From Heptranchias perlo (lineage: Eukaryota): DNA of 64,000 nucleotides. The stretch's first letter is position 1. Each line of letters starts with the position of its first letter. Location of the stretch: NCBI RefSeq assembly GCF_035084215.1, contig NC_090335.1, forward strand, positions 52,328,001 to 52,392,000. Direction: 5' to 3'. The position numbers and the translations under genes are program-made. The notes under the pieces are model-generated. The model did no database searches. It saw only the letters and a list, made by a program, of their open reading frames with translations, and was not told the origin of the DNA. Shown in pieces: positions 1 to 64,000 of the stretch.

Positions 1-80
1 TCATCAACCAAAGGAAATAGTCTTTCCCTATTCACCTTATCAAAACCCTTCATAATTTTAAAAACCTCTATTAAATCACC
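1..80 (-). mobile_element. CR1 LINE ORF2 C-terminal fragment, cut by the window edge
   Basis: Reverse complement reads GDLIEVFKIMKGFDKVNRERLFPLV, matching the CR1 copies elsewhere in the window. Confidence 0.75.
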
Positions 81-1253
81 ACCGCTCCAACAATATGTTT
101 TGACTCCAAACTCAGGGGAGCATCCCCTACCTGTGTGACAGCTGTTTCCTACATGAGCCATTCTGAATGATACTGGCAGTTTGATGCTAATTAGTGTTGA
201 ACTACAGGCAGTTTTATGATCTGGACTTGAGGCTGACCAAACTAATTTCACTTTTTGTTGGTTGGCTGAGTGTTTGATGCAGAAATCAATTATAACACTT
301 AACAGTTTCCAAACCAAATTGCTGACAAATCCACATGAGTAATTTCCATTTGCCTGATGTGCACACGCTCTCCTATTGGTACGCACCTCGTTCATACAAG
401 CCCAGTAAATTTAGACACAGATTGGCATGAGCTAAGGTTTAGAGATCCCTAACATTGTACAGGAGTACTACTGGAGTTTAACTAGCTTAGAACACACAGT
501 TTACCTGCACACAGCATAGCAAGCTTCATGTTGTTTGTCCAGTTATTACCACCCTACCCATTATTGGCTTTGGCTTACAAGTTATCCAGAGCCAGGTATG
601 GTAGTATTGATGGCACAGGCTGGCTGGTCAATCAACAAATCCTTGGAGTACTGTGGTCAGGTGTGGCTCAGATACCAGATTACCCAGTCCCCCACAGTGA
701 ATTGGCTCATTTCCAATCTTCCATCGCTAGCTCTCTCAAGTGGCATGCTAAGCAGCACAACTCACCATAAATTGTACACATGGATTGTGACCATCCTCCT
801 AACCACAACATGGGCACAAACTATTCCCCATCCATTGGTGCTTTAAATGGTGGTTCCAACAGTTGAAAATGAGGAACTTGAGTAGTAACTGCACTGTCTC
901 TCTGCAACCCAATCATCGTAGGCACCAGACCTTGAATATATGAGCATTTGCCTTCACACCAGGCTCCAGGTAAAACCGTTTAGCAGGTGTTATCTCAGTC
1001 CTCAATGTTCTGTACTTGCATACTGATAAATGAACAGTAGAGGGCCCCCTAATGGGAGCAAGCATTTTGTAGAAATTGAACTCCAGGGTCTCCTCTTATA
1101 TTGAATGCTACATCCAGAGAGAATGTTCCAGAGAGTCTGAAATAAAAGTAGCCACTACATTACCATAACAAGTAACATAACAATTAGTAACAAGGATAAC
1201 AGGCAATATATTGTTACGAAGATCGAATATTGGACATCTTTTTTACTTAGGCA

Positions 1254-2184
1254 GTGCTCTACCTCACCACCACCTCTCTCGACCCCTCCACTGTCTCTCA
1301 TTTGTCACACTGCTTGTCTGACATCCAATACTGGATGAGTAAAAACTTCCTCCAACTAAATATGAGGAAGAACGAAGCCATTGTCTTTGGTCCCCTCCAC
1401 AAGCTTGGTTCCCTAGCCACCGACTCCATTCCTCTCCCTGGCCTCGGTCGGAGGCTGAACCAGACCGTTCGCAACCTTGACGTCCTAACTGACCCGGAGA
1501 TGAGCTTCCAACTGCATATCTGCTCCACCACCATGACCACCCACTCCCACCTCCGTAACATCGCCCGTTTCCGCCCCTGCCTCAGCTCATCTGCTGCGGA
1601 AACTCTCATCCATGCCTTTGTTACCTCTAGACTTGACTATTCCAATGCTCTCCTGGCCGGCCTCCCATCTTCTACCCTCCATAAACTTGAGCTCATCCAA
1701 AACTCTGCTACCCGTATCCTAACTTGCACCAAGTCCTGTTCACCCATCACTCTTGTGCTCGCTGACCTACATTGGCTCCTGATCCGGGAACACTTCAATT
1801 TTAAAATTCTCTTCCTTGTTTTCAAATCCCTTCATGGCCTCGCCCCTCCCCATCTCTGTAACCTCTTCCAGCCCTACAACCCTCCGTAATCTCTGCGATT
1901 CTGGCCTTTTGTGCATCCCCGATTTTAATCGCTTCACTAATGGCAGCCGTGTCTTCAGCTGCTTAGGCCCTAAGCTCTGGAATTCCCCCTCCAAACCTCT
2001 CTGCCTCTCTCTCCTCCTTTAAGATGCTCCTTAAAATCTTCCTCTTTGACCAAGCTTTTAGTCACCTGTCCTAATATCTCCTTAGGGTCTCGGTGTCACA
2101 TTTTGTTTGATAACGCTCCTGTAAAGCGCCTTATGCCGTTTTACTACGTTAAAGGCACTAGATAAATGCAAGTTGTTGTTATTG
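1254..2184 (+). mobile_element. L2 (LINE2) 3' fragment: RT C-terminus plus 3' tail
   Basis: ORF 1254-1889 has L2 motifs (WMSKNFLQLN, ETLIHAFVTSRLDYSNALL, LADLHWL). It ends in an L2-type tail, ...tactacgttaaaggcactagataaatgcaagttgttgtt. Confidence 0.9.
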
Positions 2185-2207
2185 ATCAAACTTCACTGTT
2201 TTATATC

Positions 2208-4127
2208 ATGTCAGCATTAGTTGGAAAAATCGAAGAGTATCTTATTGGGTCTAGCTGGAGTATGTAGAAAGATAATTTTTATTTTGAGGCAATTGGAACA
2301 ACAGATGCTGAAAGGAGAGTTTTGCTTACTATTTGCGGACCTGCGACATAGACATTGATTAAGAATCTGAACACTCCTGCCCAACCTAAAGACAAAAACA
2401 TAGGAGGAGTTAGTCCAAATGTCCAAAGAACCTCTGAATCTGAAGCCACTCATTATTGCGGAATGGTTCAAGTTTAACTGGAGGAAGCAAAGGGATGATG
2501 AAAATGCTTCTCAGTTTATGGCAGAACTGAGGAGACTGTCTGAATCACGTAACTTTGGTGGGTTTCCCGACAATGCAATATGTGGCTTGAAGAAAACGTT
2601 GATACAGAGGTAACTGTTGGTAGAAGACATACACGTCTGCTACAGCTCTCGAAACAGCACTTGGATGGAGATTGCTGCCAGGGATGCTAGCGAGTTACAC
2701 GCCACAGAGTCCAACAGCTCCAGAGTTGCTCAACCATGTTGGAAGTGTGGTAAAAGTCATCACCATCATCCCAACCAATGTTTTTTTTTAAAAAGTCAAA
2801 TCCATAACTGAATGGAATCTGGCCACTTAACTAAGTATTGCCGGTAGCCAGTAGGTACTGCTAGATTGGAAGTAGGGAGAAGAAATGAAAGCCCCAAATT
2901 ATATTGTAGCACTGTGAGGATTCAACAGAAGGAAAGACAAAAATCCAGTGTCCATTACATAGATTCTGATGAGGAACATGAGGATAAAACCATATCACAT
3001 GGTGATACAGATGAAGAATAAAGTGTTTTCCTGTATATTCGATAACCAGAAAGGGAAGACGAGAAATTGTGATCTCTGTCTGGATAGAAGGTATAAAATG
3101 CTGCAGTAACTATTATGTCATCAAAACTATATGAAGAAAAGTTTCAGAAACTTGCCTACTAAAAAAAAAGTTTTGCTGATACCCATTGCCAGTCCTTGGA
3201 AAATAAAAGTCCAAGTAAAATATGAAAATTGGACAAAACAAGGGTCTGTGATTGTAGTTAAGGGCAAAAGTCCCTCATTGATGGGTCAAGACTGGCTTCA
3301 TAGCCTGAAGTTATACTGGGCCAGTATTAAGATGATCACCACTCCAAGACTTGTGGACGTATTCATTTTCTAATCAAGAAAATCAACCACAACGACTGGG
3401 TGTGCCTGATCATGCTTGTAATAAATCCCGACAGTGGTATACAAATTTGTGGTGACTATCGTATAGGTGTGAACCCTAGTTTACATGTTTAATGAATATC
3501 CCCAGCCCAGGGCTGAAGTTATTCACTGGAGGGAAGTAATGTACTCGTTCTGATATTTTAAACCTGACTTGGAAAGATTAGTGCTGAGAAGAAAACGTTG
3601 TAAGTCTGGATCGTCAACTTCAAAGCAGTATTGCATGGAAGAATATTATGCCTTGATTTCCATGAGAATGCGTAAAAATGAGTGTTGGTGTTATTGAACA
3701 GGAGATTGGAACTGATATTTTTAGCTTTAGTGGATGGTATGCTGCAGAAGGGACATTAGGATAAATTACGAGAACTACACTGATCTATTGTCTTTGACAT
3801 ACCAAATGGTAACACTGAGTGTGACCTACCACCAATGCCTATTCTACCTAAGTAGCTGTTACAAATCCTCAGAAAGCATTAAATGTTTTGCCTATTCCCA
3901 TGTGTAATGAACCAACCACCTCCTAGAATGTTGTTCATGCTCCTGATTCTGGTGTGAACTCTCCAGGACAGTGTCTGAAGAAAGTTGTGAAACCTAACGG
4001 TTTTGGAATCAAACTTGAGGAATTACTATATACTGCTCTCCTGTTGTTATTCCCAACTTACCCATTATTAAACCTACTCGAGATATCCTCAAAGGTCAAC
4101 AAAACCTCCAAATCGTTTGGACGTAGG
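2208..4127 (+). mobile_element. Decayed, internally deleted Ty3/Gypsy LTR retrotransposon (gag-pol remnant)
   Basis: Gag-like start MSALVGKIEEY (2208), PLIIAEWFKFN...AELRRLSE, zinc knuckle CWKCGKSHHH.NQC, protease-like KGKSPSLMGQDWL, RT-like ICGDY (~3445) and integrase C-terminal RYPQRSTKPPNRL (~4081-4119). Many stops and frameshifts. Confidence 0.8.
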
Positions 4128-4329
4128 TAGTTCTGACCTGCTGTCCAATTCAGTGTGGGAGTGGGCTGATTTTCCAGCTACGCCGCCAAATTTGCACCAT
4201 TTCAGGCACAAGTCTAAAATTGTCCCTAAAGGTCTCTCTACCAGCCATCTTAAAGCTTCTGTGATTGAGAGTGCCAATTTGTGTCAAGTTAAAGGCATTT
4301 TTACTACAAGTGTTTGCACCCACAAGGAA

Positions 4330-4465
4330 CTGGGACTGCTGAAATTCTTTCACATCCTTTACAGCCAGCAGAGGAATTACACTTTCACACCATCAGCGGA
4401 GCTGAATCCAAATCCAGCCACAGAAGTGAAAGGACAGTGTGCTAACCCACTGTGGCACCCAATTC
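4330..4465 (-). mobile_element. Probable tRNA-derived SINE 5' fragment
   Basis: Reverse complement begins gggtgccacagtgggttagcacactgtcctttcac...ggatttggattcagc, resembling degenerate A/B boxes. Confidence 0.4.
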
Positions 4466-4557
4466 TCTCACAGGCTATTTTAACTGAATTTATTACAGTT
4501 TTTTTCTCACTGCATCTTAATTTATTTTAATCCCTGTATGTAATTGTTTATGATACA

Positions 4558-6355
4558 TTATAGTTATATTAGGAAAAAGAGGATGGTCAGGAGCAGTGTT
4601 GGCCCCTTAAAAACCGAAAGTGGGGATATTGTCATTGACAATGGTGAAATGGCGGACATGTTGAATAATTACTTTGCGTCAGTATTTACAGTAGAAAAAG
4701 AGGATAGCATGCCAAGAAAACTAATATTGAATCGGGGATAGGGACTCGATAAAAAGCAACAGTAATGAAGAAGATAATAGCACTAAAGAGTGACAAATCC
4801 CCAGGACCAGATGGTTTCCATCCCAGGGTTTTAAAGGAAGTAGGTGAGCAGATTGCAGATGCCCTAACTATAATCTTTCAAAGTTCTCTAGATTCAGGAA
4901 CTGTCCCTCTGGATTGGAAAATTGCACATGTCACTCCGCTTTTTAAGAAAGGAGAGGGAAACTGGGGAATTGTAGACCAGTTAGCCTAACATCTGTTGTG
5001 GGGAAATTGCTGGAGTCTATAATTAAGGATAGGGTGACTGAACACCTCGAGAATTTTCAGTTAATCAGGGAGAGCCAGCATGGATTTGTGAAAGGTAGGT
5101 TGTGCCTGACAAATCTGATTGAATTTTTTGAAGAGGTGACTAAAGTAGTGGACAGGGGAATGTCAATGGATGTTATTTATATGGACTTCCAGAAGGCATT
5201 TGATAAGGTCCCACATAAGAGACTGTTAGCTAAGATAGAAGCCCATGGAATCGAGGGAAAAGTACAGACTTGGTTAGGAAGTTGGCTGAGCGAAAGGCGA
5301 CAGAGATTAGGGATAATGGGTAAGTATTCACATTGGCAGGATGTGACTCGTGGAGTCCCACAGGGATCTGTCTTGGGGCTTCAATTATTCACAATATTTA
5401 TTAACAACTTAGATGAAGGCATAGAAAGTCTCATATCTAAGTTTGCCGATGACACAAAGATTGGTGGCATTGTAAGCAGTGTAGATGAAAACATAAAATT
5501 ACAGAGCGATATTGACAGATTAGGTGAATGGGCAAAACTGTGGCAAATGGAATTCAATGTAGACAAATGTGAGGTCATCCACTTTGGATCAAAAAAGGAT
5601 AGAACAGGGTACTTTCTAAATGGTAAAAAGTTAAAAACAGTGGATGTCCAAAGGGACCTAGGGGTTCAGGTACATAGATCATTGAAGTGTCATGAACAGG
5701 TGCAGAAAATAATCAATAAGGCTAATGGAATGCTGGCCTTTATATCTAGAGGATTGGAGTACAAGGGGGCAGAAGTTATGCTGCAGCTATACAAAACCCT
5801 GGTTAGACCGCACCTGGAGTACTGTGAGCAGTTCTGGGCACCACACCTTCGGAAGGACATACTGGCCTTGGAGGGAGTGAAGCATAGGTTTACTAGAATG
5901 ATACCCGGACTTCAAGGATTAAGTTATGAGGAGAGATTACACAAATTGGGGTTGTATTCTCTAGAGTTTAGAAGGTTAAGGGGTGATCTGATCGAAGTTT
6001 ATAAGATATTAAGGGGAACGGATATGGTGGATAGAGAGAAACTATTTCCGCTGGTTGGGGATTCTAGGAGTAGGGGGCAGAGTCTAAAAATTAGAGCCAG
6101 ACCTTTCAGGAGTGAGATTAGAAAACATTTCTACACACAAAGGGTGGTAGAAGTTTGGAACTCTCTTCCGCAAACGGCAATTGATACTAGCTCAATTGCT
6201 AAATTTAAATGTGAAATAGATAGCTTTTTGGCAACCAAAGGTATTCTGGGATATGGGCTGAAGGCAGGTATATGGAGCTAGATCACAGATCAGCCATGAT
6301 CTTATCAAATGGCGGAGCAGGCACGAGGGGCTGAATGGCCTACTCCTGTTCCTAT
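4558..6355 (+). mobile_element. 5'-truncated CR1 LINE (HER1-like) with near-intact RT
   Basis: ORFs 4765-4989 and 4998-6281 carry KSPGPDG, QHGFVKG, DFQKAFDKV, GVPQGSVLG and KFADDTK. The 3' tail is gatcagccatgatctt...gaatggcctactcctgttcctat. Confidence 0.95.
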
Positions 6356-7469
6356 ACATACCACATTATGTAATTATGTCATAGCAAAATTCACACTCTG
6401 TATTTCCTTCCTGCAGGTAAATGCAGAGTTAAATCATTTTGATACGTAGCCGAAAAATTCCGAGAACAAAAACATTATTCTAGAACAAAATACAGAATTG
6501 AACAGCAATTTAATAAAGCACACCGGGGGAAGAATTGCTCTGGTCGCTGTGTGTAGCTACGTCATAAATATATTCAAAATGCAATGTCAATACATGTAAC
6601 GAGCAGAGTACATATTTACCCATTGGATTCTCCCCTGACTAGGGTGATGGGAGTATCGTGTTCTTATAACTGCTCTTCTAACAGCTGGCGCCAATGCTCC
6701 TTCAGTTCAATATTTATTAACATGCTTTGGTCGGATTGCTGGTAAAATGCAGAGATGAAGCACGAGCCAAACTCATTTTCATATTACAAACAGTGTGACT
6801 TTACTGCAAGCATCGGTTATGTGATTGTCAGAAAATATTCTAGTTATCTTTCTCAATGGAAGCACAAATCTCCAAGCAATTTAAAAGCAGAAATTCTGCA
6901 TATACAAAAAAACCCTTCCATGTTTATACAAACCGGAGCAAGGCAAAGTCTGCTTTTTGGAAATCTGCTTGCTGAAGGCCACTAACTTCAGAGTATATTA
7001 ATTCTGTCTATCTATGATTGGAATTTTGCCACCCAGAAGAGAGCCTGTACACACATGTTTACAGCCATGTGCGGGAATCCTATCTTGGTCATTAAATTTA
7101 GGAGTTGTGAAAGCACGGGTTGGAGTGTACACGCTCACTTAATCAATTCCAGGTAAGTTTAAAAAAAATAAGAGATCCAAACAATCTGCTGAAAACTTTT
7201 TAAACCAGTTTGACACCACGTCGGATGAGACTGCCTCTTCCAGGGGGCCCTCATTCTTCCCTTACTTTGCAGTAAAACATACCCTTAGATGAATTTGACT
7301 TTCTCACCTGAGTTACTTAAGTCTCTATATAAAATAAAATCAACGGAGTAACATGACACTGAGCATTTTTAGACGATGAACATAGTTGATCTGAACCCAT
7401 GAGATAATAGATTTTGTTACATTTGGGATGGTTTATTGAGAGCAATAATAATTTTCATAATTTTCACAG

Positions 7470-7559
7470 GCCCTGCAGAAGAAAGATCAAGACAACTATT
7501 CGGGCCTCAACTTTAACAAAAGGAGCCAGGACACAGAGGCTGGAATTGGAGCAAAACGG
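7470..7559 (+). CDS. CD247: CD247 (CD3zeta) internal exon, equivalent to mammalian exon 4: ALQKKDQDNYSGLNFNKRSQDTEAGIGAKR
   Basis: Acceptor ttttcacag and donor gtattt; 90 nt, phase 0/0. Carries the xL-x7-YSGL second part of ITAM1. Confidence 0.85.
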
Positions 7560-8082
7560 GTATTTTGTTTTAACTTGCCTTTTGTAAAACAATAACTGAT
7601 TCCAAAGCAAGGCTCACAAAATATCAATTTTATAACAGACACATTAACAGCAATCTTGTTAAATGTTAGGATAACAATTTCTGGGATACTCTGGGGCATC
7701 TATAATTGTTATTTGCACAAGAGTACAAAGAATACTTGGGAGACAGAAGAGGGTTAGTGTTCCATGTTCAATTTCCTACATACAAATTTTCTAAACTTTC
7801 TATAATACATTTTAAGGATCTGTGCACACACTTACAGCAGGTTATTTGTTAGCAACTTGTGAGTTGCAAAAGTTGAATGTTTTCAAAATAATTCCAGTGC
7901 ATCATTTCCATGAACTTGCATAACATTATTGTACAATATTTATTTCCATATTCACAGTGCATTTGCATGGCTTACTGTTCTGAAAATGTTGCACAGAACA
8001 AAAAAAGCCTCTCCGAGAGCATATTACATGAAAAATTGTGTGGATTCAATAAGCAATTAGTAGTATAATAATGACATTGCTG

Positions 8083-8102
8083 CCCCCCCCCCCCCCCCCC
8101 CC
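8083..8102. repeat. Poly-C run (20 nt)
   Basis: Seen directly. Confidence 0.95.
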
Positions 8103-8559
8103 GTTAGATATCCAGTTACTTGAGTACTCAGATGCCAGCAAGGAATAGAATATAGAACTGATGTATGTTTCTGCAGACTAGGCCTTCCCAGGTTTCCAGC
8201 TGCACTGTGAAACAAATCCTTTGCAAGATTCCAGCAAAGGAAGCAATAATCATCTCTGTAACCCCTCTTGAAGAGAAAGATCTGCTTCTTGGAGCTCCTA
8301 GATCTCGCTTTGGTCCATCAAGATCCTATAACAAACTAGAATTTCTGGCCTAGATGGAGGCTAAATGTAACACACTGACCACTGGTGCCTCCAAATAATA
8401 ATACACCATTTGAGAGGGCCAGTGCAAAGGGAATTTTTTTATTATTCCACAGTGACATTGCTTCCAGCATCCAGAAAATGTCCACTGAAGATTTATAATG
8501 GAAATGGTTTATTCACTGGCAGTTATTTGTGCACAGAAATTGAACTGCTTTCAAAGAAA

Positions 8560-8760
8560 GCATTGGCTCTTCGCTGGCATACTGGGTACTATCTGCTACC
8601 TTGCCTAAGTAGCCAATATTTATCTGTGAGCTGAGAAAGGTTATTCCACAAGGGATATCACAATCAAGCCTGTCATCACTCAATTTTCAAAGATGTCTAC
8701 TTTCAAAGAGGGGCACTGGAGAGTGATTGGGGACAGAATTTCGGGCCAATTTTCTGCCCA
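8560..8760 (-). mobile_element. Degenerate SINE fragment, probably the same family as 45170-45530
   Basis: ccttgcctaagtagccaatatttatctgtgagc...ggggcactggagagtgattgggg resembles the reverse complement of the body of the 45170 element. Confidence 0.5.
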
Positions 8761-8829
8761 AAATTTAGAGAGAAATAAATTAGAGTGAGTGAGGAAGTGG
8801 ACAAACAGTTGATACAATACTGACAGTTC

Positions 8830-9150
8830 TTGATTAAAAAGACCAAGAGAAGGTTGAAGGCCAGAGGGACGGATCCTGGTGGATTAGGGAGGTTGAAGAA
8901 AAGGGGAAGCTTCCAGAGGTAAGGAGGCGCAGGCAGCAGAAAAGTTCAGCATTGTATCGAGTATGCATTCGTTGAGGTAGGGCCGAAGGGGGATGAAGTG
9001 GAAGCCCTTGCTGAGGGTGGACTGTTTGGATCAGAGAGGGGAAGGTCAGAGGAGATAGTGAAAATTGGGCATGGGGTGAGATTAGAAAGAGAGATGAGGT
9101 CAGAAGTAAATGAAGAGGACAAGATGTAAGAGTTGTTGAAGCTCACTGAT
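8830..9150 (-). mobile_element. Old L2-like fragment
   Basis: Purine-rich + strand, and the - strand ORF 8946-9146 has Ser/Pro/Leu-rich L2-like content. Weak support. Confidence 0.4.
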
Positions 9151-10487
9151 CTTGCTACCTGAAAGGAAGAAAAAAAGATTTTTGTTCAGTGCCAGAAGAG
9201 ATGGAGCTCGATATGGAAAATGTAAATAAGGAAAATTAATTTCCTCCAACGTGTTCCAGCTAACAGGTTTCAACAATATATGTGAAAACTAATTTTAAAA
9301 CATTAGTACAGATGGTTAATGGGAACTGTTGTGTCGAAGCATTTTGTTTATCCCCAGTAAATAATTGACAGAGTTTTACACTTTCAGCCATCTTTTCATC
9401 TTCAGCTTTTTCCGTTGGTAAATTCTTGAGTAGTTCAGTGTTGAACCGTGTAAGTATGTCCGTGGAAAATTTATAAAGAACATTCTACACAAAAAAAATC
9501 AACACTAAGTACCAACCCCCATCTAGCCACGAACCACAGCGGAATGAGTGTATGTCACACACATCTAGGGGCCTGCAACAAGTTTCTTTAGTAACAATAT
9601 GTCTGAATATTTTTTGTGCTATTTTGTATTATTAAATCAATATACATATGCTGTCTATAAAGAGGCAACATAAACAGTGCTAAGCGGTTGAAGAAAAATC
9701 ACGTGTGGATTATGTAGTCCCAATGTTACAAAATGATCCAATTTTAAATGCTGCAGCTCCAATGTATCTGGTAATTTATTAACCCAAAGCAGTGCTTACT
9801 ACAATGTCCTGAGGGGAAGGAGAGAAGCAGCACATTCTTTTCAAGTCACCTTGATCAGAACTGAACCCAGTTTCAAGGCGTAAAAAATTATAAAGCTGAC
9901 AACTTCAGCTAAACATTAGGTAAACAGTAAGCACCAGATTTTTGTTCATTAATGTTGACTAATCAGAAATGTTGAATACTTAATTTGTAGCCTCGCTGGG
10001 GCCAATTTTAACTTATGGGTGCCCAATCGACGGAGTGTGCCTGCCGGTCGCCCAAATTTATGGCAAAGAGGCAGCTGTGATTTTTGGGGCCCTGGCCTCA
10101 TTTACATCGAGCCACGGAGCCAAATGGGCGTATTAAGGCTGGCCAATATTGGGCTGCCCCGGCCAGCAGCAAAGTAAGTGCAGGGGTTAGTCACTATTGC
10201 GGAGAATGGGGTCATGGAGCAGCACAGAATTAATTTCTAACAGTACCTATTGGAATGTGCGTGGCACACGCTATAACCAGTTCCAACCAAAAATAGCAAT
10301 CGGAATCCCAGGACCACGATATGTGTATTAAAAGGGGTCCACCGCCTGAAACAAGCAGGTGCTGAAGGAGTTTGACAGTCAGATATATTTTGATCACTTG
10401 GGGCTTTCTGAATTTAATCCGCTGGATGCAAAGCATTTACCTCATTGTTGTTAAATATATAACATCCATTATTTTCTTTCCTATCAG

Positions 10488-10526
10488 AACCAGAGAGATG
10501 CTGCTGCTTATAACGACACCTATTCT
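10488..10526 (+). CDS. CD247: CD247 internal exon (exon 5 equivalent): NQRDAAAYNDTYS
   Basis: Acceptor ttttctttcctatcag and donor gtaagt; 39 nt, phase 0/0. Supplies the first Tyr of ITAM2. Confidence 0.85.
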
Positions 10527-11333
10527 GTAAGTACAGCTTATGGTTTAGGAAAATACCTTGCATGCTGCAGAATCTTTATTATCCAAACAGTCCTTTCAAC
10601 ATTGTGCTTTTCCCAGTTAAACAATATTAATCATAGTCCATACATTAAAACTTGGTATTTACCTGGCACAAAGTGTGCAGTACAGAGTTGGATCATCTGC
10701 CATGGAATTTGATTGACTTGTAATTACCAAGTTCTGCTGAACTGTGAATAATGTGAGCAGCAGCAGAATCCGCTAACTGGAGATGGATTTAAAACCTGAT
10801 CCCAAGCAACTTTAGGATTTGACCAATGGCTGCGTGGTTTGGTTTTGCTGTAAAAAAACAAACATTCACCGTCACATATCCTCCTGCAGGTAAGTGTAGA
10901 ATATAGCAAGTTGTAGAACTTTTCTCCAGTGTTATTCAGTGACTGGCTGACAAAGACTATTTGCAGAAGAGTGAGATGACTTGTCAGTTTTGCCTTCAAA
11001 AAAGCCCAATCTGGCATTAACCCTATGGTACTAGTATCAATATGCTAAGTAATACCGAGGTATCAGCTTTTAAGTCCATCAACTGTGAGCGCTATCCAGC
11101 AGGTGCCATAATAGAGCATTTACCGATGATTGCCTATGTAGTGATTTTTGATTATATTTGAGGGAGATGCTGAGCAAAGTGAAGGATGAACTTCTGCAGA
11201 ACAAAGCAGCTTGAACTTCTTTTGCACATCTCTTAATGGCTGGTCATAGAGCAACATTGACAAGGTCCTGGTATATTCATTTGTAAGTGATCTGCATTTT
11301 AACTCAAAAGGTCAAAACTTATTTTGTTTGCAG

Positions 11334-11390
11334 AAACTGAATCCCAAGAATAGAAGTGAGCCTTACGGTGAACTCAAACCAACTCAGCAG
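11334..11390 (+). CDS. CD247: CD247 internal exon (exon 6 equivalent): KLNPKNRSEPYGELKPTQQ
   Basis: Acceptor ttttgtttgcag and donor gtatga; 57 nt. Completes ITAM2, YSKL-x8-YGEL. Confidence 0.88.
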
Positions 11391-11432
11391 GTATGAACAT
11401 GAACAGATTACTGTAACTTTCTGGAAATAATC

Positions 11433-12999
11433 TTTTTTAAAAATTCGTTCACGGGATGTGGGCATCGCTGGCAAGGCCGGCATTTATTGCCCATCCCTAA
11501 TTGCCCTCGAGAAGGTGGTGGTGAGCCGCCTTCTTGAACCGCTGCAGTCCGTGTGGTGACGGTTCTCCCACAGTGCTGTTAGGAAGGGAGTTCCACGATT
11601 TTGACCCAGCGATGATGAAGGAACGGCGATATATTTCCAAGTCGGGATGGTGTGTGACTTGGAGGGGAACGTGCAGGTGGTGTTGTTCCCATGTGCCTGC
11701 TGCCCTTGTCCTTCTAGGTGGTAGAGGTCGCGGGTTTGGGAGGTGCTGTCGAAGAAGCCTTGGCGAGTTGCTGCAGTGCATCCTGTGGATGGTGCACACT
11801 GCAGCCACAGTGCGCCGGTGGTGAAGGGAGTGAATGTTTAGGGTGGTGGATGGGGTGCCAATCAAGCGGGCTGCTTTATCTTGGATGGTGTCGAGCTTCT
11901 TGAGTGTTGTTGGAGCTGCACTCATCCAGGCAAGTGGAGAGTATTCCATCACACTCCTGACTTGTGCCTTGTAGATGGTGGAAAGGCTTTGGGGAGTCAG
12001 GAGGTGAGTCACTCGCCGCAGAATACCCAGCCTCTGACCTGCTGTTGTAGCCACAGTATTTATATGGCTGGTCCAGTTAAGTTTCTGGTCAATGGTGACC
12101 CCCAGGATGTTGATGGTGGGGGATTCGGCGATGGTAATGCCGTTGAATGTCAAGGGGAGGTGGTTAGACTCTCTCTTGTTGGAGATGGTCATTGCCTGGC
12201 ACTTATCTGGCGCGAATGTTACTTGCCACTTATTAGCCCAAGCCTGGATGTTGTCCAGGTCTTGCTGCATGCAGGCTCGGACTGCTTCATTATCTGAGCG
12301 GTTGCGAATGGAACTGAACACTGTGCAGTCATCAGCGAACATCCCCATTTCTGACCTTATGATGGAGGGAAGGTCATTGATGAAGCAGCTGAAGATGGTT
12401 GGGCCAAGGACACTGCCCTGAGGAACTCCTGCAGCAACGCCCAGGGGCTGAGATGATTGGCCTCCAACAACCACTACCATCTTCCTTTGTGCTAGGTATG
12501 ACTCCAGCCACTGGAGAGTTTTCCCCCTGATTCCCATTGACTTCAATTTTACTGGGGCTCCTTGGTGCCACACTCGGTCAAATGCTGCCTTGATGTCAAG
12601 GGCAGTCACTCTCACCTCACCTCTGGAATTCAGCTCTTTTGTCCATGTTTGGACCAAGGCTGTAATGAGGTCTGGAGCCGAGTGGTCCTGGCGGAACCCA
12701 AACTGAGCATCGGTGAGCAGATTATTGGTGAGTAAGTGCCGCTTGATAGCACTGTCGACGACACCTTCCATCACTTTGCTGATGATTGAGAGTAGACTGA
12801 TGGGGCGGTAATTGGCCGGATTGGATTTGTCCTGCTTTTTGTGGACAGGACATACCTGGGCAATTTTCCACATTGTCGGGTGGATGCCAGTGTTGTAGCT
12901 GTGCTGGAACAGCTTGGCTAGAGGCGCAGCTAGTTCTCGAGCACAAGTCTTCAGCACTACAGCTGGGATGTTGTCAGGGCCCATAGCCTTTGCTGTATC
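11433..12999 (-). mobile_element. Young 5'-truncated CR1-clade LINE (second family) with an uninterrupted 495-aa RT ORF
   Basis: ORF 11497-12984 has NYRPISLL, QFGFR, DIKAAFDRV, GVPQGSVLGP and FADD. The 3' tail is gggatgggcaataaatgccggcc...cccgtgaacgaa plus an A-rich end. Confidence 0.95.
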
Positions 13000-13703
13000 T
13001 TATTCAATTATAAGCTAAAACTTTATTCATTTCTGTATTCTTTTTGTAAAGGATATGTCCTGTACACTTAGTAAGCTAGCAGCTTTTATCCCATGTCTGA
13101 TGCTAAAAGCTGCTAGCTTACTATGTCTGATGCTGTATGTCTCACTATCAATGCCTTTGTATATATGTTGTAAACCGAATATGTTGTATACCCATCAAAG
13201 CAGAAGGGCTGAGTTTGGAGAGAAGAACAAATTGTTTTGGTGACAAGAGAAGACAGGCTAGACAATTCAAAACTATCACACAAGCATACCAACTGGATAA
13301 ATATTGTACATCTGAATGATCGACATCTTCAGTCCAAATGGTATACAGATCATTGTCTCCAGTGCAGACGTTGTTCAGTTTTCATGATATGCTCGTGTAC
13401 CACTGTCAGTATTCATGCCGTCTGTAAAGATAGCCCAAGTAGAAACATCCTGGAGTTACGTTGTGGGATACCAACACAATAAAACATTTCAGGGTAGATT
13501 TTCCAAGGACCTTGCCTGTGCCGAGCTCACCTCAGTCTAATTTTCTGAAACAGGTTCATGACATGCAAGGTACCTCATATGAGCAACAACTTGGAAATCC
13601 CATCCTTAAATGTGTTCATATGAAATTTAGCACAGACATTAACCCCATGTACCTGATAAACATGCGTTTCAGGAATAAACCAACTTTTTTTTTATCTCAA
13701 CAG

Positions 13704-13739
13704 AAACGAAGAGGCAAGGGAGGGAACGACATTTACCAG
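13704..13739 (+). CDS. CD247: CD247 internal exon (exon 7 equivalent): KRRGKGGNDIYQ
   Basis: Acceptor tttatctcaacag and donor gtagga; 36 nt. Resembles mammalian RRRGKGHDGLYQ. Confidence 0.92.
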
Positions 13740-14150
13740 GTAGGAAAGAAATGATTAGAGTTGCTGTACACTGCAAAAGACTTGAATGACATGTAAGCCA
13801 GTTGTAGGTGGCACACACATTCTTATATGATTGGTTGCCTATGAACCCTTACAGGAAACCTATTCCACAGGGATGCAAACCAGAAAACTTTTAATCCCTC
13901 CCTATCTCCCACCTATATTAAGGAAGATTAAAAATACAAAAACAGTAATTTTCCATGATCCCGTGCTCATGGTGGGACGACATGCCCACAAGGATTGCAC
14001 GGTGGAAAATCAGAGCTAGAGTACCTCTGACCTGCATTCTCTGCAAGCATGGATTTTCTGCAAGGTATCAGAGAAAAATGTATTTGGTAAAAAAGTATTT
14101 CCCTTTGGTGCACACAATTACCTAACCATTTCAGTGGAATTATTTTGCAG

Positions 14151-14234
14151 GGACTGAGTAAAGCTACACAAGACACATATGACCAACTGCAAATGCAGCC
14201 ATTATCAGCTGTGCCTCCACCCCCTCGTCGCTGA
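14151..14234 (+). CDS. CD247: CD247 last coding exon: GLSKATQDTYDQLQMQPLSAVPPPPRR*
   Basis: Acceptor tattttgcag. Resembles mammalian [21 protein letters not shown] and completes ITAM3, YQGL-x7-YDQL. Confidence 0.93.
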   Translation, partial: GLSKATQDTYDQLQMQPLSAVPPPPRR

Positions 14235-15324
14235 GATTCTGTGATTGATATTGTAATACCAAGACAACCGACAGTGAAAAACCTTTAGGATTAACTCAAT
14301 TCCACCAGCACAAAAGTTAATGCTAATCTGGAAATGGTTCACAACAGTGTTATTTACTTGCAAAATCCAATGTTTTTTTTAATTTGCATTATCTAAAAAA
14401 AATCATTGTAAAAGAAGCATTCTGTAGAAACTGTGTCAACACCTGCAAGCTCTGTAGATCATATTGTATTGGTTGGTGCTTTTCAGGTAATACGAAAAAA
14501 GTAGGCTGAGCCTACATGAAGATTTTAAAGTTATATTTTTTGTTGCATTTTTGCATAGATCATAATGAAATGCTATGCTATACTGGAGCTGAAAATATTT
14601 CAAATAATGGTAACAAAATATACCCAAATGGAAATATGCATTTAAAAAGATAAATAGCTTCTAACAGTGCAAAATGGAAAGAGACAGTGTCGAAGCAGAA
14701 TCAGGGCTTTCAAACCACTTATGAAAACCAGTTGCAATCCAATCTGAACAGGCATTTTTGGATTATTTGAGGATTAAAACAGCAATTATAGAGATAAGGA
14801 ACCATGTATATACTATTATAAATGCAAAGTAACAAGATCTTTTTAGTTGTAAACATTTTTCTAACTACCAATTGAATTAATTTACTTCAGTGGTATTGTA
14901 TGATTTGCAGTGATATTGTCTGAAAATAGGTTTTTAGAATGTGCTGTGCAAGACAGGATGATGCTGCCATCCAGATTCTAGTCTCGCTTTCCTTGTTGCA
15001 ACAGAAAGTAAACTACTTGGGTGGACGGGCGAAACATAAGCATCAAAAGTCCTATAGACCTTAACATAGCTAAATATAAATAACCACAAACTGGGTCACC
15101 ATTACATGGTGCTAAGCTGCTAAGCAGAACAGGGACTTCAGCATTGTTCCGTTTTTTTTTGTGTGTCAGCATTCATTTGGGACTAAAAGAACTGTGGCAA
15201 TAAATTTCTAGCCAGGATAAAATCTTTGAGTTCATTTTAATTCCCTCCACTGTTCAACATTTAGGCTTTGAATTTGGCTTACAAAGTAATTTTTTTTAAT
15301 GACTAAATTTAGCATCTAATTTTA

Positions 15325-15445
15325 AATAAAAACAATTAGGAATATGCAAAAAAGCAGAAAAAGAATATGAATAAAATCTATTTCAACAAAATCAAGCCTT
15401 TGTAATCACCCAAATGTTTCAGGGTTGTGTGCCTTGGTATTGTAT
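15325..15445 (+). terminator. CD247: Candidate CD247 polyadenylation region
   Basis: AATAAA at 15325-15330 and 15370-15375, followed by GU-rich gggttgtgtgccttggtattgt (~15422-15443). Another AATAAA lies at 15199. Confidence 0.45.
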
Positions 15446-15559
15446 CAGTATTTTCTGCCACTCATGGGATCTCTGGCCAAATTGGTGTTGCCTATGCATT
15501 CAATACTTCCGCTGCATAAATACAGGAAATGCAACGGCTACTTAGCTCATGTGTGAGTC

Positions 15560-15782
15560 ATTTTTTTTTACGCAGCAAGTTGTTATGATCAGGAATTCAC
15601 TGCCTGAAAAGGTGGTGGAAGCAGATTAGAGAGCTACTTTCATCAGCGAATTGTATACTTAAAAAGTAAAACTTTGCTGGGCTATGTGGAAAAAGCAGGG
15701 GAGAGGGACTAATTGGATAGTTCTTTCAAAAAGTTGCCACAGGCATGATGGGCTGCCTTCTGTGCTGTAAGATTCTATGATT
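15560..15782 (+). mobile_element. CR1 3'-end fragment
   Basis: tttttacgcagcaagttgtt...ggaattcactgcctgaaaaggtggtggaagcag...ttctgtgctgtaagattctatgatt. Confidence 0.85.
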
Positions 15783-18700
15783 ATTTTGGTAACATTTTGA
15801 GGATAAAAAAATGAATTCACTAATCCAGCTTCAGTTTCTGCTTTTGGGTGACATTTTTATCGATAGTACGTCAGCAAGTCAGAAGTTGCTGACTCAACTA
15901 CAGCTACTACTAATTACCTTAATGCCCTGTATTAGTCATTTTTTATTTGCATTCTGAAAATAAGTTTCTGGTTGCTTTATAAAGCAGCTTCCTTTGTTTA
16001 TAATAATGAATGCAGCAATCAGACCAAGTCCATCTTAGCACAGCAGTTTGACTACTCTGTAAAAAGATCTTTGTAAAGATATGCATCTATGAACAAACCA
16101 AAGAACTATTCATAATTACATTTAGACAGATCCAGAAAGGTGGTGAGATTAGTTGTTTTTTGTTTCAGAATGAAAGGGTAACCTGAATGTCTGTAAAGGT
16201 GAAATTAAAATAATTTTCAATTTGTTACAATTTGAACAAGCACTCCAGGATGCTATTTGTTAACTTATTTTGAATGCGGGCTTAACTGATTTAGAGAGAT
16301 ATGATTCTATTTCTTGCTTAATTTTCTTTTACTGTTGCTTGAAGACATTTTTAGTCGTTCATTTTACACATTTTTATGTATTTAAGTTTTCTGTAATGCC
16401 TGTAAACTTTTCTGTATTAAAAGTGGTAGTTATCAAGATTGTTTTGAATATTAATAATCCTTTGCTTCCTTAGTCCTAAGAACAGTGTCATTTGGAGAAT
16501 CCATTTTTCAGTGAAGCCCAACAGTTTTTTCCAATTGACATGATTACATCAAAATAGATGAAAGTTTGGGAACTGTTGGGAGTGACAAAAAATATTTTAT
16601 CGCAAATTGACCATGAGAATGCATTATGCTAAGTGTGCATTACAAACTGAGCCATTTACACTGAATAGCACAAACTGTACAATAGGCAGGATTTAAACAA
16701 TATAATCTCGAAGGTGTTGGTGAGGCAGGTTTCTGGCCTGGTTCTAACAATGTCCTGTAAGAATGAGAAGGAAAACAGTCCCATTAGTTGGCATAAATAA
16801 TTCCTCCTTGTATCGCAGCCACAGAAAGCCAACCAGTTAATTTGTTATGACAAGTTGTGGGGCGTATTGAGTGTCCTATAACAGCATAAAATGTAAACAG
16901 GAAACAAAATGAGCACCAAGCCTTTGTAGTGTTATAAACAGTGATACAATAATAAAGAAAAGCCTTATAATAAGAGTGGCACATTCATCTTATTCATCAT
17001 GGGAGTGTGTGGTGACATCAATACTCATTGTGGCCGAGTACTAGTCCAGGTTTTTCAGTTGGTTTGTTAGCTTTATTGCTTGCACAGCGTGAAACAAATA
17101 TTTATCCAGACAAGTTCAGCCACCACAAATTGCTTAAAAAACACACAAAAAATCTTTAAATGGTGGACAAAGGATAAATTACTGGTGATTCCAATAATTT
17201 TCCAATGTGAAATATGCATCACGATAATTAAATAGTGAAATTTAAAAATAATTTACTGCAACGAGTTAAAGATATAACCGTAGAATAGCTATAAGCACAA
17301 TCAATCTTTGGAACACAAGGACCGATTACGTAATCTCAGGAGAATGCAGCCGCCTATTCCTGCTCAGTAACTCTTGAGCGAGGAGAAATGACCTTGAGAT
17401 TGCTGTGCATTCAAACACACTCACCCAACTGGAGGGAAGCTCACCAGATTTGGTGGGGCCAGCTAATTTTAATAATTTACTAATGGTCCCTGTGCAGATT
17501 GAGTCTTGCAGAGGGGCCATAATGAAGGGGTTTGCTGAATATGAAGGGCTGCTGCTCAGACTTAAAGACAAATGGCCTTGTATAGGGAAACCAAAATTTT
17601 GGTGGCTTTTTCCAAGGCTCAAAAACGATCTCAACAGTTTACAGCGTTGCAAATGCTGCCCGGGGCGGGGGGGCGGTGGTGGAAGAGGCAGGAGGAGTGG
17701 TTAAAATCAGCATGTTATAGAGGTGCTGAAACAGGTCTGCGAGTAAATAGAATGGTGCTGCCCCCAACCCTGTGTAATGGCAGACAAAATTTATATTCTG
17801 TGCTTAATGAACTGGCTTCTGTGCTTAAGAAGGCTTGCCGTTTTTCATCCCAGGGCACTTTCCCCACAGATTATCAATGCATTACATCTAGCAGAAGGTG
17901 GCAGCCAGACTAGAATGCTGTCTGAAGCACCTACAGGACTCAAACAGATGCAGAAGATGGCACTTTAAAGAATTTGGCAAGGGAAGACTAATTAATAGTA
18001 GCATGCACCAGGTATACAGCACAGGCCACAAAGTGTAGCTGTCAACCTGTTGTGCATTTACTGCTTGCTCTGCCATGCCTGCAGACAACCGTACAGGTTT
18101 TCAATTGCATCGCATACATACCCATACCTCAGCAGGCCACAAAGTCAAGATGCTATGTACAATTGGTACCCTTGCCACATTCACATCTTCCAAGGGCTTC
18201 TGGTTAGAAATGGCAGCAATCAGTGATCCCATGCACTTTGAATACCATGTGTGCCCAATATCGCCACATTGATGCATTTTTCAGTGTGAATGGAGATCAT
18301 CGTTGACCATGCTGACCAATGCAACAAGTCATCTTGATGCATGCAGTACTTGATATTGCAACGCAAGTTGGGACTGAGCCATAAGTATAACAATTGAGGG
18401 CTGGTGCTGAGAAGGAGTTTGCACATAGCGCTGCTCTGGTAAAAACAGACCAGTTTTGGTGCTATTTCAACTAGAATTTAGAAATAAATACAACAGACTG
18501 GAGATACAAGGTATGTGTTTTTCCTGGATGATTAGCACAAACCATTTAACATTAACCATCAAAAACGCTCAAGTACTCCAATGAGTGTATACTTCAAAAG
18601 AATGGACTGCGCAGAGGTAAGCAGAAAATAACTAAGTTTACCATCAGGATTTTAAGTCAGATTTTTAATGAACCAAGACGCCATTACAAAAATGAATACA

Positions 18701-21700
18701 AAATGATTAGATAAAATGACCACATTACAATACAAAAAAATCTAGCTGCAATGGAATTCTTTCATGGCAGTTATTGAAGACAGTTTTATCTGCAATGACT
18801 CACTATACAATGGAAATGATTTTGAAAAGGAAAGTTAGAAACCAAAGAGTACCTTAATGCAGACAGAAGCAATATTGTTAAATTTGCATTTCTAATACAA
18901 CTGAGCAGTTCTCAATTATCAAGAATACTTATCGCTGTGTATCTGGTTCTACAATAAATTAGAAAAAATAGGATTTAGTTTGAATAGATATTTTTAAATT
19001 AAAGGGGTGGGGAATAAATTAACACCTTAAAGTTCAAATATTTATCCAATGTACAGCAGACCAGACTACTGGCCATTTAATATGGCCCTAAAACCAGACA
19101 GCATCATGTAAAATCAGAGATATGTGCAATTATTTAAGTCAAACTTTTTTAAAAAATCTTAAATTCAAGGAATGCTGTTGTCACACCTTGATTGGAAAGA
19201 ATTGAAAAATTGTGCTCAGTTATGGTTGTCACCTGCTAATTTAGATCAGTTTATTTGTCTGGCTCTTGTGTGGAACGCCCGATACAGGTTGCTAGTTCCA
19301 GTCAAACTTCTACCTACATATTGGCTGATGATTTACCTACTTATGTACATTTCATGAACCAGTTTTCTAAATGAAACATGTTAGGGAGGCAAGATCATTC
19401 TCATCCTCCAGATAATTAGTTCATCGACCAGAGAAAAACACAGATGGGAATTTTAAAAATGAATAAGCTGAAAAAGTAAGTAAAATCTGTAAAAGCTTGG
19501 TTATTGATTCCTAGCTAGAATTTGGCAATGTTTACTTTTGTGGATATAAAATCAACTGATGTAAATCTTTCACCACCTTCAATTTCCTACCTAAATTCAT
19601 CATCCAACTAATTGTCGAGTCAATGGTACTATTTACCATAAACAAGCTAGCTATATTTTTGTTCCTTACCAACAGGGCACTGCATTTTAAATTAAATTCT
19701 GCAATCACAGCTATTTTGTTAGTGATACGATCATCTGTAATAGACTACTAAATTTTAAGTGTTGTCAGTAACTTCCTACTTCTGACACCTTAAAAGATAA
19801 TCAATTGCTTCAAAATTAATGCTGATCCCAAATACTAACGTTGGTTCAATAATTATTCAAAATGTTGAGCCCCCTAAAGAATAAGAAATTCCTGACTAAA
19901 AAATGACAAAAATATTTTTCCAAAGTCATCAGTAGTATACTAAAGGCCCCATAATCATTGAAATTAAATTCAGTGGTTCCAGTTAAATTTATACAAATTT
20001 GTTAAATGATTGAATACAGAATTGAAAAAACACACACAACTGAAAAGATCTGCAAATGTGTAGCCATGTCATTCATGAACGAAATATTGAGGAAAAACTA
20101 ACACTACACGGGGCAGAATATTTAGTACCAGAAATAAGCAAAAACACCAAATGAAATCAAATAACTAAATTTGTCAAAGTGTAAAATTTAATATCCTGAC
20201 AGTTTAGTTCTTACAGTTTCCCAAAGGTTAATCTTTGCACTTCTAATTGAGTTCATCATGAGCCAGAAATGATACTGTACATTGTAAGTTCATATGGTTA
20301 TACCAGTACACAGCAATATACAAATCAATGCTTAACAATAATGCCTTACTGTTGCAATGTGTCAGTATACAATTACAATGAAGTGTGCATTCACACCAGT
20401 TTATTGTTGGAAATACTTTACACACAACATAATGTCGCATTCCTGCTACTAACCTCAAAGGCTAGAGCCATTTTAAACTTTCCATTACCATTCTTTAAAA
20501 AGATCATGCCATTTATTGTATAAAAAAAATTCACAGTAAAATGTTGCACAGCTGAAAACGAGTTAAACTGGAACTGCTGCATTAGTAATACAAGACATAC
20601 CATCCTGTGATGTAACAATTCTGAATCCTAGTGAGGGTCACGTTTTTAAAAAAATCTGTATGGACCTTGATGACTACAACTTGTTGGTATAAATGGGGTA
20701 AAATTGTTACTTAAACTTTTTTCCTCATTTTGCTTCTTTCATTTTCACACCATTAGTTTTTTTTAAATCTGCTCCTACCAAACTTTTCTCCTAGTCACTT
20801 TAAATGAAGTGGACAATTGACCATTAATTCAAAATATTTAATAGTCATGATAGCTAATATATAGATTAATTTAGATTAGGCAATACTGCTATCCTTACAG
20901 CTATACCTTGGTGAACAAATGTATATTTAGAAGGTTGCTATTAGCCAACTGACATTGATGTTCATTTATAGGCACTGTAGTACAAATCAATGGCAAAGGT
21001 AATAATTTTTTTCAAATTTACATACACTAGGTTTACGAATGGAGAATTTTAACTTTTATTACCTAATTGTATCTTGGAAATACCTTTTCTTAGAAACTGG
21101 TTAAACTTTCAAGTTGCTAGTGTTTTACACTAAACCTTTTAAACACATTGTGTTAGTTCTGCAAACTACTAATTAGTGGTCCATTTTAACATTGTCAACA
21201 TTGTTCAGTTGGGTTTATTTTCAAATCACTGGTAACAGACAAACTTTTCTTGAGAACTGTGCAATTATTTCCTCTCATTTAATAAATGCTGCTTTTCTTC
21301 AAGATCAGTTTAACAAAAACACTGAAGACCTCTTTCAACTGGGTGGGAAAATATTTAGATCAATGGTTTGAGGCAATCATTGAAAATAGCCAAGTAATAA
21401 ATCAAACTATTCAGAGGACAAGCATTTTGAGATCATGCTGACAGACACTCAATGGGACAGACTGCTCCAGTTTGTAGTTAATGAGAAGACAAGGGAGATC
21501 CTGATCATCAGAGCACAACAGTAAAACATTTTCTAGGCAATCAGAATGGTTGCCTCAACACAGGATCAAATTAAATAGTAAGATATTTATCCAATTATAT
21601 GGTGAAATTGGAAGAATTAATAAAGGCCCATCTGTCAAGCAACTCTTTTGAATCAAACTTAAAATCTTCAGCAGCCACTTTGTATGACTTTCTCTCATAA

Positions 21701-24544
21701 CATTAAAGAAGGAACCAGATTTAGAATTATAAGCTATTACTTAAATGGCTATGTAAAACCTCACTTGCACATCGATTTAGTAAATGGAAGAACTGGATCT
21801 CTTTACAAACCCAAAGTAAAAAATGTATTCTAATAGCAAAGATTTTAGAAAAAATTTAGTTTGACAGGCTAATTCCTCTTGTTTCATGCCTTATAATTCA
21901 ATTTCTGTAATAACCTCTCCAATTCAGTATAATGTTTTATCAAGAACGGCTTGTTTTCCATAAAGAGCACTAAGGGGTCTTCATTAAGCAGCCTGTAAAT
22001 TACAAGCCAAACACAAGGTTGTTTAATGTGGCCAATCCCTTTTAGGTGGTTCTGTCAAATTTTCACACATTTAGGAGGCGAATCCTTAAAAGTTTAGTAC
22101 ATTAGTTTTCATAGAGAGCAATGCTACCACTTAATGAGGAGCAATGCTGTTACAAATTAGTTGCAATCTCACTTGCAGTTCATCAAAGCTAGACATTTTC
22201 AGTCATAGATTAAGATTTCTATCTTTTTGGAAAAGCTTCAGCCATGCATCCAGAAGAACATCACAGGTAGTTGTCTTTATTACCACGATCTGAAGTAGTT
22301 TTGGACTGATTCAAAAATATACAGACCATATTCAGTGCAATTGTTCTGTAATCATACAGGTTTAACTAGTATTGCTCAATTACCAATTGGTGAATCTGGG
22401 AAACTGGAAAGCAAGAATGTAATAGTCCACAAGGTTGCAATACCCTGCGCACCTTCTCTCTTCCACTAAATATTGATGTTTTCACAAATACTGTTGTTCT
22501 TTAAACCTTCTCTTCAAATTACAGAAAAAAAGGTCATCTTGATGAAAGTGACACATTGTCTGGCAAACAGATTTTTACCGCAATTGTTTATGCAAACTAT
22601 ATTCGTGGCTTGAGTGTCTATTGGATCTTTTTGAAGACAGCATTCTAAAATATCACCAATTTCAACCACCGTTGTTTATTGTTACTATTGAAATTTTCAG
22701 CATATATTTTAGGAGAACTGCATCTTGCCCCAGAACAACAAACCCTTCAGGTTACCATTTTGGATGTTTTCCTTCAACTTTTGAGTTGTTGCCAATTGAA
22801 TTTCAGTTTAGGGCTTTTTGAAACATGGCTGGTTATCCCAGTTCTACCAAGAAGTAATAGCAATTAGTACAAAATGTGCAAGCAGAACAAGCAGCTTATG
22901 CAAAGAAAACAAACAGAGGCATCTTTAAGGAATGGCTGCAGTAAACTTAAAGCTAAGTTGAATCCTCAACACTAAGATGCTGTCACTACACATTAGCTAC
23001 TGTTTTTTACGACATTTGCACTGGTAAAGGTCTGACATTTGTAACCAACTATCAGAAATTTATATTAAAAATTGTCAGCATACATATGAACACACTCAAC
23101 CGTGGTACTGCATTAAGGTGCACTGGATACAGGGACGTCCGCAGGTTACCTGTGCTGCAGTCTTATTGTACAAGAAATACAACCATGCACATGTGGGGAT
23201 AGTTCAATGCAGTTGAAAACCTTACAGTTACACCCGCTGAGTTGTTGCACATCTTCATTCAGATATAATGAGTTAATAAATCATGAAATTTACTCATTGG
23301 CAACAGTATCCCTTTTTTCTTGGTCTTATACAGAATACATGTAAAAGACCACCAAAAATCATATCTACATATCATTTCAGGCCAGCAAAAGCAGTTTTTT
23401 GCTTTAGTTCCCATAATTCCTGTTTTAAACAAGTTGAAATGTGATCAGATGTAACCATCAGGTTCATTCCTTGGGAATGTTTACATTAGTGATGTGGTCA
23501 CGTGAAGTTACTGAATCAGAGAATTACTTGGACTCCTCATTCTGCCACCCATCCACTGAACAGCATGCATGAAAGTTAAAAGTTTTACCACCTTCTTTAA
23601 AGGAGGCTTATTGACAGTCCATGACCAGAGGGTGAGAAGGAAGGAATACCCTGAACCAAAATGAGTAATTTAAGATGCTGGAAAAGGCAAAATATATTGC
23701 CCATTTTCTAGAATTTTATATTTAACACATAACAGTAAACACCGGTAACCACATTTTATATTGGTCTGGTTGGAAATTTTGGGATTCATGCATTCCTAAT
23801 GAAAAAGTTTACACCTAATTGAATTATTTTGTGACTGAGCTGGATATAAATTATTTTTCAAAAATTGGATTTAGTTTTCAAAGACATTATGTAGATATAC
23901 ATTTGTTAAATAAAAAAAGGAATACTGCCTATTGAAAAACTTTTTATAAAAAAAACCTTCCAATAAATAACACATCTAAAGAATATAAGCCTGCGGACGT
24001 CCAAAATTGGATAATATGTACACTTTTAAAACTATGAACAACTAGGCAGTGAAAAACAGTTATGTTCTCACACACAAAGACACACCCAAAACATACAAAA
24101 ATACTATATCTTAAACTACCAAGTAAGACGATTTAATTTTTTATCTCATGCCATGACTTAAGAGCAATACACTGAAACGAACAAGGATTTGACAACAAAA
24201 AAAACCTTTTATCCCAGAAATATACCAAAATATACATCTAAGCTTTGGAATTACTGAGGTTAGACTAATGCCTGCTGGGTAATTGCATTTAATACACAAT
24301 TCTAAGGTTGCAAAGAAGAAACAAATCTTTGGTATCTGCATTAGGCGAATGTTAACATTTGTATTTTGCTTTGGGATAGAGCTTGTATGATCCTACAACC
24401 CCCATTTAGTACTCAAAAAAAATTTCACTGAACACAACATATCCATCCTTCTCCACACAAAAAAGTACTCAGTCTCTATCTAGCACAAGGTTGAGGAATA
24501 CAATGCATAGTTGCACAGTGGTATTATGAAAAGGAGATGAAACC

Positions 24545-24780
24545 TTTGTAAGCAAGCTACATCTTTTTTAGTCTTCATTTTTCTTTCACAAAATTAAACG
24601 GCAGCGTCCAGCCAGTTACAGTCAGTTCTGAAGAGCACCTCAGTGTGTATTAATCCAGATCACCCAGCCCAAAGGGATAAATGCCCCTCAGAAGAGCCAA
24701 TCCTACCACAGGAGTCTCCAGTCTTTTAACCAATCAAATAGCACATGGCGCTCCACTTTCAGCAGTCCCTCTACTGCTTT
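24545..24780. other. Conserved block apparently homologous to mammalian CD3eta exon 9 (antisense to the Oct-1 3'UTR)
   Basis: The + strand reads QPKGINAPQKSQSY...TWRSTFSS, against recalled mouse CD3eta RPKGESTQQSSQSC...PWPPSSSS. It is preceded by a polypyrimidine tract and by NGSVQPV (cf. DSHFQAV) in another frame. Confidence 0.55.
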
Positions 24781-27700
24781 GGTAGACAGTATGAAGCAGA
24801 TTTCTTTTACTTTATGCAATTCTTTTGTCACTGTAAGCAATTCACACTTTTGAAATAAGATTAGTGTAAGACTGAAGACATTAAAAAATTTTTTTAGTTC
24901 ATACAATCATTAATAAGTCTTTGGTTTTATCAGCACAATGTAAGGTTGCTGGCATGTTTCAAAAGCACTGAGCATGGCAGGAAAGACCATCACTAACTTT
25001 TACATTCAGAGTGAGTGCTATTCTCAGGGTATTTTTAATGATGGACACAACACCCTTCCTGATCTCATACAAGATTGTCAAAACTGAACAGCCATTTGTT
25101 ATTCAACCAATATTTGGCTACTAGCACTTCTGTGCAATGGTCTGTTTGGACTTGGGTATAGCTGAGGGATAGAGCCAACGAGAAGAGTTACTGCACAGTG
25201 ACAACTCTACAGGGCAAGGTATGAAGACATATTCTAGTTTCCAATTAACACAAATGCACCTCATCAGGGATTAGGCTTGTGGTATATAAGCACATAATTT
25301 TTGTATTTAAGTGTGGCCTTAAGAAATTGACAACGAAGCTCCTATTATAAGTGAAAGCATCAATAATCATCAATAATTTGGGCTGAATGTTTAAGAATGT
25401 ATTTATCCATCTGATTTACTTAAATAATAAAAATTCAGCAAGTTAAATCAGCCTACATTTTCACTTAACTAGGGTCAATAGCCTGCCCTGATGACCAGAG
25501 ACGAGAGTTTTGGTCGCCGAATACTGGGTTGGCATCTAGCGGGAGTGGAATGGTGACCCGCCATCACATCTAGCCAGTTCTCTGTAGGGAGCTGTGAGTC
25601 AGGCTAATGACCTGCCTATGTAAAATGGACTTTGTTATGGAAACAGCCCAGAGCAAGGTCTGCTGGATGTAAAGCAATGGAAGAAATGGGTTGCCTCATG
25701 TGCCGTTAGGCACTGGTGAGAAGAAGTGGTTCAACAGTTTGGCTAAAATTTCAGTGGGAGATAGAGGTGAGGAGGGCATTAAAGACCAAGTAAGATGAAC
25801 ACAATGAAATTAAGGGATTGCAATATGCCCAATGTTTACTTAAACTTTAGTTGTCAATTCTGACTGCTGTTATTCTCCTGCTGTGCTAGTGCTGATACAT
25901 GCCAGATTTTTTTAAAAAAAAAGTATACAGTCAGTGGCAGGTTCAGCCACTCTGAGGGGGGAGATTAAAGCGAGTTACTCAGTCACGAGTTAGAAATGAG
26001 GTATACAACAGCTCCTGTACCTAGGACAATTGGTGACACCACCATTTAAGCAACTGAGGAAGAAAATGAAATAATCATACCAGGCGAGTAGATAGTGTAA
26101 CTTACAGGCATTTCCACTTAAAATTTGTAAGATGCTCAAGTAAAATAGGTCACCAGACACGGTTTTCCTCCAATCTCATAATTCCAGTAACAAAAACAAT
26201 CATGTAAAGTCTTGCTGCACCGATGACTCCACTGAATAACATAACTTCAAAACCCACAGTTGCACAGGACGTAACAATCCCTAGGGTAGTTAGAGCAGTC
26301 ACAGATACTTTCAAGTTCCTAAACTTCTATTTGGTAACTGACGTTAAGATATTGATAGCTGCTGATTTGATAGTACAATCATTTTTAAAAAGGTATCCCA
26401 ATGTACTGATAACCAAAATATAATGGAATACAATAGGGCACTTTTACTGAGAATATGAGATTTCTTTCCTCAGGTAATTAATCCCTACCACAACTAAATT
26501 ACTAGTATATCACAAATTGAATGGTCTATAATTAAGCGAACAATAAAACAAAACCCAGTAATTTTTGCTGCAGATCAAGACTGTGACAATATCCCAAATG
26601 CACCAGAGTTTTCAAAGGTCTTTACTGCAATGGTCTTATGCCAGCTTCTGCGATTATGGTATATCAACTTTGATGCTACTAAAAATGGGTGCCCCCAAAA
26701 AACAAGTTTGGGTTTGCACAAAAGTAAGTAACTGTATGATTGTCCTATGGTAGATGTGATGCTTTTAAAACTTATATGGAGGCTTTTATTTGGGATATTT
26801 GAATAAGGTTGCTATAAAGATCACACAAAGTTAACTATGCAAACCTGTCTGGTATTCATAGCAATCGTGGGGATAAATCTGACGTAGAATTTCATTTTCT
26901 TCCTCAGAGTTCCTTCATTTATTAATTTACTATACAACCTGATCCATACTTTTGTTCCAAGTGCTCTTCTTGTATAACTGAAATGGATGCATCAAGACTT
27001 TTTCTTTTTTACATCTTTCTTCAAGACTATGTAGCTCTTTACAAAACCAGCCACTAAAATGAGAATCAATTCTACCTTCACAACCCACTAGGGCACGTCT
27101 GTTAGTAAATTTTCATTTTTTTTTTAAAGATATAAAACTCAAGGTAATCACCCTTCTGTACTTTCAGAATCCTTAATTTAGTTAGTTGCTACTTTTAATT
27201 ATTCTAATTGAATGTCATCAATTAACAACTGAACTACCAATTTGGTTTTCTTGCCTTTCCTTATCAATTCAAAGTGAGGACTTTAATATCAGTGATGAAG
27301 CTGTGTGTATCTACCAATTAAAAGTTAACAAATTTATTTTGCTTTCTTTGAGACTTGAGGTGAAAACAGGAGGGGATGAATAACAGCAGGTTTAAAGGCA
27401 TATCAACAGGTGAAAAGTTTGTTTAATTATAAATTGTTATCCTATATAATGGAGGAGGGGGGCTTAAATGTAGGCATCAAATAATGATCTTACTGCACAA
27501 GAAAACACAGAGAAAATGAATAATTGGTTACCCCATGGTAAAAGGAAAACAGTATGATTACAGAATTTTTGTAGCATTTCAGACCTCAAGTCAAATTTTT
27601 TAAAACCACAATTTCACTATGTTTCTCTATACTTGTAGGTTATAAGTTAATACAAGGGCATATCAAAGAAAGCATAATAAAGCTCAAATGGTCATACATC

Positions 27701-30700
27701 ACATGCTTCCTTAAATCTGAGTCAGCTGCGATGCTTTCACTGGGTGCTTCATACGAATACAGTATCAAGAGCTGGGCAACGTTTTTAATACTGCAACAGG
27801 GATGAGCAAAAGTTTTGGAATATTTCAAATTTCTTCTAGGAGGGGGAGCTACAAAAAGGAAAAATGCTCTACAGATTGCTTGGAGCTATAGCAGGTGAAT
27901 ACTGAACTCCCAAAGGGGTAATTTCTGAATCCTTTATCTCAAATGATAATCAAACTCACAAATGTCACAAACAGAAAATATCACTAACGCAGATTCAGTT
28001 AGGTGGAAGGGATAAAAAGTATGCTTTTTTAAAAATAAAAATTAATTTGTAGCAATAATGAATAGCTAAATAAATAGAAAATGGATGGAACATTTGGGAA
28101 ACATAGGAATACCGAAATCATCCAGACACCATGTGAACTTTTCTTGCAATTATAAAGTAAACCAGCAACAAAGAAACCAGAAATAATAGTTTTTGATATG
28201 TATTTGCCCAGAAAAATAATTTGGCCCTGCACTCAGAAGCCAACAATAACCGGATTACTAGAGAAGAGTGCTTGGCAGCAGTGCAAAAAGCTGGCAACAC
28301 TAATCCAGCCCAACCAAAAAAAAGGTTTGTTATATGATCCCTCAATCCCAAAATTAATGATGAATAAAAAGGAAAATAAAAAGTGATTAACTAAATATAG
28401 GAAAAATAGTTGCATTTTATTTGAAAGTGGATTATTCTTTACTTGTGGAGAAATTGGAGGACAAAAAGCTGCCTGTTGACAATAAACATTCCCAGGCAAG
28501 GTTTGTGAACTCCAAACTTTTTGTTCATCCCTATACTACAGAATGTTATGACTAAGTGATTTGGTAAGTATTAGCTTAACATGACCAGACCTAAATCATG
28601 GTGAGGATAACTGGATATTTTAGGAAAGAAAATTCCTTCAATTACCTTGTTTGGTGGGGCAAGTTAAATTACCAAATATCTTGACACATCAATTTTAGTC
28701 TGGAGTATTGTATTGCCCAACCCTGGTACCACCATAAATTTCTAATACAAGTGCACAGAAAACATCAACACTGACCAATATTCATAGACCATCATAAATA
28801 CCAGACTATTGCTATATGTAATGGCACTAGAATGGTATTAGTTAAACAGGGCTCATAAGTGTAGTTCTTCAGTGTCACCACTGCAGCCCTCTCCTAGAAT
28901 TTTTAATTGCCCACATACTATCTAGTTTTGCAATAACTTTGGATATTATTGATATTAAACCTACTCTAATGAAAATATGCTGTAATAGGCAGGCAAACCT
29001 TGGTAGCCATCTATTTTTGGAAGGTAGCACTATAGCTGAATTAGTGATAATATTTAAGGGTGTGCAATATAATGCATTTATTAATATTGTTTTCATGCTG
29101 CTTAAAATGTAAACTACAATACTTAAAAATATAAATATGATATAAAATTTAAATAGTATTTTTTTAAAAAAGCAAACCAGATTCAAAAAGTCAGCCATTT
29201 CAAAATGTAACCAATTAGACATTTTTCACAGCTAGATGTGTTATATTGCGTGAAACTTAAAAGGAAACTGACAAAAGGCAGGAAAAAAACACTAAATGAC
29301 AATAGCTAATTTAACACATAAGTCATGTAGCTAAAAACATAGAATAATGGTAAATATAGCCCAAAATACATGTACAAGAGGTTAGATGGATAAAGTTGCC
29401 ACTTCAGTCACTTGATGTAGTCAGTTATATGGACTTTTTCCAACTCGTCCTCATGACACATAAATTGCACACCCCTAATATTTGCCAGTACAGAACTGTA
29501 TCTTCGAAAAGTCAAATCATGCTATTGATGATTCATAGCAACCTCTGAATACAAATGTCAGATTTAAAATGACTGCTGAATCCATCTGTATGACACAATC
29601 TAGTTCGATACCTTGAGATTACCACCAAATTGCTGCAAATTCTCATTCCACCAACTGAATGCAAAAAGGAGAGCTAGGATAGTCAAAGTGTTAAGCATCT
29701 GTTACTCCAAAGCACTAACCAAATGCCTGGAGACAACTGTAGCCACTTATCAACGCAACTGTTCTTTGATCAGTCAAGCAGGTGCAAGGAGCAGGATATA
29801 TTTTTGGTCTAGACTGAATTATTTAGCATTGCTATCAACAATAATAATAATACAAAGTTAAAAACTTACTCAACTATTAGTGTGACAAACACTACATTCA
29901 ATTTACAACACAAATAAAACATTTTCACTTTTTCCTTTTTTTTTAAGAAAACACCTTTTCTATAGTGGAACCCTCTCCCATCCCCTGACATTGTTGAACT
30001 AACCCCTTTCTAACAAAAGGCCAGTGGAAAATGAATGGTATGGTACTGCTTAAAAATGAAGAATACAAATCTTAACTAGTTTAAAAACAGTGAGATGAGG
30101 CATGCTAAAACTTAGGCCACATATTAATTAATAAGAGTTGCAAAAGAAGGCATTTGCTTTGGCAAATAGAATCACAAAGTAATTGATTTCTTTCTTTAGT
30201 TATCAAGATCACCTTTTAAAAAGAGAAACTAAATTCATAAACATTTTTTTTTAAAGTACAGAATATCACCCAAAAATCAACATCTACATTCTAAATCTAC
30301 AATCATATCCACCAGGAATAGTTTTTGCGTTTGCAAAGCAAGCCTGTAATTGCTAAGCTATGCTGAGGTATTTCTTTTCTCATGGAAAGATTGCAATGAT
30401 GGAAAATTTTGCTCACGTTCTATTTATAGGGTGCAAGATCTGTCTCATTTCCCAATGAAAATGTTTGCACAAATAGCTTAAAGCCAACTCTTTTAAAAAG
30501 GATTTTTCATAATATAGTGGATAACATTAGTATGGTGCTCTAATGGGATTTCCCTCCACCCCCGATTTAGTTCATCTAAAACGGGGCAAATGCATCATTA
30601 TTTGATTTTAATTCTTGGTCTCCCTATTATTTACACAGGAACCACTCAATGCCATACAGCTTTCAGAAAGAATAACGACATGGTGTAAAGCTCATGACTG

Positions 30701-30885
30701 CTCCATAAACCTCTAACAAAAGCACAACTTAAATGGGGCAAATGGAATATCAGTTTCCTCCAATCAGCCCAAAGATAGAGTTCCCTGATATGGCGCTCAC
30801 CCTACCCTACCATGATAATCATATCAATGACAATCAGCGACTCATTATTCCAGCAGAACTACACAGCATGTAAGGACATTACTGC

Positions 30886-31158
30886 TGCTAGAGGATTTAA
30901 GATAATTGTCAAAAGAACCAGAGGGGAGATGATAAGACTTTTTTTTACACAGCGAATTATGATGTGGAATGCACTGCCTGAAAGGGGGGTGGAAGCAGAT
31001 TCAACAGTAATTTTCAAAAGGGAATGTGATACTTGCGTCAAAATTTGAAGGGCTATGAGGAAATAACTGGTGAGTAGGATTAATTGGATAGCTCTTTCAA
31101 AGAGCCGACACAGGCATGATGGGCCAAATGGCCTCCTTCTGTGCTGTAAGATTCTATG
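30886..31158 (+). mobile_element. CR1 3'-end fragment
   Basis: RGFKIIVKRTRGEM..FFTQR..WNALPE followed by the tail ggcctccttctgtgctgtaagattctatga. Confidence 0.85.
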
Positions 31159-34100
31159 AATTCCATGGATTATCGTAGGACAATTTCTACATTTTGTGCT
31201 CGGGAGACAATCTGATCACATCAATACGGGTCCTGTACAATGTTTTTACCAACTGATTTTTAATAATGAAACGTTATGTCTGTAGAAAGGGACGGATCTT
31301 ATTCATTTAAAGCTTTATTCAATAGCACTTGGTTTAATAGAGTGCTGTCATATTTGAAGATGTGAGATATTGCCACAAGTAGGGAAATGAATCCCCAAGA
31401 GTTACAGTGTCAGTTTTACAATCAATTTAAATGTGATGTTTTGTTTCGGGGAGGGGGGAAAGAGAGAGGGGGGAAAGAGAGAGGAGAGAAACAGAGATTA
31501 TACACTATACAGATAGATATTATAAATCTGTATCAATTAAACTATCATTTTGATTACTAGGAGCTAATGAACCATGATCTAAACTGTGTTTGTAAATACA
31601 ATATAGGTGCCTACAGGGTTAGACATTCTCCACTTCAATTAAGTCAATTTCTAAAAACTGGATACGGCATATCTTCTAAAAGGACCATTATAACAGCGTT
31701 GACCTGGTTGATGGTGCCTGTCCCGATTGTTTGTGGCAATTTTGATACTAAAAACTTATAATATATATTTTAATTGATTCTCTGTTGGTCACATCCCCAA
31801 ATAAGAGTCTATAAAGTTAGGGAGCAAAACGTAAAATAAAAATATGCACTTCATTTTTAAATAATGCAAAATTGCATTCTTATGATGCATCAGAACAAAG
31901 GGCATAACAACTTGTGGCAGAATATTAAACTAAAATAACTTTTTAGAAATTATTAGCTATTAGCTGATCAAACTGTTACAAATATGATCATGCGCTTGTG
32001 TTAGAACTGGGCAAAAAGGGAAAAACCTTCAACGTGGAACTATGACTCAATCTAACGCTTAAACTGAAATGAGGTATACTTGTGTATGTTTAATGTACAT
32101 CAAAATTATTTGGCTTAGTCCAGTGTACATATACACACTGTAAAATTTAGTTTGTGGCAATTTTGGTCAAGCCTTTGAAGGCCAAAGTCAAAAGCTTGTT
32201 ACTTAAAGGTTAGGAACGGCATATACATGCATTACAAATATGCAAAATGTATGCACATAATACATTCAATTTTTTGTAATTAAAATTCTGAGATTCAAAC
32301 ATATATACATATAAAGCATGACCAGAAATAAAATGATATATTCCAAGGATATGGGAAAATAGATCAGATTGATATGAGGAGTCACATTTAGCCTGGTTTA
32401 TTTTAGAAACTGACTTTTTTGTGTAACTTCAACGAAAATATACAAATTGCACCAACAGAGGGCCAGTTTTAGACTGTGAACTCAAGAACTGTATTAAAAT
32501 TGCCTATGGTCTTCTCATTTACAACCCTCAACAGCCTGAGGAGGAGGAATATTTGAGCCCATGTCTCAAAGGCAATAAGACAGCATTTGAATTTGGTAAT
32601 GCTACTGAAATACCTCAACTATAAAATTTTGCTACCATCTGGTTATGGGATTTCACATACTTAGGTTTGAAATTTAATCCCCTAACATCCAAAACTTTCA
32701 AAACAAAAAGATCTAGAAAAGCTTCTGCTGCAAAAAAAAATGACTGAAAATACCAAGATTAAAAGTCAACATTTTAGAAATTTCTTTAAAACAGAGGTTA
32801 GGAGAGTTCAGAAACATGGGTAAAGTATTCTTCACAAAGAGAAAATTGATGGTTAATTATCAGTAAGAGCACTTCCAGATTTCAATATTTCTAAGATGAA
32901 TGTTTTATGTTTTAATGTCAATATTATCCCACCTTAAATAGCAGCTTCCCTTTTACAAGCTTTATTTACTGAACTGAAAAAAGTCAAATTCTATTCAAGT
33001 GGATTGATGTAATAAATTAGTATGTGACCTACTTTATTTTAAGCCATGGAAAGATGGCAAAATGGGACAATAGCACAAATGGTGGTTTTAATCAATTAAG
33101 AGCATGAAATGTAATCATAACAGCTCTGAATTATTTTCTGTTACCAATTTAAATTACTCATTTTAACTGTTAAACTCAGTATTCCCTATATTTACCCATA
33201 TATCATTCAGTTTCAAAAACTTGCTAACACAACCCATCCTATAGACACACCTCAATGTCACATAAGCCATCAGAGTCTGCAATGTTGGTGCAAATGGTAC
33301 TGCCTAGCTCCAATTTGTACAATAGCAAAACAGTTTCCCGAATGAAAATCATGTTTTGATCGCTTCATCCTCAAATTAAGCAGTATTTTCTTTGCAACAG
33401 ACTAATAGTGATATAATGACAGCCTTTGTAGCAAAATATTAACCCTTTAAGGAGTACAAAATTAGAGTTTTCCCCATCTTATTTTCAGTTGTCTTATTCA
33501 CAGACACAATGAAGATTCAAAACTAGTCCAGTTGGATTCAAAACTTAAATACAAACTGAGGTCTGATGTCAGCTGCAAAATGTTACTTTAAAAATTTCTA
33601 TGGGAGAATTTCCTCAATTTCTGTTTCACTACCCCTGTCAATGACCAGCATTCAGTTTTGTTTTGAACTTAAAACTGAGACAGCTACCTTTAGTTACACC
33701 TCTAAGCTTATTTTTCTTCTCACTGCTTTTTGGAATATTTGCCATTTATGGAGCAAATGACTTAAGTAGAAAAATCAGGTGCAACAAAAACGCTCTCAGA
33801 AACTGTAAAAGCCATTAGTCCTCAAAGGGGTTAGCAATAAATTGATGAACCAGTTTTGTCTTCTAATCAAATCTACTTACCAAAATAAAACAATATACAA
33901 TGAAAGCAGTCCCCAAAATACACTGGACTGACTTCAGTTGTACTAACATAGGCTGAATGTTGAAACTTACCCAGCCAATTTATTTTCTATATGCCAAATG
34001 CACCATTCCCTAAATGAAAGATTAATTGGGCAATCTGTTTCCAAGCCTTGAGCCACGCTACCTGGCAGGTAGGAAATGTGCAAGTAAGCACAGGTCGACT

Positions 34101-36806
34101 CTAAGAAAGCATCTCACCTTTATTCAAACACCCAGCTAGCATTAGGTACTCATGGGGAAATCTTTCCACGGCATCGCACATTGTATTTGTGGACAAACAC
34201 AATTCAGCATTAGGCTCTGAATCAATTTATTGTTGAAACTGATATGACTGTAGACAGCGAATCTTTTAAGATAGCTTTCATTGCATAGTTTGTACTTTTG
34301 ATACATCATTAATTCTTTCCATTCGCAAGAAACTATGCACCTTTTTGTATTTTGGGTGTCATTACAACATAGTGCAATGGGAGACAACAGTAATAAGGGT
34401 AGATGTTTCATGAATCTGCATTGGGTGGGTGCTGGGATCACAGAAAGACCTGGAGAAATTGTAAATCTCTGCCATAGGAGGACTAAAGGATTTCAGTTTA
34501 CATTTGTGCATGGGGTCCAAACGTTTCCTACTTGTCCATAAGCCCAGAATCTACTATTGGGAGAGTAACAATATTCCTCTAAAATTTGATTGACTATCCA
34601 GTGAAAATAGTACAAGAGTACATCAACTAGGATACAAGTACTGCAGCAGTACAATCCTGAAAACACCAGTACAATTTGTCACAGGATCTATCTGTACATT
34701 TTAGACACTCTTAGGACTTGAATACCTTGAAATAATGTTTTCAACCTCTGTAATATCACTATCACCAGTCTACATTTAGCCATCCAGTAAATTTGAATTG
34801 CCCAATGAAAACTGGTTGCACCAGACTCTTGACAAAATGGTTACTACTCTGCAATAATGTAAAGTCCATGTTTGAAGATTCCTTTACCTGAAAAACGACA
34901 TTAAAAAGTTGAAAATAGTAACTGTTTACCTTTTATGAACAGTAGCAACTAAATTACTGATGCCTATTAACTGCACTCCTGCAAACAATGTCATTGGTAC
35001 AGCAGCTAGGTAAAACTGACTTTGGTTCAAGCTTTAATAGCTGTCCATATTTGGTAGGCAGCCATATTCATTTTGTTTGCAGTTTGGTAGTGTAACCCTA
35101 CCAATACTGCAATTTTTATGTCTTGAAAAGGAGATAAATGTAGTTACTAACAGGGGAAAAAAATGGTGGCTGTCATTTTTTTTAAGATTAAGAAACTAGT
35201 TTAGCTGCATCCAGTTATTGTTACCAGCACAAAGAACAGCACTAACCACATACACTCCAATGACAAAATTAGTTGAAGTGCCCAGTTTGTTTAAGTAAAT
35301 GTACACACTATCTCTGTGCAGCATTATGGGTGAACAACACAGTCAGCAACAGAGCACAGGGATGTCCAGATGAACACTCACTTGATTCAAGCATATTATT
35401 TATTGAAGAATCAGTTATGTGTTTATCAGGAAATATTATGTGCTTCTGGACTGAAGCAAATTGTACCCCCACATTCATTTCCAGTGGGCAACTCGGCACA
35501 AAGTCCATATGTAACAGGTAACTAAATTTGCTGTTGTTCATTAACCAATTGGACACAATAGACAGCCTGGCCACAGTAATCATTTAGCTTGTAATGCAAT
35601 CCTTGCCCCCACTTCCATAAGCACATTGACAGAAAATGACAGGCACCATTTTTACTCCATGTGAACTGCAATGCTCTACTCCAGTCCTTTAATTTTTGGT
35701 TTTAATACGCTTACAGCAATGGTTCAAGCCATACTGTGCATACTGTAAGCCTCTTGTTTCAAAACAACCCTATTTTCCATTACAGATAAACAAACTCCAA
35801 ACTGAGCCAACATTAGATACGTTATCAGGCCCTACAGGGAACATACATTATCTAGTTTCTATAAATAAATCAGTTTCTGGAAACTGGGCAGTGAATGTTC
35901 CCCTCTGGAGACCACTTTTCACTGTTGGCCTGGTTTGGATTGTAGTTTGCTCATCTCTATCATTTTCCATGATGGTTCCAACTGGTTCCAGTATCTGAGC
36001 AAAGACAAAAGCTTCACAAGACACCCATGATCCACTGACTATAAAGTCTCCTCCATTTCCAGTTGTTCAGCCGAGTGGATCAATATCTCTGATGGTATGA
36101 CATTTGCTAACATATCCAACCATTACATTTAGGTTGGACAGACATACTAAGCCATTTTAAAAACAAAGAATGTTTTTAAAACCACCAGTTTGTGAACTTT
36201 TGTCTCAATGCATCAATCTTTGAATCTTTCCTACAAAAATAACCAACAGTAAACCACTTTATACAAACGGTGCATAAATCTACAGTGTACCCGACAAGGA
36301 ACAACCTTTTTTTAAGAAAGGAAACCATTTCAAGAGACATTAGCAAGAAGAAAAAAAATAAAAACCCAATGTAATTTTCTTAACGGTATACACAAGGGAA
36401 AAAAAGATGCACAAGCATCCCAAGTACAGGCCTGCCTAAACTGTACCAGTTAAAGAAACCCATGCTATTTATACATGATATAAACACCTTTATGAAACAA
36501 AAAGGCCTGTACAACAGACCTAATTAAAATAAACACAATTAAAAAGAACTAATAAAATAGATACTAAGAGGAGACAGAACCCTTGCCTATGCATTGTTAA
36601 TGACTCCTATATTGTTACGACCGTCTGAAACGATAAATATTCACGTGTTTCCTTTTTGGTAAAAGTCTTTTTTTTGTCATTTGTGACACAATCCTGAAAA
36701 ACAAGCAAGTTAAAAAAATTAGGCAAACATCAGTTTTGCTTTAGCTGGAAGCAGCCAACTGAACATCCCATTACTGGATTAAATGATCCACTCTAGGGAT
36801 TACGTC

Positions 36807-37105
36807 TCATTGGGCCTTGGTGGTGTTGGTGGCCCCGCCTGCTGAGTTCACAGTGAACGAAGAGTTCTGGCTGGAATCAGCTGATATAGAGGCCGTCTGG
36901 AGACTGGCTGCTTGTCCAGTTGCCCCGGCAGCGGATATCAGGCTTATGGCTGGGTTGCTGGTGAGTAAGGAGAGGTTTTGTGGGTTCAAAAAAAGAGGGG
37001 CTGTAACGATGTTTGGAGTACCCCCTGGGTTCGCTGCATTGGCAAACAATAGATTTCCACTGGCATCAAAGGAGGTTATAGGAAGTGTTCCACTAGATGC
37101 AAGCG
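36807..37105 (-). CDS. POU2F1: POU2F1 (Oct-1) last coding exon: (A)[51 protein letters not shown]...TTKAQ*
   Basis: Acceptor tttttctcag, phase 1; TGA at 36807-36809. [21 protein letters not shown] and the KAQ end match the Oct-1 C-terminus. Confidence 0.95.
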
Positions 37106-38920
37106 CTGAGAAAAAAAGAGAAAAGAACCCAGATTAGAACAAAAACTAGCCTTGCAGAGCTATTAGTATCATTATTAGTATATCGAAAAGGGAAATAGAG
37201 TGGAAAATGGTACTCCTAGTGCTTGGCTGACATGCACATTAAGAATATTGATAAAAATGTCCAAGCAACAAAAAAATGTATTATTGGATGTTGTATGTGA
37301 ATGTGATGAAATGAACATAAAACATGAATTTTAAGTTCTATTCATCCAAGTTTTTCCAATATCTGGCATGAAGAAAGAAATGTGTAAGTTCTAGAATCAT
37401 AAAAATCCGTTTGTAGTAACAAGTACTGCAAGCTTCTGTTTTAAAAAAAGGTCGCTTAAAAACTGTGACTCTGAACCTATGTGTGAGATAACACATTCCA
37501 TGTGTGTATTCATTTCTTTTGTCTGATTTTAGCCAAGGCGTAACCCAAGTTAAAAAAGGAATTTCATGTGAACATGTTAAACTTTTGTATGCTCTTATCG
37601 TTTACTGTTTGATGTGCCTCATGCTGCTTAATTTTACGAATCAATACATTTTACTTTAATTCTCTTATGTTCTTGTAGCCTGAATCTCCTTCCATCAGAT
37701 GAGTTGGTTATATCCAATTTTTCTATATGGGAACTGCAGATGTTCACATCATCAATTTTTTTTAAGGCAACTCAAGCCTTTTCTGACAACCACAAAAAGA
37801 TCTTTTTCTAAAAGAGCCTCTTATACAGCCGAACAAGAGATCATTCAACTACTCATGAATAATTTTCTTTAAGGGTAATACCTCAAGTAATTCTCGCTGT
37901 GGGAAGATTGCTTTTGTGTGTGGAGGCTAAATAAATGAAGAACATACAATTTCAGGTGGTATGGTTCCATAGAATGTTCAAGCACTATTATGTAGCTTCA
38001 TAGATTGAGAGGTTACACATTCATTTCCCGTCTCTTCAGCTCAGTTCACAACTTCAGCTATGCCATTGTGAGGAAGCACCATACAGAAGCCCGGTAGCAT
38101 CCCACATGGAGGGAGGGGAGTGTCATGTTTTATGTTAATATTGTTATTTATATTTTTCAGATTTTTTTTGTCCTTTACAATAATAGCTATATTTCACAAG
38201 GACAAATGCTATTTAAGACTGACAAAGTTTAGCTTCAGATTTGGAAAATAATACCTTAACAAGAATTCTAGCAGAGGCTGGGCTTTTAGCTCTGCAGGAG
38301 ATTCTGAATATTTCTTCATAGGTCATTCTCTGATGAGGACTGGATCTTTTGGCCTTCTCTTTGTCGGACACTGAAGCACTGAGTTTGTCATTTTATGACA
38401 CGAAGTAACATTTTTGTACTAAATATTTGTTAGGTTCATCTAACGTTTCCAGTGACCTTTTGCGCAGTTTCATCAGGATATCAAGGAAGAAATAGTCCAA
38501 TATGTCACACATCTAATATAGAGGACATTTCCATCTCGAGGATTGGCAAAGTAATTTTTGGATCTCTCAATATTTGATTTATTATAAGCTATAACAATTC
38601 TTTCTCAAATGAGAGGGGATTTTGGCTGCCTTTCCAACTTTATAAATATTTTACAATATGAGCAACAATATTGAAAGCCATTTTTCCATATGTGACAGAT
38701 ATTTAACAATTTTTGTTACAGTTCTAGAGTATATTAAAATATAAGATATCACCATTCATTAAAAATAAAACATTTTTGAGGCACTACAACATTGAGATGT
38801 CATTCTTCCTTCAACTTGAAAAGCACTGACTTTTTACAAAAGGGTAGGACACATTCTATAGAAAGATATTCTCGTTTGATACAGGGTATAGTGGATATGC
38901 AGGTTTCTGCAGTTACTGAC

Positions 38921-39009
38921 CTTGAATAGTTGCCAGTGTGCTATTACTCATTAATGCTGGACTGAGAGCACCACCAAGACTCCCTGGATTCAGACTTAGT
39001 AAGGCACCT
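38921..39009 (-). CDS. POU2F1: POU2F1 penultimate exon: (G)[29 protein letters not shown]
   Basis: Acceptor tttttatag and donor gtcagt; 89 nt, phase 2/1, compatible with both neighbours. Not in the ORF track. Confidence 0.95.
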
Positions 39010-40644
39010 CTATAAAAATGAAAAACAAATTGATTTTGTGTTTATTTACAGATCATATTTTGCAGGAAAATATTTATGCAAGCTGCGCTGCGTAATATTG
39101 AAATGTACATCACAATGCAACAGAAATTATAAACTTTTTTTTTGGGGGGGGGGGTGGGGGAGTGGAGGAGAAGGGAGTCCAATCGAACATTTTAATGGCT
39201 TAGGACAAGACAACTAACCTACCGACCACTTCCAATTTTCAATACTGTCATGACTTTCATGCTCTGACTGCTCTGCAGACGCTACCTAAATGATGGTAAT
39301 AAATCTTATATTTAAAAAATAAAATGGATTATTCACCAGATTCAGGTCAGAGCACTTGGATCAATGAGAGAATTCATGTAAACAACATCACTACAACTAT
39401 TTGCATGTGTGACCTCCTCACTCCTGACCAGTTTACTTCCGTATAATTCCATATAATTCCTTCTTGTAGTTACACGGCACTTTCAAAAATCTAACTATAC
39501 CAGTGAATAACTATACATGCGCCAACAGTTGAAAAATTACAGAAATCAGAGGTACAACAGGCACTATCACCCTGCCCATGACACCGTTAGAAACTTGACA
39601 GCTTAAAGGTGATGGTGACCGTTCACTTCAAGAATGATGATGTTTCACCTTTGAGGAATCCCCTTAAATAGTGACCACATTCCCTGAAACACCAACTATA
39701 TAAGATGAGGAAAACAGTTTGTTCTCATGTTAATGTTACATAACTCCATTGACCAAGAAGGCCCCAATAAATGCAACTCTATTTAAAAAAAAGTTCAGAG
39801 GCATGATCAGAAGTCACATCTTAACCACCTTGATATCAAGTTAAAAAATCTCTGAAGCTTATTTTAGTAAAGCATCTAAATGAACATCAGTGATAAATCA
39901 AACATGAATTTTAAAGAAGAGTGATCCTTCGGAAATGTGTATACATTTAAAAAAATGACTAGGTTGATCACACAAGAATACGACAAATATCATGCGGGAG
40001 TGGGGAAAAGAGGGGACATTTCAAATTGGATGAAGAATTGATTTAAAGTGGGGGGAGTTGTAAATTGGACTATTTCCAATAAGGCAATAAGATAAAACTT
40101 GAGACTTTCAATATTTATTTTAAAGAAGAGCAGTATGCCTTAATTAAACTTCTAAAACTTTATTGATTTAATGAACAGTTAATAGCTTTGAAAAATAACA
40201 AGAAATCTACTTTTTGAACTGTGTTGTAATAATCCAGGCAGGTGCTATTATTTTTAATTAAGTTACTTGGCCACCATTCTTAGCATATCATTTAATTTCT
40301 TCTCACTTCCCAGAAAAAGTAAAACGGCCAGTGAACCTCACATGAGGAAGCTTGATACCTATTTGCTAAAGCTCACTGGTCAAAACAGAGGCATCTCCCT
40401 TCTCTGACTGCAATGGGGGTAAAATCTGAGGAGAGCCTTAATGTCCAGAGCCATGCAGACCAGACCTAAGTTATCAGTCAGCAGCTTGTAGTTAATGCTG
40501 TGGAATCTAACCACTGCCCATAAGAATATCAACAGCATGATCTTGCTTTGCATGAAGTACCAGTGGAGGCTTCTTTAGTGGAAGATCAATTTCTAATACA
40601 AACACTTGTACCTGAGGTCCTGCTACTATTTCAATGTGAGAAAG

Positions 40645-40746
40645 AACACATGCATTTAAAGAGTGCCTTTCATGGCCTCAGGACATCCCAAAGCATTTCA
40701 TAGCCAATGAAGTACTTTTGAAGTTGAGTCACTATTGTAATGTAGG
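40645..40746 (-). mobile_element. SINE/L2-type 3' tail fragment
   Basis: ctcaggacatcccaaagcatttcatagccaatgaagtacttttgaagt...cactattgtaatgtagg is the reverse complement of the tail at 48300-48414. Confidence 0.75.
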
Positions 40747-40749
40747 GTG

Positions 40750-40970
40750 CTGGCAAAGACCTAGGGCATCAGTTGAAAGATGTTTGCAAATTGTAGAAGG
40801 CGGTGATGCTTTTTCCCCAAATTGGATTCAGAAAAGAATGAAAGGAATGATTCTGGGAATTAGAAATTTAAACTATGCAGAGGGACTAATAAAACGGAAC
40901 TTATTTTTGGAGAGAAGACTAAGAGGAGCATAATCCAAGTTTTTAAAATGCTGAAAAGCATGGATAACTG
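40750..40970 (+). mobile_element. Old CR1 fragment
   Basis: IQKRMKGMILGIRNLNYAEGL...LERRLRG resembles the CR1 ORF2 C-terminus. Confidence 0.6.
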
Positions 40971-41739
40971 AGTTTGGTCAAATATGGTTTTAAATGATTT
41001 TATCCTTAAAACTTGCACTAGCCAATCCATTCAAATCTCAAAAAAATTTGCCAAATTTTTTGAGACACATCAGACTCAATTTCGCACACACCTTCCAGCT
41101 GTAGACATAGTGCCACACACTACACTGGATTCTTTCATCTCCTCTCCAGATCATATAAGATAAATATATATCTAATCAAAATAAAACCAGAGGAAAAAGA
41201 TTTTGCTGAAATTCATGTAACACTTGAAAAAAAAAAATTTACCCGGCAAATACAACATTCATTCTCCCAAGAAATTTTTAAAAAGAAACAAAAAACATAT
41301 TTGCATAGACGTAAGCAGCATATTTGGCTGGGCATAGAAGTATGGGACACAAATACAAAACTAAATAATCCTCAGATGAGTCTAAGTATAGAATATGTGC
41401 AACAGATTCCTATCAAAAGCAATTAACACCATATTGACTTTAAAAAAGTGGATGAATATTCAATTCAGAACAGGATCAAAGGCTAGAATACATCTAGATA
41501 GAGATGTTTAAATACCCAATGTCTATGGATTGTGTGCTGCTACACCATGGAAAAATAATTTGTGGAATTACAGCAATTAGGCTTGAATAGCATATACTGT
41601 AATGATAGATTGAAGCTCCAAATTTATCTTATTGGGCAGGGGAAATGTCAGAGACTTTATCTTGGATGTTTTACTTGTGCTTTCTTTATTTATTGTGCTT
41701 TCACGGCAGTGCATATTGTACACAGTAGGGTGAATTGTT

Positions 41740-42628
41740 CATAAGAACATAAGAGATAGGAGTAGGAGTAGGCCTGTCTACCACCTCAACTCCACTTTCC
41801 CGCCCTATCCCCATATCTCTTGATTCCCTTCGTGACCAAATATACATCGATCTCAGTCTTGAATATACTCAATGTCTGAGCAGCCAAGCCCTCTGGAGTT
41901 GAGAATTCTAAGGATTCATAACTTGGTGAAGAATTTTTTCTCATCTCAGTCCTAAATGGCCAACCTCTTGACTTGAGACTATGGCCTCTAGTTCTAGACT
42001 CTCCAGCCAGGGGAAACAGCCTCACAGCATCTACTCTGTAAAGCCCTCTAGGAATTTTATACGTTTCAATGAAATCACACCTCATTCTTCTAAACTCCGG
42101 ACAATATAGGCCCATTCTACTCAATCTCTCCTCATAGGACAACCCTCTCATCCCAGGAATCAATCTAGTGAGACTTTGTTGCATCCCCTCTAAGGCAAGT
42201 ATATCCTTCCTTAAGTAAGGAGACCAAAACTGAACACAGTACTCCAGGAGTGGTCTCACCAGAGCCCTATATAATTGCAGCAAGACCTCCTTACTCTTAT
42301 ACTCCAATCCCCTTGCAATAAAGGCTAACATACCATTTGCCTTCCTAATTGCTTGCTGTACCTGCATGTTAACTTTCTGTGATTCATGTACAAGGACACC
42401 CAAATCCCTCTGACTACCAACATCTTAGTCTTTCACCTTTTAAAAAATATTCTATTTTTCTATTCTTCCTACCAAAGTGGATAATTTCACATTTCCCCAC
42501 ATTATACTCCATCTGCCACCTTCTCGCTCACTAACTTAACCTGTCTATGTCCCTTTTCAGCCTCTTTGCGTCCTCCTCACAGCTTACTTTCCCACCTAGC
42601 TTTGTATTGTCAGCAAATTTGGATACAT
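41740..42628 (-). mobile_element. CR1 LINE 3' fragment
   Basis: ORF 41786-42403 (KANGMLAFI, LEYCVQFWSP, YEERL) with a (ttcttatg)n tail. Confidence 0.93.
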
Positions 42629-44122
42629 TAGTCGGTTCAATTGGTTATGCCCTATGAATGAGCGACAATCTGTAGTGTTACATTAAAATTAGGGCCCAAA
42701 TACATCATTTGGACAGCAATGCAATTTCCCAACATTTACACACCTGCATCTATAGCCAGACACACACATACCTAGCAATAACTGTCATTAAGCAGCCAAT
42801 TATAGAGATATGCCATCTGTTGCACAATAAATGCAGGTAGCATGTCTTGTTAAGGCACTGCCAATGACAGTAACCGGCAACTGCACCCTAAAATATTCAT
42901 CTTCTGGCTTCTTCCAGACATCCTACAATGACGTCCAATGCGGAGGATGCCGGGAGTAGCAAATAGGGCCACTAGTCCACAAGTAGCACACCTCTACTGC
43001 ATCAAAGGGAGGGCTCCAGTGCTGTGCAGCTCTAACCCTTCACCACAGACTCTCTCTATTTCCAATGTCTTCACCCTAGCTCAAACAGTCCATTTTTGTG
43101 GGAACATTTTTTGCCCAGTTAATTCTGCAACTAACCTAGAAATGGAAAAGTACCGTTGTCCTGAACTAGACTGTGGCATGCAACGTGCTGTGAGGAGATA
43201 TGACATTCTTGTACTCAGAACATCCTTCCAGAGAATGAGTCCACTGCATTGAGCCCGTGTGTTGAATTTCGAGCAGGCTTCCACACTTCAAAGTGCATCA
43301 ATCACTAGAAAGTACTTGTGACTGGATACAACTTGGCCAGTGACTGAGGCAGGGTTGACCACAGTTTCTCTGATTACAGTAGGCTTTGGGTTTTTATTCA
43401 AAATGATAGAGGTAAGTGGAATTTTGCAAAGAAACCACAAATAATACGAGAAACTTTGTAAAAATGTGAAACTTATTCCTCGCGAGTACTGGAACTAAAG
43501 GAGAAATCTGAAACCATTTTGAAAAAAAGGGCCAAGAAATGACAAATGCAAGCTTTTTGTGGTGTGGGAAATAATAGACATTTGCTGCTGCCATCACAAG
43601 AAAAAGAACGAGACCTGTTATATACGAGTGCAGACCTCTTCTTGCTCCCTGTCCCTCAATGTTTTTTTTGACATAGGTTGTCGTGTCTCCTCTCCACCAA
43701 ATCCAAATATTATCCCCGATATTACCCTCAAATCTGTATGTGATTATGCCTCTCAAAGTGGAGAGTATCAGTTGACTGTCCGCGGTCAAACTTCTTGAAA
43801 GGACAGTGCCCCAGGTGATTATCCCCCAAGTGGGATGATGCAAAACACCTATTTGTACAAGGAGGCTGAAAGAATGAGGAAAAATCTCATCACATTTGTA
43901 ATATAAATACAACACCCTATTTATCAAAAATGTTATTTTATTTATATGGGGAAAGCTCATTTTTCCATGATACTCACGAGTAATTCAATTCCCCCCAATG
44001 TGCAAAATGAATCCTTTATTCAATGGCTCACTATGGAGTATTACATATTTAAAAAAAACACACATGTGCATCCAAAAATTATAGATGCAATCCATCAGTG
44101 ATGGACTGCAGTGAAGACTTAC

Positions 44123-44501
44123 CCAGCTGCAAACTGAGGGGCTGACATGAGGCCAGGATTGGCTAGTCCTGCAGCAGCAGCCATGGCAGCTAGGCCTGGA
44201 TTGGTGACAAGCCCAGAACCAGCGGGTACCTGTGCGGCTGCAGCTTGTAGCGCAGTGGCAGCCGTGTGCAGTCCAGACGCTGACACCATGATTTGGCTTG
44301 TGCACAGAGGGTTTACTAAGCCAGTTGAGGTTGTCTGTGTGGTACTTGTATCACTGCTGCTGGATGACTCAGTCACTGAAATGGATGCTGATGGTGAAGG
44401 GGTCAGAGATGGAGAAGTGACTGTCGATGTGGAAACTGCAGAAGGTAGGCCGGTGATTACGGATGCCACATTTGTTGGAGCTGTCCCTGATGCAGTTGTA
44501 C
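44123..44501 (-). CDS. POU2F1: POU2F1 exon: (G)[17 protein letters not shown]...[11 protein letters not shown]...[23 protein letters not shown](G)
   Basis: Acceptor accctccag and donor gtaagt; 379 nt, phase 1/2. Ser/Thr-rich Oct-1 C-terminal region. Confidence 0.95.
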
Positions 44502-45169
44502 CTGGAGGGTTAATGAGAGATGAAAAATTTTTAATATGAATTTTGCTTCCTATTTTAAGCTTCTTCAAAATATTTCTAAAATTATTCACAGAATAATAAA
44601 ATGTAGGGATGAGGAAATAAACACTCTCCTTTCGAAAGATAATAGTGAAATATTGTTGATCCTTGTGTCCAATTTTACACTAATTTTGGTACAGAACACA
44701 ATTAAAGGAACAAATATCTGAATGCTGCAGGGATCGAATTGACAATTATGCTGCAAAGTTGCGACTATGTTTCCATGCACAATGAAACAATTGTGCCCTT
44801 CTTTCTCTGACTTTAAATAATACGGATGGATAGAATGACAAGAGTACAATGTCTAATTTTCCACGCTTCAGTTTGACAGAAGTTATTAATCATAATTCCA
44901 TATTTTGTAAATTCTTGATTTCAGCTGAACTATCAGAGGAGGTTAAAAATGTTACACTACCTATAGTTTCCCTCATTTGTTGAACCTTCAAATAAAAAGA
45001 TAAATATAGCAAAGTGGTGCTAATTTTCAGGTGATGTCAGTTCTCATCATTCTCAGAAGTTAGGTCCTGGCAAGAAGGTTTAGTAAAGCAGGCAAAAGGC
45101 ACCAGCCAGCTGCCTCATAGATAATCAAGGGAAGAACCTTCCACAAGTTGACCTAAGAAATGGCTAGAA

Positions 45170-45530
45170 TAGTTCCCAGATAGCTTAAATGGTTAGGCAG
45201 TGATTAACTGAGCCATACAGCCAAGGAAGGTTCCAGATTTGATCCCTAGCTTGTGCTGAAATAACTGATCTCACCTGGTCAGCAGTGGGCCACAACTGAT
45301 CTCAGTGGCCCAGGGTTAGGGAGAAATCACCCCAGGTTCCCACTTCTGACTGCTACCCAAAAACCCCAGGAACCACACAAATGTGGAATATGGATGATTA
45401 AGCTGTGATGCATCTTACTGTGAACAGCCTGCTTACAATTATTATCTAGGTTCACACATAAAAAATGGCTCCTTGAATGAGATCCTGGAGGGCCCTCTGC
45501 AGCTGTGGAACCATGCACCAGTGAAGAGTC
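45170..45530 (+). mobile_element. tRNA-derived SINE
   Basis: Head tagcttaaatggttagg...ggttccagatttgatccc has A/B box-like motifs, followed by a ~300-nt body. Confidence 0.6.
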
Positions 45531-45934
45531 AATTTCTTGAGGTGCCTCTTTTACATGGGCAGGAACATGATTGGGTGTAAAAAAGTGGAAATGATAGAAA
45601 GTAGGACATATAATGTCACCACATTATCACCATTTCAGTTCGAATAGAACTATCCAAATATGGGCATGCACTTTCCCCGGCTGATGGAATACACATCATT
45701 AAATAAGGGGGAAGCAGAAATAGACCAGATTCTCAGTGGCTGGACTTCCTCCCATTTGCCACTGGTACAACAGGAAGCTGGGAGCAGGAAATGTAGGCTC
45801 ATGGGTTTTTCACCGGCCACTGTTCCTACCAAAGCCAGAAATAGAGCCAATATCATTCTCAGCTAACTTTTAAAAACCATCATCACATCACATTGCAGCA
45901 AAATGAAGCTGCAGTCCTTCAGAGAACACTACGT

Positions 45935-46218
45935 TCCTCAAACTCTGGCCTCTTGTACATTCCCCGTTCTCTTTGCCCACCATTGGCGGCTGTGCCGTAA
46001 GCTGTCTAGCCCTACGCCCAAGAATTCTCTCCCTAAACCTCTCCGACTCCCTCCCTTCCTTTAAGACCCTCCTTAAACCTACGTCTGAGTAAGCTTTTAG
46101 TCAACCCTCTTAATATCTCCTTTGGCTCAGTGATCATTTTTGTCTGATTACACTTTTGTGAAGCACCGTGGGACTTTTTTCTACATTAAAGGCATTACAT
46201 AAATGCAAGTTGTTGTTC
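45935..46218 (+). mobile_element. L2 3' fragment
   Basis: Similar to 1900-2184 and ends ctacattaaaggcattacataaatgcaagttgttgtt. Confidence 0.85.
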
Positions 46219-47939
46219 TGTTGCTCTTAGCCAACCCTCTCAAGAGCCATTATGCGTTAGGTTTGTCCACGTTAATAGCCACTGCCTTTGTGTGAAGCAG
46301 TGAGATATTTCAATGCAATAAGGCGCTACATAAGTGCAAGTTTTGTGTGATTTTTGTCGATCAGAAGCACGGGAGATGGTTCAAAACAAATAATACAGAT
46401 CTCGTTCGAGCTGGAGGTGCACAGTGCATCATTATGCTCTCTGCGAAGCACTGAGCCGAAAAAATAATTAAATCCATCAAATTTAGATCTGTACACCATC
46501 AAGGCAGAACAACGATGACAAGAGTATTCTTGCCGATATAACTGAGCCACAATTATACTATACTGGTCCGTATCCTCACACCTCTGGTGCAAAACCTATT
46601 CACTGAAACCATTCAAGGTCAATCACATTGCTGAAAACTAAAGACCATTTATACATCAGTATTGTACAGGGATAAAAACACCCTCTAGATAGATTCCCCA
46701 CCCTGCAAGCAAGGAAGCAACAGTGATAGACGCTGTAGGTAACTAGGAAAGAATGTTATGACTATCATGTAGAACGAAGGCTCTTTGATCTACAGCAACT
46801 TCTCAGGTCAGTAGTTGTGAGAACTCATACTGCTTTGCATATAAAACCACAAAGATGGCTGCTGCCTGTAGACCGAGGATATTTGAATCATGGACTGTCC
46901 ATATGCTGGACTCCGCCTGAATTTTTCATTTTTCTGTGGCTCTATCCTATGGAACCGAAATAATAGAAGACATATGATTCATTGGAGCCTGCTTCTAGAC
47001 TGGACATGCTAAGTACAATTAGAACATTAGTCCAACAGAATATTAATCCAAATTACTCTAGCAGTCTTATTACCTTCTGGATGGCTGCCTTAACTGACCT
47101 GCCTGTAGGTACGTCATCAACCAGCTAACCAAGTATCATTACACTTGTAGGCTTCTATTACAAAAAGAGAAATGTTGCAAATAGACTAGGTTGCAAAATC
47201 AAGCTAAACATTAGCATTCTGTTCTGATGCACATGTCAATTTTGAATCTCAGACACTGTGAGATCCCGTCCGCCCTATATAGAAATGTGTGTCTTTTTGA
47301 CTGAAAGCAGAAACCAGCTCCCTGGCATGAAGTAGAGTTGCCATCTTGAATTTGTCTTTCAACATGAAAGACATCAAGGTTTAAGGCTTTGGATTAGCCA
47401 AAACTCCTCCTCCTCCTCCCCTAAATGTATTTGGATACTGCATAGTAACTGGGATAAAAGTTTTGAGTATGCCTGGCCAAAAAAACCTTTTCCATAGCAC
47501 AGCAGAAGCACTTTCTGCATCTTGCCATTTATAAGGTCCCTCAAACTATCCTGAGAAAATCACTCCCCTGAATTTCACAGAAGACCATGTAAAGTGGAAA
47601 GTAAATGGGCTACTCCATTGGGCTGTCACCTTGTATCTAACAGTATTAGTTGCCACTCCCTGGAAAATGTAATTAACCGGTAGATGTCTCTTCTACCATA
47701 GAGAAATGCAAAGAATTGGAATCACTGATTAACTGGGTAGAGATCTTCTATTGTTTTTGCACTTTACTAACCAGAGGACTTATTATTTCACTGCAGGACT
47801 CAAACTGACGGCACAGAAAACTTTGGATAGTAAAACAGAATGAATAGGAAGCGATAAACTGTGATTTTGTTTTCTTCTGAAGGGGGAAAAGAGAACAAAA
47901 ATCTGTTCCTGATGGGCAACAAGCTTAATTAACTTAAGG

Positions 47940-48770
47940 CGGAGGTTCCCAAACTGGGGTGGCACAAGGACAGGCTGGCCAAGAACAAGAGCCACGGATA
48001 CATCCTCACATAACCAGAGGAGGTGTAGTATGGATCAATCTCGGCACAGCATGCAATGTTTGAATCCCTGCTAATTTCTATAAGTGGGCATTGGACCAAT
48101 CAGAGCTGCTTCTGGTGCAGACTGACGGATTACTATTGCAGCAGAAGCAGCTCTGATTGGATCAATATTCATTCCTAGAGCAGGGGAGTTTTCTGTGTGT
48201 CCTGGCCAATATTTATCCCTCAATTAACATCATTAAAACAAATTATCTGGTCATTATTTCATTGCTGTTTGTGGGACCTTGCTGTGCGCAAATTGGCTGC
48301 CACAATTCTTACATTACAACAGTGACTACACCTACAGAAGTACTTTATTGGCTGTGAAGTGCTTTGGGACGCTGAGGTTCTGAAAGGTGCTATATAAAAT
48401 GCAAGTCTTTCTTCTTTTTAGAAATCGGCGGGGATTCAAACATGCTGCATTGTGCAGAGATCATCCCATAATGCACTTCCTCTGGCTATGCGAGGCTGCA
48501 TCAGCTAAAGTGAAAGTCATTTCTGTGTCACCTCCTGATTGCTGCATGAAAGTAGAGATCCTTGAAGCAGTTGGCTATTTGAGGCACACAATTCAGCATT
48601 CTGAATTCGTCTCAATTGTTTTTCCAGTTTTTGAAACCAATTTGATTGAACTGCCATCATCTTGGGCCCTGCAAAATACTGTTTCTTAGAAAAAGGGGGT
48701 TTGAAGGTTTGAATGGGACATGAATCTTCGATGGGGGGGGGGCTCAGGAAAAAACAATTGAGAACTTCTG
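47940..48770 (+). mobile_element. Non-autonomous hAT/Charlie-like DNA transposon, copy 1, with internal palindrome and nested SINE
   Basis: TIRs cggaggttcccaaact / ttgagaacttctg. Perfect 8-bp TSD ACTTAAGG at 47932-47939 and 48771-48778. Confidence 0.88.
48176..48414 (+). mobile_element. DeuSINE (SacSINE1-like) 3' part nested in the hAT element
   Basis: attgctgtttgtgggaccttgctgtgcgcaaattggctgc...gctttgggac...gctatataaaatgcaagtc. It interrupts the right arm of the palindrome. Confidence 0.8.
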
Positions 48771-48946
48771 ACTTAAGGCACAGTTCAGAAGTTTACATGC
48801 AGCAAGAAAAAGTCAATCAACATTTCTGTGGTTAGCATAACACCTATGAATATTTATACTTATTAATTTTCACTTCCTTATCTATTTTCAACAAGCTTGC
48901 TTGTTAGACAAAAGTCACAATCAAGATCTGATGTGGTACTCTACTA

Positions 48947-49560
48947 CAGAAGTTCTCAAAAACTTATTTTTGCCGATCCCACTTTGGAGATTCATGTTCC
49001 ATTCACGCTGACCCTCAACCCCCTCCCCAACCCAACCTTTTCTAAGAAGCAGTATTTTGTACCCCTAAGAAGATGGCAGGGTTCAATTTGTTGATTTCAA
49101 AAACTGGGGAAAAAAATTGAGAATTCAGAATGCTCACCCTGCCTTCAGTCATGTAGGGAGTGTGTGCCTCAAGTAGCCAACTGTTTCAAGGATCTCTACT
49201 TTCATGTAGCAATCAGGAGATATCTTTCACTTTAATTGATGCAGCCTTGTATAACCAGAGGAGGTGCATTATGGGGCAACCTCAGCACAGCACGGGATGT
49301 TTGAAACTCCGCCTATTTCTAAAAGCTGACACTGGACCAATCAGAGCTGCTTCTGGTGCATAGTGACTGTTGCACCAGAAGCAACTGTGGTGGGTCCAAT
49401 GTCCACTTCTAGAAATCAATGGAGATTCAAACATCCCATGCTGCACTGAGATCGGCCTATAATGCACCTCCTCTGGCTATATAAAGCTGCATTGTGGCTC
49501 CTTCTTGGCCAGCATGTCCTCTTCGCAATCCCCCCCACCTCAAGAGTTTCGGAAACTCTG
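48947..49560 (-). mobile_element. Non-autonomous hAT/Charlie-like element, copy 2 (inverted relative to copy 1)
   Basis: TIRs cagaagttctcaaa / agtttcggaaactctg. Flanks ctctacta / ctccacca (6/8 TSD match). Colinear with the reverse complement of copy 1. Confidence 0.85.
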
Positions 49561-50042
49561 CTCCACCACTTTCAAAGATGAGAAAGATCCTGTGGAGGCA
49601 CATCATCGATATAGGAGCTAAATAAAATTTGCAGAAGTGTTTTCTGTTCGTCAGCCTCAGCTTGCTTTCAAAAACTCATATCGGCCAGTGAAGATACTCT
49701 CATGACCATAAACAGCTAATTCACTTATGAGAATAATCTAAAGTACAGAAGCTGAAGTAAGAAGGGCAGAAAATACCCAAAGACATAACAACGTGCATGG
49801 CAGTAAGTTCTTAAAGAGTTAGAGTCTTTAGGTGATTTTCATCTTGCGTTGAATGAGGAGCAATTTCACATTTATATGTTGCTGCCTGACAAACCATCAT
49901 GTTTGTGATCTCCCATTCAAATCTATACACCAATACAACAAAAGCAGTTTTAAATTTCACAAATGCAAAAATTGAGAGATTGGTTTTCAAAAATTTCTGG
50001 GGCCATTTTATGTGGAAAACCAAGTCACAATGTATACATCTA

Positions 50043-50145
50043 TTTTTTTTATTCGTTCATGGGATGTGGGCGTTGCTGGCGAGGCCAGCATTTATTGCCC
50101 ATCCCTAATTGCCCTTGAGAAGATGGCGGTGAGCCGCCTTCTTCA
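50043..50145 (-). mobile_element. Short 3' end of the 11433-12999 CR1-clade family
   Basis: attcgttcatgggatgtgggcgttgctggcgaggccagcatttattgcccatccctaattgcccttgagaag. Confidence 0.9.
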
Positions 50146-51846
50146 CATTTTTTTAGTGTGAATTAACATTTAATTAACATTGTCCATCTCTTGGACTACT
50201 GCTCCAACACATTCCACAAAAACACTTCAAATAAAAACATAGGGCCTATTGCTATACAATTTCTAATTTTGTTTGAGGGCCAACATTTAATAATAATCAA
50301 ATATCAGTTACATCAAAATTACACCAAATGCGCTGCAGGAGAGTGAATTAACAATACTTTTGAATGATGAAAATTGGTACATTAGAGGCAGGATTTTCTA
50401 CACCTCTAAAATGGATTCAGAATACTTGGCGGAGCACTGTATTGTTAATATTGTCAGAGAAGACAAGTCACTCTGTATAGTCTGAATTTGAATTCAGATA
50501 ACAGAAAGGACAACTGGTCATCAAATGTTGCCCATCAAATGAGCCCCGATGGAGAGGAAAACATCATTCCAACTGGTCAGGCACACTCTGGTAATATTCT
50601 GTTTAACAAAAAGTTAAATTGGCATGGATACATTAATTACAAAACTTTCCACTTGCTTACAGTTATATACATGTCAGAATGTATTTATTGAGAAATACAT
50701 ATACCAAATGGCCAAGTGAAAGCCAAAAAATTACTGCACATGATCATCTGAAAAGAAAAGCAAATGACAAATCACTTGTTTCCATTAAACAAAGAACTAA
50801 ATTACCAGATAAAATGCTTACTTAGTACTGAATCATGATAATTACAAGATGCTTTAACAATTTGAATTATTTCATTCAACTAAAATGTCAGCTGACTTGG
50901 TTATGGATGCCACCGAGGAAGCAGGACTGCATAGTGTGAATGCAGTCAGAATTGACACCGCTGCCAGCCTCATATCACTGCAGACCAAGTTACGAGAAAG
51001 GGAAAAAGCGACACAACAAACTAAAAGCTCACATCACTAGCACAATTAAGAAGTAACAAGTGTATTAGTGATCACTGCTAGAGCTGCTAGAAATTCTCCA
51101 CTGCTTGCACTGGTTTATTTTCAAGCAATTGCAACAAGCCAATGTACTCTGTATTGTGCCACTGCACCACTCAACATACTTCTACTGCACTAGAGTTGGT
51201 AATGTCACCTTTCCCCTCCCCAATATGGGTGGTGCTGATTTTTATTTACATCAGTGGCTCCATCACTGCATAAACATGATACCCAGTCTCAATAAGTCAA
51301 TAGACAACAAATAGTAAGGCAGATGGGATTGTTAGATGTCTAACTTTGTTCCTCTTGCTGATGTCGAATTAATAATGAATGAAAGCCATTGCTTTGCTGT
51401 CATGGTGAAAGAGTAAGAGTCAAAGCACTTGACAAGTCACCTTTCGAGCCACCCGTGCGAGGTCAGGTCTGGGAACGAGACGATGGAACCTTTGGTCCAC
51501 CCGCTTTTACCACCTGCCCGTTACCATTTCTTTTCACGCCAGCTTTCAAATGATAGATCGGGATCTTCAATTTCACTCAGATTGGGGTGCATTACAATTG
51601 GAGAAGCGGTTTCTCACTCACTCCATGAAGTCAATGTTGATGGATCTGGCCACTCTCTTGGCTAGTTTCAAAGAACAATGTTCTAACACACTGTGCCACT
51701 TGGTATCAAGAAAACAAAGAAGATCTTCATCCCCTCTGTCTCAAAAGGATTTAAAATCAAAGATAATTATACATTGTTAGAGCAAACTGCAACACATAAT
51801 CCCTCAGATGATGTATATAGTGGTTTAATTAACTGCAGCTTCTTAC

Positions 51847-51955
51847 CCGAAATGCTGAAGCTGGTCACACCAGCACTGGATACAGGCATCTGCACTGCAT
51901 TTACAGCCAGAGTAGTCGGTGTACTACTTGTCACGAGGTTACTAGTGCTGGCCAC
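51847..51955 (-). CDS. POU2F1: POU2F1 exon: VASTSNLVTSSTPTTLAVNAVQMPVSSAGVTSFSIS(G)
   Basis: Acceptor tttttaatag and donor gtaaga; 109 nt, phase 0/1. Similar to human VATTPSLVTSSAATTLTV. Confidence 0.93.
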
Positions 51956-53569
51956 CTATTAAAAAAACATATAATCCAGTCAGTTAGCACCATTTCATAA
52001 TATTAACCTGTAGGGCACAAACAAACATAAAAACAAACCCAATTATTAATAATCTTATGGATATTCAGGCAAATCTTTTAAAACCATTTCAAACTTCAAA
52101 TGATTTTTTTTTGACGTGAGGAGGGAGATGAATTGATTTTGTTAGGGTAACCTTGAATTTCACAATACTACAGTCATATGTATGTCAGTTAAGAACTGCG
52201 ACAAAAATGAAACATTTTTGACTATGGTGTATTACTATGTCTTGGGGGGGCCACAGTATACCAAGGGCTAAAATTAATTGCTGATGGCCACACCCTCATA
52301 CCAGTCCAATCCCTCTTCTCCCCTCCCGACCCCCCCAACCTTGACTTCATAGGAGCCAGAAAGTAGGCAGGGCCACGCTGCACGCACACCAGAACTGCAG
52401 CAATCTGAAGCTGGCCCATTCTGAAAATCATGCTCACAAGAGGTTGAGAGCCACCTCAATCCCAGGAGGCTCTTCCAGTCAGCTGGCAGCCATGAGGATT
52501 CCAGTGAAAAAAAGCACTAGAATAGGTAGTAGAGAACACACTTCTACTCACAGGAAGAGGAAGCACTGTGGTTGCAGGCACTAGGAATGGAAACATTACA
52601 TTTTAGGAAATAAATACAGAACTGTAGTTTCTGCATTTACTAAGTTTCATTTGTGAGGCAGGGGTAAGAAATATGTAGAGAAGAGGAACTGTGTAGCTGG
52701 TAGATAAATAGGATGGGCTTGCAAACAGCATGGATTCTTATTTATTGCAGGCGATGGGGCAGATGGTGTTCTTGATATATTCATGAGAAAGTATTGTGAA
52801 TTAAAGCCAGAGCTCTCTGGAAACGCCACAAGGCAAAAACATTCAAGCTGGTGGTTAGCACTGTCAGTTCTGCATCAACCCTGGAGTGTGGCTACAGGTC
52901 TTCCTACAGCAGGTTGCAGAGCTCCCCAACTACCTCCCTGCCTACGAAGACACTGCACCACAGTCAGGTACAAAAAAGTCCTGCAGGGTTCATCAGGTAG
53001 GTTCTCTCCTCTGATGATGATGCCTCACTTCTCTGGCATTCAGGAGTACTTTCTGTTTATCCTCCTCTTCCTCCATATGAACATATGCAAGGGTTGGCCA
53101 AATAGGACCCCCATTCTGCCAACGAGGAACATGGCCCCCAGCAGCTCAAAAAAATGTTTGCCAAACTTTACCCCAAGTACAGCAGTAAACTACAGATTTT
53201 TTTTCCCCAAACGGATGGCCTAAATAGGATTACTTCACTTGTTTATAACTTGCAGCCAACAGTGGAAATAAGAGGGAAGCTAACTACAGATCATTCTGAG
53301 GTCATTTGGTCCCTTTTTAAATAGAATTTAAATACTAAAGCTTCCAAGGCATAATGAAATGGTTTCTGCCAGACTCATGACAGGAAATAACGCAGGCAGC
53401 ACAATTGGTGCAGAGACCCAACATAACTAGTCTCAGCCCATTTTCCCTCTGATTTGCTCCCTGGAAAAAGGTACACTTGAGGTGCAAAGCAGAGGAAAAC
53501 CAGCCCCTAGAGTCCATAGTATACAGAATTAAATTAAATTAGTGAACAATTAGACATGGGTTAATTAGG

Positions 53570-55640
53570 CATAGTGAGCATGAATTTATAAACAGGTCAT
53601 GCTTAACTAATTTAATCGAATTTTGAGGAAATCACAGTGCATAAATAAAGGAAATGTGATGGCTGTTGGATGCATATATTTATAAAATACCTTCTGAAAA
53701 GACAATCAGTTTCTTGCAAACAGTAAGGCACACAGTATTAAAGAGAATGTAACTCCATAGATGGCGAGCTGGCAAGAGGGCAGACAGCAAAGAATAGGGG
53801 CTTTTGGATCGGCAAGGTCTGGGTAGTGGTATGCTCAGGGGTTTGTCCTTTATTTTTAATTCATGTAAATGTTTTGGACATAGACACAAGAGGAATCAAA
53901 TTTGCAAATGCTTAGCTATGGGTATGTTGAATTGAAAAAATTACAGGATGGTATGGACAGAGTGGGCAGATTCAGTTCAATACAAAGAAATGTGAAGTAC
54001 ACCTTTGGAGGAAAGGAATTATGTCCTAAGTGGTAAGGTCCTTAACAGAGTAGAGGAAGAGAGATGTAGGACTGCAAAAAGAGATTTTGAGGTGCTGATA
54101 CATTGATCTTAAACTGTAGAAATGCAGGTAGAAACCAAAAAAGAAACATAAGGGCATTGACAATAAAAGCAAGGAAATAATGTTGAACTTCCATGACATT
54201 AGTTAGGCCACTGTACAATTCTGGGCACCCATTATGCAAAGAATATTACAGCCCTAAGTACAGCAAAAATTCACTGGAATAATACCAGGAATGAAAGATT
54301 ATAGTTGTAATAAAAGGCTCAAAAATTGAGGCATTTTTACTGGAACAGAGAAGGCTCTAAGTTAAGGAGGGTTTGGGGGGGGGAGGAAAGAGAATTTCAT
54401 CGGGATTTTCAAAATTATTAGTGGTTTTGAGAGGGATTCTGGTGAATCTGCACTGTGCCCCTTCCAAGGCCAATATATCTTTCCTGAGGTTTGGTGCTTA
54501 GAAAGACACAGGTTAAGTAAGGACAGTCAACAAGGATCTGTAAAAGGCAAGATGCAGCTGACAAATTTACTAGAATTTTCTAAATAAATAAGACTGTATT
54601 AACAAAAAGGAATGCAGTGGATGTTGTGTATATGGATTTTCAAAAGTTTTGATAAGGTGCCACGTAACAGGCTTTTCGATAAAAATTAAGGTGCACTGCA
54701 TTAAAAGACATATGACAGCTTGGATAAAAGTTGTTTAAAAGGACAGAAAATGTTTTTCACATATACAAGATCTGAACTTGGGTATGGGGGCAAAAGAACA
54801 TCAAAATGTCAATGACTAGAAATGTGAAGCGATGAAGTGACTTCAAGTGGACAAAGATAGGTTAATTAATATATTGAGCAGTTAGATGTCAGATGAAATT
54901 TAATGCCAAGAAATGTGAGGTGATACATTCTGGCCAGAATAGGAGAGGAAATTACACTAAATGGTAAAACTTTAAAAGGGGCAAAGAGAGTTAAGGGTTC
55001 AGATATATAAATCCTTAAAATAGGGAGGACAAGTTGACAAAGCTCAAAAAAACCATGGGATCCTAGGTTTTATAAATACGGGCAGAGTACAAGAGCAAAG
55101 AAGTAATGCTAAACCTATACAAATCATTGGTAAGGCCACGGTTAGAATATTATGTTCAGTTTCAGAGACCTTACTTTAGGGAGGACATCAAGGTCATGCA
55201 GAGGGCACAGAAGTGATTTACTATAATACCAGAGATATGAGGAAACAACAGAAAACTGAGACTCTTTTCATTAAAGCAGAGAAGATTGAGGGGAGATTTG
55301 GTAGAGATGTTCAAGATAGAGGGGGTTTGATAAGATAGAGAAAAACTATTTCAGCTGATTGGTGAGTCAGTAACTAGAGGGTATAAATTTAAGATTGCCA
55401 CCAAAAGAACAAAGGCAGAAACTAGATGGATATTTTTATGCAAAGAGTTGTGAGGATGTGGAATGCCCTGCAGAAACAGTGGTGGAAACAGAATCCATAA
55501 CAACTCTTTTTAAAAAAAAATGTTTAAATTGATACGGAGCAGAGCAGAGGAATGGAACTAAGTGATAATTCTGAGAGCCAACACAGGTGTAATGGGCCAA
55601 AGTGCTTCCGACTGCAGTATAAAAGTCTATGATTCTATAA
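53570..55640 (+). mobile_element. Two consecutive decayed CR1 RT fragments
   Basis: Degraded QHGF / LTNLIEF / DFQK.FDKVPH / KCEVIHF / LVRP.LEY motifs occur twice (~53570-54440 and ~54520-55640). Tail tctatgattctat. Confidence 0.75.
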
Positions 55641-55647
55641 ATCATAA

Positions 55648-56490
55648 ATGGGGTGACCATTGACCAGAAACTTAACTGGACCAGCCATATAAATACTGTG
55701 GCTACGAGAGCAGGTCAGAGGCTGGGTATTCTGCAGCGAGTGACTCACCTCCTGACTCCCCAAAGCCTTTCCACCATCTACAAGGCACAAGTCAGGAGTG
55801 TGATGGAATACTCTCCACTTGCTTGGATGAGTGCAGCTCCAACAACACTCAAGAAGCTCGACACCATCCAAGATAAAGCAGCCCACTTGATTGGCACCCC
55901 ATCCACCACCCTAAACATTCACTCCCTTCACCACCGGCGCACTGTGGCTGCAGTGTGTACCATCCACAGGATGCACTGCAGCAACTCGCCAAGGCTTCTT
56001 CGACAGCAACTCCCAAACCCGTGACCTCTGCCGCCTAGAAGGACAAGAGCAGCAGGCACATGGGAACAACACCACCTGCACGTTCCCCTCCAAGTCACAC
56101 ACCATCCCGACTTGGAAATATATCGCCGTTCCTTTATTGTCGCTGGGTCAAAATCCTGGAACTCCCTTCCTAACAGCACTGTGGGAGAACAGTCACCACA
56201 CGGACTGCAGCGGTTCAAGAAGGTGGCTCACCACCACCTTCTCTGTGCCACCAGAAGTAAAGGGAATTAGGGGTTACGGGGAGCGGGCAGGAAATTGGAC
56301 ATGAATTTAGATTTGAGGTTAGGATCAGATCAGCCATGATCTTATTGAATGGCGGAGCAGGCTCGAGGGACCGATTGGCCTACTCCTGCTCCTATTTCTT
56401 ATGTTCTTATGTTCTCGAGGGCAATTAGGGATGGGCAATAAATGCTGGCCTCGCCAGCGACGCCCACATCCCGTGAACGAATAAAAAAAA
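55648..56490 (+). mobile_element. CR1-clade 3' fragment, near-identical to part of 11433-12999, with a nested insertion
   Basis: ORF 55653-56024 is almost identical to the C-terminal part of ORF 11497-12984. Same 3' tail at 56416-56490. Confidence 0.93.
56243..56415 (+). mobile_element. HER1-type CR1/SINE 3' tail nested in the preceding element
   Basis: gatcagccatgatcttattgaatggcggagcaggc...cctactcctgctcctatttcttatgttcttatgttct splits the host sequence ccaccttct|cgagggc. Confidence 0.85.
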
Positions 56491-56929
56491 TGTTTAGAAA
56501 AATGCTCAGAACAGGCAACATTTTTATCTGAAACCTGGGAGAAGCTGAATACTGGAGGCTGTAAATCAAAATACCCTGGAGAATTTCAATACCGTGAGGA
56601 TGAAAATAAATCTGTTTTTATCCTCACTGGAACTCCGAATGCACAACGTTCTTTGGAAGGGCTCGATCAATTTGGGCATTACTCTAGGGCAATCGATGAA
56701 CGGACAAGCTGATTTTAAGCTCAACACAAAGCATTCAATAACTAGATGTTAATAAGATATAGAAATTAGGGCTTCATCCAATTTCCTTACAAAGCAATGA
56801 CAGCACATGAAAATTAATTCATTTTATAAGGCACTTTGTAGCTACGTTGTGCCTTATCACAACAAACAGTGTTACTGTTAACCTTCAGATAAATGGAATT
56901 CCACTGAAAAGGGTAGATCCTTGGAATGC

Positions 56930-57022
56930 AAGAACCTGCATTTATATAGCATCTTAGCACATTTCCCAGAAATGTTCCAAGGCAATTACTTTGAAATGTA
57001 GTTACTGTTATGTAGGCAGCCA
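56930..57022 (-). mobile_element. SINE 3' tail fragment
   Basis: ctgcatttatatagcatc...tactttgaaatgtagttactgttatgtagg. Confidence 0.6.
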
Positions 57023-57479
57023 GTTATGTAGTAGTACTGATTCTTTGAAACAAAGTTACCTTCATGATTAACAAAAAAAGTCTTGACACCATTAAACAAA
57101 AGTGTTTCCATTTAGCTTTCTATGCTTTCAGGGTTGAACTCTTTCCCAGTAGCTAGGAAGGTCATTACGACTGATTGCCAAAACTCTAGCTGTTCTAGGC
57201 TGAGCCTTTCAATAGCAATGTCATCAAGTAGAAGCTCTGGGAGCCACTTTGGGGCATTTGAAAGATATACGGCACTATGTAAACAAGTTTCTTCTAAAAA
57301 TCTGATACAGTTGGAGTCTTCTCCGTTCATGCTGGTTGTGCACCTTACTGTGGGGTGCAACTCTACAACCTGTTGATCAGCATTTGATGGCATGCAGAGG
57401 CTGGGGAGTTGCTTCCCACAGTAGGAGCACAACCATCATGAACTGAGGAGAATCCAACCTGATCTGATTATTAAAAAAA

Positions 57480-58085
57480 GCCTTGTGCTTATGTAGCACC
57501 TTATTACTTCTCTCAAATGTCCCAAAGTACTTCATATACAATTGATAACTTTTGGACTGCTGTCAGTGCAATGTAAGCAAATATGGTAACCATTTAATGC
57601 ACAGCAAGATCCCACAAACAGCAATGAAATGAATGGCCAGTTGTAGTAATTGTATCTATGTGATTTATATCAATTAGTGTTAATTGTATTCAGGTGGTGG
57701 GTATCAATTGTGGACTCTCTTGTATTCATTTATAGGAGGGTGTGTAATGTTGAGTGTGAATAAAGGCTTGGAAGCAACTGAAGACTCGGCTTCAGTATTC
57801 TAACCTTTCCCATCAGGCTGTCCAGTTATAACAAGTTGCTCTGTTTTTGTGTTAGCGGTTGTTAAGGAAGGGTATTGACCACGAATCGGTGAGAAATCCA
57901 TGCTCTTTTGAATAGTGCCATGGGATCTTTAACGCCCACTGGATCAGAAGACAGAATCTCAGTTTAACATCACATTTGTAGGATGGCACCGCTGACAATA
58001 CAGCACTTACTCAGTATTGCACTGGAGTATCAGTCTGGAAATGAAGACTGAACCTACAGCCTTTTGACTCAGGTGAGACTGCTAC
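57480..58085 (-). mobile_element. DeuSINE (SacSINE1/AmnSINE-like) interrupted by an insertion
   Basis: Deu-domain-like reverse complement gaatagtgccatgggatcttt...ggatggcaccgctgacaatacagcac...cagtattgcactgg. The tail cacagcaagatcccacaaacagcaatga lies to the left of the insert. Confidence 0.8.
57642..57833 (+). mobile_element. Probable solo LTR (~190 bp)
   Basis: TGTAG...TAACA termini, internal AATAAA and duplicated agt(t) flanks. It splits the SINE cleanly. Confidence 0.6.
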
Positions 58086-58903
58086 AAAATTGAAACTTAT
58101 TCATCATCTTTGTTTGAAGTAGGCAAAACTCATCAAATACATTCCATGTAACAGGATTATGGTAGTCTGATCCACCTGAGAAGGTGGCCCCACTGCTATG
58201 GCCTCAGCAGGGTTCCCTGCAAGCACGTTAGATATACTCTGCTGTGAACTCTTAAATTTTGTAACAATTAAGGAGCAGCATATAGACATGTCCTTTGCAA
58301 AATTCAGAAGAAGACAACAGTAATTCTAAACATTCCATACTGATCCAGGAGTTCTGGTTCGTTGACCTGCTAACACTGATTAAAAAGGCCATTCACAGGA
58401 TCCACTACTGGGAATACTTATTGGCACAGGTGAATGGGCAGATCTGGCAAAGTGCCTCACAGGGCTTCTGCTTGATGGCTTGACTATTGAAAGGACCAGC
58501 CCAGAACAGCCAGAGTATTTGCAAGTAGGTGGTAATGACCCTCCTAGCTGCTACAAAAGATTCCCACCCAGAGAGCTAATTGGAAACATCTTCATATTAT
58601 TGTGTAGGAAACATTATTTTAAACAATTTGGAGTGTAAGGTAATCATTATTCCTTCAGATACAGATAGATGATGGTGCACATGTTGTAGCTATTTCTGAT
58701 CATTAGTCTCCTTGAGTAAGTAGGGAATTAGCCTATGGTGATTTCATAAAGAGGGCTTAAAGGAATGCCCCTTCTTCCCTCAAGCTGTTCTGATACAGGT
58801 CTTTAACTAGGTCCAAGTGAGGTAATAACAACCATCTGGACTGCTATTACTCTCTATTTGACCATATGGGGTTTTGCAACCTTGAATTGCTTTAACTAAT
58901 AAT

Positions 58904-60703
58904 AAATACATAAAGGGCAAAAGAGTAACTAGGGAGAGAGTAGGGCCTCTTAAGGATCAACAAGGTCATCTATGTGCGGAACCACAAGAGGTGGGTGAGA
59001 TCCTGAATGAATATTTCACATCGGTATTTACGGTTGAGAAAGGCATGGATGTTAGGGAACTTGGGGAAATAAATAGTGATGTCTTGAGGAGTGTACATAT
59101 TACAGAGAGGGAGGTGCTGGAAGTCTTAACGCGCATCAAGGTAGATAAATCTCCGGGACCTGATGAAATGTATCCCAGGATGTTATGGGAGGTTAGGGAG
59201 GAAATTGCGGGTCCCCTAGCAGGGATATTTGAATCATCGACAGCTACAGGTGAGGTGCCTGAAGATTGGAGGGTAGCAAATGTTGTGCCTTTGTTTAAGA
59301 AGGGCGGCAGGGAAAAGCCTGGGAACTACAGACCGGTGAGCCTGACATCTGTAGTGGGTAAGTTGTTAGAGGGTATTCTGAGGGACAGGATCTACAGGCA
59401 TTTGGAGAGGCAGGGACTGATTAGGAACAGTCAGCATGGTTTTGTGAGAGGAAAATCATGTCTCACGAATTTGATTGAGTTTTTTGAAGGGGTAACCAAG
59501 AAGATAGATGAGGGCTGTGCAGTAGACGTGGTCTACATGGACTTTAGCAAAGCCTATGACAAGGTACCGCATGGTAGGTTGTTACATAAGGTTAAATCTC
59601 ACGGGATCCAAGGTGAGGTAGCCAATTGGATACAAAATTGGCTTGACGACAGAAGATAGTTGTAGAGGGTTGTGTTTCAAACTGGAGGCCTGTGTCCAGT
59701 GGTGTGCCTCAGGGATAGGTGCTGGGTCCGCTGTTATTTGTTATTTATGTTAATGATTTGGATGAGAATTTAGGAGGCATGGTTAGTAAGTTTGCAGATG
59801 ACACCAAGATTGGTGGCATTGTGGACAGTGAAGAAGGTTATTTAGGATTGCAACGGGATCTTGATAAATTGGGCCAGTGAATGGCAGATGGAGTTTAATT
59901 TAGGTAAATGTGAGGTGATGCATTTTGGTAGATCGAATTGGGCCAGGACCTACTCTGTTAATGGTAGGGTGTTGGGGAGCGTTATAGAACAAAGAGATCT
60001 AGGAGTACAGGTTCATAGCTCCTTGAAAGTGGAGTCACAGGTGGATAGGGTGGTGAAGAAGGCATTCCGCATGCTTGGTTTCATTGGTCAGAACATTGAA
60101 TACAGGAGTTGGGATGTCTTGTTGAAGTTGTACAAGACATTAGTAAGGCCACACTTGGAATACTGTGTACAGTTCTGGTCACCCTATTATAGAAAGGATA
60201 TTATTAAACTAGAAAGAGTGCAGAAAAGATTTACTCGGATGCTACCAGGACTTGATGGTTTGATTTATAGGGAGGGGTTAGATAGACTGGGACTTTTTTC
60301 CCTGGAGAGTAGGAGGTTAAGGGGTGATCTTAAAGAAGTCTATAAAATAATGAGGGGCATAGATAAGGTAGATAGTCAAAATCTTTTCCCAAAGGTAGGG
60401 GTGTCTATAACGAGGGGACATAGATTTAAGCTGAGAGGGGAGAGATACAAAAGGGTCCAGAGGGGCAATTTTTTCACTCAAAGGGTGGTGAGTGTCTGGA
60501 ACGAGCTGCCAGAGGCAGTAGTAGAGGCGGGTACAATTTTGTCTTTTAAAAAGCATTTGGACAGTTACATGGGTAAGATGGGTATAGAGGGATATGGGCC
60601 AAGTGCAGGCAATTGGGACTAGCTTAGTGGTATAAACTGGGCGACATGGACATGTTGGGCCGAAGGGCCTGTTTCCATGTTGTAACTTCTATGATTCTAT
60701 GAT
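58904..60703 (+). mobile_element. 5'-truncated CR1 LINE with disrupted RT
   Basis: ORFs 58991-59659 and 59861-60622 with KFADDTK between them. Tail ttctatgattctatgatt. Confidence 0.95.
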
Positions 60704-61026
60704 TTCACTGGCCCCTATATCAGCACGTAGGATCAGTGAATGTATTCATGGCCAATATCATATCTCGTTTGGATACAGGCATGTTTAAGCCAAATCCATT
60801 TCTTCTACCCATGAGTTTCACACCTCTCGGGAAGCATTCTCTGGTAAAGCTTTATCTACCTCAACTCTGGTCTCTTGCTTATTCCCTTTTTCTTCCAGTC
60901 CACTAATGGCAAGAGCCTTCAGCCACCACACCTTGCACTCTGGAATTCTCTTCCCAAACCTTCTTGGTGCATGGTTGGAAGGAGGATGACAGTGTCATCT
61001 TCTAGGTGGTGATGTATCTCATCACG

Positions 61027-61425
61027 TAAGAACATAAGAAATAGGAGCAGGAGTAGGACGTATGGCCCCTTGAGCCTGCTCCGCCATTCAATAAAATCAT
61101 GGCTGATCTTCGACCTCAATTCAATTTCCCACCGGATCCCCATATCCCTTGATTCCCCTAGAGTCTAAAAATCTATTTATCTCAGCCTTGAACATATTCA
61201 ATGGCTCAGCATCCACAGGCCTCTGGGGTAGAGAATTCCAAAGATTCACAACCCTCAGTGAACATATTCTGTTTTTCTATTCTTCCTATTTTCCCACATT
61301 ATACTTCATCTGCCACCTTCTTGCCCACTCACCTAACCTGTCTATATCCCTTTGCAGACTCTTTGTGTCCTCCTCACAGCTGACTTTCGCACCTAGCTTT
61401 GTATCATCAGCAAACTTGGATACCA
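61027..61425 (-). mobile_element. Internally deleted CR1 3' fragment
   Basis: Tail taagaacataagaaataggagcaggagtagg joined to RT pieces (reverse complement SKFADDTK). Confidence 0.88.
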
Positions 61426-62092
61426 CTTTGTACTCTGGTCATATTTATTTCAGTTGACCTGCACCTAAGAAGGTAATCTCACCTTCTTCCCAGGTGTTGA
61501 TGCAGCTCATAAGCTTTATACTCTTTGGTCATATTTGTTCCAGATGACCTGCACCATCTTTTGAAACTGTTACGGACTAACCAGAAAGCTGTCATTTCCA
61601 GTTTGGCTCTGGACTCAATTCTTGGTCATCATTTCTCTGATGGACGTCCCAAAAATTAGTTACAGAAGATAGCAATGGTCCTATTTTCTCACCACCACCC
61701 CACCCCCCCACCACCACACCTCACTTGGGTGCTTGAAGCAGGGTGGTTCAACTTGGCTGGCTAGAATAGAGACCACTGTAGCAGCAAACTTAGTTGAACT
61801 GCACACTTGGAAAGTCTGCTATACAAATAACAGTAGATTCAATAGCTGAATCACAAAGGTATGAATTTGTAGGGTTACACAGGAACATGGGAGGCTCTGG
61901 ATATTCAAAATCATGATCCCTAAAGGAGTCTCAAACTTGGCCTGGAAAAATAGTCAGCTAGGGTGTTAAGCTACTGTCCCTGAATTTAATTGTTGTTTGT
62001 GATTACACAAGGCACTCTAGATAGAATGACAATAGTTTGTATTCACAAACTACATATGTATAGGAGAATGGTTTAAACTGTGTCATCTAAAG

Positions 62093-62600
62093 CAGTGTTG
62101 TCCAATAGAAATTTCTGACCAGCCACACGTGGCTACAGCAACACCATTTTAGCTACATCCACTAATTTTAGTTAAAAACACCTTATGTACACTCACAATA
62201 TACAAGTCTACCACCACTACCTTCTCAGGGCAACCAGGGATGGGCAATAAATGCCAGACTTGCCAGTGACACTTACATCCCAAGAATGAATATTAAAAAA
62301 AGGAACGTACTTCATGTGTATATTTGCTTAAACATCTATCACCATTCAGTACCCAAGGAAGTAAAGTATTCACCATGATCAAAAAATACTCTCACACTCA
62401 ACATTTCGTCTTACCATTTTCCAACAAATACATAAAACAATTAAGTAGACATACATAATGTAAATATGAGTACTGAGATCTCATGCCCAATGATGGTGTC
62501 TAATGGTCACTTTTCATTTACTAATCAGAAATGTAATTAGCCACATCTGGATTCCCAATTAGTCACATGTGGCTAGTGGCCAGCATATTAGACAACACTG
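62093..62600 (+). mobile_element. MER3/MER33-like non-autonomous hAT-Charlie element with a nested CR1-clade 3' end (~62210-62302)
   Basis: TIRs cagtgttgtccaata / tattagacaacactg. TSD atctaaag/atctaaaa. Subterminal agccacacgtggct and cacatgtggctagtggc motifs. Confidence 0.85.
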
Positions 62601-62985
62601 ATCTAAAACTATCTTTGGCACCAAACCATCTAATCAGAATTCTATCCACAATCTGTCAGCATTAAAATCTATTGTATAATCTATGTGAATAACTCAAATC
62701 CCTGTATGCAAGTTTTGTTCTGTATCCATTACATTGTTTTTTTCCCCTATATGCATCAAACTAAACTAGATTACCCAGAACAGCTAAAGCGAGTAACACG
62801 ATTTACAAAGTTTGTGTTATTGTGCCAAAATTCAATTTTTTGCACATCACAGTATTTGTAGAAATTACTTACAGCTAAGCTGCAGAAAGCACTTTTGCTA
62901 ATTAAGTCTTGTGAACAGGAATATATATAGAATTGGTACTTTGCTGAGAACTTAATTAGATTAGAATGTACATATGTTCTCTTAC

Positions 62986-63165
62986 CATGGAGGTGGGGGT
63001 GTGAAAAATTGTTTTGGTAGAAGTGGTAGTGCCGCTGTTACTACTGGGTGGATTAATCCGCTTCTCCTTCTGGCGTCTGTTACAGAACCAGACGCGGATC
63101 ACCTCCTTCTCCATCTGCAGCTGATCGGCAATCATCATGATCTCCTCCGAGGTAGGCTTTTGGTT
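62986..63165 (-). CDS. POU2F1: POU2F1 exon encoding the C-terminal part of the POU homeodomain: [42 protein letters not shown]...PTSM
   Basis: Acceptor atttcattcttgcag and donor gtaaga; 180 nt, phase 0/0. [18 protein letters not shown] is the class II POU signature, and the downstream exons specify POU2F1. Confidence 0.97.
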
Positions 63166-63585
63166 CTGCAAGAATGAAATAATTTTTTTTTTACAAAAGT
63201 TGAATAAAGGTCTTTTTACCATATGCTAGCACATAAAGACTGTCAATATTTGCTTGTTACTATGTTTTTACAATTATAACAAACTAAATATACTAATGGA
63301 TCTCCCATGGCATTGTTCATTCGTATACTGTCATCTGGAGCACAGCTGTGATATTGCCGCTAATGTGGCCTGTCCCTTTAAGACCACTGCTCTCGTACTT
63401 TCTGTGCAAATCGAAGTGATTGAAGCTGCTTGTAAAACGTTCAGGTCAATATGACATCAGTAAAAGGGTTCTAAATTTCAGGTTCTAAATTTCAGTTTCC
63501 AGCTCAATGCCAGTCTGTCTTTGTTTTTTTTTAAAAAGCATGACGTCTAGTGTCTGATGTATCTGCTTTATACACACACATTAAA

Positions 63586-63602
63586 TATATATATATATAT
63601 AT
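63586..63602. repeat. (TA)n microsatellite
   Basis: Seen directly. Confidence 0.9.
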
Positions 63603-64000
63603 TTTTAAAGACTAACATGACAAAACAGACTATGCTATCAGGCCATATAGAAATAAAAATGCAATGAAACAATACTCTTACAAGCAGGAATGGATAAACC
63701 AAATAATGCAATTTATTGGATTACTGCTGATCTACGGGGAGATCGCAGGGGAAAAAAATGTTTAGGTCAATAGACATTTTGACTTCAACACTATGGGGAA
63801 AAATTTCCTCCATGCACTCTTTATAATAAAATTGTAAACCCATTTATGAAGGTTGATTTCCACAAAATAGTCAAAGGAGCCTATCCCTTAAGTGATCAGT
63901 CTCCTTTCTCATATCACTCGAACAGTGGTACAAAAGTTTACAAAAAGTTAGTACAGATTGCATGAAAAAGCAATTACTACTGATTCATTAATATTTTCTC

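What the first reader, a model, noticed from the sequence alone, without database searches (positions are those of the whole stretch)
24545..24780. Apparent non-mammalian precursor of the CD3eta exon, antisense within the distal Oct-1 3'UTR
Known: in mammals CD3eta arises by splicing CD247 exon 7 to exon 9, which lies antisense within the long Oct-1 mRNA. Seen: 10 kb past the CD247 stop, the + strand encodes QPKGINAPQKSQSY...TWRSTFSS, with the same PKG-x4-Q-x-SQS spacing as my recollection of mouse eta (RPKGESTQQSSQSC...PWPPSSSS). AACGGCAGCGTCCAGCCAGTT (24597) resembles the DSHFQAV exon start and follows the polypyrimidine tract ttcatttttctttcac. The matching acceptor position reads AA rather than AG, and the two matching blocks are in different frames. 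Inference: this is an ancient POU2F1 3'UTR element, conserved at nucleotide level, that mammals later exapted as a TCR exon by gaining an AG.
Basis: partly seen in the sequence, partly recalled or inferred. Interest (0 to 1): 0.9.

Follow-up and report, generated by a model that had tools for sequence, protein, structure and literature searches.

The report
Unproven CD3-eta look-alike behind POU2F1
The stretch is single-copy, non-coding-looking DNA about 12 kb past the POU2F1 (Oct-1) stop codon, most likely the far end of that gene's very long 3'UTR, and its claimed likeness to the mammalian CD3-eta exon is no better than chance as quoted and could not be checked against a real mammalian sequence here.

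Summary
CD247 (+) ends at 14232-14234. POU2F1 (-) ends at 36809-36807, confirmed by Pfam POU2F1_C (E 5e-33). The block lies 10.3 kb past the first stop and 12.0-12.3 kb past the second. It sits in a 24-kb interval almost free of the repeats that fill both genes' introns.

The peptide QPKGINAPQKSQSY...TWRSTFSS is a real + frame reading. However, the 73-codon frame has no start codon until near its end and no Pfam match. An exhaustive search of 1.84 billion proteins returned only three bacterial repeat proteins. The dinucleotide before 24597 is TA, not AA.

The quoted likeness to mouse eta is 7 identities in 14. Random 84-residue tails reach that in 19 of 25 trials over the same search space.

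No mammalian eta or POU2F1 3'UTR sequence could be obtained. Homology to exon 9, strand of transcription and splicing therefore remain untested.

Best reading: ordinary distal POU2F1 3'UTR with a chance open frame. True orthology to the eta exon is not excluded (about 0.2). The same scan noted the TE-poor gap and the CD247 micro-exons on this window.

The parts
13703..13738 (+). CD247 exon equivalent to mammalian exon 7 (KRRGKGGNDIYQ). It has an AG acceptor and a GT donor and ends in phase 0.
   Evidence: sequence read directly...tctcaacag|AAACGA...TACCAG|gtagga.
14151..14234 (+). CD247 last coding exon (GLSKATQDTYDQLQMQPLSAVPPPPRR, stop TGA at 14232-14234), holding the second half of ITAM3.
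   Evidence: the only PDB hits are CD3 zeta chains, with 14 of 21 residues identical to the C-terminus; weak Pfam ITAM match, below the curated cut-off; sequence.
24545..24780 (.). The block of the finding. It is single copy within the window, with a local G+C rise to 0.47-0.48 against about 0.35 around it.
24574..24589 (+). The position it was matched to (before 24597) reads TA, so there is no acceptor there. The nearest AGs give first exon bases at 24572 and 24605, with 19- and 8-residue tails in phase 0.
24632..24850 (+). 73-codon stop-to-stop open frame holding QPKGINAPQKSQSY...TWRSTFSS. It has no ATG/GTG/TTG until the TTG in ...STALVD..., no Pfam family and no relatives.
24288..24293 (-). 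Candidate poly(A) signal ATTAAA on the POU2F1 strand, 250-500 nt beyond the block.
   Evidence: This is inference; 3' ends were not observed.
24294..36806 (-). Putative POU2F1 3'UTR of about 12.5 kb. This is inferred, not shown.
   Evidence: Position downstream of the confirmed stop, repeat-poor interval, no Rfam family.
36807..37133 (-). POU2F1 last coding exon (...[13 protein letters not shown], stop at 36809-36807).
   Evidence: Pfam POU2F1_C, E 5.2e-33, profile positions 191-280 of 282; 30 homologues, with the named ones being POU domain class 2 transcription factor 1.
16000..40000 (.). Interval nearly free of intra-window repeats. Its only repeat is a 227-bp element at 30939-31159, which is paired with 15562-15780. 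Both genes' introns are full of repeats.

Best explanation
The block is ordinary non-coding DNA in the convergent CD247 -> <- POU2F1 interval of a non-mammalian vertebrate. It is most likely the last few hundred nucleotides of a roughly 12.5-kb POU2F1 3'UTR transcribed from the - strand. The eta-like peptide on the + strand is a chance open frame, and the block is not a CD247 exon in this species.

Inferred: that the POU2F1 transcript reaches this far and ends near 24270.
For: - Gene map: CD247 exon 7 and exon 8 with its stop. POU2F1 homeodomain exon, best PDB match Oct-1. POU2F1_C in two exons, the last ending at 36807, with named POU2F1 homologues.
- The + frame of 73 codons has no usable start (one search lists no + ORF there) and no Pfam family. 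Against 1.84 billion representatives it finds only three bacterial repeat proteins.
- The - frame finds no candidate and no Pfam family.
- The dinucleotide before 24597 is TA.
- Chance test: 19 of 25 random tails reach 7 of 14 identities.
- There is no copy elsewhere in the window.
- The 16-40 kb interval is repeat-poor, as expected for a long constrained UTR.
- A candidate ATTAAA lies just beyond the block on the - strand.
- Seventeen small runs (77-161 million letters of contigs, guessed to be RNA) from five studies hold 39-97% of the words of 24000-25500. This is easier to explain if the stretch is transcribed.
Against: - No read or transcript evidence shows - strand coverage or a 3' end. 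The runs are only guessed to be RNA.
- PAS hexamers are frequent in this AT-rich DNA: 51 on the - strand between the two stops. The end near 24270 is therefore a guess, and the repeat-poor zone runs on to about 16 kb.
- The chance test used random tails, not the real eta tail.
- The representative library may not hold the eta isoform as its own entry, so the empty protein search does not exclude weak homology.
Confidence: 0.6

Rival explanations
1. One reading: the block is the orthologue of the DNA that became CD247 exon 9 (eta) in mammals. On this view it is an ancient POU2F1 3'UTR element conserved at nucleotide level, whose antisense strand later gained an acceptor.
For: - The position is right. 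It lies downstream of CD247 on its sense strand, inside the likely distal POU2F1 3'UTR. This matches the mouse arrangement named in the titles of Lerner 1993, Ohno 1994 and Koyasu 1994 (reference lists seen). Eta is exon 8 replaced by exon 9, in mice and swine (PMC8416054).
- Seven other coded organisms hold 38-59% of the 31-mers of 24000-25500.
- The interval is repeat-poor.
Against: - The likeness rests on recalled sequence and is at chance level as quoted.
- The blocks are in different frames, and the matched acceptor position is TA.
- There is no protein-level relative.
- A pattern scan built on the proposed conserved spacing found only one bacterial contig.
- The organisms are coded and may be close relatives, so their shares say nothing about deep conservation.
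Confidence: 0.2
2. The block is intergenic and not part of the POU2F1 mRNA. It is either neutral DNA or a regulatory element, such as an enhancer or promoter-like piece with two CCAAT pentamers at 24697 and 24730.
For: - No transcript evidence was obtained.
- A 12-kb 3'UTR is unusually long.
- Several PAS hexamers lie nearer the stop.
- There is a local G+C rise and a CCAAT pair 33 bp apart.
Against: - One such CCAAT pair in 64 kb is about what chance gives: 94 sites, about 1.2 pairs expected.
- CpG observed/expected is 0.26, so this is not a CpG island.
- Runs of RNA-like size hold the stretch.
Confidence: 0.15
3. The block is a working alternative last exon of CD247 in this species: an eta-like isoform lacking ITAM3, made by splicing exon 7 (ending at 13738) to one of the AG acceptors in 24570-24670.
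For: - Exon 7 ends in phase 0.
- Several AGs follow. One at 24572 has a 65% pyrimidine tract and gives a 19-residue tail. One at 24605 gives 8 residues. Those at 24644, 24659 and 24668 give tails of 61-69 residues.
Against: - No protein in 1.84 billion representatives carries the long tail.
- The acceptor contexts are weak, with pyrimidine content 0.41-0.65.
- Any 250 bp holds many AGs.
- No junction evidence exists.
Confidence: 0.05

Closest known systems
Mouse (and pig) CD3 eta: CD247 exon 7 spliced to exon 9, which lies on the strand opposite to Oct-1/Pou2f1
   Same: Same pair of genes in the same tail-to-tail order. The block lies downstream of the zeta terminal exon on the CD247 sense strand, within reach of the POU2F1 3' region (literature seen).
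   Different: - There is no acceptor at the matched position (TA).
- No single frame carries the claimed blocks.
- No spliced transcript has been shown.
- No verified sequence similarity exists.
Long 3'UTRs of vertebrate transcription-factor genes, here POU2F1
   Same: The block is downstream of a confirmed POU2F1 stop on the same strand, in a repeat-poor interval, with a poly(A)-signal-like hexamer beyond it.
   Different: The extent of the transcript and its conservation were not measured here.
Chance open reading frames in non-coding DNA
   Same: The frame is 73 codons with no start codon, no family and no relatives. About a dozen frames this long are expected in the interval.
   Different: It sits in a slightly G+C-richer patch than its surroundings.

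Membership tests
CD247 exon 9 (CD3 eta terminal exon) | Lies downstream of the zeta terminal exon on the CD247 sense strand, opposite to POU2F1 transcription | tested here: met
   The block is 10.3 kb past the CD247 stop on + and 12.0-12.3 kb past the POU2F1 stop on -.
CD247 exon 9 (CD3 eta terminal exon) | A 3' splice acceptor (AG) at the exon start, in phase with exon 7 | tested here: not met
   The dinucleotide before 24597 is TA. Other AGs nearby are unverified.
CD247 exon 9 (CD3 eta terminal exon) | One open frame from the exon start through the eta-specific tail | tested here: not met
   The start-like block is in the 24501 frame and stops after 13 residues past it. The PKG block is in the 24500 frame.
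CD247 exon 9 (CD3 eta terminal exon) | Significant sequence similarity to a mammalian eta exon or eta protein tail | not testable with these tools
   No eta sequence was obtainable. The exhaustive protein search found no vertebrate hit. The CD247 exon 7 query found no candidates. The recalled likeness is at chance level.
CD247 exon 9 (CD3 eta terminal exon) | Spliced transcripts joining exon 7 to this exon | not testable with these tools
POU2F1 3'UTR | Downstream of the POU2F1 stop codon on the same strand, with no other gene between | tested here: met
   POU2F1_C exon ending at 36807. No Pfam or Rfam feature lies between it and the block. Only short chance ORFs are present.
POU2F1 3'UTR | Continuous transcription from the stop to the block, ending at a poly(A) site beyond it | not testable with these tools
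There is only a candidate ATTAAA at 24293-24288 and runs guessed to be RNA that hold the stretch.
POU2F1 3'UTR | Conservation across distant vertebrates | tested here: inconclusive
   Seven other coded organisms hold 38-59% of the 31-mers, but how far apart they are is unknown. The pattern scan of metagenome contigs gave only a bacterial chance hit.

The most novel reading that the evidence does not exclude
The block is the non-mammalian orthologue of the DNA that mammals use as CD247 exon 9. On this reading, the CD3 eta tail was recruited from the antisense strand of a POU2F1 3'UTR element that predates mammals. The element would have been kept for POU2F1's sake and turned into an exon by gain of an acceptor.
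Probability: 0.2. Interest if true: 0.5.

Novelty: already known. Interest (0 to 1): 0.2.

Why it matters
If the orthology held, it would date the raw material of a T-cell receptor isoform to before mammals. It would be a clean example of an exon born on the antisense strand of another gene's conserved 3'UTR. That would also explain why the eta exon region is constrained and why disrupting it affects Oct-1 (title of Ohno 1994, seen).

As it stands, the window only shows that the CD247-POU2F1 tail-to-tail linkage, and probably a very long POU2F1 3'UTR, exist in this non-mammal. That is an extension of a known arrangement and not a surprise.

Tried and rejected
3. I tried to reach a CD3 zeta/eta protein id through the stop-free frame holding exon 7. 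No candidates were found. Other CD247 exons sit in frames too short for the length rule.
4. The exhaustive phmmer search of the + frame returned only bacterial repeat proteins. The - frame had no candidates.
5. A metagenome pattern scan for the proposed conserved spacing returned one G+C-rich bacterial contig, which is a chance hit.
6. Rfam found nothing in 24273-37200.
7. RNA folding of either strand gave z about +0.7, so there is no structure signal.
8. The dispersed-repeat explanation is rejected within the window. Genome-wide copy number was not testable.
9. The promoter-like reading from two CCAAT pentamers is at chance level.
10. The papers of Clayton 1991, Ohno 1994 and Koyasu 1994 are not held. 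Only their titles and one review sentence could be cited.

Full report
**What is there.** The window is vertebrate DNA with two convergent genes.

On the + strand, CD247 is present as small exons. An exon at 13703-13738 has an AG acceptor and a GT donor, reads KRRGKGGNDIYQ and ends in phase 0. The last exon, 14151-14234, reads GLSKATQDTYDQLQMQPLSAVPPPPRR and is followed by TGA. Its only hits among solved structures are CD3 zeta chains, with 14 of 21 residues identical at the C-terminus.

On the - strand, POU2F1 is confirmed three ways:
- The homeodomain exon (63225-62959) has its best PDB match in Oct-1 and matches Pfam Homeodomain.
- Pfam POU2F1_C covers profile positions 51-162 in the exon at 44679-44122 and positions 191-280 of 282 in the last coding exon 37133-36810, at E 5e-33.
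- Thirty homologues were found, and the named ones are POU2F1 of opossum, a frog and a salmon at 61-65% identity.

That near-equal distance to a mammal, an amphibian and a teleost supports 'non-mammalian'. So does a CD3 zeta terminal exon only two-thirds identical to the PDB CD3 zeta chain it aligned with.

The POU2F1 stop is at 36809-36807. The finding therefore lies 10.3 kb past the CD247 stop and 12.0-12.3 kb past the POU2F1 stop.

**The observation.** The dinucleotide in front of AACGGC... at 24597 is TA, not AA. The start-like block (NGSVQPV) is in one frame and runs into a stop 13 codons later.

**Is the + frame a coding remnant?**
- The stop-to-stop frame 24632-24850 is 73 codons and has no ATG, GTG or TTG until close to its end. 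The ORF listing finds no + ORF of 40 aa there.
- It has no Pfam family.
- An exhaustive HMMER search of 1.84 billion representative proteins returned three hits. All are bacterial repeat proteins matched through a serine/threonine-rich patch.
- The overlapping - frame (67 codons) found no candidate at all and no Pfam family.
- With stops at 6.2% of codons in this interval, about a dozen frames of this length are expected in the three + frames between the two stop codons.

**Is the likeness to eta more than chance?** I could not obtain a mammalian eta sequence from any tool, and sequence from memory is not to be used. I therefore did not align it.

I simulated random 84-residue tails of average vertebrate composition against the three + frames of 14235-36806. 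The best 14-residue window reached 7 or more identities in 19 of 25 trials. A single fixed 14-mer did so in 7 of 200.

As evidence, then, the peptide likeness is what chance provides. The test does not credit the rough colinearity of three blocks, and it is not a substitute for a real alignment.

**What the block most likely is.**
- It is single copy in the window and is not a tandem repeat.
- It matches no Rfam family and folds no better than shuffled sequence on either strand.
- A self-comparison of the window shows that 16-40 kb is almost free of the interspersed repeats that fill the introns of both genes.
- On the POU2F1 strand, an ATTAAA at 24293-24288 lies 250-500 nt beyond the block. 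By eye, a U/GU-rich stretch follows it. A transcript ending there would have a 3'UTR of about 12.5 kb.
- Seventeen small runs (77-161 million letters of contigs) from five studies hold 39-97% of the 31-mers of 24000-25500. Runs that small are unlikely to hold a given locus of a large genome unless it is expressed. However, the tool only guesses that they are RNA and says nothing about strand.

I therefore read the block as the distal part of a long POU2F1 3'UTR. This is an inference at about 0.6, not a demonstration.

**What could not be done.**
I worked from 24273 upward and masked them in local BLAST.
- The collections at hand hold no vertebrate genomes.
That is a chance hit.
The frame holding exon 7 found no candidates, so no zeta or eta protein id could be reached.

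**Literature.** Eta is CD247 with exon 8 replaced by exon 9, and it is seen in mice and swine (PMC8416054). Eta lacks the third ITAM (PMC13668506). The eta locus lies opposite Oct-1, as stated in the titles of Lerner 1993, Ohno 1994 and Koyasu 1994, seen in the reference lists of PMC2195880 and PMC2196153. The papers themselves are not held.

**Verdict.**
- The interpretation cannot be decided here, and the evidence given for it is weak.
- The arrangement itself, CD247 and POU2F1 tail to tail with a long POU2F1 3' region, is a known one, now seen in a non-mammal.
- The exaptation story stays possible (about 0.2). One genome alignment and one stranded RNA data set would settle it.

Noticed in passing
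window 16000-40000: A 24-kb interval nearly free of intra-window repeats. It spans the whole space between the two genes' ends and reaches beyond the POU2F1 last exon. The introns on both sides carry many repeat copies.
   Followed up: partly
window 11509-12102 and 55650-56243: An inverted pair of 594-bp copies, 97% identical, one in a CD247 intron and one in a POU2F1 intron. They look like young copies of one repeat family. Their open frames have no Pfam match.
   Followed up: partly
window 15562-15780 and 30939-31159: A 227-bp repeat, 77% identical, same orientation. One copy lies just past the CD247 3' end and the other inside the putative POU2F1 3'UTR. It is the only repeat found in the repeat-poor interval.
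   Followed up: no
window 41789-42424 (-), 5434-6129, 61107-61423: Related copies of a retroelement-like open frame (212 aa on the - strand at 41789-42424, with ...LEYCVQFWSPYLRKD...). It has no Pfam hit at E 0.01.
   Followed up: partly
The tool says this is no evidence of anything. They lie just downstream of the candidate ATTAAA on the POU2F1 strand. I did not search them.
   Followed up: no
window 7461-7592 and 11250-11393 (+): Frames holding likely earlier CD247 ITAM half-exons (...DNYSGLNFNKR... and ...NRSEPYGELK...). This agrees with the earlier micro-exon note. Exon borders were not worked out.
   Followed up: partly
L001 796-831 (-): The only metagenome match to the spaced pattern lies in a G+C-rich bacterial contig, in what reads like a membrane-protein gene. 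It is a chance match and unrelated to the window.
   Followed up: yes
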